Positions 1 through 64,000 of a stretch of DNA of 64,000 nucleotides are shown here, one piece after another. Position 1 is the stretch's first letter, and each line of letters begins with the position of its first letter. The stretch comes from an uncultured Clostridia bacterium. Lineage in GTDB: Bacteria; Bacillota; JAAYKD01; CAYOCI01. The stretch spans positions 15,267 through 79,266 of the forward strand of contig CAYOCI010000005.1 of NCBI GenBank assembly GCA_964402415.1. The letters are read 5' to 3'. The notes under the pieces were generated by a model, which saw nothing but the letters and a program-made list of their open reading frames with translations, was not told the origin of the DNA and made no database searches. A program made the translations under genes and the position numbers.

Positions 1-716
1 TGCGAGAAAGGCGCCACCTCGCCGTGCACGTCTGTAGCACCGATTCCGATCACTTGGTCATACCCAGCTGGATAATACAGCTTGTTCCGCTTATACGTCT
101 GCCCTTCATTACCTACCGCCGCGATCAGCACCACCCCGCGACTGGCCGCGTATTCTACCGCCTGCCTGAGCACTAAGGTGTCGGACTGACCGAACGCCAA
201 AAGCAGGATGTCACATTGGAATTCATCCACAGCGCCGATTATCGCTGCCGCCGCGACCTCTGCGGTCGTGATGGCTCCTGTGGCTGATATCTTGAGCGAG
301 ATCAGCTCTGCGTCGGGGGTTGCAGCCGCGATGATCGATGCAAGAGCAGTGCCGTGTCCCGTGTGATCGACGGAGAAGCTCTCGTCAGTAAGGTAATTGC
401 GCCCATCCACGACATTGAGGCCAGCTTTGGATGAGATGCCGGAATCAATCACCCCGACGCGGATGACCCCATCACCCGCAGCGGGTGCAATCACATCTTC
501 CACTGGTTGCTTCTCATCAACCGGTGGCGCGATATCCCTATCGAGATCGCTCTCAACTTTGCTACCAGAACTGATTACGGTGACAATTCTGTATCCGCGC
601 CAAGAACCATCAACGGCCCCCATCACAGTGGGGCAGAAGTCAGTCAATAAGGCAAGAATAACGCCAGTTACGATGAGCAAGCGAATCTTGATTCTCGTGG
701 CAATCCCTCCTCCCAC
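1..716 (-). CDS. subtilisin-like serine peptidase (S8), C-terminal part runs off the left edge
   Basis: Minus-strand translation gives a signal peptide (..IKIRLLIVTGVILALL..), then VIDSGI, HGTALAS and ..GIGATDVHGEVAPFS subtilase motifs. Probable GTG start near 716. The listed + ORF 397..783 is antisense to this gene. Confidence 0.6.
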   Translation of the reverse strand, partial: MGGGIATRIKIRLLIVTGVILALLTDFCPTVMGAVDGSWRGYRIVTVISSGSKVESDLDRDIAPPVDEKQPVEDVIAPAAGDGVIRVGVIDSGISSKAGLNVVDGRNYLTDESFSVDHTGHGTALASIIAAATPDAELISLKISATGAITTAEVAAAAIIGAVDEFQCDILLLAFGQSDTLVLRQAVEYAASRGVVLIAAVGNEGQTYKRNKLYYPAGYDQVIGIGATDVHGEVAPFS

Positions 717-829
717 ATGCCCGTTACTGGTGTCCCAGCAGCCGATGAAGCGCGGTATGATCCCCTTAACCACGGTTACATAAGTGTAGTCACCTAAGGA
801 CACATACCACGGCCACCGGTATCGTCTCT

Positions 830-1009
830 TCACCTGGTTTGTTCCTCCCTAACTCGGAAAGCTGCTAGTCGTTGTTTCAGAAGCTCCTGTAGCCTTCGGG
901 TTTCCTCGCAGGTAGTGGGGCGAATATGAGCCTTATTGCAAGAGGGGCAGTCCTTTACCGCTCCCGCACGGTAGAACAAGAAGCCGCAGTCCTCGCAGGC
1001 GTAAGTCAT
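830..1009 (-). CDS. small zinc-ribbon protein (CxxC..CPxC)
   Basis: MTYACEDCGF..CPSCNK. RBS AAAGGAGGGGA 5 nt upstream of the internal ATG, so the true start is more likely 1009 than 1048. Confidence 0.45.
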   Translation of the reverse strand: MTYACEDCGFLFYRAGAVKDCPSCNKAHIRPTTCEETRRLQELLKQRLAAFRVREEQTR

Positions 1010-1075
1010 GGTATCCCCTCCTTTCTCCTTGGGCGATAGACTGAACACGTCACGCTGTCACCATGGCGATGGTCT

Positions 1076-1984
1076 TCAGATCCCCAGCAGCTGCCTTTTC
1101 TTAGCGTCAAACTCCTGCTGAGAGATGACTCCATCCTCCATTAGAGCCTTGTATTTTCTGATCTCCTCGATGGGATCGGCAGGAGGTGCGAAGTTCGGAG
1201 GTACCACCTGTGCTCCCGCTGTACCAAGACCGATGGACTGCTCCGGTGCATCGGGAAATGCCACCATCTTCAAGGCATAGACCAGCTTCGCTATCTCCTC
1301 ACTGCTGCGCTGGTATGAGTGGAGGTAGTCATTCACATCCGGGCGGTCGTTGCAGAATCTGGGGCCGTCCATGTCGCATCTGATCACTGTCCAGTAGGGA
1401 TGCTCGAAATGCAGTTCCACGTTAAACGCCTTAAAGGGCTCCGGGAGATCAAAATACTGCATCGGTGTTGTTCGACGCTCCTGGTCGCCGTCCATCTTGT
1501 CGATGGCGCGGGCCAGCTGCCGGTTGATCATGAACTGAGTGATCAGCGGTGCAAGCGCCATGGCGCGTTCCGGTACGGTGCTGGTATAGCGCTTGATGCC
1601 CTCTGCAGATCCCTCGAACAGGGGTGTGCCGTCCTCCCTGATGGCAAAGGATGTCAGATGCTTGCCTGCAAATACTGTCTTGTCCGGGTTACTGCTCATG
1701 CAGAACAGTCTGTTCTGAAAGTCGAAAATAGCTTTGGTGTCCCAAAGACCAGAGTCAATGCGCTCGGAAACAACGAACTGATCTCTCAGCAGCTGATTCT
1801 GATCGTAGAACGCCAAGTAATCCTTGAACCCCTGCATGGTGAGATGAGCCTGCATGTCGGTTTCCATGTCGATTTTGCTGAAACAGGTGTCGCAGATATA
1901 CTCGCCCTCGATTTTCGATGGTAGAAACCAGGAGATCTTGCCACCACAGATGGGGCAAGGGGGTTTCTTAGAGAACAAGCCCAT
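1076..1984 (-). CDS. zinc-ribbon / SHOCT-domain protein
   Basis: N-terminal CPICGGK..CDTCFSK and C-terminal SHOCT-like KYKALMEDGVISQQEFDAKKRQLL. RBS AGGAGGG before the ATG at 1984 (MGLFSKK..); the longer 334-aa ORF start lacks an RBS. Confidence 0.55.
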   Translation of the reverse strand: MGLFSKKPPCPICGGKISWFLPSKIEGEYICDTCFSKIDMETDMQAHLTMQGFKDYLAFYDQNQLLRDQFVVSERIDSGLWDTKAIFDFQNRLFCMSSNPDKTVFAGKHLTSFAIREDGTPLFEGSAEGIKRYTSTVPERAMALAPLITQFMINRQLARAIDKMDGDQERRTTPMQYFDLPEPFKAFNVELHFEHPYWTVIRCDMDGPRFCNDRPDVNDYLHSYQRSSEEIAKLVYALKMVAFPDAPEQSIGLGTAGAQVVPPNFAPPADPIEEIRKYKALMEDGVISQQEFDAKKRQLLGI

Positions 1985-2201
1985 AATATATCCCTCCTGT
2001 TTGTTCCAGTTATCTCGTTCTGCCGCCTGAGCGACCCAAGCAGATCCCATATCCACGGTCCGGCGTAATGAATTCCGCATCTCCGTGCCTTCCCTTCAAA
2101 GCGCTAGTCAGTATTCCAGTCCAGCACCGATTCATGAGTTCCGCCCCGGTCAGTGCCATCCAGCCCCTCTGGGTGATATGCATGGACCATCTTCGCACGA
2201 C

Positions 2202-2756
2202 TCATTTCGCTCTTGGCATATCGGCCTTAGCCGTCTGCTCCTCCAGATACACTCGTTGCCGAAAGCCTAACGTCCCCGCAATCAGGGAAACCGGCAGCAT
2301 GCGGATCTCACGGTTCAGTTTGGTGACGCTATCGTTGTATATCAGGCGGCTGGTGCGCACCATGTTTTCATAGGTTTCGACCGCGTTCATTGTCTTGATA
2401 TAGCCCTGGTTGGCTTTCAACTCGGGGTATTGCTCCGAGACCATGGCAATCCTGCCCAATGCTTCAGAAAGGATCCCTTCCTGGCGAAGCACCTCATCCG
2501 GTGTGGATCGTGCCGTAATCACGCTTCTTCTCGACTTGATCGTCTCGATCAGGGTTTCACTCTCGTGTTTGGCATAGCCCCTTACCAGATCCAAGAGAGC
2601 TGTCAGAGCATCGAAGCGGCTTGAAAGCTGCACCCCGATCTGGCTCATGGCATTGCCGACATTCTCATCGAGCACCACCAGTCTGCGCTGGGTGGAGATT
2701 ATCCATAGACCAATGACCACAACCATTGCGATTATGACGATGAAAGTTGGCAACAT
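2202..2756 (-). CDS. lemA: LemA family membrane protein
   Basis: N-terminal TM helix then LemA-like LVVLDENVGNAMSQIGVQLSSRFDALTALLDLVRGYAKHE. RBS GGAGGAG 6 nt before the ATG at 2756 (the ORF track start at 2771 is GTG). Confidence 0.65.
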   Translation of the reverse strand: MLPTFIVIIAMVVVIGLWIISTQRRLVVLDENVGNAMSQIGVQLSSRFDALTALLDLVRGYAKHESETLIETIKSRRSVITARSTPDEVLRQEGILSEALGRIAMVSEQYPELKANQGYIKTMNAVETYENMVRTSRLIYNDSVTKLNREIRMLPVSLIAGTLGFRQRVYLEEQTAKADMPRAK

Positions 2757-2848
2757 AATCAACTCCTCCACTTTCGGCTAACTTGTGTAGGCTCATTCAC
2801 CGAGTTCAATCTAGCAAATATCCCGTGAAAGAACCGTTCGCTGCATGA

Positions 2849-2883
2849 AACATGGTTTTTACGACATGAATCATGGTTTCGGA
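2849..2883 (+). promoter_or_regulatory. LytTR-type operator copy A (two 9-bp direct repeats ACATGGTTT / TCATGGTTT, 21-bp spacing)
   Basis: Direct repeats with the 12-bp spacer typical of AgrA/LytTR sites. A near-identical element recurs at 4998..5031 and 5250..5284. Confidence 0.5.
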
Positions 2884-3073
2884 TTGAACTAAACCATGAC
2901 ACCGCTCTTTAAGCGGTGTCAGCTTCGGCTCGAGCAGATGCGCTCATGGCTATCGACGATGGTGTAGCCCTCAGTGAGCACGTGTGCCTGTTTCATCGTT
3001 GGGGTTGGTGCCAACTGAGAATCCACGGAAAGGGTGATAAGGTGTTTTCCGACGGCAGTTTACGCATGCAAAG

Positions 3074-3118
3074 GCCTCCTGTCGTAGTCATCCTACAACA
3101 GGAGGCTCTTTTAACTCC
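3074..3118. terminator. intrinsic terminator hairpin GCCTCCTGTCGTAGTCATCCTACAACAGGAGGC followed by a T-run
   Basis: Perfect 9-bp stem with TCTTTTAACTCC on the plus strand, 58 bp downstream of the minus-strand gene ending at 3164. Almost the same stem-loop recurs at 8843..8875. Confidence 0.55.
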
Positions 3119-3163
3119 GTGTCCAATCTCCAAGGTTCAGTTCAGCTCGTATCATCCCCTTGA

Positions 3164-4915
3164 CTAATCCACCGTCACAACGATGTCGTATTCCGCAATC
3201 TTCGTGCCTTTATACCGTATCTCAACCACCTTCTTACCTTCGGTTTGGAACGGGCGACCCTGTGTCAGTTCCACCGTTTTCGAAGTATAGAAGGTGATCT
3301 GATCATTGACGCCGCGGAGGACCCCTCCTTCATCGATAACCGCGCTCAGGCCGGTGGCGTCAAAACCCTCGCCGACCTTGTAGTTAGTCTTTGTGGGATA
3401 GGACTGAACATACGCCACTGTCGTTACACCATTTTGGGTATCCTCGGTCCAGAATGTGATCTTGGCATTGTCAGGTACATCGGTATGTGTCCACCCGATG
3501 ATCAACGTACCGTTCGCGCTTGACTTGCCGCTGGCGTTGACCACCAGTTTTTGCTTGAGATAGTCCCTGATGGTGCCATATGAGGAATACATGTTGATCC
3601 GCCAATAATGAGGTTGGCTGCTCGCTGTCGATACCAACTGCTTTCCTTCCACAGACCCCGGCAGCATAATATATCTTCCGTCATAGGCGATGGAGTACTT
3701 TGGCCCGCGGTCGTCATCGTTACTTATCAGCGTAATAGTGAACGGCTTCTCAGGCCTCTTATCATGGAGCTCTAGCCAGTAATCGCTCCCCCATACAGGG
3801 TAAACGTACTTGCCAAAGATCTGCAAATAGTACTCGCCGCTCGGTAGAAGACCCTCATCAACCGTCACTTGCTTAAGCACAGTCACGGGTTTCTCATACT
3901 TTACTCCCACATATGGCGCCCCGGGTTGAATAACCGCCTGGTTGGCCGCACTATCCCAGTACACATTAAACTGTGACGCCGTACCGGAGAGCTTCTGAGC
4001 GAACTCACGCAGCTGAATGTAGTTGGTACTGCCGTTGATCAACCAGGCGTCCGAAAACGAGAAGACTTCGCCATTCATCTTGAACTTTAGATCGCTCCGC
4101 CGGAGATCCATTGTGTCGCGCATCCTACCCCCGGTAACCGTACCGCTAAACGGCTTGCCTGGTTCAATCACGACATATTCGCCGTCCCAACCTACATTAA
4201 ACTGCGCTGCGGTATCGTTAAGTACTGCCGCGATGCCGCGAAGCTGCAAGTAGTTGGTCTGATTGATCGTATACGCTGACTTTACTTGTTGCGGGTTATC
4301 GAACATCTTGCCTCGCACAACAAACTCCGTTTTGCTCGGCGTGGCAAGGATCGAGCCGGCAGGTGGGATCGGTTTGGGGGCTGGCTGGGGACCGCCGATC
4401 TTAGCCAACTCCACATCATCGAGGCCGAAGACCCTTACAATGTAAAAGTTGCTATTACGAGTGGTATCGGTCTCACCAGCGCCATCGGTACCATCGAAAG
4501 TATACTCATAAAATTCTTGGACAGTGATAGGGCTTCCCTCTTGAAACTCTACATAGATGGCTTCTTCGTATTCACAGGCGTATTCTGGACGTGCCTCATC
4601 CAAACCTACCGATAGATTCATCTCATTAAACGGCCAGAGAAGATATCTTGAGATCTGAGAGTATACGTTACTATAATCCACATTTTTGACCGTTATGGTA
4701 GCACCAGCCGGTACGTAAACATGGGTGAAATAGTATTGGCCAATCGGATCATAACCATAGGAACTACCCGTCGCATAAACATCTGTGATCTCAAGGGAAT
4801 AGGAGATTAAGTTGAACGTCCTGGTGGTACCAGCGGCTTGTACAGGGGCTGTCGCTAGCAGCAGCATCAGCACCATGCCCAAGGTCAGCAGAATACTCAT
4901 AGGCCTCTTGCTCAT
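3164..4915 (-). CDS. secreted protein with two copper-amine-oxidase-N-terminal-like (cell-wall-binding) domains
   Basis: Signal peptide MSKRPMSILLTLGMVLMLLLATAPVQA. Repeated YLQLRGIAAVLNDTAAQFNVGWDGE / YIQLREFAQKLSGTASQFNVYWDSA modules. RBS AAGGAGGAG upstream. Confidence 0.65.
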   Translation of the reverse strand: MSKRPMSILLTLGMVLMLLLATAPVQAAGTTRTFNLISYSLEITDVYATGSSYGYDPIGQYYFTHVYVPAGATITVKNVDYSNVYSQISRYLLWPFNEMNLSVGLDEARPEYACEYEEAIYVEFQEGSPITVQEFYEYTFDGTDGAGETDTTRNSNFYIVRVFGLDDVELAKIGGPQPAPKPIPPAGSILATPSKTEFVVRGKMFDNPQQVKSAYTINQTNYLQLRGIAAVLNDTAAQFNVGWDGEYVVIEPGKPFSGTVTGGRMRDTMDLRRSDLKFKMNGEVFSFSDAWLINGSTNYIQLREFAQKLSGTASQFNVYWDSAANQAVIQPGAPYVGVKYEKPVTVLKQVTVDEGLLPSGEYYLQIFGKYVYPVWGSDYWLELHDKRPEKPFTITLISNDDDRGPKYSIAYDGRYIMLPGSVEGKQLVSTASSQPHYWRINMYSSYGTIRDYLKQKLVVNASGKSSANGTLIIGWTHTDVPDNAKITFWTEDTQNGVTTVAYVQSYPTKTNYKVGEGFDATGLSAVIDEGGVLRGVNDQITFYTSKTVELTQGRPFQTEGKKVVEIRYKGTKIAEYDIVVTVD

Positions 4916-4997
4916 AGGGTTGCTCCTCCTTACATCACGTTAACTCACATTGTTAGTCTATCAGACAGTCCTAACAAGAGGCCGCTCACTGCATGAA

Positions 4998-5031
4998 ACA
5001 TAGATTTTTCTGCACGAGCCATGATTATTCG
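4998..5031 (+). promoter_or_regulatory. LytTR-type operator copy B (ACATAGATT / CCATGATTA, 21-bp spacing)
   Basis: Same architecture as copies A and C. Lies 83-116 bp upstream of the minus-strand secreted-protein gene start and upstream of a short plus-strand unit ending at the terminator at 5179..5223. Confidence 0.45.
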
Positions 5032-5178
5032 ACATGTAACGTCGTTCATGCGATCGTTCTTAGTGATAATCTTTCTATGGTGATATAGACGATGACGTCA
5101 AAACAACCTACAATCCCCCCTCTTCGGATGAGCGGAATGGGTCCCATCCGATACGTAAACGCTCCCATTAAGATCGTT

Positions 5179-5223
5179 AAGCCTGCCTCCGCGAAAGAAG
5201 GCAGGCTTTGTAGTTTTGATTTG
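5179..5223 (+). terminator. rho-independent terminator (AAGCCTGCCTCC GCGAAAG AAGGCAGGCTT + TGTAGTTTTGATTT)
   Basis: Long GC stem followed by a T-rich tract on the plus strand. No plus-strand CDS upstream, which suggests a short non-coding unit. Confidence 0.6.
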
Positions 5224-5249
5224 GCATGTTCGCCATCTCTTCACGCGGT

Positions 5250-5284
5250 ACATAGTTTTTCTACATGAATCATAGTTTCGGATA
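5250..5284 (+). promoter_or_regulatory. LytTR-type operator copy C (ACATAGTTT / TCATAGTTT, 21-bp spacing) upstream of the regulator gene (autoregulation)
   Basis: 43-86 bp upstream of the LytTR regulator start. Shares spacer ..acatgaaTCAT.GTTTCGGA with copy A. Confidence 0.55.
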
Positions 5285-5335
5285 CGACTTTAAGGTAAAC
5301 TTATCTTGGCGAAAAAAAGTAATGGAGGTCTATCT

Positions 5336-6058
5336 GTGCTACAAATTGCAGTCTGTGATGATAACATTGACGAGCTATCCAATATGGTACAGCTCATAAA
5401 CCTATACAGAACGTCGAAAAACATGGACTGCGAATACGGCGTCTTTGCAAATGGATTTGATTTGGTCTCGGCCTTAGGAAAAGGCAAGCAGTTTGATATA
5501 TACTGTTTGGACATCATTATGCCGGGCTTTACGGGCATTGATGTCGCAAAGGAAATCCGTATGGTTGACAAAACCGCGCCGATTGTGTTCTTTACATCCT
5601 CATCGGAGTTTGCTTTCGATAGTTATTCGGTGAAAGCGATCAACTATGTGTTAAAGCCGGTGTCTAAGGAAAAGTTCTTCGCTACCCTTAGTGAGGCGCT
5701 GGAACAGATTAAGATAGAAGAAGATGATGCAATCATCGTAAAGAGTAATGAGGGGATACAGAGGATACTGATTGCCAATCTAGTTTTTGCAGAGGTCATT
5801 GGCAGAAATGTTTTGTACCACCTCCGGTCTGGTAAAGTAATCGAATGTACCGAATCCTTTGCATCTGTCTGTGGGACCTTGCTGAGATTTGGATGCTTCG
5901 TCAAGACTCACCGTTCGTATATTGTTAACATGCGGTATATAGATACTATTGGTGATCATGGGGTGACTCTGCAAACGCTTTCGTCTGTCCCGATTTCCCA
6001 AGGGAAAGCGCGGGAGATAAAGCGTCTGTACCTGTCCTTTCAAATGGAGGGGGAGTAG
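5336..6058 (+). CDS. LytTR-family response regulator (receiver + LytTR DNA-binding domain), AgrA-like
   Basis: LQIAVCDDN..D..phosphoacceptor receiver N-terminus and a C-terminal LytTR fold (..FVKTHRSYIVNMRYI..). GGAGG RBS 7 nt before the GTG at 5336. Confidence 0.8.
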   Translation: MLQIAVCDDNIDELSNMVQLINLYRTSKNMDCEYGVFANGFDLVSALGKGKQFDIYCLDIIMPGFTGIDVAKEIRMVDKTAPIVFFTSSSEFAFDSYSVKAINYVLKPVSKEKFFATLSEALEQIKIEEDDAIIVKSNEGIQRILIANLVFAEVIGRNVLYHLRSGKVIECTESFASVCGTLLRFGCFVKTHRSYIVNMRYIDTIGDHGVTLQTLSSVPISQGKAREIKRLYLSFQMEGE

Positions 6059-6059
6059 G

Positions 6060-7325
6060 ATGCATCATTTAGCCATAATGAACTTTGGCTTTGTCCTCTT
6101 TTTTGGAACTACATTGTCTCTTTCTTTCGCAGATATCGGGATCAAAGAGAACATAAAGCAATATGCCCTGGTATTTCTCACTTTAGGATTCGCTCAGATT
6201 ATTGCATTTTTAATCTTTGGAGAGGAGTTCCTGTTTAGATCATATCCGTTCCTGACCCATCTTCCGTTGTTTCTGCTACTGAAGCACTATTACCGAAGAA
6301 GTTCCTATATTGCCGGTATTTCGGTTCTTTCCGCGTATCTCTTTTGCACGCCCAGAAAGTGGATTGGAACTGCGGTTTCTTATTTCTGGAGCTACAATAC
6401 GGGGGTCTCATATCTCGTTCAGATTCTGATCACCATACCCCTTCTAGTAGTCATTGTCAGGTACGTATCTCCTAATGTGGCTCGATTGAAGTTTGAAAGT
6501 AGCACGGTATTAAGATTTTTCATTTTGGTGCCGCTCATATACTACGTGCTTGAATATGTCCTCACGGTTTACACAAATCTGCTGTATCAAGGCGGCGCCG
6601 CCATCGTTGAACTCATGGATGCAGCGGTGGTGGTTATATACTTCATCTTTTCGATTGCTTACCTCAAGATTCTCTATGAAAAGAAAGAAGTTGAGGTCGA
6701 ACAGGCGCTGTTCAAGGTTCTGGCTGACCAATCCAAGGCGGAAATAGAAACACTCAGAAAATCTCAAGAGCAAACCGCCATCTACCGTCATGATATACGG
6801 CACCACATGAATTACCTGAACGCTTGCATTCTGGAAGGCAATCCGGAGCAGGCGCGCTCATATATAACCACAGTCTGCGAGGGTATCGACAATACCAGGG
6901 TGTTACGATACTCGGAGAATGAGTCTGTAAACCTGATCCTCTCGTCCTATGCTGCGAAAGCAGCAGAAAGAAATATCCACAGTGAAATCAGCGTTTCCAC
7001 TGTGGACTTTGGTAAGTTCGCGGTACCTGATCTATGCAGTTTGCTGTTAAATGCTCTGGAAAATGCCATAGGTGCCAGCGAACAAGTAGCGGACAGTAGC
7101 AAACGCTGCATTAGGGTGCGTATGTACTCCAAGAATAACAAGCTGTGCATCGACATTCGCAACAGTTATCAGACACAACCCGTGTTCTACCAAGGGTTCC
7201 CTATATCAAGAGAGCAGGGGCATGGTTTTGGCACAAAAAGTATGGCTCATGTGGTGGAAAAGTATGATGGCATGTACGAGTTTTCGATCAGGGATGGTCT
7301 CTTCGTATTTCAGGCAACTGCATAA
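6060..7325 (+). CDS. AgrC/LytS-like sensor histidine kinase (GHKL ATPase, polytopic N-terminus)
   Basis: Six or seven predicted TM helices, H-box RHDIRHHMNYL, C-terminal HATPase region. Start overlaps the regulator stop. Confidence 0.8.
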   Translation: MHHLAIMNFGFVLFFGTTLSLSFADIGIKENIKQYALVFLTLGFAQIIAFLIFGEEFLFRSYPFLTHLPLFLLLKHYYRRSSYIAGISVLSAYLFCTPRKWIGTAVSYFWSYNTGVSYLVQILITIPLLVVIVRYVSPNVARLKFESSTVLRFFILVPLIYYVLEYVLTVYTNLLYQGGAAIVELMDAAVVVIYFIFSIAYLKILYEKKEVEVEQALFKVLADQSKAEIETLRKSQEQTAIYRHDIRHHMNYLNACILEGNPEQARSYITTVCEGIDNTRVLRYSENESVNLILSSYAAKAAERNIHSEISVSTVDFGKFAVPDLCSLLLNALENAIGASEQVADSSKRCIRVRMYSKNNKLCIDIRNSYQTQPVFYQGFPISREQGHGFGTKSMAHVVEKYDGMYEFSIRDGLFVFQATA

Positions 7326-7975
7326 GAGGTTGATCTGTATATTCTGCTGTGGCTGCTCGGTTCGCGAAGGCGCCATGATCTTCCCTCACTTTGTGTTCAG
7401 CCCTTCGTCTTTCGGGCGTCCCTTACTCGACTACTATGGCCTCTGCTGACGCCTGCCGCCCGATCGCATCTCGCGATGCGGTTTACCGAGATTCTCGGCC
7501 TTTCGGCAGGTTTTTCCCGGTAAGAACGTTGCCCTTCTCTCCATCTACCCGCCCCGTTTGCTACGAAAGCCCTGAATTAGCTGGAACTTCACTTTGTGTT
7601 GTAAGCTCGTCCAACTATCGCGGCCTCAATCGAGGATTGTGATCCTCGGGCCGGAGACTTTCCGCCGGCTTCCGTCAGATTCCACCTCGCGATGGACCCC
7701 TAGGTTGCATAGGCAGCAGCAGACGCAGTCTACGACCAGCCCTTGCCTTAGGCTAACGGCTTCGCTATCCTCGCCGTTCTGGACTTTCGCCATATAGACA
7801 ACGCCCATGCCGGGCGCACATCCAAAAAACCGCTGCATATGCAGTGGTCTTTATCAAGAAGCAATCCTCCAGGTTGGGTTTCCTGGCTACACAGGTAAAT
7901 CGTGGCTACACTCGGCACAGGTAGGTAAGGCAAGGGAGAGCCAAGCTCTATCATCACACCTCTGATACTTACCTG

Positions 7976-8689
7976 CTAGTGCCTTGCGAGCTCAATTAGC
8001 CTTTTCGCCACAAGAATGTTCCATACCAGCAGGAAGACAACAGAGAACAGGGAGATATAGAGGCCGATGGTTGGTACAAAGAGACCGAAATCCAGTACGC
8101 TAGAGAGAATGCGCACGTATGCTGTCGTCTTGCTGAAGGTGGCACTCCTGAGCATGACAATCGAGATGATGAGACCACTTATCGAGCCGACTACGTAGTT
8201 CACGTGGAAAGCAGTTCCATTGAAGAGAGCAAGCATCATCTGACCTGATGAGAGGAAGACAGTCCGCTGTGCATCTGTAGTCGCAGCAGCGTACTGACTG
8301 CTTAGCGAGAGCATCTCAAAGACTGGTCTGGCCGTAACAAATAGCACCACTCCTACAACGCTAAGAACCAGGAAGATCGCCGAGAGGGAGTGGTCTATCC
8401 CCCTAAGCGCGGCGTACAGGGCAAGAGCAACTGGCAGCGAGAGGATAGTGTAGACAATCATGAGGAACTCAAACGACAGGAGTCCAAGGAGCCAGTCCTC
8501 TTGGAACAGTGTGAACCAATCCAATACACTGCCGTTAAGCGGCGGGGAGCAAGCCGCAAACAGGATAGACTGTATCGGGATGATCATGGCCATGAATAGT
8601 GCAGATGCCCCAGCGATTTTGTACAATCCAGACCAACCGGGATCGGCAATGGTAAGGCCTGTGACCTGGGTTGGTTTTCGCACAGACAC
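7976..8689 (-). CDS. polytopic membrane protein (DUF4386-like)
   Basis: 237 aa, about 6 hydrophobic helices, no catalytic motifs. Confidence 0.5.
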   Translation of the reverse strand: MSVRKPTQVTGLTIADPGWSGLYKIAGASALFMAMIIPIQSILFAACSPPLNGSVLDWFTLFQEDWLLGLLSFEFLMIVYTILSLPVALALYAALRGIDHSLSAIFLVLSVVGVVLFVTARPVFEMLSLSSQYAAATTDAQRTVFLSSGQMMLALFNGTAFHVNYVVGSISGLIISIVMLRSATFSKTTAYVRILSSVLDFGLFVPTIGLYISLFSVVFLLVWNILVAKRLIELARH

Positions 8690-8829
8690 TTAGCTCCCTC
8701 CTGACTCAGGACCAGCGATCTGCTCAAGACTACCACGCGTTTCCGTTTTCCATGGGCCAGCTTCACGATCAGCCGTTACATCCTACTTATACACCAGCGA
8801 CAATATGCGCCCTATATCGAGAAACTGGA

Positions 8830-8875
8830 TCGGGATCAAAAAGCCTCCTGTCGTAGTCATCCGACAACAGGAGGC
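8830..8875 (-). terminator. intrinsic terminator, stem-loop GCCTCCTGTCGTAGTCATCCGACAACAGGAGGC + TTTTTGATCC on the minus strand
   Basis: About 65 bp downstream of the minus-strand gene ending at 8945. Stem-loop differs by one loop base from the hairpin at 3074..3106. Confidence 0.6.
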
Positions 8876-8944
8876 TCTGTTGATTCAATGTCTGATTTCC
8901 GGGGCAGTTCAGTTCATGAGGGATAGGCTCGCCTATTTCACAAG

Positions 8945-10459
8945 TCAACCACCTTCCACAATGCCCTCTTGAGCACCTCTTGCTCGCTGACCAGATCTAC
9001 CCCGGGCAATCTTCATGGCCAAGACTGCTGCTGCGTGTGAGGCAAACAGGGTCACAAAAGGCATCACGGGATAGGCATAGCGCGCAAAGGTATAGAACGG
9101 TAGATAGGATAGCGTGAAGTATGCCATGACCGAAAGCAAGAGCAATGCCCCAGTATTCCTTAGTCGGCGGATAGTTGCCAGACACCCGAGTAGCCCTAGG
9201 GCTAAGACAAAGCGATGGGACTTGTCCACCAGATGCCTGGGAACTCCCAGGACCTCCTTCCAGTAATACGAGTCATACCAGAGATGCCACGCCTTGCCGA
9301 CGGTATACCAACGCAGGTAAGCCAGTGGGTGCTGAGGAACGTAGGTCTGTAATCGCTCTCTGGCGGTCGCCATCTCGATCTCGTTGACCTCAATGGCGTC
9401 CTTACCTTCGGTCGGTTGGTTGTACGGTACGTAGTCGCGGCTCTGATCGTATTCGACATAGGTCCCCTGCAGAAAGGGATTACCTGAGCTCAGGGTCAGA
9501 GGGATGAACCGATGAAACGCATAGGCGTTCCTCAGCCACCATGGCATCATCACCAAAGCGAATACCGCGATTGTGGCCGCCGCACACCTTAGCATATCTC
9601 GCAAGGGATAACGCTGGACGAGCCAGACCACTAGGATGGCAGCTGGATATAATGCAATGGTAGGACGAAAGAGGCAGGCTACTCCCCACACGAGGCCCCC
9701 GATCGCGTACCAATGACTAGACTTGCTCCTGATAGCACGCACTGAGACGTAGACCAACAACAAGAAGACAAACTTGAATTCCACATCCGTGAGGACCAGG
9801 CCCGTGCTGGAGTAGTTGGGCAGATACAGAGCACTGAGCAAACAGGCGAGCAGGGCGACCCTATGGCTAAAGGCTTCCACCCCGATTGCGAAGGTGAGAG
9901 CGATCGACAACGACTGGAGCATAGCCTGCAGCATCCGAAAGGCCATCACTCCACCCATTCGGCCAAAGAACAGCATCAACCCCGACAGGACGAACGTGTG
10001 TCCCGGCATGATGAAGACCGTCGGGGCATTGGGGTCGTGGTAGGTCAGCCGCCCCGTCTCCACTAATGTCCAGGCACTGCGGATGTACTTCACATCGTCG
10101 TTGTTCATGGTCGCCAGATCGCCGAGCAGGAACTGATCGCCCAGACTGCTGACCAAATAGGCGTTGACGGCAAAGTGAGCCAGGCAAATCAGAACGAGCA
10201 GCACCCGATACGGGTGCTGCTTGGCATAGCGCAGATGCAAGACCCTTACCCCCCAACTTCTGTGCCACCACGCTCTAGCAAGCTGTGGCGGTTCTCTCTC
10301 TATACTCTCCACGATGCAGTATCTTAGCACAGACTCGCTAACATAGACGCGGATTCTGGGGGGATCTACTTCATCTGCCTGGATGCGACAGACTTCGTCG
10401 TGTCTGATCACGGCGGTATCGTGATAGGTACAGAAGAAAGAAATACCGAGCAGAGACAA
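8945..10459 (-). CDS. GT39/GT83-like (ArnT/PMT-type) membrane glycosyltransferase; N-terminus uncertain
   Basis: Multiple TM helices with a large C-terminal periplasmic-type domain. The first ~70 residues of the listed ORF are probably not translated; possible TTG/GTG start near 10249. Confidence 0.5.
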   Translation of the reverse strand: MSLLGISFFCTYHDTAVIRHDEVCRIQADEVDPPRIRVYVSESVLRYCIVESIEREPPQLARAWWHRSWGVRVLHLRYAKQHPYRVLLVLICLAHFAVNAYLVSSLGDQFLLGDLATMNNDDVKYIRSAWTLVETGRLTYHDPNAPTVFIMPGHTFVLSGLMLFFGRMGGVMAFRMLQAMLQSLSIALTFAIGVEAFSHRVALLACLLSALYLPNYSSTGLVLTDVEFKFVFLLLVYVSVRAIRSKSSHWYAIGGLVWGVACLFRPTIALYPAAILVVWLVQRYPLRDMLRCAAATIAVFALVMMPWWLRNAYAFHRFIPLTLSSGNPFLQGTYVEYDQSRDYVPYNQPTEGKDAIEVNEIEMATARERLQTYVPQHPLAYLRWYTVGKAWHLWYDSYYWKEVLGVPRHLVDKSHRFVLALGLLGCLATIRRLRNTGALLLLSVMAYFTLSYLPFYTFARYAYPVMPFVTLFASHAAAVLAMKIARGRSGQRARGAQEGIVEGG

Positions 10460-10474
10460 GCTCTGCCCGGTATA

Positions 10475-11512
10475 CTAGATGCCATCCTGTAGTTTAACCA
10501 CTTCCGTTATGGCCAGATCCTCACGCTCCTGAAGATCAATTATGTCCTGCCCCACACGGATGACAGGATGTCCCAGATGGTTCCTATCGACAAACACCAC
10601 ATCGCCAATGCGCCCATCACTGAGGGCGACCTGGCACCCAGCTAGACATTGCAGCATACGGTCAATGAAAACTAGCACGGTTCTGGCGTCCAGTGTCCCG
10701 ATGCTTTCCTGTAGATGTTCAAGGACCGTATATGGACTACTCTTGCCTTTGTACGGTCGCTTCGAAGTCATGGCATGGTATACGTCGGCAACAGCCACGA
10801 TCTTGGCATAGGGATGCTGTTCATCACCCCCCACCCCATCCGGGTAACCCGAACCATCCAGCCTCTCATGGTGCTGTAGCACCGCCTGCTTGATGCAATC
10901 TTTGTAGCCACCGGAATACTCAAGTATCCGAAGGCCGAGCTTTGGGTGCCTCTTCATGATATCGAACTCGGTCTTTGTTAACCGACTAGATTTGTAGATG
11001 ATGTCCTTTGGGATCTGGCTCTTGCCAATATCGTGAAGCGTGCCAGCCACCGCAATATCGGACAGTTCTGGGCCAGAATGACCCAGCCACTCCCCTATCA
11101 CCATTGATAGTACTCCGATGCTCACGGTATGCTGGAAGGTATACTCGTCCTGAGTCTCTAATTGACTCAGGAGCCTTACGATGTTGGATTCTCTCTGGGT
11201 CTCGACGACGAAGGGCTGAACGACTGCCTCAACTTCTGAGACTGAAAGTGGCTTACCTTCCGCTGCCTTTCTCATCATGAGCTTTGATTGAGCTATGGAT
11301 CGCCGGTATAAAGCGCGGAGGTCGACCATTACGGCCTTTGGTCCTATCTCGATCAGCGTGTTGATTGTGGCCCGGGTAAGCCGCGCACCTGCTCTGACCA
11401 ATAGGACACCATTCCTCAGGCATACATCGTGTGCTAGCCTGTCACCTGGAACAAGGCAGCTAACTGGAACAGGCCGTGCAAACTTCCTCACTTCGTCGGA
11501 CACTAGACTCAT
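10475..11512 (-). CDS. HD-GYP domain phosphohydrolase (c-di-GMP phosphodiesterase family)
   Basis: HDIGK...HHERLDGSGYP motif. Second ATG at 11512 is preceded by GGAAGGA. Confidence 0.7.
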   Translation of the reverse strand: MSLVSDEVRKFARPVPVSCLVPGDRLAHDVCLRNGVLLVRAGARLTRATINTLIEIGPKAVMVDLRALYRRSIAQSKLMMRKAAEGKPLSVSEVEAVVQPFVVETQRESNIVRLLSQLETQDEYTFQHTVSIGVLSMVIGEWLGHSGPELSDIAVAGTLHDIGKSQIPKDIIYKSSRLTKTEFDIMKRHPKLGLRILEYSGGYKDCIKQAVLQHHERLDGSGYPDGVGGDEQHPYAKIVAVADVYHAMTSKRPYKGKSSPYTVLEHLQESIGTLDARTVLVFIDRMLQCLAGCQVALSDGRIGDVVFVDRNHLGHPVIRVGQDIIDLQEREDLAITEVVKLQDGI

Positions 11513-11954
11513 TTTCTCATATCCTTCCAACAGCTTTGGTCAGGGGCACCGCAATTGTTGGGGCGTAGCTGCCAACTGGGACCAACATCCGCTGGGCATC
11601 AAAAAACGCCCTTGTCACGCCATGACAAGAACGTAGAGTCCTCTTGTCTGGCAACCCGGCTACCATAGCTATCTGACTAGCCTTAGGCCCGTGGTTTTGC
11701 GTCCCCACCTTTCGATAGGTTTGCCGTGTACATCAAGATCACTGTATTCAGGTGTCCAGGCTATACACTTAGTCACTTTGTGCGTCCATAATTCACCACA
11801 GCTGGGTGCTTTTCCTGTGCCTACAGCAAATAAACCGACATGGTACGTCAAAATACATCAAACAGTCAGCAAGCGCTTCACCAACCGACGGGCACAACAG
11901 CAAATTAGCCCAGAACTAGCCTATTCACTGGCTAACTCCTGGGCTAATCGTCCT

Positions 11955-11990
11955 CGTCAGTACAAAGAGAAAAGGCCCTCAGGCCCTTAT
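11955..11990 (-). terminator. host-derived tRNA-operon terminator remnant next to attL (AAAAGGCCCTCAGGCCCTT)
   Basis: Hairpin plus flank imperfectly matches the terminator at 50437..50462. Confidence 0.4.
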
Positions 11991-11997
11991 CTTACTA

Positions 11998-12058
11998 GGT
12001 TGGTGCGAGGGAGGGGAGTTGAACCCCTACGCCGTGAGGCACTAGATCCTAAGTCTAA
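11998..12058. repeat. attL: 61-bp perfect direct repeat of the tRNA-Leu 3' end (identical to 50481..50541)
   Basis: GGTTGGTGCGAGGGAGGGGAGTTGAACCCCTACGCCGTGAGGCACTAGATCCTAAGTCTA is present at both positions; the sequences diverge immediately after. Confidence 0.85.
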
Positions 12059-12167
12059 ATCACGTGCATTTGACTGTCATTGGCAAGATGGGGCAAGCCC
12101 ATGGTTCTGTTGGGTTTTTGGGCAATGGCGGGTTGCCGCAATCAACCGGAAACCGACGCTTTTTGAC

Positions 12168-12188
12168 GACCTATTAGCGGATAATTAG
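12168..12188 (+). promoter_or_regulatory. tandem arm-type repeats ATTAGCGGAT x2 (11-bp period), P' arm
   Basis: Same TTAGCGGAT tandem repeat occurs at 50385..50405 just downstream of int. Confidence 0.5.
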
Positions 12189-12250
12189 CGGATCGGCGTC
12201 TCTATGCTGTCCCGCCTTTCCCCTATTGGGGCATCACCGCGGATGGTCCT

Positions 12251-14011
12251 CTAAAAACGTATCCCCAATAATCCACCATCTTCTTTTGCGTCTGTCAGCG
12301 TCAGCCGAATGTAGTCCTTCAGGTTGAAGCAAGAGTTGAAGAGTTCCCATGGCACATCATCTGAGTTAATGCTACAGATGTACTGGAACCCGCATTCGCC
12401 AGCCTTCCTACAAGCGAGCTCGAGTGCACGTGCTACTTGTCTTTCGTCAACTCCATCATAGATGGTGCTGTCATGAACCAAAAATCTCGGTCCCACGGCC
12501 TTCTTAGCCCATAATTGGGCCAGCATGAGATCATAGCAAAACACCTTCATTTGCTCGATGCCTTGACTGTCAGATCGCTCGATCTCGATATCAAACTTGA
12601 ACCCAGTCTGCGACACATCAACAACGAGCTTTCCCGGAGCTTGATAGAGTGCCTCAGAGTTGCCATTGAAAACGGAAACGGCAGCTTCCAGCGCACTGTG
12701 CCTCGCATCGTGATCAGCAACAGCTTCCAGATGCAGCTTGGCTTGCTCTATCTGCCGAGCGCTCTTTGCCTCTTCTAGCTTGCGAAGGCTTTCGATGCGC
12801 TGTTTCAGAGACTCAAGCCTCGCCACTTTGCTCACGTGATTTTCATTCAACCTTAGGTACTCCTCTAGAGCACCATGACTTTCGAGTACTCGCAACAGGG
12901 ATGATCTCTTCTCAGACAACGCCTTTACCCGTGCATCCCGCTCTTTCACCGCAGTTTCGAGTTGACTGATTTCTGCGGCGAGAAACTCGCGACGGTTCGC
13001 TGTAACTGCGGCGTGAAAGGTAGCAACATCCTGAAGGCGTCTGAGAACGATGTCGGGGAAAGCTAAGCCAATCTCCCTATAAATCTTCTCGACCTGGATC
13101 GGGTCCGTGTGCTTTTCGTCTCTAGTACTCTGTCTGTACGTGTCTATGAGCCTGTGGTCACGGAAGTTTTCATTTGACAGCTTATGGATGGATGAGGTTA
13201 AGGAGCTAGCTTCCTCCTCGATATCGTGATACTGCGGATGCACGTTGAAGGTATCAAGTTGCTGCCTGCCACTAGTGATCTCATTCTCAAGACGGATTCT
13301 ATCGGTCTCAAGCTTGCCGATTGACCCAATCAAATTCGGGAAGAAATCGTCGCTAGCGGCCTTCTTAAGATCCTTCAGCGCCTTCTCAGTATCCTTTATG
13401 AGCTGCCAGTGCTGTGCATGTTCCCAGCCTAGATCCAGCAGGAAGGTGTTATCTACCTGCCTCTCCCACTCCTTCTGCTTCCTATAATGCTCGAAAGGTG
13501 TACTGAACGCATCACGGCCACGCCTAGCGAAATATGATATGAGGTTTCTGAACGAAGGTGCATATCTGCTGGCATTATCCAGACACTCAACAGGAAGATC
13601 AAACAATAGCCATCCCAATACGGTATTCCACTCTCTTACAGGCATCGATGCTGTCCGCGTTCCGGGATCAACTTTCGGTTTAATCGGCCAATTGGACCAA
13701 TCGCCCTCGATCACTACTCTGCCTGGCTTGCTTGTGTTACGCGAAACTGCATACTCCCTGGACCTAAGCAGAATGTCCAGGGAGAAAGTCCAGTTGTCCA
13801 GTTGTTTCTTGAGGAGCCCCTTATTCTTACGCGTTTTGGCTCCAAGGCAGAAATGAATGATCTCAACTAGCGTCGTCTTGCCAAGCCCGTTTCTAGAGTC
13901 CTTATCAGATGACTCATCCGTTTTTTCCGCTAGGATAACATTGAGGCCAGCTCCGAAATGGACATTCTTAAAGCTGGGCTGATCACACCTGACTGCTAGG
14001 ATCATGTTCAT
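12251..14011 (-). CDS. SMC/ABC-type ATPase with long central coiled coil (Lamassu LmuB / Septu PtuA-like)
   Basis: N-terminal GLNVILAEK..NGLGKTTLVEIIHFCLG P-loop. About 230 aa of heptad-rich E/K/L/R sequence. C-terminal signature-like SQGIEQMKVFCYDLMLAQL and Walker B-like RFLVHDS. Probable start at MNMILAV (14011); the ORF listed to 14047 overlaps the upstream small gene. Confidence 0.7.
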   Translation of the reverse strand: MNMILAVRCDQPSFKNVHFGAGLNVILAEKTDESSDKDSRNGLGKTTLVEIIHFCLGAKTRKNKGLLKKQLDNWTFSLDILLRSREYAVSRNTSKPGRVVIEGDWSNWPIKPKVDPGTRTASMPVREWNTVLGWLLFDLPVECLDNASRYAPSFRNLISYFARRGRDAFSTPFEHYRKQKEWERQVDNTFLLDLGWEHAQHWQLIKDTEKALKDLKKAASDDFFPNLIGSIGKLETDRIRLENEITSGRQQLDTFNVHPQYHDIEEEASSLTSSIHKLSNENFRDHRLIDTYRQSTRDEKHTDPIQVEKIYREIGLAFPDIVLRRLQDVATFHAAVTANRREFLAAEISQLETAVKERDARVKALSEKRSSLLRVLESHGALEEYLRLNENHVSKVARLESLKQRIESLRKLEEAKSARQIEQAKLHLEAVADHDARHSALEAAVSVFNGNSEALYQAPGKLVVDVSQTGFKFDIEIERSDSQGIEQMKVFCYDLMLAQLWAKKAVGPRFLVHDSTIYDGVDERQVARALELACRKAGECGFQYICSINSDDVPWELFNSCFNLKDYIRLTLTDAKEDGGLLGIRF

Positions 14012-14228
14012 CCCTCCAAAGAACGCCGTCTTCATATCTGATGGCACCTATCGCGTAGAGGAACGTCAGAGCTAGGACATAGCGCTCAAACGTTCCGACT
14101 TCGGGAAGACGCTTTACACGATCCCACAGCACCGAGACCGTCGATGATCTTGGCATTGCCCGCAAGATACATGCGCCGATTCCAATTAATGAATACTCTG
14201 TGGGGATGTGTTTCGTAGGCAGAATCAT
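13983..14228 (-). CDS. small 81-aa protein translationally coupled between the HNH and ATPase genes (LmuC-like position)
   Basis: Start ATG overlaps the TGA stop of the HNH gene (ATGA). Its 3' end overlaps the ATPase start. Confidence 0.45.
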   Translation of the reverse strand: MILPTKHIPTEYSLIGIGACILRAMPRSSTVSVLWDRVKRLPEVGTFERYVLALTFLYAIGAIRYEDGVLWRDEHDPSSQV

Positions 14229-14983
14229 GGTCTGAACACCTCACACGTATGAAAGAGATGCGCCAGAACAGCCAGAGAAGCAGCCTGTTCACGGAAGTTC
14301 CTCGAAGAGCTACCGCAAAACCGGAACAAACCAAGGAACAGAGCATCACCCATCAGACCTTCCCTCTCGAGCCTCTCAAACTCCAGGACAAACCCATTCT
14401 TCAGCCGCTCTGGGAAATCCCCATCTATTTGTGATATCTGCCTGAGAAACTCCTCAACCTGCGGCGCAGCCGCTAACCCCATCTGAAGAAAGTTCAGGAC
14501 TTTGTTGGTGAGCCCATTTTTGGCCATTTTCTCCCTTGGAGTTGTGATCATGAACTCATCAGTCGGTGGCAGGGCGGGCCCATTAGCGAATGCGGCGCAA
14601 ACTACATGAAGCTCGGCCAAGGTAACGTTGGGTATCTCCTTACTGAGACTATCCCTCACCCATGCCTCATGGTCCATTTTCCACTGCCGCAGCAGGCTGA
14701 CAGTATACGTTGCAGACTGACTATCAACCAGCTCGTGATGATGAGCACACAACAGTATCCAGTTATCGTAGCAGTCTCGCTCATCGAGAGGCATGCGCGG
14801 GTCGGCACGGGGCCCGTCGTCACTGTGAGCCACAATATGTGCAATTTCGCCAAGCACGGCAGCAGAGTCCTCGGAAGTAGCTTCAGCGACACATTCAACT
14901 CTGCATGTTGGGCAGCTGCACCTGGCGGCGGCTAGCCCCCAGAGGATCTTCAGATCCTTCTGTGGTTGGCGACGGTTCACCAT
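14225..14983 (-). CDS. HNH endonuclease-domain protein with uncharacterised ~130-aa helical C-terminal domain
   Basis: CSCPTCRVEC...GEIAHIVAHSDDGPR...YDNWILLCAHHHELVD HNH motif. First gene of the operon, with an AT-rich promoter region at 14984..15110. Confidence 0.7.
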   Translation of the reverse strand: MVNRRQPQKDLKILWGLAAARCSCPTCRVECVAEATSEDSAAVLGEIAHIVAHSDDGPRADPRMPLDERDCYDNWILLCAHHHELVDSQSATYTVSLLRQWKMDHEAWVRDSLSKEIPNVTLAELHVVCAAFANGPALPPTDEFMITTPREKMAKNGLTNKVLNFLQMGLAAAPQVEEFLRQISQIDGDFPERLKNGFVLEFERLEREGLMGDALFLGLFRFCGSSSRNFREQAASLAVLAHLFHTCEVFRP

Positions 14984-15368
14984 GCCTCACCCTTTCACCC
15001 TGAAGATATAGCATGGTATTCTTTCCTCTAGAGCAAAATCCTGCCTCATTAATCGATTTCCACAATTGGGTAGCACACTAAGACACGGGTGAAAGTTATC
15101 ACTATTGACATAAATGGTGTATGTTCGTTCTCACAAACAAAGCAGACAAAAGCCGTAGTGAGGAGTTGATCCCCCACATGGAAGATAGAGGTGTCGGGTA
15201 CCCAAAATACCTGGTCAAAAGCAGATAGTAATACCCCTGCCCACAAAAAAAGGCACCCTGTAGGCCAAACGTCAGAGGCTCTACAAGGGGCTTGTCTATT
15301 GCCACTGTGCGAATGTGTGCGGCCCACGAAGACAGCTGGGGCGTGGCAAAGCGGGGCGCCAGCCCCCA

Positions 15369-15644
15369 TCAGTCCAGCACCCTCAAGAGACGCCACGCCT
15401 TGCCGATCTGATCGTAGCAGAGCTCATAAAGTCCAATGGCCTCTTCGCGAGCTGGTTTGGCGAGCACCTTGAAGTATTGATTGTCGATCGCTTGACTACC
15501 CTTCCACCAGTTGGCTGTCCTAACCCACCTGTTCACGATGCGAACGACATCATAACGTCTCCGCTGCCAGATGAAAAATGGGTTGCGATCCTGTGGCATG
15601 TAGAGGGCAATGGGCTCATCATACCGCTTTGCCAAGAGGCTCAC
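15369..15644 (-). CDS. hypothetical 91-aa protein (second gene of a two-gene cassette)
   Basis: GTG start overlapping the upstream gene by 26 nt. No recognisable motif. Confidence 0.35.
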   Translation of the reverse strand: MSLLAKRYDEPIALYMPQDRNPFFIWQRRRYDVVRIVNRWVRTANWWKGSQAIDNQYFKVLAKPAREEAIGLYELCYDQIGKAWRLLRVLD

Positions 15645-15891
15645 CTCTCATAAGCTCAATGACCTCGCGATCGTGCGACAGGCTAAGGCGATGACTGCTG
15701 TGCCAAATAGCCTCTTCGAACAGACTACCCTCGGCGCACAGGTACACCACCTGGCCGCCGATGTCGAGCGCGTGGATCCGGCCCATGAGGCTCTGGCCAG
15801 CGTAGCGGCGCTGGAGATGGGTGGGGAGCTGGTGCCAGTAGATGGTATCGAGGATGATGGGATCTTGGTCGATGTTGGGGAGCCATCGCAT
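15619..15891 (-). CDS. hypothetical 90-aa protein (first gene of a two-gene cassette)
   Basis: Strong RBS TAGGAGGCG 5 nt before the ATG. Confidence 0.45.
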   Translation of the reverse strand: MRWLPNIDQDPIILDTIYWHQLPTHLQRRYAGQSLMGRIHALDIGGQVVYLCAEGSLFEEAIWHSSHRLSLSHDREVIELMRGEPLGKAV

Positions 15892-16058
15892 AGGGGCGCC
15901 TCCTATCGAACTGTGTTTGCTATAGTATACACAAACACGCGTTCGCTCGCAATGTTGACGAGCCCTGGAAATTATTTTCTTTGAACCCGGTCACACCCAT
16001 TATTTTCTGATATACTCAAACCGTTGAGGCCAGGGGAGAAAAATGAAGGTTGATAAGA

Positions 16059-16316
16059 ATGTTCTTTGAAAGGGTAAAGAAGTATGCTCTCTGGTTCGTT
16101 GATATCCCGTTATGGCTACTCTGGTTCTGGGTGCTCATTCACTGCGCTAACGTAGCCCGCGCACCGGATAGTCCGGTCAGCTACATACTACTCGCGATTG
16201 CACTGGCCAGGTTGTTAGCCCACTACGTGGTGCCACCACCAGATCTAGAAGACTTAGAAACATGGTTTGATATAGCTGAAGGAATAATAAGCATAATTGA
16301 CCCCCAAACACCTTAA
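16059..16316 (+). CDS. small membrane protein (2 TM)
   Basis: FVDIPLWLLWFWVLIHCA and ILLAIALARLLAHYVV hydrophobic helices. Confidence 0.35.
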   Translation: MFFERVKKYALWFVDIPLWLLWFWVLIHCANVARAPDSPVSYILLAIALARLLAHYVVPPPDLEDLETWFDIAEGIISIIDPQTP

Positions 16317-16486
16317 GAAATAGAATGATCAAATCAAAGAGACGTGTGATGTAAGCCAAATAGATTAATCGGATCGAAAACTCCTGCGCCCTCAACACTT
16401 AGTCTATGGTTAGCTATCACATGCAAACAATGTTACACAGACCATCAGGTTCATCCCGATGGTCTTTCCTCTTGTCCTGACAAGCA

Positions 16487-16535
16487 AAAAAGGCCGGTGG
16501 CAGGGAGCCGTTCCCCCGCCACCGGCCCTTCACTT
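16487..16535 (-). terminator. rho-independent terminator (GGCCGGTGGC...GCCACCGGCC + TTTTTTGCTTG on the minus strand)
   Basis: 10-bp GC stem followed by T6. Confidence 0.55.
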
Positions 16536-16551
16536 CTATCGTCTCTTGTCG

Positions 16552-16764
16552 TTACATAGTGTCAGGCGGCTTGATTGTCTCTGGCGTCTGTGCTCGCGGG
16601 TCTCGCTGGATCTCATGGACACCGGACGCCCCCACGGACACCAGGAACGAGTTGACGACAGCCAGGCCAGCAGTCTCTACACTTGCTGTCTTGGTGACCA
16701 GCAGCACGAAGATCTGGAGTACCAGCACGATCAGCGCCGCGAATGATCGGATCCTCTCATCCAA
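16552..16764 (-). CDS. small hydrophobic protein (70 aa)
   Basis: ORF ends immediately upstream of the terminator at 16487..16535; FAALIVLVLQIFVLLV TM segment. Confidence 0.3.
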   Translation of the reverse strand: MDERIRSFAALIVLVLQIFVLLVTKTASVETAGLAVVNSFLVSVGASGVHEIQRDPRAQTPETIKPPDTM

Positions 16765-16865
16765 GAGCGGCTTCAGCCATGTCTAGAAAACCAGATAAAT
16801 GATCGAAGGGTTTCGCTGTTAATGAGAGGAAATTTACCTTACATATTATGCAGGGGGTAATTGCT

Positions 16866-17597
16866 ATGGCCAGTAGATCGAAACGAGAGCGGTCGGAACG
16901 AGCCTTAATAGATGGGGGATTTGGGTTCAGTGGTCTCCTGGCCATGTGGCTATGGGGAAAATCAAAGAGTCTGTTAGTCGGTGTGGTCTTCTTTCTTACG
17001 TGCCTAGTCCTTCTATATATTATGCTTGAGTATAAACGCAGACGGGAGCATCAACGTCTGATTGACAGTGGCCTTGACATTGTGGATCAGATGGATGGCG
17101 AGTTGTTTGAGGATTTTCTACTGGCGCATTTTCGTAACCTTGGTTATTCGGGGCAGACTACCCCGTTCAACGATTACGGAGCTGATCTGATCCTAGATAA
17201 AGATGGAATGAGAACAGTTGTACAAGCAAAACGGTGGAAACAGCCAGTCGGCATCGAAGCAATTCAACAAGTAATTGGAGCGATAAGCTATTATGGCGCA
17301 CAGAACGCCCTTGTAATAACGAACAGTGTTTTCACAAATGCCGCCCGAGATCTGGCAAGGGCCAATAAAGTTGGTCTCTGGGATCGGGAACAATTGATGG
17401 AAGTAATGAGGACGTCAAATGGAAGGGCAGTAGCGCTCGCTTCACAGCAAGCCGCTACCACAAAGACATCTGGAAATAACCCATGTCCGAAATGCGGTCG
17501 TGAGTTGATCAGAAGGAAAGGTAAGTTCGGCGACTTCTATGGCTGTACAGGGTATCCTGCCTGTAAGTTTACGCGCAACGCTCAAAGTAGGGACTAG
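16866..17597 (+). CDS. membrane-anchored Mrr-cat-type restriction endonuclease domain protein with C-terminal topoisomerase-type C4 zinc ribbon
   Basis: TM helix LLVGVVFFLTCLVLLYIML. Nuclease core ..DYGADLILDKDGMRTVVQAKRWKQPVG... C-terminal CPKCGRELIRRKGKFGDFYGCTGYPACKF. RBS GGGGGT before the ATG at 16866. Confidence 0.65.
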   Translation: MASRSKRERSERALIDGGFGFSGLLAMWLWGKSKSLLVGVVFFLTCLVLLYIMLEYKRRREHQRLIDSGLDIVDQMDGELFEDFLLAHFRNLGYSGQTTPFNDYGADLILDKDGMRTVVQAKRWKQPVGIEAIQQVIGAISYYGAQNALVITNSVFTNAARDLARANKVGLWDREQLMEVMRTSNGRAVALASQQAATTKTSGNNPCPKCGRELIRRKGKFGDFYGCTGYPACKFTRNAQSRD

Positions 17598-17619
17598 CAG
17601 AAAGAGGGGCCGAAGCCCC

Positions 17620-18252
17620 TCATCGTACGTACGCCTTATTCTCTTCTTCGACCCAATCCACGCGCCTGCTTAGCTTGTTAATGGCCTCGATTGTAGCTCG
17701 GAGCGGCACCCACATCACACCGTCAATTTCACGTGTCTTGAGTATAGTATCACCGATCTGCGCGATCGGCGCTTCGTACAGCGCTCTCTCGACAGTTGCG
17801 ATCAGGTCAAAGTCATCCATGATGCTGATGACCTTCCGTGCATATGATGGGTCCGTGGCGTATCCGGCCAGAGTAATGGCTTCAATGTAGGACACCGGGT
17901 TACCCCTGACCGCCATGGCAGGGGCATACCTCTCGGCCTGGGTTATCAGCTCAGCGTAGTCAGCGAAGCTCTCCTCATAGCTGTGGTAACACCGGAACTG
18001 GCTCGGGATACTTACGTCTTGGCCGTTAATGTGCTCCCAGGCACGCACCTCCACAAGACCCGCGGGGCCTTCGCCCTTTATGTTGAACAGATTGTGGCTC
18101 GACTGACCATCAGGGCGCTGAAGTACCGCCGGTCCCCATCCCGTTTCCAGTGCAGCCTGGGCAATCATGGCCGCTGCTGGCAAACCGTAGCGACGCTGGA
18201 CGGCCGTAGCGTGGGGGAGCAGTTGGGCGATGAAGTCTTTAGGCGCCATGTG
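17620..18252 (-). CDS. endolysin, glucosaminidase (GH73, FlgJ-like) domain
   Basis: AQAALETGWG...SHNLFNIKG motif. RBS AAAGGTGA. Start overlaps the holin stop. Confidence 0.75.
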   Translation of the reverse strand, partial: HMAPKDFIAQLLPHATAVQRRYGLPAAAMIAQAALETGWGPAVLQRPDGQSSHNLFNIKGEGPAGLVEVRAWEHINGQDVSIPSQFRCYHSYEESFADYAELITQAERYAPAMAVRGNPVSYIEAITLAGYATDPSYARKVISIMDDFDLIATVERALYEAPIAQIGDTILKTREIDGVMWVPLRATIEAINKLSRRVDWVEEENKAYVR

Positions 18253-18682
18253 TCTCACCTTTACTCTTACCCTGCAGCACCTCAACGGCCTGCATGATGA
18301 TGGGCGGGATGGGCACCCCAATGGTCCCTAGGTTCTCGATCCCGCTTAACAACTCATTGGCTAGGTAGAAGAAGACCGCGGCGTCGCGGATCAGGTGAGC
18401 ATCGCCCAGCACAGCATCCACGTGGTGTCCCATGGCCACAACAACGAAGATGCCGATCTTCTTCGCGATCCCCTTGAAGCCGACAGAGCTATTCAGCTTA
18501 CCATGTATGGCTGCGGCGGTTACGCCCGTTACGTAGTCGACTACTACGAACAGCAGCAGTGTCTTCAGCAACGGACTCCACCCCCCAAGCAGGTAGGTAA
18601 TTGCGGCACCACCAACAGCTACCGGAGCAGCTGCGTCGACCCGCACCGATGGTCGGATGAACTCGACAATCTTGGCAAACAC
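18239..18682 (-). CDS. phage holin
   Basis: 147 aa with 3 TM segments and a charged C-terminus, immediately upstream of and overlapping the endolysin gene. Confidence 0.65.
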   Translation of the reverse strand: MFAKIVEFIRPSVRVDAAAPVAVGGAAITYLLGGWSPLLKTLLLFVVVDYVTGVTAAAIHGKLNSSVGFKGIAKKIGIFVVVAMGHHVDAVLGDAHLIRDAAVFFYLANELLSGIENLGTIGVPIPPIIMQAVEVLQGKSKGETHGA

Positions 18683-18724
18683 CTTTCCACCCCCATGAAG
18701 AAGGCGGCCACATGCGTGACCGCC

Positions 18725-19492
18725 TTACTTTGTTATGATAATGCTCTCCCCGTCCCAGTGGACGGGATGACCGAGCAGCTGAGCAACGGCCCTGAGCGGG
18801 ACCAGCGTCCTGCCATCCTCGACTCGCGGCGCCTTGTCTAGCTCAATGATCTCACCTGCCCGATACGCACATCGGTGACCGGGGCGTAGAGCCACGACAC
18901 CAGGAACAAGCGACAGCATCCACTCCCGTAGGCCGGGAGCCTGCCAATCGAGCCCCTGCCGGTGCGGTGCGTCGCGGTAGTCTGGTGCAAACAACATCCT
19001 CCAGGACTCCGCGAATGCCTCGTGGGCGCTGTTGTCGTATCGATCGTTCGCGAATGTAGAACCTTGCATGGCCTGGTAGTTCAGCCAGAGACCCCGGAGC
19101 TCTCCATACCTGGTCACCATCCCCGCTTTTGCGTGGACAGCGTGACCGATCTCATGGGCAAGCGTCTTCAGGGCCGATCGTAGAGCCCCATCCCGGCTCA
19201 CGAACGAGACCAGGTCGAGCGCTCCCATGTAGATCGCTCCCGATGGCATGGTGACGCCATCCGCAAGCACGAAGCTACCGTTGATCCGGTCGAGCGTGAA
19301 CGGCAGTAGGTAGATCTCCAAATCTGGCAGCGGGTAATTGGTAGCGATGCGGTCCACGGCGGCCCGCACGTCAGCAACGGTTAAGGGCTCCACTCGATGA
19401 GCAGACCCCTCTAGGCTGAAGCCCTCGCGGTAGATCGCGAGGCTGTTAGCGTCGATCTGGAAGGCATCGGTGACTAGCTCGATGTTGATCAT
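18725..19492 (-). CDS. zinc metallopeptidase (HEIGH) with C-terminal copper-amine-oxidase-N-like cell-wall-binding domain
   Basis: LAHEIGHAVH motif. C-terminal LVPLRAVAQLLGHPVHWDGESIIITK. RBS GAGGGGGTG. Confidence 0.55.
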   Translation of the reverse strand: MINIELVTDAFQIDANSLAIYREGFSLEGSAHRVEPLTVADVRAAVDRIATNYPLPDLEIYLLPFTLDRINGSFVLADGVTMPSGAIYMGALDLVSFVSRDGALRSALKTLAHEIGHAVHAKAGMVTRYGELRGLWLNYQAMQGSTFANDRYDNSAHEAFAESWRMLFAPDYRDAPHRQGLDWQAPGLREWMLSLVPGVVALRPGHRCAYRAGEIIELDKAPRVEDGRTLVPLRAVAQLLGHPVHWDGESIIITK

Positions 19493-19536
19493 GGTTGCAC
19501 CCCCTCTCGCGGGCATAAAAAGGACCGCGTAGGCGG

Positions 19537-19938
19537 CTAAACAAGCACCTTCTCGAGCAGTAGGTCGAACACCTCATCATCGGCGTAAGATGTGACCAAT
19601 CTCTGAGTCTCTGCTGCTGCAATCTGATCGGCATTGCCCGGCAGGATAGGCACGAACCCGATCTCACCAGGCATGTAGGGCTGGATTGTGCGAACTGCGC
19701 CGTCCACCCTAATCAGATAGGCTACTCCACCCACTGGGGAGGGATGATGAAACCTGATGGTTTCTGCAGGGATGCCGTTGACTGATGATACTCCATCCCA
19801 GATCTCATGAGACACACGAGCAGAATGTTTGGCTTGGATTGGAGCTTGGTCGATTGTGGCAAGAGCGGTATCGACCTCAGTGAGCGTCTTCTGAACGCCT
19901 AGTTCATTGAGCCTCTTCCATGCAGTGAGTTTGTCCAT
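19537..19938 (-). CDS. hypothetical phage protein
   Basis: 133-aa ORF in the tail/lysis region; no motif. Confidence 0.4.
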   Translation of the reverse strand: MDKLTAWKRLNELGVQKTLTEVDTALATIDQAPIQAKHSARVSHEIWDGVSSVNGIPAETIRFHHPSPVGGVAYLIRVDGAVRTIQPYMPGEIGFVPILPGNADQIAAAETQRLVTSYADDEVFDLLLEKVLV

Positions 19939-19952
19939 CGTTCGTTCCTCCT

Positions 19953-21077
19953 TTAATAGCTCACAAGTTTTACTGAGATGGGGCTTGTGAACGACATCTT
20001 CCAGTCTTTCCTTAGCCTTAGGTTAACTACAGGGCCAATCTCCGTATTTGCAGATACAGTGAGCGCTCCCGTGAAGTCGTCGTCCATAGAAAAAGTGCCA
20101 TCACTGCCGATGGTGTTTTTGCACTTAAAGAACACGACTCCTGGAATGGTCAGCATCACCTCTCCAATCGAGAAGTTAGGATCATACACAACAACTGCTT
20201 GTGGTGCTGCGTTCAGTGCACCGGTAACAAGAAACTTGCTACCGTCAAAAAACACCTGGGTCAAATAGCCATCATTTGGTCCCTTCTTTGTCTCCCATGA
20301 GTTAGCAACTGCATCATACACGGCTATCCTATTGTTGTTGTAGAAGAACCACGCCTTATTATCGACAACAGTGGCTCTCGCAAAAGCATAACCATCAGGT
20401 GCTTCGGCTATCTGAACCCATGAGTTTGTGACATGATCATATTTGTGGCACAAGGTATATGACCCGCTTGATGGTGCACCACCTGCAACGTATAAGTAAC
20501 CTCCATGAACAAAGTGCCCTGGAACCCTCACAGCTTTAGGGTATGCCGCTTTGCCAGATACCCACGTATTAGTGCCAGGGGTATACTCATAGGTTTCTGC
20601 GTAGGGGGTTGAGCCTGATCCTCCAGCAGTTACGTAGAGCTTTCCATTGCCTGCAAAACCGCAGGCTGGATTTTGCTTTTGTCCACCCGGCATGATCGCC
20701 TTCGAAGACCAGGTGTTTGTTTGCACATTGTAAACAGTAACCGCCGCAGCTGTTGAGGAGTCGCCGTTTACGCAATAAACCTCATTGCCATTTACAGCAA
20801 CTGATCCTGTCGATTGGCCTATAGAGTCCGTTGCCACAGATGTCCACAGGTTGGTTAATGGGTCATACACTTCTCCAACGCCAGTATCAACTGTGGTGTA
20901 TCCTTTCAAGACGTAGAACTTGCCTCCAACTGCGGCAGAAAAGCAGTTTTTAGTGGAGTTAGCTCTGACAGGAGCAGTCTGTGGTGTGCCAGCAGATACA
21001 TCCCAGAACTTGCGACTTGGCAGCTCTTTGACCCTGCGATATGTCCTGCGAACCTCGTTATAGATATGGTCACTCAT
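19953..21077 (-). CDS. Kelch-repeat beta-propeller protein (candidate receptor-binding / tail fibre)
   Basis: Repeated GG.FYV..G...Y.P.TN.W blades. ATGA start/stop coupling with the upstream gene at 21074..21077. Confidence 0.55.
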   Translation of the reverse strand: MSDHIYNEVRRTYRRVKELPSRKFWDVSAGTPQTAPVRANSTKNCFSAAVGGKFYVLKGYTTVDTGVGEVYDPLTNLWTSVATDSIGQSTGSVAVNGNEVYCVNGDSSTAAAVTVYNVQTNTWSSKAIMPGGQKQNPACGFAGNGKLYVTAGGSGSTPYAETYEYTPGTNTWVSGKAAYPKAVRVPGHFVHGGYLYVAGGAPSSGSYTLCHKYDHVTNSWVQIAEAPDGYAFARATVVDNKAWFFYNNNRIAVYDAVANSWETKKGPNDGYLTQVFFDGSKFLVTGALNAAPQAVVVYDPNFSIGEVMLTIPGVVFFKCKNTIGSDGTFSMDDDFTGALTVSANTEIGPVVNLRLRKDWKMSFTSPISVKLVSY

Positions 21078-21430
21078 ACAACCACCGCCCTTGTCGTGCC
21101 TATCCAATCTCCGTTCGCCTCATAGCTCAGCGTGTCAGTAACCTCGCCGATCACCGTCGCACCGTCATCGTCATAGACCCTGATGTTGACGGACGTCAGA
21201 TCATCTCCGGTGTAGGTGTAGGTCCGGCGCCGTAGCAGTTTGCCGCCGACGAGCTCATCGATGCGGTCGACATCGCCCGTGCCTTGGTTGTAGGTTGGGG
21301 TCTTGGTGATGCCGCCCCACGGAAGATCACCCGACTGGTAGTAAGCCTCCCAGACCCCCTGATTTACCCCGTTTCCCCAATCGGGCACAATGGTTTCGCC
21401 GTCGACTACCGGCATTGAGCGATACACCAT
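21074..21430 (-). CDS. hypothetical tail-region protein
   Basis: 118 aa, coupled to neighbours. Confidence 0.4.
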   Translation of the reverse strand: MVYRSMPVVDGETIVPDWGNGVNQGVWEAYYQSGDLPWGGITKTPTYNQGTGDVDRIDELVGGKLLRRRTYTYTGDDLTSVNIRVYDDDGATVIGEVTDTLSYEANGDWIGTTRAVVV

Positions 21431-21442
21431 ATCACCGCCTCC

Positions 21443-21886
21443 TTATGCATTCTGAAGCCCAATCTCCCAGGTCACTGTGGCTGTCCGCTTACCATCCTTG
21501 GCCTCAGTAACCAATGCCCTGGCCAGCAGTACGCCGCTGCTAGGCTCATCGGTGCCGCCCGCGATCAGGCCGATCTCCGACCACGGGAAGTTTGCCTCTG
21601 CCTCCGAGAAGAACGCCTCGATGACTGCGGCACCCTCGTCCCTGCTGATACTGGTGATCGCCTTCCTGGCTCGCTCGTTGCCCAGCACTACATCTCCGAG
21701 GCTTATAGGCTGTGCGCCGTCACCCACGGCCACATGAGTAGGCACAGAGGTTGGGAGTCCGGACACCAGATCGAGCACCCAATCTAGCCCAGCTTTGAGC
21801 ATCTTGTTCCGGTATAAATGCAAGTGACCATCCAGGCGGATGGTCACGTTTGGTTTGACGGTGATCACGACACGCTCACCCCCCAC
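21443..21886 (-). CDS. hypothetical tail-region protein
   Basis: 147 aa. Confidence 0.4.
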   Translation of the reverse strand: MGGERVVITVKPNVTIRLDGHLHLYRNKMLKAGLDWVLDLVSGLPTSVPTHVAVGDGAQPISLGDVVLGNERARKAITSISRDEGAAVIEAFFSEAEANFPWSEIGLIAGGTDEPSSGVLLARALVTEAKDGKRTATVTWEIGLQNA

Positions 21887-24800
21887 GGCTTTTCACCCCA
21901 TCTAGTCCGGCCCCAGAAGCTAATGCCACCTCTGACTCCTTCATGCACCTGACCAATACTGTTGTTCTTTGGGCCCATTTCGGCCGTGCTAGCATCTCGT
22001 AGCAATATCCTCTGGCTAGAAGCGTAGACCCGCGCCATGCCGGCAGTCTTCCAGGTCACGGCAGTGACCTCGCCCATCTCTGCGTCATCCTGCTCCAGAT
22101 CGTAGATCTGGCCGGCAGCAGTAGCGATCACCGACACGGCCAAATTGGCTGGATCGCGCAAAATGCGCTGTACTGCGATATCGTCTGACCGCTGCGATGA
22201 CTCAAGGCTGGCTAGTCTCCGGGAGAACTCTCTTAACCGCTCAGCGATCCGCGCTTCCGGGCTATCGGCTACGTTCAAGGTGACACGACGCCGGACTGTT
22301 GCCCCTTCAATCCATTTCTCCATCTCCAGGATCTCATAGAGCCCCTGGGTGCCATAGGCAGGCATATCCACCGTCACAAACTGACCGGCACGTAATCCCG
22401 GCACCAATACCTCGCAGGAGCCATACCCGCGCGGCCAGGCCGACTGCCGGAGCTGTGCCCGTCCTACCTCGCGCGCCGTTCGCACGTCACTGATCTTGCT
22501 GTCCGTCACTACAGCCTCTGACAGTCCAAACGTCGCGATACTCTGATCATCAGTGAGATGCACCAGGATAGGATAGGCGTATGAATAGTGCGCCTCGATG
22601 ACAGCCCCCTGAGACGGCTTATTGTCGTCGCGCCAAGCGAGTTGTTGGTCCTGATAGTTGACCATTACATCGTAGTCAACAACGTTATGCAGCCCCTGAA
22701 TGCCAACCGTCTGAGCAATCCCGCCGACTAGTACGACTATGCCAGACTCCTGGTCGGCCGGTCTGTGCGGTTTGTAGGACAGTCGATAGACTGTCTTCTC
22801 GCCATCGGCCACCAGGCGCTCGGCATAGGGCGCGGATCGACCATCGCCACCGAACACATAGATGCTGTTCTTGATCTGCTCATCCTGGCCAAACCTTGCG
22901 GTATTGGCAACCACGTTGCGGTTCACCCGGGAAAGGGTCACCGGCGACACTGCGGATGATGGCGGGAAGAACCTGAGGATTAGATCGGCGCCGTCCCAGT
23001 CAACAAACCAGACCCAGCCGAGCAGCTGCGCTAGTTGCTCGGTAGCTTCAAACAATGAGTCGTAATTGATGCGATAGAGGTCGATGCGTCGATCAGTCGC
23101 TGCTACCTGGTCTAGCCGAATGGGCTTGCCAAAGTACTTGCTCCACATGTGACGTACGAGCTGGTCCAGGGTCCCGCTGGCGGACGTGTAGACCTCTTGC
23201 ACAAAGATATCCTGAGCAGCGGCTGTCCAATCATCAACTGTGATCTGAAGCTCAGTGGTGATCGCGCCCCTGGCTCGCACCGGGTTGCCCACGATCCTGC
23301 CGGAGAAGAAGTCTGTGCCATCCCCGTCCAGCAGATAAACCCGAACCTCAGCGCGCTGCCGGGCTAGAGCCAGCACCTCCGGGCTGGGGTTGGGTATGCC
23401 GAATGAACAGGTGCCAACCCGCTCGCTGGCACTGTGATGCACTCGGAGGCCGGACACCGGCACCTGCATGCCCTGGATGAGTACCTGTTGCAGCACTCGC
23501 AACACCCTCCCCCGCACCCGGTCTAGCACGCCAAAACGATCTGGATCGAGCCCCATGACCGCCCGCAGCCTACCCTCGTCGATGATACCCACCATGTCAT
23601 CTGGTAGCTGCCTGCCAGCAGCCAGACCCAAGAGCTCAGCCAGGCTAGCCGCCTCTGCCTGGGCTGCACGGATGCTGAGCACTGTCTGATCCGTAAGCTC
23701 GACGTCGTCCGGGAACAACTTAGCCACCGCTGCCCGAGTTGCATCAATGCTGGCCAGCAGATCATCTACCTGGCGCGCCATCCTGAGTGCGGCCACCAGC
23801 GCATCGGCAACTGGCTGCGCTTCTGCCGGCGAGCTGCCGGTGTAGGCCGCTAACTGTTCGACCAAGTCGATAGCCCCAGCCTGTACCGCCCGAACCACAG
23901 CCTGCAGCTGCTGGTCAGTGAAGCCTAGGAGCTCGGCAACATGCGGTCTAGCCGCCGCGACAACGGCATCGAGTAAGGCGGCGCTGTCCATGGCACCTAT
24001 GCTGGCCTGGGATGTGATCAGATCAGCCGGGGCCAGCATGTCCGCAAGCACGGCCCCCGCGGACATGCGCAGATCGTCCAGTAGCACCGCGCCCTCAGCC
24101 GCGTCGCGCCGCACGGTAATGGCGGCCATGACCGCGTCCGCCATGGTTGCGGCATCATCCCGGGCTCCCAGAGAGGCCAGGAAGGCCAGCGCCTCGACAA
24201 GGGGCGCATCGTCCAACACAAGCAACCCCGCCCTGGCGATAATCGCATCAACCAGAGCCGCAGCATCGGCGACCACCTGGCCAATTCTGAGCAGGGCGGC
24301 ATCGTCCAGCGCCATGACATCCGCCACCAAGCTGGCCATCACCGCCCGCGAGTCATCACCTGCGGCCAGTAGTTCGCCAACCAAAGCACCAATGGCCAGC
24401 CTGACCAGGCTGTCAGTGCCCAGGAGAGCATCCGCGGACATCACGCCAGCGACAGCCCTCAGTAGCTCGTCGGTAGCGGATAGGAGATCGGTGGCCTGCG
24501 AACGAGCCTGTGAAGCGAGATCATCTGCTGCTGCCACCATGTCACCCGAGCGCGTCTGCGGGCGGGCACTCGCTGAATCAGCGATAATCGCCTGATCAAC
24601 GCTCTGCAATCGGGCACGGGCACGCAGCTCGTCGGCTATGTCAGCCACATCCTGCGCCAGTAGAGCAACGCCCCGGGCTATGCTCACCTGGTCAGTGACG
24701 CCGAGTGGATCGCCGGTAGACCCTCCGAACACGCTGGAGCCCCAAACACCCTGCCCCCAGCGCGCGGGGATGGGGCGATAAGCCTGCATGGCCGATCTGA

Positions 24801-25725
24801 TATCATCCGTAAGCCCAAGCAAGTCACCCACCGTGCGCTTGATTGTTATCCTTAGGCCATCGGTGGTCTCGCCCGCATCGGCCAGCGAGCTGCCGGCCGC
24901 CGCCCTGATGCCGTCTAGAGTGTCCAGTAGGTCAGCCACGAACCTACCCATACGCCGCACCAAGCGATCGGCGAGACCGGAAGAATCACCCTCGAGCGAT
25001 GTGCCGAGGGCAACAGCAAGCCCGTCCAGCACTCCGCTGTACTCGTTGACACCCAGGATAACCAGGTTGACCAGGTCATCAGCCAGCGCCAGCGCCTCGT
25101 CCTCTGCATCCCTGGCCACAGCTGCCGCGATCCCGTCTAGCAACGCGAGCATGTCGTCGCGTTGCAGCCCCGTGCCCGCTGCAATCTCATCGGCCAGGGT
25201 AATCTGATCTATTCGGTAGGCAGCGACGGCAGCCGCGATCATGTCGGCCACCGATGCGGAATCGCCCAGACTCAGCCGTGCCGCTGCGCTTGTGGCGTCA
25301 GACACGGCGAGCTGATCACCGGGCCGCAGTCGCACCAAGGACTGAAGCAGATCAGGCATATCAACAGCATCACCGCTCAGCGCCTGATCGAGCACCAGAA
25401 GACTATCTGCCAGACCAACGGCGTCAGCAAACAACACCAACGACCGCGGCGAGATACTGACTAGTAGCCCTGCCGCATCGTCACGAAGCACACCAACAGA
25501 TACCCGCAGCGCGTTCGCGAGCACCAGAGCATCGGCCTTTGCCAGCTTGGCCTGATTGCGGATGCCATCGGCTAGACTAAGGATGGTCTCGGCAATGCGC
25601 GGCCGCGGACGCTTGGAGAGCGCATCAGCCAGGACCAGGGCGTCGGCAGCGCTCTGCTTGCGCAGCACGACGCCCCATTTGGCCTGGCCCCACTTTTCAA
25701 CACCCCAGCCATGATCTATTGGCAC
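21865..25725 (-). CDS. large phage tail protein (host-specificity / tail-tip type) with Ala/Leu/Asp-rich degenerate repeats
   Basis: 1286 aa. GTG start preceded by GGAGGAGGTGA. Long repetitive ..LADA..LLD.. central region. Confidence 0.65.
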   Translation of the reverse strand: MPIDHGWGVEKWGQAKWGVVLRKQSAADALVLADALSKRPRPRIAETILSLADGIRNQAKLAKADALVLANALRVSVGVLRDDAAGLLVSISPRSLVLFADAVGLADSLLVLDQALSGDAVDMPDLLQSLVRLRPGDQLAVSDATSAAARLSLGDSASVADMIAAAVAAYRIDQITLADEIAAGTGLQRDDMLALLDGIAAAVARDAEDEALALADDLVNLVILGVNEYSGVLDGLAVALGTSLEGDSSGLADRLVRRMGRFVADLLDTLDGIRAAAGSSLADAGETTDGLRITIKRTVGDLLGLTDDIRSAMQAYRPIPARWGQGVWGSSVFGGSTGDPLGVTDQVSIARGVALLAQDVADIADELRARARLQSVDQAIIADSASARPQTRSGDMVAAADDLASQARSQATDLLSATDELLRAVAGVMSADALLGTDSLVRLAIGALVGELLAAGDDSRAVMASLVADVMALDDAALLRIGQVVADAAALVDAIIARAGLLVLDDAPLVEALAFLASLGARDDAATMADAVMAAITVRRDAAEGAVLLDDLRMSAGAVLADMLAPADLITSQASIGAMDSAALLDAVVAAARPHVAELLGFTDQQLQAVVRAVQAGAIDLVEQLAAYTGSSPAEAQPVADALVAALRMARQVDDLLASIDATRAAVAKLFPDDVELTDQTVLSIRAAQAEAASLAELLGLAAGRQLPDDMVGIIDEGRLRAVMGLDPDRFGVLDRVRGRVLRVLQQVLIQGMQVPVSGLRVHHSASERVGTCSFGIPNPSPEVLALARQRAEVRVYLLDGDGTDFFSGRIVGNPVRARGAITTELQITVDDWTAAAQDIFVQEVYTSASGTLDQLVRHMWSKYFGKPIRLDQVAATDRRIDLYRINYDSLFEATEQLAQLLGWVWFVDWDGADLILRFFPPSSAVSPVTLSRVNRNVVANTARFGQDEQIKNSIYVFGGDGRSAPYAERLVADGEKTVYRLSYKPHRPADQESGIVVLVGGIAQTVGIQGLHNVVDYDVMVNYQDQQLAWRDDNKPSQGAVIEAHYSYAYPILVHLTDDQSIATFGLSEAVVTDSKISDVRTAREVGRAQLRQSAWPRGYGSCEVLVPGLRAGQFVTVDMPAYGTQGLYEILEMEKWIEGATVRRRVTLNVADSPEARIAERLREFSRRLASLESSQRSDDIAVQRILRDPANLAVSVIATAAGQIYDLEQDDAEMGEVTAVTWKTAGMARVYASSQRILLRDASTAEMGPKNNSIGQVHEGVRGGISFWGRTRWGEKPWGVSVS

Positions 25726-25773
25726 GTGCTCACCTCCTCCGGGCAGCAAGAAGCCGCCCGGGTAGAGCGGCAA

Positions 25774-26220
25774 TTAACCGATGGTGTATGTCCAGGTCAG
25801 CTCAAGCGTGTCGTTGGCACCCTTGTTGATGGCCGCGAATGTGATGCGGCTATACATCGTCCCCGCAGCGACCGCGGTGAAGATGCCTGCCTCGGTAATC
25901 GCACCGGTGCCCACGCCGGCGCCGAAAGACCCGACCATCGTCACAACATTGGTGTTGCGCGCTTTGGTGATCGTCTGTCTGGCGCCGACCTCGGTCACCA
26001 ATGCGGTGTTGCCATCAGCCGGCGCGGTAGTCCCGGTGCCAATACCCATATGTGTCGGCTTGGGCAGAGTAGGCGCAGCCAGCAGCTGATCTGCGATGGC
26101 CTGTTTGCCGGTTGCCACGATCAGGTTGGCCTTGCCCCCACGCATCTCTTTGATCTGTCCGTCCGGGCCGAGTAGCCGCGCCTGCACGACTCCCTTAACC
26201 TTGATTGCGTCCTGTGACAT
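25774..26220 (-). CDS. phage structural protein following the tape measure gene
   Basis: RBS AAGGAGG before MSQDAIKVKG; Gly/Thr/Ala-rich. Confidence 0.45.
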   Translation of the reverse strand: MSQDAIKVKGVVQARLLGPDGQIKEMRGGKANLIVATGKQAIADQLLAAPTLPKPTHMGIGTGTTAPADGNTALVTEVGARQTITKARNTNVVTMVGSFGAGVGTGAITEAGIFTAVAAGTMYSRITFAAINKGANDTLELTWTYTIG

Positions 26221-26239
26221 GTATTCAACCTCCTTAACC

Positions 26240-27898
26240 TTACCTAATGCCGGCACGTCGCAGTGCCGCTGCAATGCGATTACCGGCGTCAGTCCCATCC
26301 TGAAATACATTGTTGTGCACATCTAGCACTAACCCGCCACCACCTGCCATCTGAGCATACGGGTTCTGCCCGGCTGGTACCACTGCTTCGCCCTTATGCA
26401 GTTCCGCGATATAGCCGTCCCATGGAACATACTTGAGCCCGGATGCGTGGCTGCCGTCGATCAGAGGGGCATAGCCGCCAGACCCATAGGAAGGCCCAGG
26501 GCTTCCGCCCATTTCATTCTGACTCTTTCTCCAGAAGAACAGCTTGTCGGTCAACCAGCTCACTTTATCGGCGATCCAACCAGCTATGCCATCCCAGACA
26601 CTCTTCAAGCCGTCCCAAACCATGCCAAACATGGCCTTACCAAGATCGAAGAAGACGCTGAATGAAGCTCGAATCACTCCAAACAAAGCCTCTATCAACT
26701 TGGGCAGGAGTTCCTGCATGCCGTTCCATACACTACTTAGGATCTCTCTGATGCCGTCCCAAGCGCCTTTCCAGTCCCCTCTGAGTATGGCGAGAGCCGT
26801 CTGCAGAATGCCCTTGATCACATCCATAGCCGTGCTGATGATGGTCTGCAGGCCGGCAAGCAGAGGATGCACGATCGCCATGATCTCTTCGCCATGGCTC
26901 TCCCAGAACCGCCTGATACCGTCTAGCGTGCTTTGCACGATCTCGACAAGCAATCGAAATACATCACCAAACCAAGCCTTGAACGCCTCGAAGTATACCT
27001 GGAACTGCTGCCCTGACTCGGTGCTGGTGTCAAACCAGTCCTCAATGACTGCCATGATCGCCTGGACGATCTGGATCGTCGCCTCGGCGACTGTGCTGAC
27101 GACACCGAACACCACCGTGATCACGGACTGGATTTGAGGCATGCGCCCCAGAATGAAGTCGATGAAGACCTGTAGGATCGGCAGGAATTGGTTAGATAGA
27201 TGCATGAACAGAGCCCCGAAGGACGCTTTGAGATCTGCCACGGTATCGCCATATACCACATTGGCCTTGACAGCGTCCTCGGACATAACTAAACCGAGCT
27301 CATCGGCTCGGTTCTTGAGATCCTTCATCCCGTCTGCGCCAGCATTGAGCAGCGGCAACAGCTCGGTATATGACTTGCCTAGGAGATCGCTTCCCAGGGC
27401 GTTGCGGGAGGCTCCTTGCTCCATGTCCGCCAGCCCGGCCATAACCTGATCGAAGATCTCACTCTGGCTCTTTGTCTTGAGATCACTCAGACTGATGCCC
27501 AGTCTGTCAAAGGCAGCGGTGGCCGCCTTGTTGCCATTGACAGCCCCGTCCATGGCGTCTGACAGCTTCTTGATACCGACTTCCAGCTTACCGACATCAG
27601 CACCGCTCTGATCGGCCGCATACTTCCAGCGCTGTAACTCTTCGCGGTTAATCCCAGTGCGTTCGGAGAGTTTGTCGATCTCGTCGGCCGCCTCGGCGGT
27701 CTTGCCAGCCAGTGCGATCAGAGCGGTTACAGCGGTGCCGGCACCAGCAGCTAGGCCTGCGCCCCACTTGGCTGCCGTCCCGATCATCCCGGCGAGCTTG
27801 CCACCAAGTCCGTCGGCCTTCTTGTCCGTGGAGTCGATGCTCTGGTTGGCTTTTTCGTTGTCAATGAAGATCGACCCAAACAGCTTGAAGATCTCCAT
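26240..27898 (-). CDS. tail tape measure protein
   Basis: 552 aa, Ala/Gly-rich N-terminus, coiled-coil and hydrophobic segments. Position after the G/GT chaperone. RBS AGGTGA. Confidence 0.75.
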   Translation of the reverse strand: MEIFKLFGSIFIDNEKANQSIDSTDKKADGLGGKLAGMIGTAAKWGAGLAAGAGTAVTALIALAGKTAEAADEIDKLSERTGINREELQRWKYAADQSGADVGKLEVGIKKLSDAMDGAVNGNKAATAAFDRLGISLSDLKTKSQSEIFDQVMAGLADMEQGASRNALGSDLLGKSYTELLPLLNAGADGMKDLKNRADELGLVMSEDAVKANVVYGDTVADLKASFGALFMHLSNQFLPILQVFIDFILGRMPQIQSVITVVFGVVSTVAEATIQIVQAIMAVIEDWFDTSTESGQQFQVYFEAFKAWFGDVFRLLVEIVQSTLDGIRRFWESHGEEIMAIVHPLLAGLQTIISTAMDVIKGILQTALAILRGDWKGAWDGIREILSSVWNGMQELLPKLIEALFGVIRASFSVFFDLGKAMFGMVWDGLKSVWDGIAGWIADKVSWLTDKLFFWRKSQNEMGGSPGPSYGSGGYAPLIDGSHASGLKYVPWDGYIAELHKGEAVVPAGQNPYAQMAGGGGLVLDVHNNVFQDGTDAGNRIAAALRRAGIR

Positions 27899-27904
27899 CC
27901 GCTA

Positions 27905-28488
27905 TCACCTGCCCTCGTACGCCGCGATCACCTGGAGCATTTCGGTCTCAATCTCGTCCGCTGCCATGTCAGTGGTCTCCACTACCGGCTTGTAGAGCTT
28001 GCGCATGAATTCGCCAAAGGGCTCGAATTTGAGCAACCCCAGATGCATGTGTGGAAAGAGGGATAACCAGAGATCCCAGGCCAACTGCTCTCTCTCCCGC
28101 TCCAGAGCGTGCTTGATGAAATCTACTCCGGCAGATAGTGGCAGATCGGCAATGGCTGCCCAATCGTAGGCCCGTAATAGATCAACTAACCTTGGCCCTT
28201 TGACTTGGCAGCAGAGGTGAAAAAACGCGCGACAGATTGGTCTTGCATCAAACCGAATCCGAACTCGATGAGATCAATGTCAGCAGCTTGCTCGATGGTG
28301 ATCCCCTTGATCTCTGCGACGAGTGCATAGATCTCCTTTTCGGCACGGTGTGCCTTGGTCACAACCTGCATCAGCAGATCAGCGCCGACTTCCTCAGCCG
28401 GTGCCTTGGGATTGGTGATCTTCAGGTCGAGCTTATCTATGATTGCCGACAGCCTAATGCCTTGCTTGATCGTCAGCATTGTCATCAT
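27905..28488 (-). CDS. tail assembly chaperone G and -1 frameshift product GT
   Basis: G ORF 28186..28488. Slippery heptamer A_AAG_GGC at 28194..28200. The -1 frame stays open for ~95 codons up to the TGA overlapping the TMP RBS. Confidence 0.6.
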
Positions 28489-28531
28489 CCTTTCGTGTGT
28501 GCATGGAAAGGCAGTGGCTTCTCACCACCGC

Positions 28532-29083
28532 CTACGCTATCGCAGCAACATCCTCAACCTTGAACAGCTTGTCCGTAGCCGCTTCGCCGCTTGCTTCCCA
28601 ATGGGCATAGATCTCCAGTGCAACGACGCCTTCGGCTTTCGGTGCTGCATTAATGCCCATGTTGTTCTCGGCCATGGCGTTATAGAGTGTGATCCGCTTG
28701 TAGCCTCCGCCCTTTACCTTGGCAAACATGGTGACGTTCTTGAGATAACGTTCATCTGGGATAACGCCGGTCTGGGCATTGGCCAGATACGGGCTGCCCT
28801 CTGTCGGGGTAACGAGCTTCAACTGAGGTAGTAGTTTGCCGAGGGTCGCGAGGCTAGTGTCCATGATGCTGGTCTTGAGCACAGCATTGATCTCGTCAAT
28901 CACCTGCATGCCCTTCGTCCGGCCACGTGCACCGTCAAATTCGATGTTACGTAGCGTCATCTCGGCGCTGAACTCACCACCGCCCTTTGTGGGCCCAAGC
29001 TGCTGCTGAGATGTCTCGCCATAGTCAAGATAGATAAGGCCGTAGTCGATTTGGATGTTCTCTAACTGTTGGCTGGTAAGCAC
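28532..29083 (-). CDS. major tail protein
   Basis: 183 aa, position between head-tail genes and chaperone G. Confidence 0.6.
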   Translation of the reverse strand: MLTSQQLENIQIDYGLIYLDYGETSQQQLGPTKGGGEFSAEMTLRNIEFDGARGRTKGMQVIDEINAVLKTSIMDTSLATLGKLLPQLKLVTPTEGSPYLANAQTGVIPDERYLKNVTMFAKVKGGGYKRITLYNAMAENNMGINAAPKAEGVVALEIYAHWEASGEAATDKLFKVEDVAAIA

Positions 29084-29089
29084 CGGTCT

Positions 29090-29458
29090 TCAACTCCCTC
29101 CGTATACATGAGCTTGGTAAATGAGCCTACGACGCCGCAGGCTTGGGCTGTCATCTGTTAACGAGAGGATCCTGTCTAGGTAGAACGTAGCCGATAGATC
29201 GTCGGTTGAGAGCGTCTTCTTGTTCAGGTGGGTGTTAATGCGAGTAACGAGTTCCTCAAGCGCGCTCGTGTCATTCTCAACTCCCCATACATCAACGTCG
29301 ACCTCGACATCGCGGAAACCCTCGCCATCATCCAACGCAGTTACGAAGTCAAACACTAGATATGGGTAAAGGGCCGATGTCGGTGCCACCTGGTAGAACA
29401 CGCGAGGGTGCAGTGTCTGCATGAACGCCATTAACGTCTGCCTAAGTCGGTTCATCAT
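29090..29458 (-). CDS. tail completion / minor structural protein
   Basis: Position; about 120 aa. Confidence 0.4.
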   Translation of the reverse strand: MMNRLRQTLMAFMQTLHPRVFYQVAPTSALYPYLVFDFVTALDDGEGFRDVEVDVDVWGVENDTSALEELVTRINTHLNKKTLSTDDLSATFYLDRILSLTDDSPSLRRRRLIYQAHVYGGS

Positions 29459-29897
29459 CACCCATCTCCTCGTCTTCATCGATGAGCCCAAGTGCTCTGC
29501 TTTCGTCCTCTATCGCGGAGAGATACTGACCTTCGATTAGCCGTATCTGTTCGATGTTCTCGAACACAGTATTTCTCAGGATCCCTCGCTGGGGTTGGTT
29601 GCGGCTGCCGAGCTCCTGATCCACGCCATACCAAGTATCATGCTTGATGCCGATCTGCAGATCAGTCTCCTTCTTACGAACCCAGTACTGGAACGCGTTA
29701 GGGATACGCTTGATCTTGAATGAACGCATGCCTGGGAGCTTACGCCCCTTATCCATCATCCGCCGACGGAGCAACTTAGCGACATCCTTAAGAGCTGCCC
29801 GTTCCAGTTCGACCAAGAGGTACTTGGCTCGATCTACACTGGACGTGAACTCAATCCCGTCCTTGGTGATCTTGGTAACGCTCCTAGGTAGTGGCAT
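29442..29897 (-). CDS. HK97 gp10-family head-tail protein
   Basis: 151 aa with ..RNQPQRGILRN.. region and an acidic tail. Confidence 0.45.
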   Translation of the reverse strand: MPLPRSVTKITKDGIEFTSSVDRAKYLLVELERAALKDVAKLLRRRMMDKGRKLPGMRSFKIKRIPNAFQYWVRKKETDLQIGIKHDTWYGVDQELGSRNQPQRGILRNTVFENIEQIRLIEGQYLSAIEDESRALGLIDEDEEMGDDEPT

Positions 29898-30204
29898 TGG
29901 CGTTCACCAGTCCAGTGCATACCAGCTCGAGCATCTCTCCATCCTTCTGATGTGTGCGGATGATATCATAGACGCGCCCCAGGTAGCGCAGTCTGGTCTC
30001 ACCCTGGTACTCAAATTCCCAAACATCAAACATGATCTCTGGCTTGAGCCCAGCTGATTGCGCTTGGTAGAACTCACTTTGCCGAACCGATTTGCGATTA
30101 GCTAATATGGGGCGTTCAGCTGGTACCGGTATCGGATCGCCAATGGCGTTTACCGTGTAGCCAGATGCCCCAACCAATACGATTTCATCACTAAACTGTG
30201 GCAT
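29884..30204 (-). CDS. head-tail joining / head closure protein
   Basis: 106 aa; position and size. Confidence 0.45.
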   Translation of the reverse strand: MPQFSDEIVLVGASGYTVNAIGDPIPVPAERPILANRKSVRQSEFYQAQSAGLKPEIMFDVWEFEYQGETRLRYLGRVYDIIRTHQKDGEMLELVCTGLVNANATT

Positions 30205-30481
30205 CGGTCATCACCTTGCTTGCGTGTATGGTCAGGTTGTGAAGCCTAAACTGCAGATCCCTGGGCACAACTCCGGAACCATCGCGGATCTGATAACGCC
30301 AGGTCACGTAATCAACCACAAAGATCAGATGATAGGGGTTGGCCAGGTCAATGGCCAACCCTTTTTCCTCATCCAGTTCCTTGATCACGCCATCGATGAT
30401 AGCGAGCAGATACGTGTCCCGGACCGTTAAGCTGATTCCCAGGCGCTGCTTGGCAACTTCGAGAACGGTCATGCGGTCCAC
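30191..30481 (-). CDS. gp6-like head-tail connector (DNA packaging) protein
   Basis: 96 aa, LGISLTVRDTYLLAIIDGVIKEL motif-like region. Confidence 0.5.
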   Translation of the reverse strand: MDRMTVLEVAKQRLGISLTVRDTYLLAIIDGVIKELDEEKGLAIDLANPYHLIFVVDYVTWRYQIRDGSGVVPRDLQFRLHNLTIHASKVMTDATV

Positions 30482-30494
30482 GCGATCACCTCAC

Positions 30495-31880
30495 TTAAGC
30501 GTTGGCAGTATCCTGGGGGAACGACACAGAGGTCGTCGGAGCAGTGTTGGCGATGTTCACGACAACGAAGGCCTCACCAAAGACCGGCATGCCATCATAG
30601 CGGGCAGTGCCCTTGAATACGGTCTGATCTTCGATGAAGCGCGCATGCTCAGATTGCGCGAGTTGAGCCCCGGAGCGTTCGGCCAGCAGATAGAGCGAAC
30701 CGAAGCCGCCTACGACGTCGTTGTCCGGGATGAACGGCAGCTCCACGATGTTGCCACCTTCCACCGGCATGGTGCTGGTCGCACCAGCCACTAGGGCGCC
30801 CGCAGCGTTGAAGGTGATCATCTTGGCCATCAGGGCCATACGGGTTTGACGGTTCATGGCCCAGAAGGTGTTGCCCTTGGCGTACTTGTTGTCTGCGGTA
30901 CCAAGCGCAAGCACAAGCTCAGCAAAGAACTCTTCAGGGGTCTTGCCGGTCGGATCGATCTTGAGCAGATGGGTGAGATGCAGATCCGTCCAAGCAGGGG
31001 CTTTGTCATTCCAGTCAGACGGCTTAACAGTCTGAGCCAGGCGGGTGACCACGCCCATCGGCATCTTCACGCCAGTCCCGTAAAGAACAGCTTTATCGGT
31101 GGCGTAGCCTAGGCTCTGGCCAATGGCGTCGAGGATCTCGGCGGCCAGGTTCTCGTCGGAGTCTTCCAGGGTGGCATTGCAGACGGGCACAAACCCGGCA
31201 ACCTTGAAACCGTCCACTTCGACCTGGGCGAAGCTGATCGCCAGTTCATTGATCTTCGCGCAGGCCTCGGTCCAGATCGCTTCGGGAATGGCACCCATGA
31301 CATTCTGACGAGCCTTGCCCTTGACAGTACGAACATAGACGTGGTTAACCAGCTTGCTGTAGCGATGCAGGTTGTCGCGCAAGAGCTCAAGCATGACCTC
31401 GGGAATAGTCAGCTCTGCTCCGGTGACGGTGCGCTTCTCACCAATCAGTTCCCGGGTCCGAGACAGGAACTGCTTCACATCCTCGCGCGCCAGCATGGCG
31501 GAACGCTGTTCGAAGGGCATTTCACGGAAGAACTTGTTGGTGGACATTCTCACATCGCCTCCAGTTTTCTTGTTGCGCTCATTACTTGCGCTGGGTGCTG
31601 CGGGGATTGGGGTTTTGGCATTCAACTCGGCAATCTCAGCCTCCAGGGCGGAGATCTCACCTTCGAGCTTGGATTTCTTCTCATCGAGCTCAGCGGTCTC
31701 TGCCTCGATCGTCTCCACCTCGGATGTGACAGCGGCGATCTCCTCATCGGTCGATGCCGCCTCGATGGCAGCCTCCAGTTCATCAGAGCGGGTCTTCAGT
31801 GCGGTGCGCTGGACCTCGAGCTCAGCGATCTGCGCGAGCTTCTGCTCCTTACGCTTATTGAGTACTAGCTGCTTTAACAT
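30495..31880 (-). CDS. HK97-fold major capsid protein with N-terminal coiled-coil delta/scaffold domain
   Basis: 461 aa. Acidic coiled coil for the first ~100 aa, then a capsid fold. Confidence 0.75.
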   Translation of the reverse strand: MLKQLVLNKRKEQKLAQIAELEVQRTALKTRSDELEAAIEAASTDEEIAAVTSEVETIEAETAELDEKKSKLEGEISALEAEIAELNAKTPIPAAPSASNERNKKTGGDVRMSTNKFFREMPFEQRSAMLAREDVKQFLSRTRELIGEKRTVTGAELTIPEVMLELLRDNLHRYSKLVNHVYVRTVKGKARQNVMGAIPEAIWTEACAKINELAISFAQVEVDGFKVAGFVPVCNATLEDSDENLAAEILDAIGQSLGYATDKAVLYGTGVKMPMGVVTRLAQTVKPSDWNDKAPAWTDLHLTHLLKIDPTGKTPEEFFAELVLALGTADNKYAKGNTFWAMNRQTRMALMAKMITFNAAGALVAGATSTMPVEGGNIVELPFIPDNDVVGGFGSLYLLAERSGAQLAQSEHARFIEDQTVFKGTARYDGMPVFGEAFVVVNIANTAPTTSVSFPQDTANA

Positions 31881-32448
31881 GGTTCAACCTCCCTCTCAGT
31901 TCGTGTTTCTTGGCCTTCAGTCGGCGGGATTGCTCTGCCGCGAAATCTGCCTTCCTTGCCTGAACGGACGTGTCTGCGTAAGCCGGGAATGTGCAGATGC
32001 TGACCTCATGCAGATCGACTTCCTTAAGTGTCCAGGCGATGGTGCCATCGTCTCGATAATCCGTCTCCTCGGCCACAATGTTGAACCCAAATGAACACTG
32101 ATCCACATCCCCTCGCTTGACACGCTCATAGATGTTCATGGCATCCGTGTCGTTCGGGTTGATCTTCACCCGTCCCCATAGCCCACGACTGTCAACCTTG
32201 AGCTCCAGCGTGCCGGACTTGTTGCGGCCGAGCACCAGGGTGGTGTCATGGTTGATCAGAGCGCGGATATCATTGGTCAACGTCCTATCGAACGCGGTTG
32301 GAGCAACCTGCTCAAACGCACCTGGCCAGAGCTCAGTCATCCGGTTGAACACGGCAAAGTAACCCTCGATGATGCGCTCCTCTTCAGACTGCTCCGCCCG
32401 CAGCTCACTCTGGATCATGCGGCTCCTCTTAATCTCCACTCTTATCAC
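31855..32448 (-). CDS. HK97-family prohead protease
   Basis: 197 aa between portal and capsid genes. Confidence 0.7.
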
Positions 32449-33628
32449 CCCCGTTCAGCTTCTTCTGGTCTCCGATCATGCCGGCCGGGATATAGTTCTC
32501 GAGGATGACGCGCTCATTAAGCCCATCGAGCGGCGACAACCCTAGCCAGTCCCTGACTTCATTCCCGAGCATGAGACCTCTGACGTACATGTTGCTGCCG
32601 ACATCGGCCATCTCTTTGAGGTCGTAGGCGTAGAGGCTGCGTGGATTGAACTTGAAGTACCAACTCGGGCTGAGTAGGAGCTTACGTGTGAGCTCTTGCT
32701 CAATGCTCTTGGCCAGAGGCAGGATGGTCGAGTTGATGAACGCGTTGAACTCATCCTTCTTGAACTCACCAACGCCCAAGAAAAACGCAGGCACTCCGAA
32801 GATGCCTGCGACAGTTCGTTTATCCACCTGGACCGAGTCATTGATAGCCAGGTCATTGAGGCTCAGCGGTCTGACCTCCTGGACCTCCAGCAGCTCCGCG
32901 GGGATGATCCATGGCCTGCCCGCGGTGGTGGACTTCAGATACTTGTTATAGACCGCATTTCGGCCTTCCTCGCTGGCCAACTCTGCCGTGTTGGCATCCA
33001 CCTTGACGATTAGCGAAGGCTTGAACTCATCCGCCATGTAAGCCGTCTTTGTAGCGGTGGCCTGCTTGAGGTTATGGACAATATCCTTGAGCGTCACCCG
33101 ATACCCTTGCCCCATATAGGGGCGCTCAGGATCTGGTTGGAGCACGAAGTGAAGCAGCTCATCATGACTATAGGCCTGATTACCATACCGAACCACGTAA
33201 CCAGATCCAGAGGTAGACGGTAGGATACTCACCCTGGATGGCTCCAGAGGGATCAGATCAGCGATCAGACCGCCTCGGATCTGGGGATAGACGAAGGAAT
33301 TACCATCGCCATCAAGCAGCATGGTGCGGACGATGTTATACATCCAGGCCTTGCGTGTCATGAGGCTGTAGGGATTGATATCGATCTTCCTCGCCAGCTC
33401 ATTCCTTACCCGGACATCGCCGTCGTCGGTGTTCTCCATCAGGTGGATGGTCATGGAGCTGATCAGGTCGGCGATCCGGTGGACTGCGATGCTGACCTCG
33501 GGGTTCTTGGCCAGACTGGTGTAGCCCGGTACCGCCAGGGTGTTATAGGCAGCATCGGTTAGCATCCACCCGATAGTGGGTTCAGAACGGGTCTTAGTTT
33601 GCGTTCGTCCTTTCTTGGGTCTGCTCAA
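32429..33628 (-). CDS. portal protein
   Basis: 399 aa downstream of terminase large subunit. Confidence 0.75.
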
Positions 33629-33652
33629 AAGCGCCCACCTCCTTTCCTGGTC

Positions 33653-35383
33653 TTAACCACTTAGCCACTTAGAGGCTGTTTGTCCTTTTGCCTGTTCTTC
33701 AGCCATGGTCTCCAGCATTTGCACACAGCCAAAGACAGACGCATCGAAGATATCAATTCTCTGCGTCGGCATAACCTTCTCGTACTGGATCATGTCATCG
33801 GTCTTCTCGATGGCTCGAACGTTTTGCAGGCAGTATTCATAGGCCTGGGAGTGCAGGTAGTAGAACTTACCGTCTTTGGCCTTCTGCTCGATCCTGCGGA
33901 AGCCCTGGGACTTCTTCCAGAAGTACTGCGGCTGGTCGACGATACGGAAGCCGGCACGCTTCATACCCTGGAAGAACTCCTTACCGAACTTCCGGTCGAA
34001 GCCAACCTGCTTGATCCTAAATCCTCGCCGTTTCATCTCGACAAACCAGTTGATGATGTCCGCATAGTTGACCGTCGGCGTGTTGCACATGGTTAGCCAG
34101 CCGTCATCCTGCCAGCCGAAGAGCGGGATACTGTCCTCCTCGGCCTTCTTGTGCGCTGCAACGATTGGGAACCAGGCATGCGTGATAGCGATATCGATGC
34201 CTTGGAAACTGCCATAGAGCGCTGAAGCGGTGAGGTCGTGCAACTTGGAAAGATCCGCCCCGCCATACCACTCCACCGGCAGCTTCAGCAGCTCCGCCAA
34301 TGTCCAACCATACTTCCTATCAGACTGCCGGAACTCATCCAGGTTGAAATATGCCTTCATGGCAGATGTGTAGACGTTAAGGCTCTTCGCTAGAAAGTCC
34401 TTGCGCTGCTGGGGGTCGTTCTGAGCCTGGAGCGCATCGTTCATGATGTCGTCTGGTCTGATGGTCACTCCATAATTGGGGTTGGCTTTCTCATGCTGGG
34501 TGGGATCGGTATAGTCGACCTCGCCCTTCTCGGTCTCGTCCGCCTTACAGATGAAGGCGAAATAGGCCTCGTCGCTGACGGTGCCGTCGAGGATCTTCTT
34601 GCAGTATTGGAGCCGTTGATAACAGAACGAGGTCATGTCGTCACCGGCAGTGGTAATGCCGATCATCAGCTTGTTGCTGTAGGCCTTCATGGCCTCTTTG
34701 ATGATGTTGTATTGTTTGGGGCTCTTATAGGCGTGGATCTCATCGGCAATGGCGATGTTGCAGTTAAGCGAGTCCTGCCGGTCCGGGTTGGCCGCCAGTG
34801 CTTTGATGTGAATCGACCCATCACCAAGGTCGCCACCGATGCTGTGCTCCTGGTTGTTGTCCAGGATGCGGAAGTTGCTCTCCTCGCCCATCTGCTTCAG
34901 GTTGAAGAGTATGAAGTTAAAGCTCTGAAGCGATTGCTCCAGAGCTGCACCAACGATATAGATCTTGGATCCCGACTTGCGATTGAGCAGAGACAACGCC
35001 CAAGAGAGAGCTGCCACAAACCTGGTCTTCCCGTTCTTGCGCGGGATGAAGATGAACGCCTCTTTGTAGCGCCTGAGCTGGGTGCCGGCGTGGCAAAAAC
35101 CGAGCAGGTTATAGACGATGAACTTCTGCCAGGTCTCCAGCAGGAATGGCTCGCCGCGTAACGGCGTGCCGTCCAACCTCTCGCCCTGGTCATGCACAAA
35201 GGTCTTCTCGATGATCTGGATGACGAACTCCGCATCCCTAGGGCTGAACTCATAGACTGGGTTGTTCAGATCACTCAAGAAGCGCTGGCATCCTTGAACC
35301 AGTTCCTTACCGGCGACCTTCTTCCCGGCCACGATGCTGTTGGCATACTCCATTACCGCGTCGAGGTTCTTAGGTCTGATCAT
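33653..35383 (-). CDS. terL: terminase large subunit
   Basis: 576 aa with Walker A-like [14 protein letters not shown] and a C-terminal nuclease region. Confidence 0.8.
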
Positions 35384-35730
35384 TTGATACCAGCAAGCGC
35401 CTCGGCCAACTTGGACTTATTGGACTGCTCGATAGTGACGCTCTCAAGCGACTTCGGATTCAGGCACAGCCGGTCGGAGTATGCCAAGATGTCCTTCCTC
35501 AGAGCTTCCAGGGTTGCGACAATAGGGGACTTTTTTGCACCGCCTTGATCAGTGCTAACCTCGTATTGGTAACCGCCTTCTTCGAACTCTTGGGTCAGCT
35601 GGTTGTACTGGTAGACCAGTTTGGCATAGATGTCAATCAGCCGATTATACTGGGGTTTATGGATCTTGAGCGCTTTCATATCCGCGATCGTCGCTCGCTT
35701 GATCGTCTCCTTGGTTGGGGCGTTAGCCAT
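35380..35730 (-). CDS. terS: terminase small subunit (P27 family)
   Basis: 116 aa, ATGA-coupled to terL. Confidence 0.6.
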
Positions 35731-35805
35731 GCCTTCACCTCCTCGGAAAAAAGTTTTCGGGGATACGCTCTATTGGAAAGAGGCCCCGCTTTCGGTCCCT
35801 AGTAA

Positions 35806-36198
35806 TCATGATGTTAAGTCTTTGGGGTGGGGGGGATTCCTAATGCGCAGTTCTTCTCCTCGTGAGGTTAGTGAGTTGTCTTCCCGGTTGTGCATCGCAT
35901 TGTGGCACCTACTGCATAAGCTGACCAGGCACTCCTCCGCATAAGCCAGCTCTGGGTATTGATCGAGCGGCCAAGCATGGTGCACGTGAGATGCTGATGA
36001 GCGCTTACCATATCGCTTGCACTCGCGGCAGAGGTACTCGTCTTTTCTCAGAACACGCGCCCGGACACGTTCCCACTTCGCGCTCTTATAGAAGCTCACG
36101 GTGTTCTTATCACCACATCCACCGGCATCGCAGCTGCAAAACCATAGCGCCACTCCCAGCACATCGACAGCGTATCTCTTAAGTCTGCGCCTTGTCAT
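35806..36198 (-). CDS. HNH endonuclease (packaging-associated)
   Basis: CRECKRYGKRSSASHVHHAWP...LCSRCHNAMH. RBS GAGGTGA before the ATG at 36198. Confidence 0.7.
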   Translation of the reverse strand: MTRRRLKRYAVDVLGVALWFCSCDAGGCGDKNTVSFYKSAKWERVRARVLRKDEYLCRECKRYGKRSSASHVHHAWPLDQYPELAYAEECLVSLCSRCHNAMHNREDNSLTSRGEELRIRNPPHPKDLTS

Positions 36199-36325
36199 TT
36201 GATCACCTCGCTGTGTCACGCCAGATCCTACCCCTGCCGTCATGACATATCCACCACTCCAGGAGGAGACTGCGAGCTAACATCGAATTTGCTTAGTTGG
36301 TGGCGAGTCACAGGAGGTTGTTGAC

Positions 36326-36520
36326 GTGGCAAAGTCAAAGGAACCTCTTCATTCTGGGAACAAAGCTCCAGTGTCTGGCCAGTATGGCATCCGTGGCCCC
36401 CGTGGAGGTAAGACTGACTATGGTGAAGTGACCGCAACAAAAGGCAAGCGTCTACCTCCCACTCCAGAGCCGGATCTCTCTTTCGCGCTTAACGATCCGA
36501 CCAATCACGGTAAAAAGTAG
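36326..36520 (+). CDS. YjzC-like small protein
   Basis: GNKAPVSGQYGIRGPRGGKTDYGEVTATKGKRLPPTPEP matches the YjzC-family pattern. AGGAGG 8 nt before the GTG. Hairpin terminator at 36548..36590. Confidence 0.5.
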   Translation: MAKSKEPLHSGNKAPVSGQYGIRGPRGGKTDYGEVTATKGKRLPPTPEPDLSFALNDPTNHGKK

Positions 36521-37048
36521 AACCCGTAAAATGTATTACTCGTCACCAAGAGCAGGCCCCACTGGGGTCTGCTCCTCATTTGCATGGCTCAAACTGCCTG
36601 TCCCTCGCTCGTTTCTTACCGGCTCTGCAGTTGATTATCCAGCCCATGACGCAGAACCACGACAGTTCCCTATGGTGCCTTACCCCTAACAACTCCTCAC
36701 ATTAGGGCCTCATGAATGCTCATCAACAGTCAGTTCGCATCCATTATGCACCCAAAATAAAAACGCGACCTCACTGGCCGCGCGTCAGTATCCAAATATG
36801 ATTAATCGATTACTATTCTCCACCTGCGCTTATCTCTTCCGTACCGATGCTAACTCCCTGTTCGACGTGCTGTGAGAGACAGCCCTGACCACGCGTGAAG
36901 ACAACGTGACATCCTCAGTCACTGTCCCAACGCGACAGATTTCAATATTGCTCGTTGGAGGCGCTGACAAGAACGCAGCCTTCCCTATCGCAATCATATA
37001 TTGAGCCTTCTTCCCCGGGTTCCTCTTTGCCATAGCAACCACCCCTTC

Positions 37049-37903
37049 TTAGCGGAAATACTCTGGAATATCATCAAATAGAAACTGAGAGAAGTTCACG
37101 AAACCCTTTCTGATGACTTCTTGCTCAGCTTGATCTCCGATTTTCAGGTCTTCAGTCGTGTCGAACGTTACAATCGCAGCTACTTGGTCTTTCCCTCGGA
37201 AGAGTGGTACACAAGCCACAAACCGTAGGTCGCCTGTCTTGTTAACTTGAAGCTTCGTCAAATTATAATCAGCGTAGGACTGCTGAAGGTTGTCGTCGTA
37301 AATCATCTTCTTGCTGCAATAGCACTTACCAACGAGACCCTCGGGAACCGGCGAAACACGGAACCGAAGTTTGTTGGTCATACCGGCATCTGCGAGAGCT
37401 GGGTGATTCCTAATTACGAATACTGTCTTGTTTGGAAAGGACCACTTAGTCTTCGTGAAGATCCTGACGTTCACACTTTTCATGGATGGGGCGTCAAGCT
37501 GGGCGGCAAGAGCTGATAGCATTGTCCCCTTAAGGAACTTGATCAATACATCTCGTCGGCTTTCTGCTTTAGACCGGCAGAACTCAGATACCGAGAGTTT
37601 ACACCCAACTAGTAATGCCGATGCGAAGAGGCTCCATAATAACATCTTGTCCTTAACAGCGTCAACATCTACATCAGACGCAAGGAACCCTGACGATTTG
37701 AGGTTATCCACAAAGAACGGGGAGCTCGAGGCGTATGCCAGCAAATTCGGTATGAGGATAGTTAAAAGCACCTGCACCACGATCCAAGTCTTTCGTCCCA
37801 CAGTAATCAGCGCTCCATAGCTATAGTATTGTATGTTGGGTCTTCTACCAACAGTAACCAGTTTCCTTCTTCGGACCAGCGAAATTTTGGAGCACTGAGA
37901 CAA
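37049..37903 (-). CDS. membrane-anchored protein with C-terminal GAF-like domain, in an AT-rich moron
   Basis: TM helix TWIVVQVLLTILIPNLLAYA. C-terminal ..GLVGKCYCSKKMIY...GDLRFVACVPLFRGKDQVAAIVTFDT... Local GC clearly lower than the flanks. Confidence 0.5.
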   Translation of the reverse strand: MSQCSKISLVRRRKLVTVGRRPNIQYYSYGALITVGRKTWIVVQVLLTILIPNLLAYASSSPFFVDNLKSSGFLASDVDVDAVKDKMLLWSLFASALLVGCKLSVSEFCRSKAESRRDVLIKFLKGTMLSALAAQLDAPSMKSVNVRIFTKTKWSFPNKTVFVIRNHPALADAGMTNKLRFRVSPVPEGLVGKCYCSKKMIYDDNLQQSYADYNLTKLQVNKTGDLRFVACVPLFRGKDQVAAIVTFDTTEDLKIGDQAEQEVIRKGFVNFSQFLFDDIPEYFR

Positions 37904-38087
37904 TAAGCGACAGAACTTGGTTCATTTCTACACAATTGTCTTCACTGGATTGGCTAATAGCAGATACATTCCACCGATCTCCCCTACTATCGTATCACGC
38001 CTCGCGCCAAGATGCGTATCAAAAATGCCTCACGGCCGTCTCAAAATAGTCTCACTCAAACGCATTGCACGGTCTGCCCCAGTAGGC

Positions 38088-38573
38088 TCAGGATTTTGCT
38101 TCTGTTACGCCAGGTGTAGGCTTACTCCAAGGTCTGCCATCGACATACACTTCCAGTCTTAGCATGAACGCCAGATTGTAGATAGCTCGGCCCTGGATAC
38201 GGTAGTATGTCGCCCGACTCACGTGTAGCTTCTCCAGCATCTCTAGCTCAGACGCCAGGTCGTCGTCCAGATAAGTCCTTTGAATGATTGCACTCTCCTT
38301 GTTTCTAAGCCGCTGGACAGCTCTCTCTACTCGCTCCGTAAGGTCATTCATCATCTCGTCGTGATCTGCGTTAGCGACCGCGACGTCCTCAGCTGGTCTC
38401 CCCACCACATTGGTGGTACCATGATATCGCGGACTATATGCGGGGGTGACGTTCATCTCTCTGCGGAATGAGCCATATATGCGGTAGAACCGAGCTGTGT
38501 GTAGCGCCTTCTCCACCCGCTCCTTTGTGGCTGCGCGGTCAATCTCCGGGAGAAGGTGTAACTGGTATGACAT
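38088..38573 (-). CDS. ArpU-family (sigma-like) phage late transcriptional regulator
   Basis: 161 aa, C-terminal HTH ..LHVSRATYYRIQGRAIYNLAFML.. Confidence 0.6.
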   Translation of the reverse strand: MSYQLHLLPEIDRAATKERVEKALHTARFYRIYGSFRREMNVTPAYSPRYHGTTNVVGRPAEDVAVANADHDEMMNDLTERVERAVQRLRNKESAIIQRTYLDDDLASELEMLEKLHVSRATYYRIQGRAIYNLAFMLRLEVYVDGRPWSKPTPGVTEAKS

Positions 38574-38659
38574 GACTTCCCCTCCTCACCCATGGTATAA
38601 TGTCAATGATCGGTCCCTGTCTGCCTTCGGGTGGGCGGGGTTTCTTTATGCGCTTTTCC

Positions 38660-39157
38660 CTAGACGGCTGCTAGATAATCCAGCACCGCCCTCCTGCTCG
38701 GTCCGATCCCGCGAGCCTTCTCTACGATCTCCGCGATCGGTATCGACTTACGCCCGCCATGGGCGCCTCTCCACGCTTCATCCAGTAGCTCGAACGGTAG
38801 TATGTAGTGTGCGTCTATTGCTGTGAAATGGACCAGGATGAACGCGGTCCCGCCGATCTCCTGCCATCGCTTCAGGAACTCATACTGATGGTCACTGACC
38901 AGTGCCAGATCGAACCGTGTGCTCACACCGGTCTCCTTCGCGTCGAAAGCAATGGCTTTGCTCTGATAGATCCCGACATAGTCAACTGTGCTCGGCTCAG
39001 AGAAGAAGGCGCTGACTATCTTGGTGCCCTGCCTGACTACCTTCACCGGCGTGGGCACCTTCTGGATCACTGCGATCCGCTTCGCGGCGTACTGTCGGTT
39101 CGACCAGTTGATCAGCTCCTCTAGCCCTTGCCCACGATTGGCGTAGCTACTAGCCAT
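38660..39157 (-). CDS. recU: RecU-like Holliday junction resolvase
   Basis: ..VDYVGIYQSKAIAFDAKETG...HQYEFL...GGTAFILVHF RecU core motifs. RBS GGTGGA. Confidence 0.6.
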   Translation of the reverse strand: MASSYANRGQGLEELINWSNRQYAAKRIAVIQKVPTPVKVVRQGTKIVSAFFSEPSTVDYVGIYQSKAIAFDAKETGVSTRFDLALVSDHQYEFLKRWQEIGGTAFILVHFTAIDAHYILPFELLDEAWRGAHGGRKSIPIAEIVEKARGIGPSRRAVLDYLAAV

Positions 39158-39200
39158 CAGTGTCCACCAATGGCCATGCATAGAGCGTCAGGGATTGATA

Positions 39201-39440
39201 TCACGCATGATCACATCCAGCCATAGCGATGTGGATCCTCCCGAGCGCTACGCGAGATAGGCATGGATCGATGTCAAACCTAAATGGCTTCTGCCCACGT
39301 GACTTCGGATACTGCAGGTGGTACTCGTCCACCGTCATCCCCTGATGCGAGTATCGCAGATGAGTCGGCAGATACTCGCAGAATTGCCCACATATTAGGC
39401 AGATGCCATACGTGATGTTGGCTGCTTTGGTCTTCCTCAT
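39201..39440 (-). CDS. Ros/MucR-like C2H2 zinc-finger protein
   Basis: ICLICGQFCEYLPTHLRYSHQGMTVDEYHLQY fits the CLxCG..HL..H..MT..EY pattern. Confidence 0.4.
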   Translation of the reverse strand: MRKTKAANITYGICLICGQFCEYLPTHLRYSHQGMTVDEYHLQYPKSRGQKPFRFDIDPCLSRVALGRIHIAMAGCDHA

Positions 39441-39699
39441 CGTGCTCCCACCTCCGCGTACATGACCAGTCGCCCTGGTCTGATCGGGTCAAAGCGCTGA
39501 TAGTGCTTAGGCTCCTTGACCACGATTCGGAGCGGCCGCCTGGCAGCTGCACGCTCACGAGCTCTTCTCTGTCGGTCCACTTTGGCCGCACGGCCTGGGC
39601 GCTTGTGTTGGCAAGTCAAATGCCCTCGCCTCGCTTTCACTCATCGATCCCCTCATACCGTCTCATGCGCTCTGCGTCTCGCTGGTCCTTACTAGGCAG

Positions 39700-40647
39700 T
39701 CAAGTCTCGTAGACATCGTCATAGAGCTTGCGCCGATCCTCGATCTGCCTTTGGTGTTGCCCAACGGCCTTGCGCCGACTGTCCATGGGCGTCACCTTCT
39801 CCACTTGGCTCTTTGACCGCTCCTCGCGAACACGTTCAACCACCCAGGTCAAAATGGCCCGGTAGTCTGACGCATAGTGCTTGCCGTGAGCCCCCTTGTA
39901 ATCGTCCAGCACCTCGATCATGCGGAGCGTGTCAGAGATCCCATGCTCAGCGACCAAGCTCTGATACTCGGCTTCGGTCATCTGGACATACTCCGCGTAG
40001 CTAATCTTTGGTGGGCCATCGACCTTCGCTCGGCGTCGCTCCTTCCGGTTTCGTGGTCTCGGTGTTATTGGCGAAGTCGGCAGTCCGGGGCTCTGGCTCC
40101 CCCCTGGCAAGGGGGGATTAGGGGGTACTGACTCTTCGTCTATATCTGACTCTGAATCTCTATCTACATCTGTGGCGTTACTTGGGTGTTTCGCCCGCGT
40201 TTCATCGGCGTTACCATCGTAAGGTGTAACGCCTTCAGGCTCAGTTGCCATCTGCTCCTGGCTAGGCTCCACTTCGGCCGCCTTTCTGGCACGATGCTTC
40301 TGCACACGGCCCTTAATCGCTTCCGGACGGTCTGATGGTTTATCATACTGCCTGTCATCAAAGTGCACGATCGTGATGATCCCGACATCGTCCACATCTA
40401 CCATGCGCAGCGCCTGGAACTGGGCGAGAGCATCCTTCAGCGAGTTGGTATCGACAAACAGCGCCCTGGCCAGAGCATCAGCAGGGTAGGCGATCCCCGG
40501 CGCGATGGAGATGACCCCGCGGTCTTTGGACTCAGCTGCTAGACACAGCATGCTGATCCACACCCTGAACTCGGTGTCGGTCAAGGCTAGCATCTTGGGA
40601 TCCGTCCGGATCTCCGTGTAGAGCTTTAGCCAGGGCATGGTCGCCAT
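39700..40647 (-). CDS. phage replisome organiser / replication initiation protein (DnaD-like N-terminal domain)
   Basis: N-terminal WLKLYTEIRTDPKMLALTDTEFRVWISMLCLAAE. Acidic/basic C-terminal region. Confidence 0.6.
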   Translation of the reverse strand: MATMPWLKLYTEIRTDPKMLALTDTEFRVWISMLCLAAESKDRGVISIAPGIAYPADALARALFVDTNSLKDALAQFQALRMVDVDDVGIITIVHFDDRQYDKPSDRPEAIKGRVQKHRARKAAEVEPSQEQMATEPEGVTPYDGNADETRAKHPSNATDVDRDSESDIDEESVPPNPPLPGGSQSPGLPTSPITPRPRNRKERRRAKVDGPPKISYAEYVQMTEAEYQSLVAEHGISDTLRMIEVLDDYKGAHGKHYASDYRAILTWVVERVREERSKSQVEKVTPMDSRRKAVGQHQRQIEDRRKLYDDVYET

Positions 40648-40780
40648 GTTGTGGCCTCCTTGGATGCATACTGCGTGTCTGCCGATAATAAGCTGATAGT
40701 AGGGTTCTCAGGATTACAGAGGTGGCGTCACGATACGGGGTGGCGCCACCTCTATTTGATTGCCACATCAATGGCCTAGA

Positions 40781-41002
40781 CTAAACTGCCTGAAGACAAT
40801 GCCGACAGACGCGCTTACCGCTCGGATGGCTGCTGACCAGGTCCTGCATGCTCCCGCACAGTGCGCATCCAGGCTGATAGCGGCGCATCATCACTATGTC
40901 ACCTTCCACAAAGATCTCCATGGCTGCGTGGTCACCGAGGCCTAGCGTTCGCCTGAGTTCCATCGGGATGACTACCCGTCCCAGGTCATCTAGCTGCCGC
41001 AC
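40781..41002 (-). CDS. AbrB/MazE/SpoVT-family DNA-binding protein
   Basis: LGRVVIPMELRRTLGL swapped-hairpin motif. Confidence 0.55.
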   Translation of the reverse strand: MRQLDDLGRVVIPMELRRTLGLGDHAAMEIFVEGDIVMMRRYQPGCALCGSMQDLVSSHPSGKRVCRHCLQAV

Positions 41003-41036
41003 GATACCGGTTGATTTCGTCTCTCCTCACCCCTTA

Positions 41037-41441
41037 TCAAAATGGGACATCTCCACTGTGTGGATCTACTTCCTGACCCCAGGTGGTGAACCCGCCGTCC
41101 TGCCCCTGGTCCTTCCCCCTATCCAGGAAGCGAACCGAGTTGCAGACTACCTCGACATATTGCCGCCGTTGGCCGTCCTTCTGTTCGACTTCGTCAATGC
41201 GCAACGAGCCCTCGACAGCGACCAATCGCCCCTTCTGGACATAGCCCGCGACGGACTCCGCCTGCTTTGCCCATGTGCTACAGCGGATGAAGTCGGCCTC
41301 ATTCTCACCCTGCTGGTTCTTCCGTCCCCGATCGACGGCCAGAGTGAAGCGCGTCACGGGGGTTCCACTTGGCGTGTATTTCAGCTCTGAATCCCGCGTC
41401 AGGCGACCAATGAGGATGACACGGTTATACACGGTCGCCAC
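41037..41441 (-). CDS. ssb: single-stranded DNA-binding protein
   Basis: MATVYNRVILIGRLTRDSELKYTPSGTPVTRFTLAV OB-fold start; acidic C-terminal tail ..DVPF. Confidence 0.85.
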   Translation of the reverse strand: MATVYNRVILIGRLTRDSELKYTPSGTPVTRFTLAVDRGRKNQQGENEADFIRCSTWAKQAESVAGYVQKGRLVAVEGSLRIDEVEQKDGQRRQYVEVVCNSVRFLDRGKDQGQDGGFTTWGQEVDPHSGDVPF

Positions 41442-41706
41442 CAGTAGCGACGGGCTTGTCCTGATACCACGGCACGTTATAGACAGGCACCGTCACCACG
41501 TTGATCGCCCGCATCTGTAGGTTTCGCTTCTTGGCCTCACGCTCCAGCTGCACCCGGCCAGACTTACGGTGTTCGTTGACTAGGCAGTACCTGAGCTCGT
41601 CGTCGGTAAGGTCAGGTATGACTGCTTTGTAGTTCACGTCATTAGTGCTGCAGGCTAAAACGCGACTGATATTGCTCATGGGTCCTCTCCCCCTCACTAA
41701 TCTCAT
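41425..41706 (-). CDS. hypothetical phage protein
   Basis: 93 aa, coupled between erf and ssb. Confidence 0.35.
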   Translation of the reverse strand: MRLVRGRGPMSNISRVLACSTNDVNYKAVIPDLTDDELRYCLVNEHRKSGRVQLEREAKKRNLQMRAINVVTVPVYNVPWYQDKPVATGGDRV

Positions 41707-42389
41707 CTACCCCCATCGGACAGTTGACTGAGCTTGGCGATGAGTGCGCTTGCCTGCTGGAAGGTCAGCTCCTCACAGGTAGTGCACCCGTATTCACCGA
41801 GATAGGAGCGGTAATCCACTCCCTTGCGCTGAGCTGCATCCTGTATCGCCTTAAGCTGAGACTCAACGATCCCCTTACGCCCCTTGTTGGCCACCGGCTT
41901 CTGCTCGTTCTTTGGTGCTGTCGGCGATTGCGCTGCTGGCTTCTGCTCTGGTGCCTTACCATCACTACTCTCGTCAGTCGATGGGTCACGCTCCGGATCG
42001 TCACCGGTACTCATGTTCAGAGTGCTCATCCAGGCGTACTTGAGTGCCATGGTTTGGCCTTTGGCGACCGCCTTGTCGCCAGCATCCTGGCCAGTCCCCA
42101 ACGAGCGAGCCGTCACAACCTCGCCACTGTCGGCGTCGATGATGGTCAGATCACACTGCACCGTCACCAGCGACTCCCTGCCACCCCTGGCTGTCTCCTT
42201 CTGTTCAACGCTCAGGATCTCATAGGTCGGCACAGACGCCACTCGATGACTGACGCATGCCTCGTTGACCTTCTCAAGGATGTTGGCTGCGGTAACGTAG
42301 CTGTAGCCGTGAAACTTGTTCACGCCGTCCTTCTGCGCGTAACGACACTCGTCCATGATCATGACGAGCTTGGATGCTATCCCTTTCAT
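41703..42389 (-). CDS. erf: ERF-family single-strand annealing protein
   Basis: ..KFHGYSYVTAANILEKV...LGTGQDAGDKAVAKGQTMALKYAW. RBS AAAGGGGGGAGA before the ATG at 42389. Confidence 0.65.
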   Translation of the reverse strand: MKGIASKLVMIMDECRYAQKDGVNKFHGYSYVTAANILEKVNEACVSHRVASVPTYEILSVEQKETARGGRESLVTVQCDLTIIDADSGEVVTARSLGTGQDAGDKAVAKGQTMALKYAWMSTLNMSTGDDPERDPSTDESSDGKAPEQKPAAQSPTAPKNEQKPVANKGRKGIVESQLKAIQDAAQRKGVDYRSYLGEYGCTTCEELTFQQASALIAKLSQLSDGGR

Positions 42390-42677
42390 GGGTCTCCCCC
42401 CTTTGGCCACCCGGGCTGTTACTGAGACCTTCCGAGCCTAACCTCACCCAGCCACCTGCCGCAGACCACGTGATCGGCGGCCTTGGGCCCAAGCGCATCG
42501 AACTTACATGGTCGTCCGCAGTTCGAGCAACGTGCTCCGTCCGGAATGCATTTTGCTGATTGGATGTAGGTGCAGAAATCGGTTACCAGACCCCTGAATG
42601 GTGCGAGTACGACTGACATAGTCACTCTCTCCTTGTGACCTCACCAACCACGTGGTATGATGAGGGTGATGATAATC

Positions 42678-43232
42678 CTATTTGGCCGCTGCGTATTGTT
42701 GCGCGGCTTTTTCTTTTGCCCTGGCTGCTATGGCTGGGGCATTTTCTTTGCCGTTCACGACTTCCCAGACACCGATCCTGTATCGGTCTTCGATCTCGAT
42801 CAGAAGGTTGAGGTCAGCGGCAACCCGCTCGGCCAGCTCCTTCACTGCCCACTTGAGGAAGATCAGATCGTCACCTTCCAGATCCTCGGGACCGCGCTTG
42901 CCCATGATCCGCTCCGGTATCTCCATCATGGCCCTGTCGGCTTCCCGATCCTCCTTGAGGACCCGGTGCAGAAGCGCCAGTGGATGCCTATCCACATCGT
43001 CATAGCGGAAGCAACTGTAACCGGTGATCTCCTCGGCCAACGCCAAGGCGTTCAGGGGGTGCATCCTCGAGAACCGGCGCGCGATATCTGGGGCGATGTT
43101 CCGCTTGCCAGAGAGGATCTTACTCATGAGTGCCTTTGATATGTTCATCTGTCGCGCGGCCTCGCACTGCTCTCCGACCGAACGCTCGACGCCGATCCTG
43201 AGCAGCAGCCTTGTCTGTGTCAATACCATCAC
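42678..43232 (-). CDS. HTH-domain early protein
   Basis: N-terminal HTH ..QMNISKALMSKILSGKRNIAPDIARRF.. Confidence 0.45.
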   Translation of the reverse strand: MMVLTQTRLLLRIGVERSVGEQCEAARQMNISKALMSKILSGKRNIAPDIARRFSRMHPLNALALAEEITGYSCFRYDDVDRHPLALLHRVLKEDREADRAMMEIPERIMGKRGPEDLEGDDLIFLKWAVKELAERVAADLNLLIEIEDRYRIGVWEVVNGKENAPAIAARAKEKAAQQYAAAK

Positions 43233-43495
43233 ATCCTTTCATCCGATCTGGTCAACTACGTGGTGAACCGATTTCCAGCCCGCGGTGGTAGACTGTGCTT
43301 GGAAGCGCACTCCCTACAGATCTCCAGAGCATCGGGCAGCAGTTCCCGGACGCGCTCGATGGACCCCTTCGGCGCCCAGCCGAGGCGACCACACTCTGGA
43401 CACACCTTCTGGGTGTCCGTGGCCAGTGGTGGCGTCGGGCGATGATCTACCAGCGGCATCGGCATGATGAACCTGCTCATGTCCGATCACGTCCT

Positions 43496-44233
43496 CTATG
43501 CCGACTTGTTCAAGAGCTTGTCCACGACGCGGATCGCGTCCTCGAGCTTACCGGACATGGACAGGTACTGCGGCGTGGTCAGGCTCTTCAGACCGTGCTT
43601 GATCCTGTAGTTCGTCTTCAGGAGCTCGAGATTGGTGCGATAGGCGACGTTGAACGCATCAACGAAGTCGTTCCAGGCTTTCGAGAAAGTTAGGCCGGTC
43701 TGATGGGCGTGCTTACGGACCATGGCGTTCAGCCTCTGCTGGAGATCTCCGATGGTGTCGATGGCGTCCATGTTATCCATCCGGTGCCCGAGCACGACCA
43801 GCTTCTGATTGGCTGCTGCCTGGGCGTCCTGGATCTCGCGGAGCTGCGCTTCCTGCTTCGCCATGATCTGCACCGCCATCAAGAGGGCCTCCGTGGGAGT
43901 GGACGGGGATCCGTAGGAACCAGTCTTGCGAATGCTGGGGATGACCTCATGGGTGATCCACCGACGGAAGTCCTTGGCCTCGGGTTTTCGGCTGGTCATG
44001 ATCAAAGCGTAGAGACCTGGTTCATTGACAACTTGCATCTCCTGTGGGCCACCAAGGGTGTCAACAATGCTTACACCCTTTTCGTCATCGTCCAGACGAT
44101 CCACGGCCATGCGGCTATTGGTGTGTTCGAGGATCTCACACACATCCTTAGCCACCCACCAGGGCTGCCCTTCGATCATGACCGTACGGAGCTGGCTTCC
44201 ACAGTAGACGAACACGCGCTGTAGTGCTGACAT
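43496..44233 (-). CDS. phage antirepressor (Bro-N / KilA-C type)
   Basis: Bro-N-like RVFVYCGSQLRTVMIEGQPWWVAKDVCEILE. RBS GAGGGAGTGA before the ATG at 44233. Confidence 0.65.
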   Translation of the reverse strand: MSALQRVFVYCGSQLRTVMIEGQPWWVAKDVCEILEHTNSRMAVDRLDDDEKGVSIVDTLGGPQEMQVVNEPGLYALIMTSRKPEAKDFRRWITHEVIPSIRKTGSYGSPSTPTEALLMAVQIMAKQEAQLREIQDAQAAANQKLVVLGHRMDNMDAIDTIGDLQQRLNAMVRKHAHQTGLTFSKAWNDFVDAFNVAYRTNLELLKTNYRIKHGLKSLTTPQYLSMSGKLEDAIRVVDKLLNKSA

Positions 44234-44425
44234 GCGATCACTCCCTCGTAGCTGCTCTCTCGGCGAGCTCCAGGGCTCCCAAGATACGCTGCATTTGCTC
44301 AGCTGACATATCAGTTGATCGATCACCATGCTTGACATGGAGCAGTAGTCACCTTACGTCGGAGATGCGTTCGGCAACCAAGCTGCGTGTGATCGGTGGG
44401 TGAAGTCTGTCACCCATCTTCATCC

Positions 44426-44755
44426 TTATCCACCTCCTGTCATGCCTGGCGTCCAGCCAGGCGTGATCACTTCCCAGACGCGATTGGTCTGAGGAGTAGA
44501 CTTTGGCCTGCCACCCTTCCGTGGCCGGGGTGGGGCTGCAGTTACCTGTAGCGCGGCACCGGCACGCTGCGCCTCGATCCATGTGTCCAACTTCACGGCG
44601 TCGACCTTCCACCGGCCGCCGATCAGATACGCGGGGAAAGTCGGGTCGGTGGCGATAATCTGGCGGATCTTCGTGTCGCCGACGCCGATAATCGCCATGG
44701 CTTCCTTCAGTGGGATCATCTTGCGCTGTTGCCCGGACACAATCTCCACCTCCAT
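44426..44755 (-). CDS. xis: excisionase / HTH_17 family DNA-binding protein
   Basis: MIPLKEAMAIIGVGDTKIRQIIAT...GRWKV. RBS GGAGGTG (possible GTG start at 44740). Confidence 0.55.
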   Translation of the reverse strand: MEVEIVSGQQRKMIPLKEAMAIIGVGDTKIRQIIATDPTFPAYLIGGRWKVDAVKLDTWIEAQRAGAALQVTAAPPRPRKGGRPKSTPQTNRVWEVITPGWTPGMTGGG

Positions 44756-44794
44756 TGTTTAACAGGATTCGCCTCCTCGTAGTCGAAATGGTAG

Positions 44795-45451
44795 TTGTCC
44801 AGACCGCCAGACCGACCACGAAGGGATGTGAACTATCTGACTATCCTAGACCTTGTGATCAAGTACGCAGGGATTGTCAGTGTGGCTGCAATACTCGTCA
44901 CTTGGGGCGCAGCCTACTTCAATACGCGTCCTCGCTTGACGCTCAAACTTAGTGAACCCGTGATATGCCAGTATGGCTGCGATTATAGGCAGAACCAGAT
45001 CGGTGATGTAGTACCGTACCCGGTGGCCAACAAAGCTTTCATTGGGCTTCGCTTTTTCATAGCCAATTATGGTAAGCTACCGTGCTCTGTCCTGTCTTGG
45101 AGCCTACACGTAGGTAAGCATCAGATAACCAATTTTGGTCATTACCCCAGGTGGTTCAACGGTGCAGATACCCTCGATGCAGAGCGAGTTGATTGTCACT
45201 TCGCTCGCGAGGCAACCTTCATACCCCTACCTGACGTGGAGCGGTATTTTAACCTGTATCAGACTCGATGTGCGTCAGTAGGCTTCGAAATCCCAGCCGA
45301 ATGGTTGCGGGCAAAACGGGCATCGCTGGTGATAACCTACTCGACCTATAGGCTGTTCAGGAACAGGCCGCACGAGTCGAAGTTACGGTTTTCAATACCC
45401 GAGATAGGCTTGAAGCAGCGTGACAACAAGAGTAATCAGCGAGAATGGTAA
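44795..45451 (+). CDS. hypothetical membrane-anchored protein divergent from the early operon (candidate superinfection-exclusion gene)
   Basis: N-terminal TM ILDLVIKYAGIVSVAAILVTWGAAYF, Cys-rich body. Only plus-strand gene in this block. Confidence 0.4.
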   Translation: MSRPPDRPRRDVNYLTILDLVIKYAGIVSVAAILVTWGAAYFNTRPRLTLKLSEPVICQYGCDYRQNQIGDVVPYPVANKAFIGLRFFIANYGKLPCSVLSWSLHVGKHQITNFGHYPRWFNGADTLDAERVDCHFAREATFIPLPDVERYFNLYQTRCASVGFEIPAEWLRAKRASLVITYSTYRLFRNRPHESKLRFSIPEIGLKQRDNKSNQREW

Positions 45452-45637
45452 TGCCACCACACCGCAGCGCTGCAGGTAATCGTCCCACAGCGGTACGCCA
45501 GACCGCGGATAGTAGATCGCCCAGAGATAGGGCAGGATGAGCATCGCTGCACCACCGACAATAATCGCAACACCTGCGACTAGATCCCAGTCTAGATAGT
45601 CTAGTAAGCGCCGGAATAGACGTCTCAGTCGCCTCAC
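45392..45637 (-). CDS. small 2-TM membrane protein downstream of the cro-like gene
   Basis: LVAGVAIIVGGAAMLILPYLW and ALPFSLITLVVTLL helices. Convergent overlap with the 44795..45451 gene. Confidence 0.35.
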   Translation of the reverse strand: MRRLRRLFRRLLDYLDWDLVAGVAIIVGGAAMLILPYLWAIYYPRSGVPLWDDYLQRCGVVALPFSLITLVVTLLQAYLGY

Positions 45638-45654
45638 CTCCTCTCCCCTCTCCC

Positions 45655-45939
45655 TTACTCATTGCCTGCGCACTGACGCGGGCTTTGTTCTACGAGCGAC
45701 TGACTTTGTTGAATGGGCTCGCTTAGCACTTGCGAATCGTGAACCTCTGCAGCACCAAAAAGCTCGGTGACAGGCTTGCCGAGTATTTGGCCTATACTCA
45801 GAGCCAGCTCCACCGATACGCCCCGTTGACCGCTTTCGATCATGCAGTATTGGCTCTTGGATCTATAGCCGATTAGGTGTGCCAACTGTTCCTGAGTTAG
45901 CCCCTTCTCCTCGCGCGCGGATCGCAGTCTATCACGCAT
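45655..45939 (-). CDS. XRE-family HTH regulator (Cro-like)
   Basis: LTQEQLAHLIGYRSKSQYCMIESGQRGVSVELALSIGQIL. Confidence 0.7.
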   Translation of the reverse strand: MRDRLRSAREEKGLTQEQLAHLIGYRSKSQYCMIESGQRGVSVELALSIGQILGKPVTELFGAAEVHDSQVLSEPIQQSQSLVEQSPRQCAGNE

Positions 45940-45981
45940 TTGTCTGTCACCTCCTGTTCACGTTCCGCTAACACAATTCTA

Positions 45982-46056
45982 GTTCACATATTGCTAACTG
46001 TCAACGCCAATAATAGCATTTTGTGAACTTTCTTGTTGGGTTCACAGATTGTGATA
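45982..46056. promoter_or_regulatory. immunity-region operator/promoter: three GTTCACA half-sites (one inverted) plus an extended -10-like TGTGATAAAAT
   Basis: gttcaca at 45982, tgtgaac at 46023, gttcaca at 46040, lying between divergent HTH genes. Confidence 0.45.
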
Positions 46057-46081
46057 AAATGCAGGTAAGGTGGTGACTGCG

Positions 46082-46525
46082 ATGATCGGTAGTAGACTGA
46101 AGGCATTTCGGACAGAAAGAGACCTCACCCAGGATGAGCTGGGCAAGGTCTTGGGGGTTGGCAAGACAACTATCTCTCAGTATGAGAGCGAAGCACGCAA
46201 ACCAGATTCCGAAATGCTGAACCGCATAGCTGACTACTTCCACACATCAGTCGACTACCTCCTCGGACGAACCGAGGACCCATCCCCCACCCCGGCTACC
46301 GATCCTAAGACTGAGGAAGCGGAGCACCGCATCGACGAGGCCTTAGCCGAAGACGCGGATCCCGACGCTGCCGAGCTAAACGCCTTCTGGCAGGAGATAA
46401 GAAAACGGCCTGACCTGTTCTTGCTGTTCAAGCAGGTCAGACCTATGAGCAATGATAGCATTCGTCGGGCAATCCGAATTATCAAGGCTATAGAGGAAGA
46501 AGAGCAGGACGAGAAGAATCGGTAG
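46082..46525 (+). CDS. XRE-family repressor (ImmR/CI-like)
   Basis: LTQDELGKVLGVGKTTISQYESEARKP HTH. RBS AAGGTGGTGA before the ATG at 46082. Confidence 0.7.
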   Translation: MIGSRLKAFRTERDLTQDELGKVLGVGKTTISQYESEARKPDSEMLNRIADYFHTSVDYLLGRTEDPSPTPATDPKTEEAEHRIDEALAEDADPDAAELNAFWQEIRKRPDLFLLFKQVRPMSNDSIRRAIRIIKAIEEEEQDEKNR

Positions 46526-46644
46526 TGGTAGATCCGCCAATGTGGTACATAGCAACAATATCTGCCTGGTAACCAGCTTGCCAGGCATTTATTTCACCCC
46601 TGCATACGAACAAATGTTTGTATCATGCTATCAGGAGTGATCAA

Positions 46645-47031
46645 ATGCTTCCAGACATCCATAAAGAGCTTCGCGCCCTAACCTGCAGCGAGCTCTATCA
46701 ACGCCTGGTCGATCACCGTGACATGGTCGAGGAGATCCTGCACGCTTTCCAAATCACGACCCGCGTCGGCGCCCTCGGCCTAGACAACGCAGGTATGACC
46801 TATCGCTCCGCAGACGGCAGATATTACATCATTGCCAATCAGATCCTCGAGTTTGAGCAGCAGGAGCTCGTCTTCTTCCACGAGCTTTATCACATCGTAG
46901 TCGAAGCCCCCCAGGCCACGCGTTTCTTACGCATGGACTACACAGAAGAGGAACACGCGGCTGATGCTGTGGCCGAAGTTGCGGCAGGCTGGGAGCAAGC
47001 TAGCAGAGCTGATGAAGAATGGCTAGTATGA
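46645..47031 (+). CDS. ImmA/IrrE-family zinc metallopeptidase (anti-repressor protease)
   Basis: FHELYHIVVE HEXXH motif. RBS AGGAGTGA. Directly downstream of the repressor gene. Confidence 0.65.
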   Translation: MLPDIHKELRALTCSELYQRLVDHRDMVEEILHAFQITTRVGALGLDNAGMTYRSADGRYYIIANQILEFEQQELVFFHELYHIVVEAPQATRFLRMDYTEEEHAADAVAEVAAGWEQASRADEEWLV

Positions 47032-47151
47032 GGTACCAATACTGAACCTAGATGAGTTCGTAATGATCTGAAAAAGTATAACATCGTAACCCTAAGGCAG
47101 TCACCATGTCTATGCACCGAAAGGCGTATGGATGATACTATGGAAATTAGC

Positions 47152-49014
47152 TCAATCTATACAACGGTATTTGTCATATATCGAACATGATGGACTTCTG
47201 AGCGTAATGTTGACTTGTTCCTGGTCTTCTAGGAGAGCCTTCCGAACCTCATCAGTGTTCTGCATGACAGCATCAGTGAAGACCAGCTTCCTCTGTATGG
47301 TCACCTCGTTACCACACAAGATCACAGTTAATGGCTCATATTCTCCGTGGTGCTCAAAAACAAGACTCTCCAGCCTATCAAGATGGGGTTCAAGCTCCTT
47401 TGCAGGCCATGAATATGCGACTGTCTGGACATCGCGTTTTCCTCGGTGAATGGCGCTGATAAGTGTGGCTACCGCAGAATCATCACCTGCTGACCATTTA
47501 CTCATATCGAGGCAAAGGTTAAAGTGAGTGGCAACGGAACGAACTCTGCGCAGATGGGTTAGATACTGATGCATTCTATCTCGAAAGCTGTCAACGTCGG
47601 CTCCAGTAAAGTTGCCAGCGAGAGGTACTTTGTGATTCCGCTCGGGGTCAATCACCATGAGTGTCTTTCCACACGCAAACTGTGATGCGATCATAGCTGC
47701 CGCATACATCTCTTCAATGTCACTCCCGTACTTGAAAGTCACCGCAAGCTTGTGCGTGGACCGATTCAACTTAGGCGTCCTAATGGTTATTGCAAGACAT
47801 TGGCTATTGAGTGAGACTTGGTATTCATGACTAAGCTCATAGCAGCAGACATCCGCCATAACCTTCTCCGGCATCGATTTGATCACCAGTACACCACTAT
47901 ACTGGCGAGTAGGATGCCTTTGGAACACAAGATCGCCAGATATTCCACCCTTTGCCTGGTCAAGCAGAAAATCTCCTGTCTTTGTTTCCATGCTAAGGAC
48001 CATCTTAGAAGGGATCTTTAGCTTTAGCTCTCTCCCCTCATGAAAAGCTTCTAGAGCTTTGTGGGCTTGACTAGTGAACTGCATGTCCAGTGTCATAGGG
48101 GTTCCCGGGACCAGAGTTATAGATCTAGAACCATCCGTGCTAGCGGTCAAACTCAGTTCTATCCCATTTTCCCTAACAACTTGTGCGATTCGGCTAATCT
48201 TGGTGTACTCACCGTCTTTGAAGCCAATCACTGTATACGGGTATGTCATCTTATGTAGGCACTCAAGCGCCTCCCGGGCGGTCATGTCGACATAATGGAT
48301 ACCCAGCTGCTCTAGGCGATCTCTATTGTGCTGTGCCCAACTCGGCGCTATTAGAAACCTCTCGGGTACACTATCCGATAGTTGCTTTGACACCGCTTCG
48401 AACACGAACTCAACATTAGGATCGTCAAACCCGTGACCTACTAGGACTACTGATTTGTGCGCTAGACACGTCTTGACACATGACCATAGAAGCGAGTTCC
48501 TAGCGACTGAGTTATCCAGAAATCGGTTATAGTCGCTACGTGTAATGATGATGCCATCCGGATCCCTACATATGTCCCCATGAACTTTGATTAAGGTTGT
48601 CCTGTCATCGCGCCCGTAGTTGGCTAGGTCTTTATCAGTCGATAAGACGACTAATTGATCCTCAAATGCTCTCTCGAAGAGATTGTCATAGTTGGTGGTG
48701 ATGATAGTCTCGATCTGAACCATGCCTTTGACAAGCCTATGCAACACTAGGTCGGGGGTCGGTCTATCGAGTGACTCCTGCACAATCCGTATTAGCTCTG
48801 AACGATCCCCCCTTCTCAATCGTACATACTCCTCTGCAACTTCAGGTAGGCCGCTACGTTGGTCAAGGAACTCTACTTCCTCTGGAGCGCAGCGCTGCTT
48901 GATGGCATTGACCAGATCATTACCCATGGGCAGTCCAGCATCCCAGTTGAACCCAGCTCCCGTCCATAGCACGACTTCTCCCCTACGGATCTTCTCAGCA
49001 ATCCGATGAAGCAT
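47152..49014 (-). CDS. SIR2-like (SIR2_2 / DUF4020-type) domain protein with ~350-aa uncharacterised C-terminal domain; candidate NADase defence effector
   Basis: VVLWTGAGFNWDAGLP, ITTNYDNLFERAF, IKVHGDI and VLVGHGFDDPNVEFVF motifs in the first ~270 aa. Standalone gene between the immunity module and int. Confidence 0.7.
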   Translation of the reverse strand: MLHRIAEKIRRGEVVLWTGAGFNWDAGLPMGNDLVNAIKQRCAPEEVEFLDQRSGLPEVAEEYVRLRRGDRSELIRIVQESLDRPTPDLVLHRLVKGMVQIETIITTNYDNLFERAFEDQLVVLSTDKDLANYGRDDRTTLIKVHGDICRDPDGIIITRSDYNRFLDNSVARNSLLWSCVKTCLAHKSVVLVGHGFDDPNVEFVFEAVSKQLSDSVPERFLIAPSWAQHNRDRLEQLGIHYVDMTAREALECLHKMTYPYTVIGFKDGEYTKISRIAQVVRENGIELSLTASTDGSRSITLVPGTPMTLDMQFTSQAHKALEAFHEGRELKLKIPSKMVLSMETKTGDFLLDQAKGGISGDLVFQRHPTRQYSGVLVIKSMPEKVMADVCCYELSHEYQVSLNSQCLAITIRTPKLNRSTHKLAVTFKYGSDIEEMYAAAMIASQFACGKTLMVIDPERNHKVPLAGNFTGADVDSFRDRMHQYLTHLRRVRSVATHFNLCLDMSKWSAGDDSAVATLISAIHRGKRDVQTVAYSWPAKELEPHLDRLESLVFEHHGEYEPLTVILCGNEVTIQRKLVFTDAVMQNTDEVRKALLEDQEQVNITLRSPSCSIYDKYRCID

Positions 49015-49200
49015 TCCATCACCTCAAAGCAGGTGGGTTTTCCTGTTACCACCTGAATGTCGTTAATATGAAGTCCCTGCCCTATTGGATTGGGACAACC
49101 ACTTATCTATTTTACCACAACTGGCAGCATCTTCTTGTCCTCTGGATGCGAGGTGTTCGCTGGTCATCTACAACAAACAAGACAGGATGGTGGTGTATCC

Positions 49201-50391
49201 ATGCAATTCACAAGTCGCATCGACAAGGTCGATAAGAACCATTACCGGATCGTAGTCAATCTCGGCCATGATCCAACAGATCGCAGGTACAAGAAAAAAC
49301 AGAAGGACGTCCACGGGACAAAGGCCGAGGCAGAGCTGGTACTGCAGTCCTGGATCGAGGAGTTGCAGCAGGCTCCGAAGACGCTGTCCAGTCAGACAAT
49401 CGGGCAGTTCCTCATGCATTGGGTAGACACGATTGCCAAGCCTGAGCTAGAGCGCAATACGTACGATAGTTACCGCTGGGAGCTCGAAAAGCATATCGTC
49501 CCTAGTCTGGGGCATATCCCACTGTGTGAGATCGCGCCAATCCACGTCCAGACCTTCTACAGCTACAAAGCCGAGGCCGGGCGTCTGGATGGCAAAGGCG
49601 GGCTCTCGAACCGGACGATCACGTATCACCATGCCATTCTCAACCAGGCCCTGGCCAGTGCAAAAGTCCTGAAGCTGATCGAAGAGAACCCCTGTGATGT
49701 GGTAAAGCCACCGCGCGACAAGCGCAACGCTAGCGAAAAGATCGGCGTGGTGCTTACCAAGGACGAGTTGGGTTCCGTCCTCATTCGCCTGAGAGGACAC
49801 CGAGACTATGCACTGATCTACGCCGCTGCTTTCACGGGCATGAGACAGTCTGAGCTGCTGGGCCTGCAGTGGGATGACATCCTTTGGGACACCAAGCAGA
49901 TCCGCGTGCGGAAGGCCATGCACCGGCACCGCAGCGGCGAGTATGAGCATCGAGCCAGGACAAAGAACAAGACCAGCTCCCGGATCATCAAAGTGACTGA
50001 TGATCTCATGGTAGTGCTCAGAGAGCATCGCAAAGAACAGATGCAAGCCCTCTTGGCTGCAGGTAGTGATCGCTCATCCAACCTTGTCTTCCCTGACTTG
50101 GATGGCTCACCGCAGAACCGGCTCAACGTCTACCACCGCTTCAGAAACATCATCACTAAGCTCGGGCACAAAGGCATGCGCTTTCACGATCTGCGTCATA
50201 CCCACGCAACGATCTTGCTCGCGAGCGGTGTCATGATCAACGTGGTCAGCAAACGTCTCGGCCATGCCAACGTCGACACGACCCTCGGCATCTATGCTCA
50301 CGTACTCCCAGAGTTCGAGAACAACGCGGCTGATACATTCGCGGATCTGGTCGTCACGAAGGCCACAGAGGCCGCTTCCAAAACTTATTAG
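49201..50391 (+). CDS. int: tyrosine recombinase (phage integrase)
   Basis: C-terminal ..RFHDLRHTHATILLASG...LGHANVDTTLGIYAHV (R..H..R..Y). RBS GGTGGTG before the ATG at 49201. Adjacent to attR / tRNA-Leu. Confidence 0.85.
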   Translation: MQFTSRIDKVDKNHYRIVVNLGHDPTDRRYKKKQKDVHGTKAEAELVLQSWIEELQQAPKTLSSQTIGQFLMHWVDTIAKPELERNTYDSYRWELEKHIVPSLGHIPLCEIAPIHVQTFYSYKAEAGRLDGKGGLSNRTITYHHAILNQALASAKVLKLIEENPCDVVKPPRDKRNASEKIGVVLTKDELGSVLIRLRGHRDYALIYAAAFTGMRQSELLGLQWDDILWDTKQIRVRKAMHRHRSGEYEHRARTKNKTSSRIIKVTDDLMVVLREHRKEQMQALLAAGSDRSSNLVFPDLDGSPQNRLNVYHRFRNIITKLGHKGMRFHDLRHTHATILLASGVMINVVSKRLGHANVDTTLGIYAHVLPEFENNAADTFADLVVTKATEAASKTY

Positions 50392-50405
50392 CGGATTTTT
50401 AGCGG
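50385..50405 (+). promoter_or_regulatory. tandem arm-type repeats ATTAGCGGAT / TTTAGCGGAT (11-bp period), P arm
   Basis: Same repeat as at 12168..12188. Confidence 0.5.
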
Positions 50406-50436
50406 ATTTCGCCGCGTGGAGGCCCGCTAATGCCCT

Positions 50437-50462
50437 AATCCGTACAAAAGAAAAAAGGCCCG
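50437..50462 (-). terminator. rho-independent terminator of the tRNA operon (GGCCTTCGGGCC + TTTTTTCTTTTG on the minus strand), prophage-encoded copy
   Basis: Hairpin plus T-run 20 nt past the tRNA-Leu 3' end. Confidence 0.65.
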
Positions 50463-50480
50463 AAGGCCTTGATCTTATTG

Positions 50481-50541
50481 GGTTGGTGCGAGGGAGGGGA
50501 GTTGAACCCCTACGCCGTGAGGCACTAGATCCTAAGTCTAG
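50481..50541. repeat. attR core (61-bp direct repeat, identical to 11998..12058)
   Basis: Exact match to attL; overlaps the 3' 57 nt of tRNA-Leu. Confidence 0.85.
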
Positions 50542-50568
50542 CGTGTCTGCCAATTCCACCACCCTCGC
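50484..50568 (-). tRNA. tRNA-Leu (anticodon TAG), integration target
   Basis: 85 nt. Acceptor GCGAGGG/CCCTCGC + A + CCA. Long variable arm. Anticodon loop CTTAGGA. Confidence 0.8.
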
Positions 50569-50637
50569 ATGGATGAAGGTTCCTATAGATGCAAACAGCT
50601 GAAAGCGATCGCTCACTTTCAACTCTGATCACATAAA

Positions 50638-50712
50638 TGGTGGGCTACGATGGGATCGAACCATCGACACCCCGCTTAAAAGGCGGGTGCTCTACCCCTG
50701 AGCTAGTAGCCC
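50638..50712 (-). tRNA. tRNA-Lys (TTT)
   Basis: GGGCTACTAGCTCAGGGGTAGAGCACCCGCCTTTTAAGCGGG..TTCGATCC..CCA. Confidence 0.8.
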
Positions 50713-50724
50713 GCGTTAGTGAAG

Positions 50725-50800
50725 TGGTTGGGGCGGCAGGACTCGAACCTACGCATGCGGGAGTCAAAGTCCCGTGCCTTACCGACTTGGCTACGCCCCA
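50725..50800 (-). tRNA. tRNA-Gln (TTG)
   Basis: TGGGGCGTAGCCAAGTCGGTAAGGCACGGGACTTTGACTCCCG..TTCGAGTCC..CCA. Confidence 0.8.
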
Positions 50801-50821
50801 ATGGGTGATGTCTGATGGAAA

Positions 50822-50898
50822 TGGCGCGCCCGGCAGGATTCGAACCTGCGACCACCGGATTCGTAGTCCGTTACTCTATCCAGCTGAGCTACGGGCGC
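50822..50898 (-). tRNA. tRNA-Arg (ACG)
   Basis: GCGCCCGTAGCTCAGCTGGATAGAGTAACGGACTACGAATCCG..TTCGAATCC..CCA. Confidence 0.8.
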
Positions 50899-50918
50899 AT
50901 ATAAGGTTTTGGGAAAAG

Positions 50919-50996
50919 TGGGGTGGATGATGAGACTCGAACTCACGACCCCCAGAGCCACAATCTGGTGCTCTAACCAACTGAGCTACACCCACC
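50919..50996 (-). tRNA. tRNA-His (GTG) with G-1
   Basis: GGTGGGTGTAGCTCAGTTGGTTAGAGCACCAGATTGTGGCTCTGG..TTCGAGTCT..CCA. Extra 5' G pairs with C73. Confidence 0.8.
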
Positions 50997-51047
50997 ACGT
51001 CAAACATGTGGCTAGACAACTTGGGAACAAGGAAGGCAATCAAGGAA

Positions 51048-51123
51048 TGGCGCGCCTGGCAGGAATCGAACCTGCGGCCAACGGATTAGAAGTCCGTTGC
51101 TCTATCCCCTGAGCTACAGGCGC
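51048..51123 (-). tRNA. tRNA-Arg (TCT)
   Basis: GCGCCTGTAGCTCAGGGGATAGAGCAACGGACTTCTAATCCGTT..TTCGATTCC..CCA. Confidence 0.8.
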
Positions 51124-51154
51124 ACAGAACGCCCTGTATGGGAGCTTTAAGATG

Positions 51155-51231
<77 letters not shown>

Positions 51232-51246
51232 AAAACGACAGAACTT

Positions 51247-51275
51247 ATTATAACCCGCATCGCGTCAACTGTCAA
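51247..51275 (-). promoter_or_regulatory. consensus sigma-A promoter of the tRNA operon (TTGACA - 17 nt - TATAAT)
   Basis: Revcomp of tgtcaa (51270..51275) and attata (51247..51252); TSS about 8 nt before tRNA-Pro. Confidence 0.7.
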
Positions 51276-51455
51276 GAACCCGACAAGCGTTTTGACCATG
51301 GTCAATCGCTGGAACAACTGGTTGTCGTTGCTCGACTGTCGTCGTCTGCGGCGAAGACAATCTTATCACAGCTTCGTCTCGCTTGACAAGACCTGTTTGC
51401 CTAGCATTTTCTTACACATCAAGGAAACGCGAGCAAAGATTGACGTAGCACCGAA

Positions 51456-51998
51456 CTACACCGGCTGCAGCACAGTTTCTGCCAGGATCCTCTGGTCGGC
51501 CAAGGTTACGACCCGCACGGAAACACGACCGTCGGTCTGCTTCTCCAAGAGTGCAGCGGTCGGCTGTGCCTCTCGATCTGGAGACTCAGCGTGGCGGCGT
51601 GGGCGCGCAACCGAACCTGGGTTTAGCACGACCAGGTCTTCTTCGTGCTTAAGAAACCATTGGTGAGTATGTCCAAAAATAGCCAAATGCGTTTGGGCGC
51701 GCCTTGCCACAGCGCCCAACTCTGATACTCGGTCTTTGACCTGATAACGGTGACCGTGGACTAGGAGAATGCGGAGTCCAGCCCATGTAAAGACAAGCTC
51801 TTCTGGAGCGCTGCCTTCGGGGTCGCAGTTGCCAGCCACGGCTTGGACAGGAACTCCAAACAGCCGGCCGATCCGCTCGCCATCGACCCAATGATCTCCA
51901 CCATGGATGATTAGGTCAAAAGGCTCCATACCTCGCAGAGCATAGTCAGAGCGTTGCAGCATGCCGTGGGTATCGCTGATGACCACTGCCCTCATGCC
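51456..51998 (-). CDS. YfcE/YsnB-like metallophosphoesterase
   Basis: MRAVVISDTHG...GDH...GNCD..HGH motifs. Start at 51998 overlaps the rdgB stop. Confidence 0.7.
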   Translation of the reverse strand, partial: GMRAVVISDTHGMLQRSDYALRGMEPFDLIIHGGDHWVDGERIGRLFGVPVQAVAGNCDPEGSAPEELVFTWAGLRILLVHGHRYQVKDRVSELGAVARRAQTHLAIFGHTHQWFLKHEEDLVVLNPGSVARPRRHAESPDREAQPTAALLEKQTDGRVSVRVVTLADQRILAETVLQPV

Positions 51999-52594
51999 CG
52001 TCCCAACTCCAGTCGCAAGTAGTGGATCAGCTGCTGCATGGCCTTGGCGCGATGACTGATTTTGTTCTTGATCTCGAGCGGAAGTTCGGCATAGGTCTGT
52101 CCATATTCTGGAACAAGAAATAGTGGATCGTAGCCGAAACCACCCTGACCCGCTGGTTTGGTGGTAATAACGCCAGAGCATTCGCCTCGGAACGTGACGG
52201 TTTGTTCGCCTGGCCGGGCTAGAGCTACTTCGGAGACAAACCGCCCGCTACGCTTGTCTACCCCCGACATGGCCTGAATCAGCTTCTGATTGTTGACTTC
52301 ATCATTGGCGTTTTCGCCAGCATAGCGTGCCGAGTACACACCCGGTGCGCCGCCCAGTGCGTCCACCTCCAGACCAGAGTCGTCTGCGATCGCCCACGTC
52401 CCCAACGCCTGACAGACAGCATCGGCCTTGAGCTTGGCGTTGGCCGCAAAGGTGGCCCCCGTCTCCTCAATCGTGTCGTGAAAACCAGCCTCTTTGGAGG
52501 TCATGACCTCCACGGGCAGGTCGCGGAGCAGCTCGCGCAGTTCGCGGACCTTGCCCATATTACCTGTGGCCATGACCAGCTGCTGTTTTGACAT
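51992..52594 (-). CDS. rdgB: non-canonical purine NTP pyrophosphatase (RdgB/HAM1)
   Basis: MATGNMGKVRELRELL...FGYDP.F motifs; 200 aa. Confidence 0.8.
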   Translation of the reverse strand: MSKQQLVMATGNMGKVRELRELLRDLPVEVMTSKEAGFHDTIEETGATFAANAKLKADAVCQALGTWAIADDSGLEVDALGGAPGVYSARYAGENANDEVNNQKLIQAMSGVDKRSGRFVSEVALARPGEQTVTFRGECSGVITTKPAGQGGFGYDPLFLVPEYGQTYAELPLEIKNKISHRAKAMQQLIHYLRLELGRA

Positions 52595-52618
52595 CTGCCT
52601 TCCCCTCTTCCGTTGCCT

Positions 52619-53359
52619 CTATTTCGACAACCATCGCAAGCCCAAGGGTTCGATGATCTCTTTTTGGTAGGCGATCATGCCCTGGATCCCGTCGGTCGCT
52701 AGATCGAGCATGGTATTAAGCTGGTCGCGGCTAAAGGTAGCCTCTTCACCAGTCCCCTGCACTTCCACTAGCCGCCCACTGCCTGTCATGACCACGTTCA
52801 TATCGACTTCAGCCTCTGAGTCCTCGAGGTAGTTCAGATCCAAGAGCGGTTGGCTGGCGACCAGCCCCACGCTGATGGCGGCGAGGTGATCCTTGATCGG
52901 TAGGCGGCTCAGCTTGCCCTCACGAAGCATCTTCTCCATGGCTAGAGCCATGGCCACAAACCCGCCAGTAATCGAGGCTGTGCGCGTGCCACCGTCTGCT
53001 TGGATGACATCGCAATCGATGGTGATGCTGTTCTCACCCATGACCCCTAGGTCCACCACCGCACGTAAGGCCCGACCGATCAGGCGCTGGATCTCCATGG
53101 TGCGACCACCAAGCTTGCCCTTGCTGGCTTCGCGCTGATTGCGAGTGCCGGTGGAGCGGGGCAGCATTCCATACTCGGCCGTCACCCAGCCCTTTCCCGA
53201 CCCCTTTAAGAATGGCGGCACCCGATCTTCCCAGGATGCAGTACAAATCACTTTGGTCTGCCCTACTTCGATCAAAACTGAGCCCTCAGCATGCATATTG
53301 TAGTGTGGGATGATCCGCGTCGGGCGCAGTTGGCTATTCTGTCGACCATCAACTCTCAT
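52619..53359 (-). CDS. rph: ribonuclease PH
   Basis: [42 protein letters not shown]...; 246 aa. Confidence 0.85.
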
Positions 53360-53662
53360 GGTGTATCCCCCTTCGTCGCTCTGACCAGCGCAGAAATGCC
53401 CACAGCGCGCAGCCCACAGCCCACAGTGGAGTCAACCATCTGCCAGGTGGGGCGTGCCATCCCCTGTTATGCCGTCGAAGAGGCGGTATGGAACAGGCGA
53501 AGACATAAAAAAGCTCTCCTCTTATTCCTGCCCAAAGATCATGATTCCTTCTCGCATCGACGTGGCGTTTTTCCGCGACAAAACAAAAGCGACCGATCGC
53601 TCGGTCGCTGTCATCATGCGAGGTGGCAGCAGATCTAATCGCTTGCCCAGAACTACTTGCGT

Positions 53663-54110
53663 CTAGTTGTTTGCCTTCATGAGCTCATCTAGTTGTTTGA
53701 GCGCCTGAACCATGGTACGCTTTTCGTCGTCAGTCACATTCTCCAGGATGGAGGCTAGGTAGCGCTTGCGGCTGCCCATGACTTCCTCCAGCATCCGATA
53801 GCCCTTCTCCTTGATGCGCAAACGCACCACGCGGCGGTCATGAGGATCGCGTTCCCGCTCGACCAGATCGTTGCGTTCCATCCGATCGATGAGATCAGTA
53901 GCGGTGCTGCACGCGAGATACATCTTCTCACCCAGTTCACCGATCGTCAAGTTGCCATGGTTATGCAGGTATTGAAGTGCATTTAACTGCGGAGGTGTAA
54001 GATCAAAATCCGCCAAGATATCGCGTCCACGCTTGCGGATGATATTACTTACATGGCGTACGAGCTCCTCGAGCTCTTCCACATACGGTCCGAACCCCTG
54101 ATTTTCCAAC
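53663..54110 (-). CDS. MarR-family transcriptional regulator
   Basis: Winged HTH ..LTPPQLNALQYLHNHGNLTIGELGEKM...DRRVVRLRIKEKG. TTG start at 54110 with GGAGGT RBS. The upstream ORF extension overlaps its own promoter. Confidence 0.65.
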
Positions 54111-54150
54111 GCTAATCTCACCTCCGCCGATATATTCGATGTACTAAATA

Positions 54151-54179
54151 TTGTACCGGCAATGGGAGGAGTTGTCAAG
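54151..54179 (-). promoter_or_regulatory. sigma-A promoter of the marR-like gene (TTGACA - 17 nt - TACAAT)
   Basis: Revcomp of tgtcaa (54174..54179) and attgta (54151..54156). Confidence 0.6.
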
Positions 54180-54318
54180 GCTTTATCAAGACGAAGTTAT
54201 TGCTAATTATGTTGCCATGTTATGAGAACCAGGGGCGCTTGAGCGCCCCTGGTTTACTCGCTCTGGCGTTGGCCATCGACACGGGAGTACCGCGTCTGTC
54301 TCCGCCTCTCCGGTCTGC

Positions 54319-56478
54319 CTAGTTGGCCGAGAAGAACTTGGTCAGTCCACTGTAGAGCGCCGTCGCGGCCTTCTGCCGGAAGGCGGGATCCTTGATCAGG
54401 GCCTCTTCGGCTTTGTTGGATATGAACCCGATCTCGGCCAAGGCGCTGACCATCTGGCTCTCACGGGTGACGTAGATCTCGGGGCGCGCGACGATCCCAC
54501 GGTTGCGCAGACCGAGGGCGCTGACCAGTTCCTGCTGAACTACCGACGCCAGGCGCTGACGGTCTTCCCCTGATGAGTACAGAACCTCGATACCGTTGGC
54601 ATCGGTCTTGGTGTGGGAGTTGTGATGGATGGACAGAAACAGATCAGCCTGAGCCTTGTTGGCCAGATCAGTCCGTCCGCTTAGGGATACATAATCGTCG
54701 GTCGCACGAGTTATCAGGACCTTGGCACCCGCTTTCTCCAGCAGGGCCTTCAGCTTCAACGCGATATCGAGAGTCCCCGCCTTCTCCTCGAAACGGGATG
54801 TCGGTGCGACCGCACCCGGATCAGAGCCACCGTGTCCTGGATCGATGGCGATCAGCTTGCCCGCTAAGCCCGAACTAAGCAAGGATATCTCGATCTTGTT
54901 GGTGCGTGTAGCCGACCGCACAGTATGGGTGATGTAGTAGGCTAGGTCGGCGACGATCCTCGTCCCGCCAGCATAATGCTCGACCCTGATGGCCTTGACC
55001 AATCCATCGTTCACCGCGATATTGGCCGGTAGATCGCCCTTGTCCGCGCCGGGAATATCGACCACCAAGCGATGCGGATTTGTCAAACGCATTACTTTGT
55101 ATGAGGCGGCTTTGTCAAGGCTGATGGTCAGTACTGAGCTGCCACCGAGCTTCTTTACTGCGGCGCCGGTTGTGGTTGCGAAGGCGTTGAGTGTAATCCT
55201 CAGCTGCCCGTCATCCATGCTAATCTGGTAGCGCGTACTCAACTTCAGGCCTACGGTCAAGCAGGCGCCATCACCGCTGGCCGCTGGTTCGAGAGATAGC
55301 TTGTCCACCAAGGAGTTTAGGATCGGCTTAGGAAGCGCTGCCGACGGTGAGATCCCAGGCAGCAGGACACGTATCTCTTGCCCCTCACCGGAAAGAATGG
55401 TGACGGGAACTGCAGTCTGGTCGTTGCCGCTCGGCTGGCTAACCGTGATCAGCCAGTCTGCCACCCAGCCGACCGTACCATCTGCCAATCTCACCTCTAC
55501 CCAGCCTGATTGCGTGCTGAGCACCTTTACCTTGGTACCCGCACTCAGACGAGTGATGATGCGATCATGGTTAGTCCCAGGGATCTCGCGCAGATTGGTC
55601 TCGGATTCCTTGATAACCCCGGTTCTCTCGCCTACGGTGCTACCGCTCAGTAGGAGCGGTTCAGCCAAGCCATCGAAGCTAAAGACCAGTTCCTCACCAC
55701 CGTCGACCGGACGGTTGACAGCCTCGGTCATCCGATGCGCCGCGGTGATGGTCAACTGACGCCCATCCTGCGATGACATGAGCTTGATATGGTCGGCCGC
55801 ACCCTCAAGATCGACCACCACCCGGGCGGTGGAGGTCGGCTGGTCGTGCTGGGCCAAGCGCACGGCGATAATGCCGCCACTATTGACCGGCATGGTCTTC
55901 CCACTGACATCAAGCTTGGCATAGGGGAGGTCGATGACTAATCGGTTCGGATTGCTTAGCTGGAAGCTCGTGGGGGTTAGGCGACCACTTCCTTGTACAG
56001 TCACCGAAGTGCCGGCGGTCGTGACCTCAGGCTCCGAGACGGCGACACGCACCGGACGCCAAGCGCTGACCGTACGGGTCTGGGCATTCCAATCAATCCC
56101 CGCCCCGAGCGCTGTGCTGACAAAGCGGAGTGGGACCATGGTCCTGTTGTCGATTAGGCGAGCAGGCACGTCTAGCGACACGGGCTTACCAGCAACCGTC
56201 GCAGTCGCCTGATCCAGCGCCATAACAATCTCGGTCTCTTCGCTGATCACACGAATGCTACGTTTGACCCCGTCCCATTCCACGGTGCATCCCAATGTCT
56301 CAGAGAGAACCCGTATCGGCACTAGAGCGCGTCCGTTCTCGATGACTGGCGCAACATCACTACTAAGCGCAACGCCGTTAACCACCAATGCAGGCTTGTC
56401 CTCTGCACGCACGGCTAAGGAGAACAGGGCCAGAACGAGCACGAGTGCAACTGTGAGATAGCGCATCCAACGAATCAA
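54319..56478 (-). CDS. N-acetylmuramoyl-L-alanine amidase (Amidase_3) with N-terminal copper-amine-oxidase-like and repeat domains
   Basis: C-terminal IAIDPGHGGSDPGAV...E..T. N-terminal ALVPIRVLSETLGCTVEWDG. Signal peptide. Start uncertain (TTG 56478 or ATG 56466). Confidence 0.7.
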   Translation of the reverse strand: MIRWMRYLTVALVLVLALFSLAVRAEDKPALVVNGVALSSDVAPVIENGRALVPIRVLSETLGCTVEWDGVKRSIRVISEETEIVMALDQATATVAGKPVSLDVPARLIDNRTMVPLRFVSTALGAGIDWNAQTRTVSAWRPVRVAVSEPEVTTAGTSVTVQGSGRLTPTSFQLSNPNRLVIDLPYAKLDVSGKTMPVNSGGIIAVRLAQHDQPTSTARVVVDLEGAADHIKLMSSQDGRQLTITAAHRMTEAVNRPVDGGEELVFSFDGLAEPLLLSGSTVGERTGVIKESETNLREIPGTNHDRIITRLSAGTKVKVLSTQSGWVEVRLADGTVGWVADWLITVSQPSGNDQTAVPVTILSGEGQEIRVLLPGISPSAALPKPILNSLVDKLSLEPAASGDGACLTVGLKLSTRYQISMDDGQLRITLNAFATTTGAAVKKLGGSSVLTISLDKAASYKVMRLTNPHRLVVDIPGADKGDLPANIAVNDGLVKAIRVEHYAGGTRIVADLAYYITHTVRSATRTNKIEISLLSSGLAGKLIAIDPGHGGSDPGAVAPTSRFEEKAGTLDIALKLKALLEKAGAKVLITRATDDYVSLSGRTDLANKAQADLFLSIHHNSHTKTDANGIEVLYSSGEDRQRLASVVQQELVSALGLRNRGIVARPEIYVTRESQMVSALAEIGFISNKAEEALIKDPAFRQKAATALYSGLTKFFSAN

Positions 56479-56699
56479 GGCGTTCTCCCCCCTGGCATTG
56501 AGATGATCTTCAACCATCAGGACATATGTAGATGAGCAGCAGCCTCTATGGCTGGTTACTCTAGCTTCTTAGACGTCGCTTCTTTCGCTTTTGTTCGCGG
56601 TCTGCAGTGTTTTTTCCTCTCTTTTTGACATAAAGTACAGATTATATGGACACTCAACTGACAAAAACAGCCCTCCCCGCTGCGGAAAGGGCTGCTTGC

Positions 56700-57770
56700 T
56701 TACGACGGATTGACCCAGCGTGGGCGCGCGAACGGTGTGCCGAGGTTGAAGGCACCGATCTTCACCGCCATCACCTTGCCAGCCACCATGAACTGGACCT
56801 TGGTAATCTCGGGGAACTCGGTCAGCGTCAGGACGATCGCCTCCAGGGCCAGGGCGATCTCGTCGCTTCCGAGGATCAGCAGGTCGAGAGCCTCTTTCTC
56901 AAAGTCCACATAGGCTATGCCTTCGCGGATCGAGAAGCTGCGGATAAGTCCTTTGCCTCTGTCAGTGCCCAAGGGCGGGACACTGGGGGCGAAGCTCTGC
57001 GTCAGCTCACCTTGGGGCCCACGCAACAGCTCCAACAGCGCCTGATGGGGGAGGTCGCCGCCACTCTGAACATAGTAAGTCAGCGGGACAAGCCAGGGCT
57101 CGTCTTTCCAGCGCCAATAGATCACGATCTTGGTCTCATTGCGCGGCGGATCCTCATTGGGCCACTTGGGTCGAGTCAAGGGTAGACTGGTATCATACTG
57201 GGCGCTGGCGGTGGTCAGGAAATTGCGGACCTTACCCTCGACCAGAAACTGAACCTTGTCAACATCACTGAACTCGGTCAGCGTTGCCACCATGGCGTCG
57301 CCAACCGCCTTGAGACTGGTCATGGGCGGCACCTGCTGGGAAAACTGCTGAGGCAGATCCACCATGGCCACGCCATTGGTTACCTGGACACCCAGGACTG
57401 ACACCTCATAGATCCCCAGCGCTTCACAGACAGAGGCGAGTGTCCTGTTGGCCGCGATTTCAGCCACGTTGGTCGCTGGCTCCGCGCGCTCGCTGAGGGG
57501 AATATACCAATAACGGAGCGAATTAGACGGCGACGAGACCAGCTGATAGCTGATGACACCGATGGGCTCACCTGTGGGCAGATGGGAAGAGCGATAGTCT
57601 GGATTCGCGACCGCAAAAGCGGTAGGAACGGTGATAGTGTCCAGTGGGGCGGGGGTGGGCTGACTCTCAGGGTTGAAGGTAGTACATCCGGTGACGATGA
57701 TGGCAACGATGAGGCATAGTACAATCAGTCTTGATACCCTACTGGCTCCCACTGTCATCACCCCCACCAT
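56700..57770 (-). CDS. gerM: GerM-like lipoprotein (two GerMN domains)
   Basis: Lipobox IVTGC. Duplicated GerMN-like halves. Confidence 0.6.
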   Translation of the reverse strand: MVGVMTVGASRVSRLIVLCLIVAIIVTGCTTFNPESQPTPAPLDTITVPTAFAVANPDYRSSHLPTGEPIGVISYQLVSSPSNSLRYWYIPLSERAEPATNVAEIAANRTLASVCEALGIYEVSVLGVQVTNGVAMVDLPQQFSQQVPPMTSLKAVGDAMVATLTEFSDVDKVQFLVEGKVRNFLTTASAQYDTSLPLTRPKWPNEDPPRNETKIVIYWRWKDEPWLVPLTYYVQSGGDLPHQALLELLRGPQGELTQSFAPSVPPLGTDRGKGLIRSFSIREGIAYVDFEKEALDLLILGSDEIALALEAIVLTLTEFPEITKVQFMVAGKVMAVKIGAFNLGTPFARPRWVNPS

Positions 57771-57965
57771 GAGACTCGTACGTGGACAAGTTTGCCCGAC
57801 CGGACTCCCGCTTGCTTTATTATAGTAAGTAATTGTTACAGGCTGGTTACGATGGTCTTACATTGGAGAGATTGCCAAAGTCTGCTGGCGTTGACCCATA
57901 AAAATAGCAGGGACATATCGCGTCCCTGCTCTTCTCTCTTGGACCGGAAGACCATCAATCCTCAT

Positions 57966-59009
57966 CTAGCGCTTGACGATATAGACGTTAACCATGCGAC
58001 GGCCAAAGCTGACCGCCTCTTCGTGAGTGTCAAAACATAGATCGATACGATTACCGCGGATCGCGCTGCCAGTGTCCCCGGCGACGGCATACCCGTACCC
58101 CTCTACATATACCTTGGTCCAGAGGGGGATGATTGTTGGATCCACCGCCACAACGCCATAGACGGCCTGCATGCCAGTGGCGGTAACGCCGAACCCAGCA
58201 TCACCTGGGTTCTTGCCCGTGCTGGCATAGTGGGCACTATAAGCTGTGGCGTTCATGGACATGTGTTTGGTATAGCGGACGGTATCGCCACGAGATGCGA
58301 CCAGCACTCCCAGCGTACCAACCTCTACCAATTCATCGCGTTTCTCCTTCAGCATCATATCGCTGACGGTGACGCGGTTGACCTCTTGGCCATTTTCATA
58401 GATAACCTTGACCTTTTCTTCGCGCAATCCCTCTTCACCGGTCTGGATCACGCTCTGCGTTCCCTCATCCATATCATCGTTTTCACGACGCAGGACTTGG
58501 TAAGGCACGGCATGGTTGAAGGTGAGAATCTCTTCGCGAACCCGGATGACATTAACGTTCATCTTGGCAGAGATCGGTGACTCTAGGCTGGGCTCGACAC
58601 GGTCTTGTTCCCCGAGCTTAACCCCGGCTTGATCGAGCAGATCGCGTACCAGCGGTCGAGCCGTATACAGATCCACGAGCTTACCGTCGGCAGCGACCGT
58701 GACCGGCACCGCTCGGGTGACCTTGATCGAGCTCCCACGGTGGGTCTTCTCTCCAACCGCGGGTGTGACCAGATCCTCTGCCCTGAGCGTAACGCCAGCG
58801 CTGGTGAGCGCTTGGCCTACGGTTCCTTTGAAGGTCTTCAGTTCGATCATCTTTCCATCTACCGCAATGGTGATGGACTTCTGCAATGCTACATATCCGA
58901 AAATGCTTATGATCAGGATTACGACGCTGGCTAGGATGATGGTCTTGCGGCCTTGGGGATGTTGAGCCCGGGAAGAGAGCGCCCTGGGGATCCTCAAGGG
59001 GTTGATCAT
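57966..59009 (-). CDS. DUF348-G5-3D domain cell-wall protein (YabE-like)
   Basis: C-terminal 3D domain ..VAVDPTIIPLWTKVYVEGYGYAVAGDTGSAIRGNRIDL... RBS AGGGAGGT before the ATG at 59009. Confidence 0.65.
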   Translation of the reverse strand: MINPLRIPRALSSRAQHPQGRKTIILASVVILIISIFGYVALQKSITIAVDGKMIELKTFKGTVGQALTSAGVTLRAEDLVTPAVGEKTHRGSSIKVTRAVPVTVAADGKLVDLYTARPLVRDLLDQAGVKLGEQDRVEPSLESPISAKMNVNVIRVREEILTFNHAVPYQVLRRENDDMDEGTQSVIQTGEEGLREEKVKVIYENGQEVNRVTVSDMMLKEKRDELVEVGTLGVLVASRGDTVRYTKHMSMNATAYSAHYASTGKNPGDAGFGVTATGMQAVYGVVAVDPTIIPLWTKVYVEGYGYAVAGDTGSAIRGNRIDLCFDTHEEAVSFGRRMVNVYIVKR

Positions 59010-59157
59010 CAGTCTACCTCCCTGTTGATTTCTGGGCTGGTGAACGCGAACGTCACCCGGAGCCTGGTCGCTTAGGTCCGTCTGATTGGCCCAGTACTTC
59101 TCCATTCTAATAGCGTTTCCAACAAATTGTCAAGTTAGCCTCGGAGAGCACAAATTC

Positions 59158-60348
59158 CTACACGCGAAACTTCGTATCGCCAAATCTCCTGGCGATACGA
59201 ATCGGAGATGATTTGCGCCGGCGGCGATAGATGCGGCGGATCATGACTCGCAAGCGCAGCACGGCGACGAGCGCTACGGCCCAGACCCACCAATGGTAGT
59301 ACCACGGATCCGACGGCTTCTTCTGTAGCGTGAGTGGGGCTGAGCCAACCTTGACGTCGGCCTGGTATAGCTCCAAGCGCGCGTCCTTGGAGCCTATCGG
59401 CAGATCAGCAAGGCCTCTGCCAGCGGGGAGCTCCAGCCTGAAGACAAGATTCTCAGAGCGCCCTCTTGCTGTATCATATTTGAGCGTATGATCCACGGTG
59501 AACTCGTAGTCGCCAATCTGATAGTTCGTTCCCTGCTCGACCGCCGCCCTGGTCTCAACAACCTCAAACCCATAGTCCAATAATGCTTCGCTATCCTCCC
59601 AGATATGATCAGTCCTCATGATGACTGACAGGATCTCGTGGTCTTGGCGCTTCGCCGCGCCGACAAAGGTCTGCATGGCTTCATCGGTGAACCCGTTCTT
59701 GACCCCCAGCATGCCATCATAGGTGATGAGCAGTCGATTGTGGTTGTACAGCTCCCGCGGCCAAGGTTGGCCTGGCCAGGGGATCTGCCGTTCTTCAGTC
59801 CTGACTAGCTCACGAAAGGTGGGGTTAGCCATCGCCCCGCGGGCGATTAGGGCAAGGTCATGCGGGGTGGTGTAGTGATCAGGGTCATGCAGCCCGTGGG
59901 GGTTGACGAAATGGCTATTCCTGGCCCCGAGCTCTCGGGCTCGCTCGTTCATCAAGCTGGTGAAGGCCTCGACGCTACCCGCAACATGCTCTGCCAGAGC
60001 GACAGCGACATCATTGGCTGAGACCAGCATCAGGGCATAGAGCATATTCTCGACGGTCTGCTGTTCGCCCTCGCTCAGATAGATCGAAGAGCCCTCAACA
60101 CCGAAGGCATTGCTGCTGACGGTTACGAGTTCGTCAAGGGCGGCGTTTTCGATGACCAACAGAGCGGTGAGGATCTTGGTTGTGCTCGCGGGGTAAAGAC
60201 GTTCATCTGCGTTCTGCCCCCACAGTACCTGGCCAGATTTCATCTCCATGACCAATGCACCATAGCCGTTAACGAACGGAGCAGCAGCGACTGGTTGGGC
60301 ACTCACTATCAGAGCAATGAGTATCAACGCTGTGACAAATCTACGCAC
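59158..60348 (-). CDS. dacB: D-alanyl-D-alanine carboxypeptidase (peptidase S11)
   Basis: Signal peptide, ASTTK (SxxK), SAN and KNG motifs. Confidence 0.75.
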   Translation of the reverse strand: MRRFVTALILIALIVSAQPVAAAPFVNGYGALVMEMKSGQVLWGQNADERLYPASTTKILTALLVIENAALDELVTVSSNAFGVEGSSIYLSEGEQQTVENMLYALMLVSANDVAVALAEHVAGSVEAFTSLMNERARELGARNSHFVNPHGLHDPDHYTTPHDLALIARGAMANPTFRELVRTEERQIPWPGQPWPRELYNHNRLLITYDGMLGVKNGFTDEAMQTFVGAAKRQDHEILSVIMRTDHIWEDSEALLDYGFEVVETRAAVEQGTNYQIGDYEFTVDHTLKYDTARGRSENLVFRLELPAGRGLADLPIGSKDARLELYQADVKVGSAPLTLQKKPSDPWYYHWWVWAVALVAVLRLRVMIRRIYRRRRKSSPIRIARRFGDTKFRV

Positions 60349-60511
60349 GGGTTACCTCCGGAGTAGGGTTATCGTGAGCAAATCACTCGGAATCTTGGCA
60401 TGACTAGCGCATGGTATCAGATTCTACTCGAAACGACTACCAGTTTCGCTGCTACGACATGCAAATCCTGCAATGACCCACTGGCAACTACCGTCAACAG
60501 AGGTTGTGCTC

Positions 60512-61096
60512 CTAATCATGAATGACCACCTTCGCTCCAGCAGGTATGTAGTCGTAGATCCACTTGGCATCGTCCAGCGAGAGCCGAATGCAGCCATGGG
60601 AAGCGGGTTCGCCGAGGAGTGCCGCCTCATCCTCGATTAGCACACGTTCCTCGGTGAACGGAACGCTGTGGAAGAGATACTCACCCCATTCGTCCAAACC
60701 CACCCAATAGTAGGCGCCCTGCTGAAACTCGTTGCTGTAGAACCAGTCGCCCCGGTGATGAACACGAAACTCACCGTTCGGGGTCGGTGAGGAAGCGATC
60801 CCAGTGGAGGCAACCATGATCTTGATCGCCCGCCGGCCCTCGTAGATACTGACCACCTGCTCACTCTGATCAACATCGACCCATACTTCATTGCTCCCGC
60901 TCTCCTGTGCCGAGATCGTGGCTGTTATCGGCGCGGCGGGACTAGCGGTCGGCGCGGCAGGCGGAGCCGTCGTCGCGACCACCGCCCCTGAGCCAGACAA
61001 TGATGCAGGCTCGGCTGCCAGATCCGCCCACCACGGTGCGCCAAACAGCCCGATGGCTAACAGCGCTACCGCCAGTAGGAATCTCATCAAGCGCAT
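60512..61096 (-). CDS. L,D-transpeptidase (YkuD domain)
   Basis: C-terminal ..HGDWFYS...SHGCIRL catalytic motif. RBS GGAGGGA before the ATG at 61096. N-terminal Ala/Pro-rich linker. Confidence 0.65.
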   Translation of the reverse strand: MRLMRFLLAVALLAIGLFGAPWWADLAAEPASLSGSGAVVATTAPPAAPTASPAAPITATISAQESGSNEVWVDVDQSEQVVSIYEGRRAIKIMVASTGIASSPTPNGEFRVHHRGDWFYSNEFQQGAYYWVGLDEWGEYLFHSVPFTEERVLIEDEAALLGEPASHGCIRLSLDDAKWIYDYIPAGAKVVIHD

Positions 61097-61275
61097 GGTG
61101 AGTCCCTCCAACGTTTGTCTCATCTTATAGCTATGAGCCAGTCCAAGAAAAGATGAGTCATCTGTCCACCAGAATATATGCGGCAGGTGGCTCGTCGGTG
61201 CTTGCAGCGCCGTTGGATCGGACCCGACCAATGACAAACACGAAAACCGCCAGCCGTAGCCAGCGGTTTCATGGT

Positions 61276-61566
61276 CTATTTGATCCTATTCTGAGCGAAG
61301 GTATCCTGGAAGTGCTCGTGTTTCTTGTCCTTGCCTCCATAGCGTGCGTAGATGTAATAGTGACCGGCATCGTCCGTCTTCATCGAGTAGTCCATTTGCG
61401 GCTTGTATTCATCAAGCAACCCAAAGATGCCGTCCGCTTGGTGCGCGTCGGCGCTCTCCATGATGATGGTCAGAAGATCTCCGTCGTTCAGTTCTCGCAC
61501 TCGGTCACGCACGTGCGATAGTGCGGCGATACCCAGTTCGCGACCCAGGTCAATGGTGGTCTCCAT
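61276..61566 (-). CDS. hypothetical small protein
   Basis: RBS GGAAGGGGG before the internal ATG (METTIDLG..). Confidence 0.35.
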   Translation of the reverse strand: METTIDLGRELGIAALSHVRDRVRELNDGDLLTIIMESADAHQADGIFGLLDEYKPQMDYSMKTDDAGHYYIYARYGGKDKKHEHFQDTFAQNRIK

Positions 61567-61620
61567 CGATTCGCCCCCTTCCAGAATTCTCGCCTCTAGT
61601 CTCCCCACAAGCTAGGATGA

Positions 61621-62871
61621 CTAAGCGGAGAGTTCCTGTTTGGCGGTCTGGACCAGACGGCGATCCAAGCCTCTGAACATGACGAAGTAGTAGATAGCCG
61701 AGGTCGCGTAGAGCAAGCCGGCGAGATAGAAGATCCGACCATAGCCATAGCGATCGATGATTTGACCGCTCAAGCGGCCACAGACCGCCCAGCCCAACTG
61801 AAAGACCATCTGGCTGGCGCTATTGGCCAGACCTTTCACCTTATCGGAGACGGCTTCCATCATGAAGGACGAGGTGATCGGGTTCGCTGCGTTCATGATC
61901 GCGCCGCGCATTAGATAGGCGCCGACCGCAACCCACAGCCACGGGGTGTCACCGAGAGTGATCATGAAGGGGATGGAGAGGATCTGGAGGGTGAAGACAG
62001 TGCCGATACGCCCGATTCGTTGAACCAAGAACGGCCCCAAGAGCGTTGCGATCACGGTCGTTAGTTGACCGGCTGACATAATCAGCCCGACCACTGAGGT
62101 ATTGAGATGAAAGCGGTTCTCGAAATAGACGTTGGAGAACGGCACAAAGAGTCCAGCGCCAAAGCCGACCAGGCCCTGGGCGAAGATGAACTTGCCGATC
62201 AAGAGGTAATCTCCCCACTGTACCTTTTCACTCTTCCGCGCCTGACTGGGCGCCGCCGGTCGGTGCTCATGAATAGAGAGAATAGGCAGGGCCGCTCCAA
62301 AGGTGGCGGCAGCGGCCACGAGCAGCGTGATCTTCTGTGCCCAGATCACAGCCACCCCTGCGGTGCTCAGCAAGCTCGGTAGAGCACCACCGATAATATT
62401 GCCCAGCATCGATGAAAAGGTCATCAGAGCAAAGTTGATGGAGAATAACTGCATCCGCTCTTCTTTGGTTGTGTTCTCTGCCAAGAAGGGTGCGTTGGCG
62501 ACCATGCTCAGGGCGTTGAACAGTCCGACGATAAAGGTCAACCCGATCAGAGTCTGCTGCCCCTCCGCCAGAGCCCGACCCACCTGCCCGATCCCCGCGA
62601 TACCAAGGCCGATCACCATCGACCATTTGCGACCGATGCGGTCGCTGAAGATCCCCGCTGGGATAAGGATGATCGCAGCGGCCAGCGAGCTGGTGGAAAC
62701 TAACTCGCCCATGAAGGCTTTTGGGTAGCCGAGCCCCTGCAGATAGAGATTGAAGAGTGTGCTAAACATCCCCATGGAGATCGAACTCAGAGTGATGGCG
62801 AGTAGGTACAGACGTACATTTTTGGAGAGCGAGCGCATACCGTCGCGATATGATGCCAGTAATTGTGCCAT
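61621..62871 (-). CDS. MFS transporter
   Basis: 12 predicted TM helices; GIFSDRIGRK motif between TM2 and TM3. Confidence 0.75.
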   Translation of the reverse strand: MAQLLASYRDGMRSLSKNVRLYLLAITLSSISMGMFSTLFNLYLQGLGYPKAFMGELVSTSSLAAAIILIPAGIFSDRIGRKWSMVIGLGIAGIGQVGRALAEGQQTLIGLTFIVGLFNALSMVANAPFLAENTTKEERMQLFSINFALMTFSSMLGNIIGGALPSLLSTAGVAVIWAQKITLLVAAAATFGAALPILSIHEHRPAAPSQARKSEKVQWGDYLLIGKFIFAQGLVGFGAGLFVPFSNVYFENRFHLNTSVVGLIMSAGQLTTVIATLLGPFLVQRIGRIGTVFTLQILSIPFMITLGDTPWLWVAVGAYLMRGAIMNAANPITSSFMMEAVSDKVKGLANSASQMVFQLGWAVCGRLSGQIIDRYGYGRIFYLAGLLYATSAIYYFVMFRGLDRRLVQTAKQELSA

Positions 62872-63029
62872 GATCTTCCTCTCTGGTTTACATAATTTAT
62901 GTCTCTTTGCCTTTCCTATTCTAACATATGTGCCGAGCGGCGAACAGCTCGTGTCACGAAAGATCGGAAGAATACAGGGAGCATCTTGGGTGCACCATCC
63001 AAGATGCTCCAGTCCCTAATCCCTGGTCC

Positions 63030-64000
63030 CTAGTGAGATCTCACCGTCTGATGCGGGGCTCTCGCCGCCCGGTAACCGTTGATCATCAGCCGCGTACCGA
63101 TCTGCAGTCTCTCCCATATGGAGACCTCTTGTTGGGCCATCTGGCCGAGCGCGGGGTCGGTCACGTATTCCTGTTCGCCGAGCTGATAGTCGATCCCCTG
63201 CTGCTGTAGCCATGCTCGGGCGCCCTGCCGTCCCATACGAAAGTCGTGCTCGCGAAAGGCGGGACGCAAGAGGCCGCCGAAGTGGCCCCAGAAGTCCCCG
63301 GCCAGTTCGGTCGGGCCGTTAGCGGGGGCGATACGGTCGATGGCGATCTCCGTTTTGTCTAGGAGGCCGGCCGCAGTATAGATGAGAAAGCGCCAGCGCT
63401 CGTAGAGCTCGCGCTGCCTTTGGGGCAAGACCCCAGGCCTGGACTGCGGACCAGCGTCTGCTACCCTCGTCTGTGGCTGCCCAGCCCAGACGGCGATGGT
63501 AGTGGTCTCATGGTAGCGCATGGCCTGACGGTAGAGGGGGTTCGTCTCCTCGATCATCCGGACCAGGGTGGCGTGATCGATGGTCTCCACCCATCTGAAG
63601 AGCAGGCGATCTAGAGCGGCAGCCAGTTGAACACGCTTATTGATGCGGACCACTCGCCTCAGATCTTCATAGATCTGGTTGTGAAACGGAATGGTCAAGG
63701 CGGAACGCATGATGGCGTCCAGCCAGGTCGGTTCCGCTGGATCGCTCTCTTCAGCGGGCCGGTGGAGGGGGTTAGGTTCGACCAAGAGCAGTAGACGTTG
63801 GCTCGACACGCCTTGGTCGAGTTCCCGGGCGGCATCGATGGTGACTTCCAGCAAACGCCGGTTGGCCACGCCTCCGTCGGTGTACCAGTGCCTCCGCCCC
63901 TGATCATCGGTCAGCGGCACCGCGGGAAAAGCTCCGGGGAAGGCCGCTGAGGCGCAGGCAGCATAGCCTACCATCTGCCAGCCCTTGCGCGACGTGGCGG
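63030..64000 (-). CDS. patatin-like phospholipase, N-terminal part beyond the right edge
   Basis: ..HWYTDGGVANRRLLEV (DGG motif); the frame stays open to the window end. Confidence 0.55.
   Translation of the reverse strand, partial: ATSRKGWQMVGYAACASAAFPGAFPAVPLTDDQGRRHWYTDGGVANRRLLEVTIDAARELDQGVSSQRLLLLVEPNPLHRPAEESDPAEPTWLDAIMRSALTIPFHNQIYEDLRRVVRINKRVQLAAALDRLLFRWVETIDHATLVRMIEETNPLYRQAMRYHETTTIAVWAGQPQTRVADAGPQSRPGVLPQRQRELYERWRFLIYTAAGLLDKTEIAIDRIAPANGPTELAGDFWGHFGGLLRPAFREHDFRMGRQGARAWLQQQGIDYQLGEQEYVTDPALGQMAQQEVSIWERLQIGTRLMINGYRAARAPHQTVRSH

Follow-up and report, generated by a model that had tools for sequence, protein, structure and literature searches.

A probable LytTR direct-repeat operator connecting lemA, an exported-protein gene and an AgrC-type kinase/regulator operon in an uncultured Clostridia bacterium

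LytTR response regulators acting on direct repeats spaced 21 bp apart are a textbook mechanism, and a position of about -42 to -74 is the classic one for LytTR activators at promoters without a -35 element. These regulators bind 9-bp direct repeats 12 bp apart, in a minority of cases 11 or 13 bp apart; the -35 follows the repeats at a distance of 4-11 bp, most often 10 bp, and an extended -10 is common (PMC6193735). Among the closest described systems are RgaS-RgaR of Clostridioides difficile and VirS-VirR of C. perfringens, which are AgrCA-like, have no adjacent agrBD genes and control small regulons defined by paired direct repeats. The staphylococcal agr system (AgrBDCA, promoters P2 and P3) and the HdrRM and BrsRM systems of Streptococcus mutans offer further points of comparison.

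The window examined here, the whole stretch of 64,000 nucleotides, contains a gene pair encoding a LytTR regulator and an AgrC-type kinase. Three repeat elements had been predicted near this pair, at 2849..2883, 4998..5031 and 5250..5284 (copies A, B and C in the following), and all three are present there and stand above chance. The repeats are very probably the operator of the adjacent regulator, partner of the kinase, since the same repeat is found beside orthologues of this regulator at about 100 other places in anaerobic Clostridia. The features of the locus are collected in Table 1.

Table 1. Features of the locus (positions in the window; L001 is the closest relative)
Feature	Position	Strand	Details
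S8 peptidase gene	3-698	-	same strand, after zinc-ribbon gene
Small zinc-ribbon protein gene	830-1048	-	Pfam; probable lemA operon member
DUF4428 + SHOCT protein gene	1076-2080	-	Pfam; probable lemA operon member
DUF2207 gene relic	2065..2166	-	34 codons, 62% identity to residues 77-110 of L001 protein
lemA	2202..2756	-	184 aa; one N-terminal TM segment; ATG at 2756
lemA core promoter (predicted)	2808..2836	-	read from sequence
Operator copy A (full)	2840..2874	-	21-bp period; 54.4 bits with PWM from other genomes
Copy A unit 1	2843-2853		GCATGAAACAT
Copy A unit 2	2864-2874		ACATGAATCAT
Intrinsic terminator	2897..2921	-	11-pair stem, 6 GC pairs, T-rich tail
Exported-protein gene	3164..4915	-	583 aa; signal peptide; ATG at 4915
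Extended -10 of exported-protein gene promoter (predicted)	4955..4963	-	TGATAGACT; position conserved across sites
Operator copy B	4988..5042	-	39.6 bits
Copy B unit 1	4991-5001		GCATGAAACAT
Copy B unit 2 (weaker)	5012-5022		GCACGAGCCAT
Copy B unit 3 (degenerate)	5032-5042		ACATGTAACGT
Rightward promoter remnant of copy B and ~145-nt stretch	5064..5222	+	DNA absent from closest relative
Operator copy C (partial)	5243..5273	+	20-bp period
Regulator-operon promoter (predicted) and RBS	5296..5328	+	-10 TAAACT 5296-5301; RBS GGAGG 5324-5328
Response regulator gene	5336..6058	+	240 aa; receiver and LytTR DNA-binding domain
Histidine kinase gene	6060..7325	+	AgrC-type GHKL; HATPase_c_5 E = 2.6e-16 (Pfam)

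Like RgaSR and VirSR, the present system joins a membrane kinase to a LytTR regulator and has a handful of target promoters with two direct repeats 21 bp apart at about -50/-70. The critical G residues of RgaR lie at -51 and -72 (PMC10602386), and their counterparts in copy A lie at about -50 and -71 relative to the predicted transcription start. The likeness extends to targets that include small hypothetical or exported proteins and, for RgaR, also a small RNA. Unlike the VirR/RgaR box, the repeat found here has an unrelated sequence: the VirR box CCAGTTNTNCAC gave three one-mismatch matches in the window, where 3.7 are expected by chance, and none near the locus. The targets also differ, being LemA, lipoproteins and exported proteins and not agrBD or toxins; one operator here serves two divergent promoters, and the regulator is no more than a distant relative.

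With staphylococcal agr the system has several features in common: the GHKL kinase domain is of the AgrC type (HATPase_c_5), the regulator belongs to the LytTR family, the direct repeats recur with a period of 21 bp, and the regulator's own operon is part of a divergent promoter region. Unlike agr, it has no AgrB or AgrD among the genes tested, and whereas P2 and P3 each have their own repeat pair, one pair appears to have been ancestrally shared here. The HdrRM and BrsRM promoters share the layout of those of the window, with 9-12-9 bp, a gap of 4-11 bp before a weak -35 and, in many cases, an extended -10 (PMC6193735); one such extended -10, TGATAGACT, is exactly that of copy B. The regulators of HdrRM and BrsRM, however, have no receiver domain and are restrained by a membrane inhibitor protein, whereas here the receiver domain is complete and the regulator is paired with its cognate histidine kinase.

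The most likely start of the regulator is the GTG at position 5336, which is preceded by the ribosome-binding site listed in Table 1. Its receiver domain (Response_reg, E = 4e-14, 53 bits against a cut-off of 30) has residues D8, D9, D59 and K107, and its LytTR domain (PF04397) was matched at E = 8e-9, with 36 bits against a cut-off of 22.6 (both Pfam); the latter match was recorded at residues 151-241 of the 250-aa reading frame starting at the TTG at 5306, which corresponds to about 141-231 of the 240-aa protein. In NCBIfam the regulator is not an AgrA, LytR or BtsR equivalog (quorum_RR_AgrA, 37.6 bits against a cut-off of 400), and no close solved structure was found for it, ComE being matched at E = 2e-4. 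The kinase has about 6 hydrophobic segments in residues 1-206, followed by an H-box, RH(244)D, an N-box at 331 and a G-box at 387. No conserved extra gene stands beside the kinase/regulator pair in related loci. The absence of an agrB/agrD pair, part of the original prediction, holds for every gene tested by Pfam, a set of 18 window proteins of 40 aa or more from outside the prophage. A 237-aa membrane protein (7976-8689) was considered as an AgrB candidate and had no Pfam or NCBIfam match. A PADLOC search for anti-phage defence returned no match for any protein of the module. Carriage by a mobile element was also rejected: homologues in phage records have at most 40% identity, and none is close. 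A single "plasmid" match, at 72%, falls on a 2.6-Mb replicon of Acetoanaerobium noterae, whose fetched stretch carries no annotation.

The repeats are rare in the window. The half-site WCATRGTTT occurs 6 times in the 64 kb, against 1.25 expected, and five of these occurrences fall within copies A and C; the paired pattern matches copies A and B alone, against 0.04 expected. In a pair scan with a half-site position weight matrix (PWM), copies C (26.4), A (25.9) and B (19.9) stood above a runner-up of 17.8, and these are the only three strong repeat pairs in the 64 kb. A repeat search aligned A with B over 45 nt at 76% and A with C over 28 nt at 89%. A 35-nt PWM trained on 19 sites, all from other genomes and including no window sequence, recovered copies A and B with the scores given in Table 1, while the next match in the window scored -2.8 and the maximum of 20 shuffles was 9.9 bits.

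Information profiles placed the evolutionarily conserved core at (T)GCATGAAACAT / ACATGAAnCAT with a T-run between the units. The conserved unit, GCATGAAnCAT, thus lies about 7 bp 5' of the 9-mers first proposed, ACAT[G/A]GTTT and TCAT[G/A]GTTT, which consist of the 3' ends of conserved units plus less conserved bases and to which the copy B 9-mers, ACATAGATT and CCATGATTA, are only a loose fit. Information content is high at TGCATGAAACAT, the T-run, CATGAAnCAT, AAAACCG and the minus-strand extended -10, and low between them. On the minus strand, along which lemA and the secreted-protein gene run, the target promoter consists of CATGWTTCA, 12 bp, CATGTTTCA, 10 bp, a poor -35, 16-17 bp and the extended -10 TGnTAGAYT, an order of 9 bp, 12 bp, 9 bp, 10 bp, weak -35 and extended -10 in which the operator has at least 22 fixed bases. 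Copies A and B therefore have the geometry of a LytTR operator: a 21-bp period and a distance of 10 bp from a -35-like hexamer, followed by the extended -10. The predicted 9-12-9 architecture is thus borne out in its geometry, on the minus strand, but not in its register, and the predicted 21-bp spacing holds for A and B but is 20 bp in C. The published LytTR consensus [TA][AC][CA]GTTN[AG][TG], with 1 mismatch allowed, matched none of copies A, B and C. This mismatch does not exclude membership of the LytTR group, since divergent operators are on record for other LytTR regulators (PMC6193735).

Orthologues of the regulator, with 65-91% identity, were found in 17 species genomes (L001-L017) and one further genome (L023). 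In nearly all of these 18 genomes, which represent several clostridial orders, the repeat pair lies just upstream of the orthologue, and in 12 of them LemA is divergent from or near the regulator. A motif-first scan of metagenomes yielded 85 sites, 71 of them distinct, with a regulator start no more than 135 nt to the right in 24. Where the flank was long enough (65 sites), the first gene on the left encoded LemA (16), a signal-peptide protein (18) or a lipoprotein (13) in 47 cases. In 83 of 92 sites the extended -10 and unit 1 were 30-31 nt apart. No motif was found at loci that have distant LytTR regulators only (24-29% identity). The orthologue loci and metagenome sites support the idea that one LytTR operator ties the kinase/regulator operon to lemA and to the secreted-protein gene. 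A literature search returned no paper linking LemA with a LytTR regulator and none with the motif string.

Copy A, which reads CATGATTCA-12 bp-CATGTTTCA on the minus strand, precedes the predicted lemA promoter, in which an extended -10, TGCTAGATT, at 2816-2808 is followed by a 16-nt spacer and a weak -35-like GGTTCT within the conserved block AAAGAACCG (2828-2836). With the lemA transcription start predicted at about 2801, the two units lie at -42..-52 and -63..-73. There is no rightward -10 at the canonical distance, and the repeats run straight into the minus-strand terminator hairpin; a rightward promoter was therefore ruled out, which makes copy A a site for the leftward direction only. 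The terminator closes the secreted-protein transcript and shields the lemA promoter from the upstream gene. An inverted repeat at copy A (TCATGGTTT, 2871-2879, pairing with 2891-2899) was rejected as a functional element, because its second arm falls in the U-tail of the adjacent terminator and shows no conservation in L001. At stand-alone sites in other contigs, a hairpin likewise adjoins the repeats.

The lemA product has a LemA domain (PF04011) after the single N-terminal TM segment, with 122.9 bits against a cut-off of 26.2 and E = 1.2e-35 (Pfam), and it partly matches the LemA-like MamQ model, with a score below the cut-off. Its start, MLPTF, and the ribosome-binding site are kept in orthologues. 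In relatives, the place of the relic between lemA and the DUF4428-SHOCT gene is taken by a full DUF2207 gene of about 570 aa; the DUF4428-SHOCT and zinc-ribbon genes are co-linear with lemA at several related loci. On the other side of the terminator, the exported protein had been described as a secreted cell-wall-binding protein. A signal peptide is present, but the domain search found no cell-wall-binding domain; the sole match was Cu_amine_oxidN1 at E = 0.06, and two internal repeats are weakly like the copper amine oxidase N-terminal domain. The gene itself contains a 231-nt internal DNA repeat. With its transcription start predicted at about 4948, the copy B units lie at -43..-53 and -64..-74. 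The predicted distances from the repeats to the start codons of lemA and the secreted-protein gene were correct.

Copy C is of a different quality. Its distal unit ACGCGGTACAT (5243-5253) is degenerate, scoring -5.4 bits against 22-26 bits in A and B, and is without its best-conserved half, while the T-run is preserved, as is the proximal unit ACATGAATCAT (5263-5273); a total of 27 bits is reached only when a 1-nt gap is allowed. The original prediction of three full copies thus stands for A and B, copy C being partial, and the distance of copy C from the regulator gene, given as 43-86 bp, becomes 52-86 bp with the start at GTG 5336. The -10 of the regulator stands at a distance of 32 nt from the proximal unit's start; at regulator-adjacent sites elsewhere the equivalent (extended) -10 lies at 33-35 nt. 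This variation of 3-4 nt toward the regulator is looser than expected for a strictly activator-dependent promoter. In L001, whose regulator has 91% identity, one bidirectional operator occupies the place of B and C. Copies B and C arose by a duplication or insertion that split one bidirectional operator, with the unsplit form kept in this closest relative, and copy C is a decayed half-operator from that event.

The DNA between B and C preserves further traces. The extended -10 of the remnant, TGATAATCT, lies at 5064-5072, 34 nt from unit 3 of copy B, and the remnant aligns with the regulator promoters of copy C, L001, L003 and L013. The stretch of about 145 nt that it would transcribe ends at a hairpin (5179-5208) followed by a U-rich tail (5209-5222), and the fold z-scores were -2.3. 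No homologue of the stretch was found in related loci. An Rfam scan of positions 1-12000 in E-value mode gave nothing in 2700-5400, which means that the intergenic regions correspond to no known riboswitch or small RNA. The stretch is a candidate orphan leader or small RNA. A small coding gene between B and C, as a peptide precursor, was rejected as unlikely since the only two reading frames, a plus-strand one of 58 aa and a minus-strand one of 40 aa, have no Shine-Dalgarno sequence and one crosses the terminator.

On this basis, a signal would cause the kinase to phosphorylate the regulator at D59, as in other members of the family, and a regulator dimer would bind two direct repeats one 21-bp period apart, as suggested by geometry and co-occurrence, at about -42 to -74 of the target promoters. 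Copy A would switch on lemA and the downstream DUF4428-SHOCT, zinc-ribbon and possibly S8 peptidase genes, and copy B the gene of the 583-aa exported protein. A single ancestral operator between the exported-protein gene and the regulator operon would have served both directions; here a duplication and about 220 bp of extra DNA have split it, copy B keeping the leftward promoter and copy C only the proximal unit and the regulator's own -10. Autoregulation of the regulator operon, which copy C had been taken to support, is plausible in this genome, but the support is weaker than assumed: with the operator split and copy C only partial, feedback is likely but would be weakened.

The part of this scheme most open to another reading is that last step. 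The regulator might bind the repeats but repress its own operon or leave it unaffected, so that the leftward promoters alone are activated and copy C is kept merely as the overlapping -35/UP region of a constitutive promoter. The orientation of the repeats, which are inverted toward the regulator gene and overlap the -35, agrees with such an arrangement, as do the variable spacing of 32-35 nt to the -10, the loss of the conserved half of the distal unit in copy C and the fact that rightward promoters usually carry an extended -10 of their own and could fire unaided. Characterised LytTR systems, however, are generally positively autoregulated (PMC6193735), and the adjacency of operator and regulator gene is very strongly conserved; this reading is considered unlikely.

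The identity of the binding protein leaves less room for doubt. Another transcription factor encoded elsewhere might bind the repeats, the two-component operon being merely one of its targets; the failure of the repeat to fit the published LytTR or VirR consensus would suit this, and in some contigs an XRE-type HTH gene lies between the operator and the regulator gene. That gene is present in few loci only, whereas the motif accompanies the regulator orthologues (about 100 loci) and is missing next to distant LytTR regulators, and direct repeats with a 21-bp period, a gap of 10 bp before the -35 and an extended -10 together make up the LytTR signature, which makes a foreign factor highly improbable. 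Alternatively, the three copies could be alike only through recent local promoter duplication, as paralogous leftovers with no shared regulatory function. B and C do clearly come from a duplication or insertion, and A and C share the flanking bases TTTCGGAT beyond the conserved core, but the units and their distance to the extended -10 are conserved across orders while the surrounding intergenic DNA is not, and the PWM containing no window sequence still finds A and B at 54 and 40 bits. Cross-genome conservation thus already largely refutes this explanation, which is almost certainly wrong. The repeats as operator of the adjacent regulator agree best with the available information.

A broader proposal can be made, which we regard as speculative and rather doubtful. 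Together with DUF2207, DUF4428-SHOCT and a variable set of lipoproteins or exported proteins, the kinase/regulator pair, the operator and LemA might form an undescribed envelope-response module that has spread horizontally among anaerobic Clostridia of digesters and fermenters. Its kinase would sense the state of the envelope or its own induced products and not an AgrD peptide, and the operator duplication in this genome may in addition have given rise to a small RNA of about 145 nt (5079-5222) that depends on the regulator, as an analogue of RNAIII or SpoZ.

All products of the module are envelope proteins (membrane LemA, lipoproteins, exported proteins), which makes adjustment of the cell envelope its most likely role. 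Since a LytTR regulator on direct repeats of this spacing is already familiar, the gain is a new regulon and not a new principle; the switch is of an ordinary kind, and its set of target genes was previously undescribed. To our knowledge, no function has been established for LemA (PF04011) or for DUF2207, its usual partner, both of which are very widespread membrane proteins in bacteria. A dedicated two-component system whose operator is sharply defined provides a regulatory handle on LemA and DUF2207, and the specificity of the operator allows the regulon to be read directly from genomes and metagenomes. Knowing what activates the kinase would show the condition that requires LemA.

The original prediction placed three copies of a LytTR-type direct-repeat operator in the window: A upstream of lemA, B upstream of an exported-protein gene, and C upstream of the LytTR regulator gene. 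All three repeat elements were found at the predicted positions (see table). The string WCATRGTTT occurs 6 times in the window versus 1.25 expected, with five occurrences within copies A and C, and the paired pattern matches A and B only (0.04 expected in the window search). When pairs were scanned with a half-site matrix, copies C (26.4), A (25.9) and B (19.9) ranked above the runner-up (17.8), and a repeat search matched A with B (45 nt, 76%) and A with C (28 nt, 89%). The proposed repeat spacing of 21 bp holds for A and B, but is 20 bp in C. Against a 35-nt matrix derived from 19 sites in other genomes, window sequence excluded, copies A and B scored 54.4 and 39.6 bits; the next match in the window was -2.8 and the maximum over 20 shuffles was 9.9 bits. 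Copy C fails this ungapped matrix and reaches 27.3 bits once a 1-nt gap is allowed. Its unit proximal to the regulator gene (18.7 bits) and its T-run are intact, but the distal unit has decayed (-5.4, compared with 22-26 in A and B), leaving a partial operator.

Features of the window
Feature	Sequence or length	Position	Strand	Basis or remark
Copy A		2849-2883
Copy B		4998-5031
Copy C		5250-5284
LemA		2202-2756	-	Pfam E = 1e-35
Protein with signal peptide	583 aa	3164-4915	-	ORF and domain searches
Response regulator, receiver + LytTR		5336-6058	+	Pfam
Kinase, polytopic N-terminus + AgrC-type HATPase_c_5 domain		6060-7325	+	Pfam, residue check
Copy A repeat 1	CATGATTCA	2875-2867	-
Copy A spacer between repeats	12 bp		-
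Copy A repeat 2	CATGTTTCA	2854-2846	-
Copy A gap, repeat 2 to -35	10 bp		-
Copy A weak -35	GGTTCT		-
Copy A spacer, -35 to -10	16 bp		-
Copy A extended -10	TGCTAGATT	2816-2808	-
Copy B leftward extended -10	TGATAGACT	4963-4955	-
Copy B rightward extended -10	TGATAATCT	5064-5072
Copy C -10	TAAACT	5296-5301
Terminator		2921-2897	-	between lemA and upstream gene
DUF2207 relic	34 codons	2065-2166	-
Element with terminator-like hairpin	~80 bp	3070-3148; 8839-8915		81% identical
Group II intron domains D1-D4		7400-7696	-	Rfam RF02001 94 bits, RF01998 48 bits
HD_5 (HD-GYP-like) gene		10475-11530	-
c-di-GMP-I riboswitch		11647-11735	-	87 bits
ABC-3C/DUF2326 protein		12251-14047
Prophage		~17600-50400
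SIR2-domain gene (prophage)		47152-49014
Prophage integrase		49090-50391
Seven tRNA genes		50484-51231

Per-column information, computed on an alignment of 20 sites, peaks at TGCATGAAACAT, the T-run, CATGAAnCAT, a leftward block AAAAACCG and, further left, TTCAATCTATCA, which on the minus strand forms an extended -10 (TGATAGATTGAA). The repeat register differs from that first proposed, whose 9-mers (ACATGGTTT) combine the 3' ends of the units with poorly conserved bases. At 83 of 92 sites, this extended -10 (TGnTAnnnT on the minus strand) is 30-31 nt away from unit 1, one of the two direct repeats. A rightward extended -10, 33-35 nt from unit 2, is present at about 30 of the 92 and absent from most others; the regulator-adjacent genome loci carry a rightward -10 at this distance. 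At three loci from other genomes (L017 5773-5869, L002 455-510, L010 5886-5940), 3-5 tandem units with periods of 20-21 bp occur instead of two.

In LytTR promoters, 9-bp repeats separated by 12 bp stand 4-11 bp (mostly 10) from a weak -35, often together with an extended -10 (PMC6193735); for C. difficile RgaR, -51 and -72 are the critical base positions (PMC10602386). The grammar of copy A, and of copy B with the same layout, matches this LytTR-type architecture as predicted, but the functional strand is the minus strand. Relative to the predicted transcription start, the repeats span roughly -42 to -74. The phosphorylated regulator would bind the repeats and, once bound, would activate the lemA and exported-protein promoters, both without a -35. 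Both copies of the ~80-bp element, whose hairpin is gcctcctgtcgtagtcatccNacaacaggaggc, stand at the 3' ends of minus-strand genes.

Domain tests identify a LytTR response regulator paired with a kinase of AgrC type. The receiver has its residues D8, D9, D59 and K107, the kinase has its H, N and G boxes, and the only full-length solved relative of the regulator is ComE (E = 2e-4). The promoter grammar resembles that of the RgaSR/VirSR, agr and S. mutans LytTR systems. Unlike agr, however, the system has neither AgrB nor AgrD among the 18 window proteins scanned, as predicted, and the regulator is an equivalog of none of the AgrA, LytR and BtsR models; thus, it is not an agr system. Unlike in VirSR, the repeats do not use the VirR box, and they do not fit the published LytTR consensus. 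The exported protein had been described as cell-wall-binding, a description left unsupported because the one suggestion of a domain in it, Cu_amine_oxidN1, scored below threshold (E = 0.06). The DUF2207 relic lies between lemA and a DUF4428-SHOCT gene, where L001, L003 and L005 have a full DUF2207 gene (~570 aa); LemA's usual partner has therefore been deleted in this genome.

A regulator-first scan with one genome per species gave 17 loci with a regulator 65-91% identical, in Sedimentibacter, Syntrophomonadaceae, Clostridium viride, Tissierella, Anaerotignum, Lachnoclostridium, Peptococcales, Acetivibrio straminisolvens and unnamed Bacillota; Acetoanaerobium noterae supplied an additional locus. 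The repeat pair lies just 5' of the regulator gene in nearly all of them, and is absent at 5 loci whose only LytTR regulators are distant (24-29% identity). LemA is 63-93% identical and adjoins the kinase/regulator pair in 12 loci. Regulator and LemA are thus unusually conserved across clostridial orders (L001-L017 and L023 against window 5336-7325), whereas the kinase is only ~36-41% identical overall and ~28% in its membrane half, suggesting that the module may have spread horizontally while the sensor diversified. The module was not found on phages, its single "plasmid" match was a 2.6-Mb replicon, and PADLOC matched none of its proteins.

Searching metagenomes for exact matches to GCATGAAACATNNTTTTTNNNNCATGAA, a pattern with 22 fixed bases, gave 82 contigs, of which 80 were analysed (85 sites, 71 distinct contexts). 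Most of them belong to bioreactor, fermentation and activated-sludge assemblies. Outside the search pattern, the left flanks again show AAAAACCG and the minus-strand -10; the right flanks are unconserved. To the right, a regulator gene starts within 135 nt at 24 sites and within 1300 nt at 12 more. A further 17 sites lack the regulator although their right flank extends for 1300 nt or more, which marks these as probable stand-alone target promoters like copy A. At 47 of the 65 sites with enough flank, the first gene leftward encodes LemA (16), a protein with a signal peptide (18) or a lipobox lipoprotein (13). Between operator and regulator gene, an XRE-family HTH gene (~70 aa, own promoter) occurs in L007 and in contigs L071, L075, L081 and L102; in L055 and L087, a ~200-nt 5' leader, GC-rich and structured-looking in L055, separates the regulator promoter from its gene.

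In L001, the closest relative (regulator 91% identical), one operator lies between the exported-protein and regulator genes, flanked by a leftward -10 and, at its opposite end, a rightward one. Extra DNA breaks up its counterpart in the window. Still present in copy B are the leftward promoter, the two units, a third degenerate unit and the rightward extended -10, which is homologous to the regulator promoter and can be aligned with its equivalents at other loci; copy C retains only the distal-unit 3' end, the proximal unit and a -10 before the RBS and GTG at 5336. The predicted autoregulation of the regulator, whether positive or negative, is probable, being supported by operator/regulator adjacency conserved in relatives, but the case is weakened: seen from the regulator gene the repeats are inverted, they overlap the -35, they stand anywhere between 32 and 35 nt from the -10, and the operator is half-decayed here. 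The B-side rightward promoter would give a ~145-nt transcript (fold z-score -2.3) ending at a strong hairpin (5179-5208) with a U-rich tail, with no Rfam match, no homologue in related loci and no convincing ORF. Neither the closest relative nor any related locus fetched contains the DNA between B and C; speculatively, 5064-5222 (+) may be a small RNA or orphan leader.

Other elements were observed in the window. No long ORF overlaps the group II intron matches directly 3' of the kinase gene, so the element resembles either a fragment of an intron or an intron without an ORF. The riboswitch lies upstream of the HD_5 gene, so a likely c-di-GMP phosphodiesterase may be under the control of an RNA that senses c-di-GMP. 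The prophage, beside the tRNA cluster, contains a lysin, a holin and a tape-measure-sized 1302-aa ORF. Between it and the two-component locus, the ABC-3C/DUF2326 protein, an HNH protein and an Mrr-type nuclease form a small, defence-island-like stretch.

Comparative evidence supports the proposed operator tying lemA, the exported-protein gene and the kinase/regulator genes into one regulon. A literature search found no link between LemA and a LytTR regulator, and the motif string in no paper. The mechanism is ordinary; the regulon is new to the literature and widespread in anaerobic Clostridia. It comprises LemA, lipoproteins and exported proteins, with DUF2207 and DUF4428-SHOCT often among its members, and it gives a testable route to LemA function.

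Follow-up and report, generated by a model that had tools for sequence, protein, structure and literature searches.

Several abortive-infection effectors, namely Pycsar PycTM, CBASS 2TM-SAVED/Cap14 and type III CRISPR Cam1, carry a ligand-sensing domain on N-terminal transmembrane (TM) helices. Among toxin-antitoxin systems, toxFtsL_D9 of Gelidibacter mesophilus (NetFlax D9; WP_027127282.1) is a protein of 281 aa that combines a TM segment, an FtsL-like helix and a GAF domain (PMC10440598). It is toxic, blocks cell division and causes delayed lysis, and the adjacent PanA (WP_027127283.1) neutralises it (PMC10440598). Here, we describe a two-gene cassette whose larger product resembles toxFtsL_D9 in having a TM segment, a long helix and a GAF domain at a comparable length, a comparison made with the published description of that toxin; judged by architecture, toxFtsL_D9 would be the closest known protein. 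The cassette lies in a Bacillota prophage within the window, i.e., the whole stretch of 64,000 nucleotides that was analysed, and it occupies a slot between the genes for a late transcriptional activator and an HNH endonuclease. The features of this slot are as follows:

35806..36243, minus strand: packaging-module HNH endonuclease that bounds the slot on its downstream side (Pfam HNH, E = 1.2e-7)
36326..36520, plus strand: YjzC-like / phrog_3202 protein, 64 aa (ORF list, Pfam, PHROG)
36550..36574, plus strand: 11-bp hairpin 3' of the YjzC-like gene (folding)
36763..36783, minus strand: intrinsic terminator at the end of the cassette, ahead of the HNH-terminase late genes (terminator scan, folding)
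36830..37033, minus strand: basic partner protein, 67 aa (sequence; homologous ORF at 23 of 24 loci)
37049..37801, minus strand: 2TM-stalk-GAF protein, most likely 250 aa (ORF list, NCBI-called product P0001, family alignment, AF2)
37802..38087, minus strand: spacer of 286 bp from the ArpU stop to the GAF start (promoter and terminator scan, direct reading)
38088..38573, minus strand: ArpU-family late transcriptional activator, upstream border of the slot (TIGR01637, E = 3.6e-18; phrog_248, E = 4.7e-31)

The open frame of the GAF gene reaches a TTG at 37903, and it was as a minus-strand protein of 284 aa with one N-terminal TM helix and a C-terminal GAF-like fold that an earlier sequence-only reading had presented it. 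This frame exists (37049-37903), but the true start is most likely the GTG at 37801, which would give 250 aa, because both the 250-aa product called by NCBI and the family alignment, which begins 3-6 basic residues before TM1, favour it. The single helix did not hold either, since two hydrophobic helices were found at about residues 6-24 and 53-70, and two TM helices were present in 65 of the 86 family members, whose lengths range from 240 to 295 aa. In the layout of the protein, TM1 spans residues 6-24, TM2 and the stalk form one helix at 46-102, and the GAF domain covers 111-250. The charge pattern of the helices is positive-inside, placing the GAF domain in the cytoplasm by prediction, with a loop of only about 25 residues as the predicted outside part. 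The GAF-like fold, on the other hand, was confirmed by modelling: the AF2 model had a pLDDT of 96.5, and its C-terminal domain has the six-stranded antiparallel sheet flanked by helices that characterises the GAF superfamily. In agreement, Foldseek returned 69 matches in the PDB at E <= 1e-3 (best E = 1.6e-6); nearly all of the best 50 were GAF domains, and the top structural matches were cGMP/cAMP-binding (cNMP-binding) ones. Nor is the ORF without homologues, a possibility that the same reading had named, since its family comprises about 196 clusters at 50% identity.

The GAF_2 match stayed below the Pfam gathering score (24.2-24.6 bits, with a cut-off of 28.6), and sub-threshold GAF_2 matches were found in 31 of the 86 members, suggesting that the family is a divergent GAF branch. 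This was its sole Pfam match, and no model of PADLOC, PHROG or NCBIfam matched the family. A search of the GAF protein and its partner against PADLOC-DB v2 gave zero matches at E <= 1, and family members matched no FtsL/DivIC model at E <= 0.01. No output or DNA-binding domain was found in the GAF protein. Catalysis of the fRMsr type, by the conserved Cys in GLVGxCY, was considered and rejected: this motif is what GAF_2 domains show in general, and distant members have another residue in place of the Cys.

Directly downstream of the GAF gene there is an ORF of 67 aa, which had been overlooked in the earlier reading. It starts with the ATG at 37033, 15 nt past the GAF stop codon, and GAAGGGGTGG stands ahead of the start. 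A homologous small ORF was found 3' of the GAF gene at 23 of the 24 loci analysed, in Bacillota, Flavobacteriia and a Glaciimonas metagenome-assembled genome, and the stop and start codons of the pair commonly overlap (loci L001, L010, L019, L021 and L029). The partner proteins are basic, 47-93 aa long, and their alignment showed a common motif, basic stretch-M...G..AF....P. In a single-sequence AF2 model, a helix at residues 6-22 spanned this motif with low confidence, so the conserved core of the partner is probably helical. The partner had no match in Pfam, PHROG, NCBIfam or PADLOC, and 11 of the small proteins shared no Pfam match at E <= 10; neither an antitoxin fold nor a domain for DNA binding could be recognised in them. 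An AbrB/MazE-type antitoxin, proposed from the likeness of 'WGNIAF' to 'WGNSLAV', was discarded, as it lacked Pfam support and the spacing was wrong. The compact, conserved bicistronic pair that is generic to type II toxin-antitoxin systems was found at 23 of 24 loci, and with the partner gene the region reads as a two-component module instead of a lone sensor.

The borders of the slot were as the sequence-only reading had assigned them, a packaging HNH and a late regulator, both with the model matches given above. The ArpU-family activator is 31% identical to gp11 of Geobacillus phage GBSV1, a relative of the prophage (TerL DNA 71% identical), and the HNH protein is 53% identical to that of GBSV1, in an alignment that begins at residue 49; its real start is probably near 36099. 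Among 33 related phages, the ArpU-to-HNH slot ranged from 139 to 3,924 bp and contained unrelated cargo. The syntenic slot of GBSV1 holds a RelA_SpoT toxin (toxSAS) and a Panacea antitoxin (PanA), gp12/gp13; four related phages have an Ltp exclusion lipoprotein in it, and the cargo of other relatives includes a HicB-like protein and DUF4145, among others. On these sequence comparisons, the ArpU-HNH interval is a hotspot for cargo genes among Bacillota siphophages of a widespread group. Of 80 phages whose terminase is 72-82% identical, none carried the cassette.

The second cargo gene of this slot, on the plus strand, had been described as a YjzC-like gene with an AGGAGG ribosome-binding site and its own terminator. 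The gene and its ribosome-binding site are as stated, with AGGAGG at 36313-36318, 7 nt ahead of the GTG start. The match to the Pfam YjzC model (PF14168) failed the gathering score (17 bits, with a cut-off of 25; E = 0.0076); the 64-aa product did match phrog_3202 (E = 2e-8), indicating a real phage-borne small protein with a distant likeness to YjzC. As for the terminator, the hairpin at 36550-36574 is stable (centroid of -21.6 kcal/mol for the hairpin alone; minimum free energy of -24.3 for the whole stretch, z = -3.2), but it was not among the calls of the terminator scan, and it is possibly a terminator with a weak U-tract. The gene was missing at the other cassette loci and in the 80 related phages, and tblastn of its product against phages found nothing. 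It is separate neighbouring cargo, independent of the GAF cassette. The sequence-only reading had taken it for the only plus-strand gene of the structural half; the ORF map contained further plus-strand candidates.

The composition of the cassette (36763-37903) was then compared with its surroundings. Its GC content was 48.0%. The window as a whole has 54.5%, and 5.6% of its segments of equal size are as low (z = -1.6); the prophage part at 17.6-47 kb has 56%, with 1.9% of segments as low (z = -2.2). Between 36.9 and 38.1 kb, segments of 300 bp gave values of 0.45-0.48. The drop that had been noticed across about 36.5..38.1 kb is present, although the flanks are at 53-57% and the prophage at 56%, and not at about 60% as had been said. 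The GC3 was 0.54 in the GAF gene, 0.44 in the small ORF and 0.46 in the YjzC-like gene, against 0.75, 0.71 and 0.67 in TerL, RecU and TerS, respectively. A GC3 near 0.5 also occurs in some other prophage ORFs. The dip over the cassette is real, but modest.

Evidence of mobility also came from other genomes. The same two-gene cassette was found in an unrelated gut phage, in the same position between late regulator and terminase. It was AT-richer than its surroundings at nine of the 10 other loci where GC was computed, the exception, L124, being equal; likewise, this held for six of seven further metagenome loci, again with L124 as the exception. Examples of cassette and surrounding GC are 27% vs 51%, 26% vs 41%, 35% vs 52% and 49% vs 62%. 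Some copies are inserted with housekeeping genes on either side, one is carried by a conjugative element (TrbC, RepA_N), and others adjoin IS elements. The proposal that the region is horizontally acquired cargo is therefore supported, and three marks of a moron were found: absence from 80 of 80 relatives, a site varying from 139 to 3,924 bp, and a GC of 48% against 56%. The cassette is a horizontally mobile two-gene unit in the ArpU-HNH cargo hotspot of a Bacillota prophage. Most family members reside outside phages. Neither the INPHARED phages nor the PLSDB plasmids gave a tblastn match to P0001, the plasmids gave none to P0160, and a scan of IMG/VR for the GAF family found nothing; word-indexed protein searches returned few relatives, none from Gelidibacter, and the matches of the genome-collection scan were from Bacillota only.

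At several loci the cassette had defence genes as neighbours. It was observed directly 3' of BREX-like operons (BrxC/PglY, methyltransferase, PglZ), after methyltransferase clusters in a Polaribacter integrative element, next to ResIII/methyltransferase/UvrD-PDDEXK genes at one locus and next to HATPase_c_3/helicase/methyltransferase genes at another. At about a third of the loci all neighbours were housekeeping genes, so the link to defence is anecdotal rather than statistical.

Beyond the anatomy, fold, gene-pair conservation, mobility and genomic company observed here, the reading that we favour is that the pair is a toxin-antitoxin-like abortive-infection or defence module, for which we infer toxicity, neutralisation, a trigger and anti-phage activity. 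We hold this at an even balance; in its favour, related phages use the slot for toxin-antitoxin and exclusion genes, and BREX and restriction genes are neighbours elsewhere. The GAF protein would be anchored in the membrane by its two N-terminal helices, with the stalk and GAF domain facing the cytoplasm, and by analogy with toxFtsL_D9 it may be an effector damaging cell division, the integrity of the envelope or another process linked to the membrane. The small basic protein would be its neutraliser or regulator, made from a second gene lying immediately 3' of the first and, in many cases, probably translationally coupled to it. The effector could be released when the partner is lost or displaced during infection, or when the GAF domain binds a ligand. 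A broader proposal is more tentative and, as a whole, doubtful: an undescribed anti-phage system in which the GAF domain would sense an infection-derived nucleotide or small molecule and switch a division-stopping or envelope-breaching effector that the peptide restrains, with phages, conjugative elements and defence islands as the vehicles that would have carried it through Bacillota, Bacteroidota and Proteobacteria.

The architecture, the pairing and the scattered, AT-rich, single-copy distribution would fit equally well a plain addiction module, i.e., a toxin-antitoxin pair that stabilises its mobile elements and has no anti-phage role, and the comparable toxFtsL_D9:PanA pair is validated for both toxicity and neutralisation (PMC10440598). 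However, the cassette repeatedly forms the last part of a BREX-like or methyltransferase defence cluster, the phage slot otherwise holds exclusion and toxin-antitoxin cargo, and anti-phage defence is known for many toxin-antitoxin systems with this kind of carriage (PMC10440598). We regard addiction as unlikely, though it is the strongest of the alternatives.

The membrane anchor, the prophage moron slot and the Ltp exclusion lipoprotein in the same slot of four related phages are also what would be expected of superinfection exclusion, with the GAF protein as a membrane gate that blocks DNA entry or an early step without killing and the small protein as an accessory. This is improbable: the part predicted outside the membrane is a loop of about 25 residues while the conserved stalk and GAF domain are cytoplasmic, many copies lie outside prophages, and the strictly conserved cytoplasmic basic partner is left unexplained.

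The transcription signals bear on a third alternative, in which the cassette would set the timing of phage lysis, either as a holin-like protein or by regulating a holin, comparable to T4 holin T and its antiholin. The scan of the spacer at 37802-38087 found neither a consensus sigma-70 promoter nor a terminator, so read-through from arpU is possible, and the cassette may be expressed together with middle or late phage genes instead of in the lysogen. A canonical terminator, missed by the first reading, was found at 36783-36763 on the minus strand, consisting of an 8-bp stem with 6 GC pairs plus UUUUUAUUUU (-13.9 kcal/mol). The independent transcription signals that had been claimed are hence partly present, as this terminator, whereas a consensus promoter for the GAF gene was not found in the spacer. 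An Rfam search of the region had no match. A role in lysis timing would suit the position just 3' of the late activator with no terminator between, the delayed lysis produced by toxFtsL_D9 (PMC10440598) and the weak structural resemblance to T4-type holins seen in BFVD (E about 4e-4, TM-score about 0.3). Like the protein described here, holin T is membrane-anchored (about 220 aa), has an alpha/beta globular domain and is regulated by a small protein, antiholin RI. Holin T, however, has one TM helix, a periplasmic domain and a role in a lysis cassette, none of which applies here, and RI is periplasmic with a signal peptide, a feature that the partner does not have. With two TM helices, a GAF domain predicted to be cytoplasmic and a gene far from the lysis end, the protein does not fall among class III holins (T4 T type). 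Moreover, about 17 kb separate the cassette from the presumed lysis genes, which stand at the opposite end of the late operon, the cassette terminator precedes the late genes, most homologues have chromosomal surroundings outside phages or defence genes around them, and absence from 80 of 80 related phages indicates that it is not needed for lysis. We consider this explanation very improbable. Finally, a small-molecule receptor feeding the lysis-lysogeny decision, the leading idea of the sequence-only reading, is scarcely credible even though GAF domains commonly bind small molecules, the best matches here are cGMP/cAMP-binding and the gene adjoins a regulator gene, since there is no output domain or DNA-binding partner, the family is mostly outside phages, the lysogeny module is a long way from the cassette, and related phages lack the cassette; the other function then suggested, abortive infection or exclusion, fits the defence neighbours and the toxin-like architecture.

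If the favoured reading, a toxin-antitoxin-like defence module, is true, the cassette would be a compact, unannotated module with about 200 clusters at 50% identity, bacterial immunity would gain GAF as a further sensor domain on membrane effectors, and a new peptide-type partner would be added to a toxin architecture that so far has a single validated case. The ArpU-HNH slot could be mined for more defence and exclusion genes, and, should the inference fail, the region would still be a clean example of moron insertion.

Compared with known systems, the protein is like PycTM, Cap14 and Cam1 in placing a putative cytoplasmic sensor of nucleotide type on two or more TM helices and in its location in defence islands. 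It differs in that the putative sensor is a GAF domain and not a cNMP-binding, SAVED or CARF domain, and in that the cassette has no cyclase or signal-producing enzyme and conserves a small protein partner instead. The toxSAS-PanA pair of GBSV1 is likewise a two-gene module in the same slot between orthologous ArpU-like and HNH genes, although its proteins, a RelA_SpoT toxin and a Panacea antitoxin, are unrelated to those described here. From toxFtsL_D9:PanA the cassette differs in the partner, a basic peptide of 47-93 aa here and a Panacea-domain protein there, and no Panacea (PF13274) gene was present beside family members among the called or scanned genes of the 24 loci. Yet both are two-gene modules, a toxin with a neutralising neighbour in one case and a GAF gene with a small partner in the other, and both would belong to the mobile, defence-linked world of toxin-antitoxin systems.

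The membrane GAF gene of the prophage was found to be directly followed by a second, small gene, overlooked in the sequence-only reading. The features from recU to the HNH gene are arranged as follows, and TerS (Terminase_4) and then TerL come after HNH on the minus strand.

38660-39181, minus strand: RecU (Pfam, E = 1.4e-46)
38088-38573, minus strand: ArpU-family late activator (TIGR01637, E = 3.6e-18; phrog_248, E = 4.7e-31)
286 bp from arpU to the GAF start, minus strand: spacer in which neither a consensus sigma-70 promoter nor a terminator was found
3' end at 37049, minus strand: GAF-protein ORF
36830-37033, minus strand: small ORF, encoding the partner
36783-36763, minus strand: intrinsic terminator
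about 240 bp between the terminator and the plus-strand ORF: non-coding DNA
36326-36520, plus strand: 64-aa YjzC-like ORF
35806-36243, minus strand: HNH (Pfam, E = 1.2e-7)

The small ORF encodes a basic protein of 67 aa and opens with an ATG 15 nt past the GAF stop codon, with GAAGGGGTGG just ahead of it. A word-indexed search gave a sole homologue of the GAF protein, P0002 (36% identical), in a gut-metagenome phage, where a 47-aa ORF comes next and overlaps the stop codon of its gene. The small proteins of both loci have in common a basic stretch and the pattern M..(I/M)G..AF(L)...P. The downstream region was then checked in every family member with fetchable DNA, i.e., 24 loci, including Clostridium sp. 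KNHs214, Lachnospiraceae, Christensenellaceae, Blautia and other Bacillota MAGs, a Glaciimonas MAG, Polaribacter and other marine Flavobacteriia, and several metagenome contigs. In 23 of them, the GAF gene was immediately followed by a small basic ORF (47-93 aa), with the motif in most, frequent overlaps between the GAF stop and the small-ORF start, and an ambiguous start codon in one locus (L020), so that the unit is a two-gene cassette conserved as such rather than a lone sensor. The small protein had no Pfam family match, and its single-sequence AF2 model placed a helix across the conserved motif with low confidence (pLDDT 56).

The larger gene had been read as encoding 284 aa with a single N-terminal TM helix and a C-terminal GAF-like fold; the fold was borne out, whereas the TM helices number two and the protein is probably shorter. 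The open frame permits 284 aa from a TTG at 37903, but in the protein collection the NCBI entry is a 250-aa product from GTG 37801, and homologues begin 3-6 basic residues ahead of the first hydrophobic helix; thus, we took 37049-37801 as the GAF gene. Searched exhaustively with HMMER, 1.84 billion cluster representatives yielded 196 family proteins at E <= 1e-3, of which 138 reached E <= 1e-10; almost all of the proteins have 240-295 aa and were matched end to end. Pfam GAF_2 or GAF matches were sub-threshold (24 bits vs a cut-off of 28.6; in 31/86 and 18/86 members), and the protein had no match in PADLOC, PHROGs or NCBIfam. AF2 modelling with 86 family members (pLDDT 96.5) showed a helix at 3-26, a short helix at 30-36, a continuous helix at 46-102 and an alpha/beta domain at 111-250. 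When the model was compared with the PDB by Foldseek, GAF domains made up nearly all of the 50 matches listed, headed by the cGMP/cAMP-binding GAF domains of PDE6, PDE2A, CyaB2 and Lcd1 (E = 1.6e-6 to 1e-4, probability 1.0). The family average displayed two hydropathy peaks, at residues 10-22 and 53-66, and two TM segments were scored in 65 of the 86 members. Net charge was +1.6 at the N-terminus, -0.4 in the loop and +2.4 past the second helix, a pattern that, by the positive-inside rule, places both termini and hence the GAF domain in the cytoplasm. In Ruminococcaceae bacterium HV4-5-B5C (L024 8001-8471), the match covered only family-member residues 77-229, within a differently framed 333-aa ORF beside a 1,566-aa SpaA/collagen-binding surface protein, and this copy looks like a decayed cassette.

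The terminator 3' of the small ORF is canonical, with an 8-bp stem, six of the pairs being GC (UUUUUAUUUU; -13.9 kcal/mol), so transcripts that run into the cassette should end ahead of the late genes; a late promoter further downstream is thereby implied. For HNH, the listed start (145-aa ORF) is probably some 48 codons upstream of the true one (36099-36243), since the 93-aa HNH protein of Geobacillus phage GBSV1 aligns from residue 49 (VSFYK...). Moving the start downstream lengthens the non-coding stretch to roughly 36100-36325, where divergent promoters of the late operon and the YjzC-like gene may lie. For the latter gene, the proposed ribosome-binding site was found, AGGAGG lying 7 nt ahead of the GTG, and its own terminator only in part, as an 11-bp hairpin (z = -3.2) but with a weak U-tract. 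No exact copy of the ORF from GTG 36326 was found in a collection of 15 billion proteins that contains other proteins of the same contig, and the source annotation may have omitted it or chosen another start. Rfam gave no match across the region. A strong terminator-like hairpin of 11 pairs, followed by a T-rich tail, was also observed on the plus strand at 38615-38640; it sits in the recU-arpU gap, both of these genes being on the minus strand, and could stop antisense transcription or work both ways.

The reported drop in GC content is real and moderate, falling to 0.45-0.48 between 36.9 and 38.1 kb, although the flanks are at 53-57% and not about 60%. The cassette (36763-37903) has 48.0% GC against a window mean of 54.5% (z = -1.6) and a prophage mean of 56% (z = -2.2; 1.9% of equal-sized windows were equally low). 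GC3 was lower in the GAF gene (0.54), the small ORF (0.44) and the YjzC-like gene (0.46) than in RecU and the terminase genes (0.67-0.75); values near 0.5 also occur in a few other prophage ORFs.

The terminase region is 71% identical at the DNA level to GBSV1 and Bacillus phage 1. Together with RecU and ArpU, the related phages indicate a Bacillota origin of the window. In GBSV1, the syntenic slot (NC_008376, 6921-9600; in a second locus, L056, 4553-7232) is bordered by an orthologous activator (31% identity, E = 1e-20) and HNH (53% identity), and four genes lie between them: gp12 (RelA_SpoT, E = 1.2e-7), directly followed by gp13 (SocA_Panacea, E = 3.7e-16), a small ORF and a DUF3908 protein. 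Together, gp12 and gp13 make up a toxSAS-PanA toxin-antitoxin pair; the record labels gp12 just hypothetical. Among 80 IMG/VR relatives (L038-L117; TerL 72-82% identical), an iteratively built ArpU profile found the activator in 33, where it was separated from HNH by 139-3,924 bp, slot GC was mostly under the locus mean and cargo was unrelated between phages. This cargo included the Ltp exclusion lipoprotein (L057, L059, L106 and L107; E = 3e-48), a sub-threshold HicB-like match (L043), DUF4145 (L066), DUF559 (L104), DUF4429 with SHOCT (L040), small integrase-like proteins and several unannotated membrane proteins (L086, L098). The slot thus gathers exclusion and toxin-antitoxin-type genes. 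None of the 80 relatives carries the GAF protein, the partner or the YjzC-like protein, which confirmed the cargo as a horizontally acquired moron.

The cassette itself is horizontally mobile. It was AT-richer than its surroundings in 9 of 10 other loci with computed GC (e.g., 27% vs 51%, 26% vs 41%, 35% vs 52% and 49% vs 62%) and in 6 of 7 further metagenome loci, L124 being equal. In a gut phage with a different terminase and portal type, it is flanked by a sigma-like late regulator and TerS, a placement equivalent to that in the window. Elsewhere it was found on a conjugative element with TrbC-like pilin and RepA_N, adjoining IS21 or DDE transposases, in a phage-like setting with FRG and PBECR4 domains, and among housekeeping genes (GluRS/serpin, PFL, RelA/histidine kinase). 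It also adjoins ResIII/methyltransferase/UvrD-PDDEXK or HATPase_c_3/helicase/methyltransferase genes, and in integrative elements it directly follows BREX-like operons (BrxC/PglY, PglX-type methyltransferase, PglZ; marine Flavobacteriia) or comes after a methyltransferase cluster (Polaribacter). In these Flavobacteriia, an unannotated ORF without a Pfam match separates the two, of 234 aa in the BREX-like islands (L015 7290-7994; L035 8285-8989) and 182 aa in Polaribacter (L033 8388-8936), and could be part of either one. A distribution of this kind, with scattered, single, AT-rich copies tied to mobile elements and defence islands, is typical of toxin-antitoxin and abortive-infection modules, the association being qualitative.

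What was observed is a GAF domain on the cytoplasmic side, joined by a stalk to two TM helices, a small basic partner with a low-confidence helix, the strict pairing of the genes, their mobility, and the hotspot and defence-island company. We give even chances to a reading in which the membrane GAF protein would be a toxic effector on a membrane-linked process, the peptide would neutralise or regulate it, and infection, or a ligand on the GAF domain, would free it, so that infection is aborted. A pure addiction module, which would fit the toxin-antitoxin-like distribution as well, is unlikely; superinfection exclusion, for which the Ltp exclusion lipoprotein in four related slots speaks, is less likely still. 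A role in lysis timing is improbable: a BFVD search with the 37049-37801 model retrieved full-length alignments to numerous uncharacterised phage proteins (190-260 aa) that have a TM helix and a GAF-like domain, and weakly matched T4-type holins (Serratia phage PS2 and Proteus phages; E about 4e-4, TM-score about 0.3), whereas the topology of the GAF protein and its genomic contexts speak against a holin. From these model matches, the periplasmic domain of holin T may be GAF-like in fold. A lysis-lysogeny receptor is very improbable.

What is new here is the partner of a membrane GAF toxin-type module, a kind itself known, and unannotated in current libraries; the cassette would be of greater interest if defence activity or GAF-mediated signal sensing were true. 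A full-text literature search gave one relevant case, toxFtsL_D9 of Gelidibacter mesophilus, validated by Ernits et al. 2023 (PMC10440598). This 281-aa toxin, described as transmembrane, FtsL-like helix and GAF, is neutralised by the adjacent PanA; under its action, cells filament, FtsZ is delocalised, and lysis is delayed and occurs with no depolarisation (PMC10440598). Compared by description, the architecture and two-gene logic are the same, whereas the partner is a Panacea protein there and a peptide in the cassette. By this likeness in architecture, and without filing it as a member, we consider that the cassette probably works like toxFtsL_D9.

What the first reader, a model, noticed from the sequence alone, without database searches (positions are those of the whole stretch)
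47152..49014. Standalone 620-aa SIR2_2 protein with a novel C-terminal domain in the immunity-to-integrase cargo slot
Seen in the sequence: the N-terminal ~270 aa carry the four SIR2_2 (DUF4020-type) hallmark motifs (VVLWTGAGFNWDAGLP; ITTNYDNLFERAF; IKVHGDI; VLVGHGFDDPNVEFVF). The remaining ~350 aa look like a beta-rich domain with no motif I recognise. From established knowledge: this SIR2 clade supplies the NAD+-depleting effector of Thoeris ThsA, DSR1/DSR2, SIR2-HerA and SPARSA. All of those either have partner genes or are about 1000 aa or longer. As inference: this gene has no partner; it is convergent with immA and followed by int. It lies in the classic lysogenic-conversion slot between the repressor module and the integrase. 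A compact single-gene DSR-like abortive-infection sensor/effector is the likeliest reading, with the C-terminal domain as the phage-protein sensor.
Basis: partly seen in the sequence, partly recalled or inferred. Interest (0 to 1): 0.75.

Follow-up and report, generated by a model that had tools for sequence, protein, structure and literature searches.

The report
Prophage single-gene SIR2 defence candidate
A prophage carries, next to its integrase, one gene that fuses a probable NAD+-destroying SIR2 enzyme to a 360-residue domain unlike any known domain or solved structure; it belongs to an unnamed family found in defence islands and mobile elements of bacteria and archaea and is most likely a new one-gene anti-phage system.

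Summary
A 620-aa ORF lies at 47152-49014 (-), with SIR2_2 at residues 103-241 (E 5e-27) and the catalytic Asn108 and His145 aligned to ThsA N112/H152. Residues 263-620 match nothing in Pfam, NCBIfam, PADLOC, PHROGs or the PDB. A good AlphaFold model (pLDDT 82) has no structural relative.

The gene is cargo of a 38.5-kb prophage bounded by 60-bp att repeats at tRNA-Leu. It sits between the repressor/ImmA-like pair and the integrase, and its GC is low for the prophage.

The protein is not an orphan. A profile of the C-terminal module finds 316 cluster representatives, nearly all 610-650 aa with the same two-part layout, in Bacteroidota, Firmicutes and methanogens. Across 25 loci no neighbouring gene is conserved. 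Neighbours are restriction, Abi, GmrSD, Tn7 and resolvase genes. The C-terminal half diverges about twice as fast as the SIR2 half.

Best reading: a single-gene, NAD+-depleting abortive-infection or superinfection-immunity protein whose C-terminal module senses infection. It is not ThsA, DSR1/2, SIR2-HerA, SPARSA or Avs5.

Compact one-gene SIR2 defences already exist (sole-Sir2, AbiH), so this is a new variant of a known kind. No function has been tested.

The parts
47152..49014 (-). Complete gene for the 620-aa SIR2_2 plus orphan C-terminal module protein (stop codon included)
   Evidence: ORF. An identical protein is on record as P0001. GC is 0.484 against 0.551 for the rest of the prophage, and only 3 of 366 same-size prophage windows are lower.
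48229..49014 (-). N-terminal SIR2_2 (ThsA-like) NADase domain, aa 1-262. It carries the Rossmann G19/G21 motif and the catalytic residues N108, D110 and H145.
   Evidence: Pfam E 5e-27. PADLOC ThsA SIR2 part E 1.5e-25. PDB ThsA 6lhx and 7uxt, KomC and DSR2 match only this part, with N108 and H145 aligned to BcThsA N112 and H152. N108, D110 and H145 are 100%, 99% and 100% conserved in 92 family members.
47155..48228 (-). C-terminal ~358-aa module, aa 263-620. It has a low-confidence linker, a beta-rich subdomain (~aa 307-465), a helical hairpin (~aa 474-522) and an alpha/beta subdomain (~aa 526-618). It is the putative sensor or regulatory domain.
49015..49200 (.). Divergent intergenic region between the SIR2 gene and the integrase. 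It contains the SD GAGGTG at 49020-49025 (minus strand) and is presumed to hold the SIR2 gene's own promoter.
   Evidence: Sequence. The simple scan found no sigma-70 consensus here. The integrase start at 49201 is taken from the 396-aa gene call on the identical Logan contig.
49090..50391 (+). Prophage tyrosine integrase (probable true start ATG 49201)
   Evidence: Phage_integrase E 3.9e-27 and Phage_int_SAM_3. A 396-aa call exists on L001.
46618..47031 (+). 137-aa HExxH protein downstream of the repressor (ImmA-like, tentative), convergent with the SIR2 gene
   Evidence: The FHELYH motif is in the translation. The only hits are weak: phrog_87 metalloprotease E 0.034 and PDC-M69B E 7e-4. No Pfam hit.
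46070..46525 (+). CI-type HTH_3 repressor of the prophage
   Evidence: HTH_3 E 2e-14 and Phage_CI_repr E 0.003.
11998..12057 (+). attL: 60-bp exact direct repeat of attR
50481..50540 (+). attR: 60-bp repeat overlapping the 3' end of tRNA-Leu(tag) at 50484-50568 (-)

Best explanation
The gene encodes a self-contained, one-protein anti-phage system carried as prophage cargo. In the lysogen it is probably expressed from its own promoter in the int-SIR2 intergenic region (inferred). The N-terminal ThsA-type SIR2 domain is held inactive. When another phage infects, the ~360-residue C-terminal module detects a phage-derived cue, most likely a phage protein bound directly. It then releases or assembles the SIR2 domains, probably through an oligomeric change as in ThsA, DSR2 and Avs5. 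The SIR2 domain hydrolyses NAD+ to ADP-ribose and nicotinamide, and the infected cell stalls before the phage can complete replication. This is abortive infection or superinfection immunity that protects the lysogen population and hence the prophage. What is shown: the domain architecture, the intact catalytic residues, the absence of a partner gene, the family-wide conservation of the architecture, and the mobile-element and defence-island context. What is inferred: NADase activity, the defence phenotype, the nature of the trigger, and the activation mechanism.
For: (1) SIR2_2 domain, E 5e-27. Its nearest relatives are the experimentally characterised NADase effectors ThsA, KomC and DSR2. Catalytic N108 and H145 align to BcThsA N112 and H152 and are 100% conserved in 92 family members. 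(2) The gene lies inside a bona fide prophage. The prophage has 60-bp att repeats at tRNA-Leu and terminase, portal, major head and tape-measure genes. The gene sits between the immunity module and the integrase, and its GC is among the lowest in the prophage. The other end of the prophage carries a complete PADLOC candidate system, PDC-M68A/B (E 4e-82 and 5.5e-201), plus an Mrr-like nuclease. This phage therefore collects defence cargo. (3) The C-terminal profile finds 316 representatives, nearly all 610-650 aa with the module at about residue 260 to the end. (4) In 25 independent loci the only shared gene is the SIR2 gene itself, and the next most frequent cluster occurs in 3 loci. (5) Neighbours are defence or mobile-element genes: TnsABCDE with nSTAND and AAA_15/21; HsdR, D5 primase and excisionase; ResIII, DUF4238, HEPN_AbiU2 and a weak, sub-threshold SIR2_2-like match (E 6.7e-4, 20.2 bits against a 24.5-bit cut-off); resolvases, TniB/TnsD and HsdR; EcoRI methylase and two GmrSD genes. 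(6) Mean pairwise identity is 39% in the SIR2 half and 20% in the C-terminal half, and the N-terminal half is more conserved in all 1081 pairs. The module has almost no invariant residues. This fits a recognition surface under diversifying pressure better than an enzyme or a conserved ligand pocket. (7) The same module is fused to a different P-loop N-terminus in P0176 (hhalign probability 99.3%). Such module shuffling is typical of defence proteins. (8) There are precedents for single-protein SIR2 defences that sense phage proteins directly or act alone: DSR2 with the tail tube (PMC10981675, PMC11087589) and sole-Sir2.
Against: No experiment exists for any family member. Defence, NADase activity and the trigger are all inferred. 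PADLOC 2.0 has no model covering the whole protein. No source names it beyond 'SIR2 family NAD-dependent protein deacylase'. The C-terminal module resembles no known sensor, so 'sensor' is argued by exclusion. The simple scan found no promoter or terminator around the gene. The domain-swap evidence rests on one protein whose P-loop part is only a ~100-residue helicase fragment. No complete phage genome in INPHARED carries the full architecture, and only 3 IMG/VR contigs do. The family is therefore mostly chromosomal or mobile-element cargo rather than typically phage-borne.
Confidence: 0.62

Rival explanations
1. The effector and the defence role are the same, but the C-terminal module is not a direct phage-protein sensor. 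It is an autoinhibitory or oligomerisation scaffold, and activation follows an indirect cue such as nucleic acid, a nucleotide-derived signal, or host shut-off.
For: The central long helical hairpin and two beta-rich lobes could form an assembly interface. SIR2 effectors commonly act as tetramers or filaments (ThsA, DSR2, Avs5, FAM118B; PMC11897194, PMC12700824). Weak, non-significant Foldseek hits to DnaN sliding clamps recur in both the PDB and BFVD.
Against: The clamp hits have probability 0.12 or less and TM about 0.10, so they are not evidence. The module lacks conserved polar residues of the kind expected for a fixed small-molecule or nucleic-acid site. Its charge is near neutral (K+R 42, D+E 45), which does not suggest nucleic-acid binding. 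The very fast divergence fits a variable protein ligand better.
Confidence: 0.2
2. It is the effector of a signalling system whose sensor or signal synthase is encoded elsewhere, Thoeris- or Kongming-like. The C-terminal module would replace SLOG as the receptor for a nucleotide second messenger.
For: The SIR2 domain is most similar to ThsA and KomC, both of which are signal-activated effectors.
Against: There is no SLOG or Macro domain. No neighbour is conserved in 25 loci, and no TIR, cyclase or kinase partner was seen. Mobile cargo that moves as a single gene between phyla and into archaea cannot depend on a partner encoded elsewhere. There are no conserved ligand-pocket residues.
Confidence: 0.07
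3. It is not an immune gene. It would be a protein deacylase or ADP-ribosyltransferase that modifies a host or phage target for the element's benefit, such as lysogenic conversion or regulation. Alternatively it is a toxin-like addiction module that stabilises the mobile element.
For: Sources annotate relatives as 'NAD-dependent protein deacylase'. The gene sits in mobile elements of several kinds (Tn7-like, prophage, casposon-like).
Against: The annotation is generic. PF13289-type SIR2 domains related to ThsA and DSR are characterised as NADases, not deacetylases (Garb et al. 2022, cited in PMC11514479 and PMC13064643). No antitoxin-like small gene is conserved next to it. The repeated co-location with RM, Abi and GmrSD genes is the usual signature of defence.
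Confidence: 0.08

Closest known systems
Thoeris ThsA (SIR2-SLOG; PDB 6lhx, 7uxt, 8bto)
   Same: It has the closest SIR2 domain by sequence: PADLOC 87.8 bits and PDB E 4e-13 to 3e-12. It shares the catalytic Asn and His and the N-terminal placement of the effector.
   Different: ThsA has a ~200-aa SLOG domain that binds gcADPR and needs a TIR partner, ThsB. Here there is no SLOG, a 360-aa unrelated module in its place, and no TIR neighbour.
DSR2 / DSR1 (defence-associated sirtuins, Garb et al. 2022; PDB 8k98 etc.)
   Same: The logic is the same: one polypeptide with an N-terminal SIR2 NADase and a C-terminal sensor. In DSR2 the sensor binds the phage tail tube protein directly. This is the best functional analogue.
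   Different: DSR1 and DSR2 are about 1000-1250 aa with alpha-solenoid/HEAT-like C-terminal regions (PMC11850899). This protein is 620 aa with a beta-rich module. It scores about 17-18 bits against the 1400-bit NCBIfam equivalog cut-offs, and the DSR2 PDB match is limited to the SIR2 domain.
sole-Sir2 (CRISPR-supervised system, bioRxiv 10.1101/2024.12.27.630466)
   Same: It is a compact single-gene SIR2 protein. That paper reports it as an NADase in vitro, and a homologue protects against T2 and T4.
   Different: It is ~440 aa with the SIR2 domain at the C-terminus and an unknown N-terminal part, so the domain order is opposite.
PADLOC candidates PDC-S25 / PDC-S65 and PHROG 2695 (uncharacterised single SIR2 proteins of ~500-590 aa)
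   Same: They are single-gene SIR2_2 proteins of similar size, predicted defence candidates or phage-encoded.
   Different: The matches cover only the SIR2 core, for example query 94-214 to profile positions 133-247 of 517. The C-terminal module is not shared.
Avs5 (SIR2-STAND) and SIR2-HerA (Nezha) / SIR2-pAgo (SPARSA)
   Same: They use the same SIR2 NAD+-depleting effector principle.
   Different: They require a STAND NTPase domain, a HerA partner or an Argonaute partner. None is present in this protein or its neighbours.

Membership tests
SIR2_2 (PF13289) defence-type sirtuin NADase superfamily | Significant match to the family model above the curated cut-off | tested here: met
   95.1 bits against a 24.5-bit cut-off, E 5.1e-27, aa 103-241.
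SIR2_2 (PF13289) defence-type sirtuin NADase superfamily | Catalytic Asn and His (BcThsA N112/H152) and the Rossmann Gly motif are present | tested here: met
   N108 and H145 align to N112 and H152 of 6lhx. G19, G21, N108, D110 and H145 are 99-100% conserved in the family.
SIR2_2 (PF13289) defence-type sirtuin NADase superfamily | NAD+ hydrolase activity | not testable with these tools
   This needs biochemistry.
Thoeris ThsA | C-terminal SLOG (PF18185) or Macro signal-binding domain | tested here: not met
   No PF18185 hit. The PADLOC ThsA match stops at profile position 236 of 478. hhalign of the C-terminal profile against a ThsA gives probability 0.1%.
Thoeris ThsA | Adjacent TIR-domain ThsB gene | tested here: not met
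   The window neighbours are a repressor, an HExxH protein and an integrase. No neighbour is conserved in 25 loci. No TIR domain was found among 30 annotated neighbours.
DSR1 / DSR2 | Full-length match to the NCBIfam equivalog (cut-off 1400 bits), with ~1000-1250 aa and a helical-repeat C-terminal sensor | tested here: not met
   17.9 and 17.1 bits. The protein is 620 aa with a mainly beta C-terminal module.
DSR1 / DSR2 | Acts as a single gene without a conserved partner | tested here: met
   Neighbour clustering.
SIR2-HerA (Nezha) / SIR2-pAgo (SPARSA) | Adjacent HerA helicase or short Argonaute gene | tested here: not met
   Neither was seen in any locus.
Avs5 (SIR2-STAND) | Central STAND/NOD NTPase domain in the same polypeptide | tested here: not met
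   No P-loop or STAND Pfam hit in the 620-aa protein.
PADLOC PDC-S25 / PDC-S65 | Full-length match to the candidate-system model | tested here: not met
   Only about 115 of 517 profile positions match, and all are in the SIR2 core.
sole-Sir2 | ~440 aa with a C-terminal SIR2 domain and an N-terminal unknown region | tested here: not met
   The domain order here is the reverse, by the paper's description. No sequence comparison was possible.
The new family itself (SIR2_2 + ~360-aa C-terminal module) | Both halves are present, collinear, ~610-650 aa in total | tested here: met
   The query scores E 4.9e-128 against the module profile at aa 262-620. It is collinear with P0005 over 350 aa.

The most novel reading that the evidence does not exclude
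The ~360-residue C-terminal module is a previously unrecognised class of phage-sensing (pattern-recognition) domain with an orphan fold. It binds a conserved phage protein directly and switches on whatever effector is fused to it, usually a SIR2 NADase and occasionally a P-loop domain. As a compact one-gene immune receptor it has spread by prophages, Tn7-like elements and casposon-like elements across Bacteroidota, Firmicutes and methanogenic archaea.
Probability: 0.4. Interest if true: 0.65.

Novelty: new variant of a known kind. Interest (0 to 1): 0.52.

Why it matters
If confirmed, it would add a compact (1.9 kb) single-gene NAD+-depletion defence system with a sensor domain of unknown fold. 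The family has hundreds of diverged members in phyla where few systems have been tested, namely Bacteroidota and methanogenic archaea. Finding its trigger would extend the short list of direct phage-protein sensors and give a small, portable sensor-effector pair. It would also show that this prophage arms its host at both ends, with the SIR2 gene at attR and PDC-M68 plus an Mrr-like nuclease at attL. The general principle, a SIR2 effector fused to a variable sensor, is already well established. The advance would therefore be incremental rather than conceptual.

Tried and rejected
(1) The word-indexed homologue search with the whole protein gave only 5 close relatives and suggested an orphan. 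The exhaustive profile search showed this was a sensitivity artefact, with 316 representatives. The same index search with the 24-sequence module profile again found only 9.

(2) Sequence searches of the module profile against the PDB and Pfam gave nothing credible. The best hits were E 0.11 and STAS_2 at E 0.017, below its cut-off.

(4) The short (~430-460 aa) module-bearing proteins were considered as alternative architectures. They were rejected because they begin in the middle of SIR2_2 and are therefore contig-truncated.

(5) A degenerate SLOG was rejected.

(6) A conserved upstream partner was considered because many loci have a same-strand gene ending about 40 bp before the SIR2 start. 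These genes are unrelated to one another.

(7) Host identification failed. Exact look-ups of flanking housekeeping proteins returned either nothing or only short Logan contigs of run DRR182650.

(8) INPHARED phages contain only SIR2-core matches, for example Lactococcus phage BK5-T, and none carries the module.

(9) The promoter and terminator scans were uninformative.
Full report
OBSERVATION. The minus-strand ORF 47152..49014 encodes 620 aa from an ATG start. A GAGGTG Shine-Dalgarno sequence lies 5 nt upstream. Pfam SIR2_2 (PF13289) matches aa 103-241 at E 5.1e-27, with 95 bits against a 24.5-bit cut-off. PADLOC's best hit is the SIR2 half of ThsA (E 1.5e-25, profile positions 10-236 of 478), followed by PDC-S25, Dsr1, LmuA and Dsr2. 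All of these cover the SIR2 core only. Sequence matches to solved structures (ThsA 7uxt and 6lhx, KomC 8zsf, DSR2 8k98, FAM118B) likewise cover only aa ~3-240. The query's N108 and H145 align to the catalytic N112 and H152 of B. cereus ThsA. Nothing in Pfam, NCBIfam, PHROGs, PADLOC or PDB sequences matches aa ~263-620.

SETTING. A 60-bp exact direct repeat, 11998-12057 = 50481-50540, overlaps the 3' end of tRNA-Leu(tag) at the head of a seven-tRNA array. It bounds a 38.5-kb element. The element encodes terminase large subunit, portal, major head and tape-measure proteins, an endolysin, a Bro-N protein, cro- and CI-type HTH proteins, and a tyrosine integrase. The SIR2 gene lies between a CI-like repressor (46070-46525) with its downstream 137-aa HExxH protein (46618-47031) and the integrase. 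It is convergent with the HExxH gene and divergent from the integrase. The HExxH protein is ImmA-like only by motif, by position and by a weak PHROG hit. The integrase spans 49090/49201-50391. The SIR2 gene's GC is 0.484 against 0.551 for the rest of the prophage, and only 3 of 366 same-length prophage windows are lower. That is typical of recently acquired cargo. The opposite end of the prophage, between the endolysin and attL, holds full-length matches to the two-gene PADLOC candidate system PDC-M68 (E 4e-82 and 5.5e-201) and an Mrr-type nuclease. This phage therefore carries defence-type cargo at both ends.

THE FAMILY. The word-indexed search found only five relatives of similar length. 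Their C-terminal halves are linked by weak but collinear similarity: query to P0005 over 350 aa, P0003 to P0005 at 1e-8, P0004 to P0006 at 5e-8. A profile of those five C-terminal halves was searched exhaustively against 1.84 billion cluster representatives. It found 316 proteins at E of 1e-3 or better, 225 of them at 1e-10 or better. Nearly all of the 150 listed are 610-650 aa with the module starting at residue ~260. The shorter ones begin inside SIR2_2 and are truncated by contig ends. In 92 full-length members G19, G21, N108, D110 and H145 are 99-100% conserved. The C-terminal half has only a handful of conserved positions: G327, P368, F502, N586 and S607. Mean pairwise identity is 39% for the SIR2 half and 20% for the C-terminal half, and the N-terminal half is the more conserved in all 1081 pairs. 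Public sources give members only the generic name 'SIR2 family NAD-dependent protein deacylase'.

DISTRIBUTION AND NEIGHBOURS. A scan of one genome per species returned 80 SIR2 loci. Twenty-two of them carry the full architecture. They come from Rufibacter, Dyadobacter, Flavobacterium, Chitinophaga, Hymenobacter, Mucilaginibacter, Niabella, Draconibacterium, Sporomusa rhizae, Clostridium gasigenes, Methanocellaceae and Methanomicrobiales. Three IMG/VR viral contigs also carry the architecture. No complete INPHARED phage does. I clustered all ORFs within 8 kb in 25 non-redundant loci. The only cluster shared by all is the SIR2 gene itself, and the next most frequent (HsdR-like) occurs in three loci. 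Annotated neighbours include TnsABCDE followed by a Metallophos-nSTAND protein and an AAA_15/21 ATPase. Others include Cas1 fragments with a PolB-like gene in a methanogen, and RusA, D5 primase, an HTH_17 excisionase and HsdR. Further neighbours are a DUF1016/YhcG nuclease, ResIII, DUF4238, HEPN_AbiU2 and a weak, sub-threshold SIR2_2-like match (E 6.7e-4, 20.2 bits against a 24.5-bit cut-off). There are also resolvases, TniB/TnsD and HsdR, and EcoRI methylase with two GmrSD-type genes. No TIR, HerA or Argonaute gene was seen. The context is that of defence islands and mobile elements.

MECHANISM. Shown: a ThsA-type SIR2 domain with intact catalytic residues; a conserved fusion to a fast-evolving orphan module; no partner gene; and a mobile, defence-island and prophage-cargo location. 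From established knowledge, SIR2_2 domains of ThsA, DSR1/2, SIR2-HerA, SPARSA and Avs5 hydrolyse NAD+ on activation and abort infection (Garb et al. 2022; PMC10981675, PMC11087589, PMC11897194). Inferred: the protein is a self-contained sensor-effector. The C-terminal module keeps the SIR2 domain off until it recognises an infection cue, and the NAD+ collapse that follows blocks the superinfecting phage. I favour a directly bound phage protein as the cue. The module diverges about twice as fast as the enzyme, lacks conserved pocket residues, is near-neutral in charge, and travels between phyla as a single gene. I put the overall reading at about 0.62. By component, NADase chemistry is at about 0.85, a defence role at about 0.75, and direct protein sensing at about 0.5. 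The rivals are an indirect or oligomerisation-based trigger (0.2), a trans-encoded signalling partner (0.07), and a non-immune deacylase or addiction function (0.08).

COMPARISON WITH KNOWN SYSTEMS. In working logic the protein is most like DSR2, a single polypeptide with an N-terminal SIR2 and a C-terminal sensor. It is not a DSR: it scores about 17-18 bits against 1400-bit equivalog cut-offs, is about 40% shorter, and has a beta-rich rather than alpha-solenoid C-terminus. Its SIR2 domain is closest to ThsA, but it fails both other defining features of ThsA, the SLOG domain and the TIR partner. It lacks the partners or domains that define SIR2-HerA, SPARSA and Avs5. PADLOC candidates PDC-S25 and PDC-S65 and PHROG 2695 share only the SIR2 core. 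The single-gene lactococcal AbiH is predicted to be sirtuin-like (PMC13064643). I found no paper that describes this architecture. The library searched is incomplete, so prior description cannot be excluded.

VERDICT. This is a real feature and it was correctly spotted. It is a member of an unnamed, recurrent family that is very probably a one-gene SIR2 defence system with a sensor domain of unknown fold. It is best classed as a new variant of a known kind. Interest is moderate (0.52). SIR2 effector modularity is expected by specialists, but the orphan-fold module, the wide phyletic spread including archaea, and the compact size make it a good experimental target.

Noticed in passing
window 12251-14983 (-): At the attL end of the same prophage there is a complete two-gene PADLOC candidate system, PDC-M68. 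PDC-M68A is an HNH_2 protein at 14225-14983 (E 4e-82). PDC-M68B is an ABC-3C/LmuB-like ATPase with DUF2326 and CTD10 at 12251-14047 (E 5.5e-201). The region 12058-17600 has GC 0.507 against 0.547 for the prophage.
   Followed up: partly
window 16848-17597 (+): An Mrr_cat restriction-endonuclease domain fused to a topoisomerase-type zinc ribbon (type IV REase / ZorD-nuclease-like). It lies between the endolysin (17620-18321) and attL and is probably a further defence moron.
   Followed up: partly
window 11998-12057 and 50481-50540: Perfect 60-bp att repeats define a 38.5-kb prophage integrated into the 3' end of tRNA-Leu(tag). That tRNA is the first of seven tRNA genes clustered at 50484-51231.
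   Followed up: yes
window 44795-45451 (+): A 218-aa ORF with an N-terminal hydrophobic helix lies on the strand opposite to the surrounding early genes. It has no hit in Pfam, PADLOC, NCBIfam or PHROGs and may be another moron.
   Followed up: partly
window 5306-7325 (+): A low-GC patch (0.43-0.45) outside the prophage encodes a LytTR response regulator and a GHKL histidine kinase. This is an Agr-like two-component pair and may have been acquired horizontally.
   Followed up: no
L002 2996-9896 (Methanocellaceae MAG, contig_75434): The archaeal family member P0003 sits just downstream of Cas1 gene fragments and a PolB-like gene. This suggests cargo of a casposon-like element, possibly a decayed one.
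   Followed up: no
L087 5402-6883 (Logan SRR31629360 contig): P0176 joins the same C-terminal module to a P-loop AAA_11/AAA_19 N-terminus instead of SIR2 (hhalign probability 99.3%). The contig's neighbouring genes (Por_Secre_tail, DUF3945, Toprim_Crpt) are what I take to be Bacteroidota conjugative-element markers. It is the only alternative architecture seen among the 150 listed hits.
   Followed up: partly
L009 8004-12844 (Sporomusa rhizae chromosome) and L004 1-9698: Family genes are embedded in Tn7-like elements. In L004 the gene lies directly after TnsABCDE. In L009 it lies immediately upstream of, and overlapping, a TniB-like ATPase gene that is followed by TnsD.
   Followed up: partly
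L004 7962-9698 and L027 8663-9793: Two family members look damaged. P0005 lacks the ~60 N-terminal residues that carry the Rossmann GAG motif. The Niabella copy survives only as a 376-aa C-terminal ORF. This suggests occasional decay.
   Followed up: no
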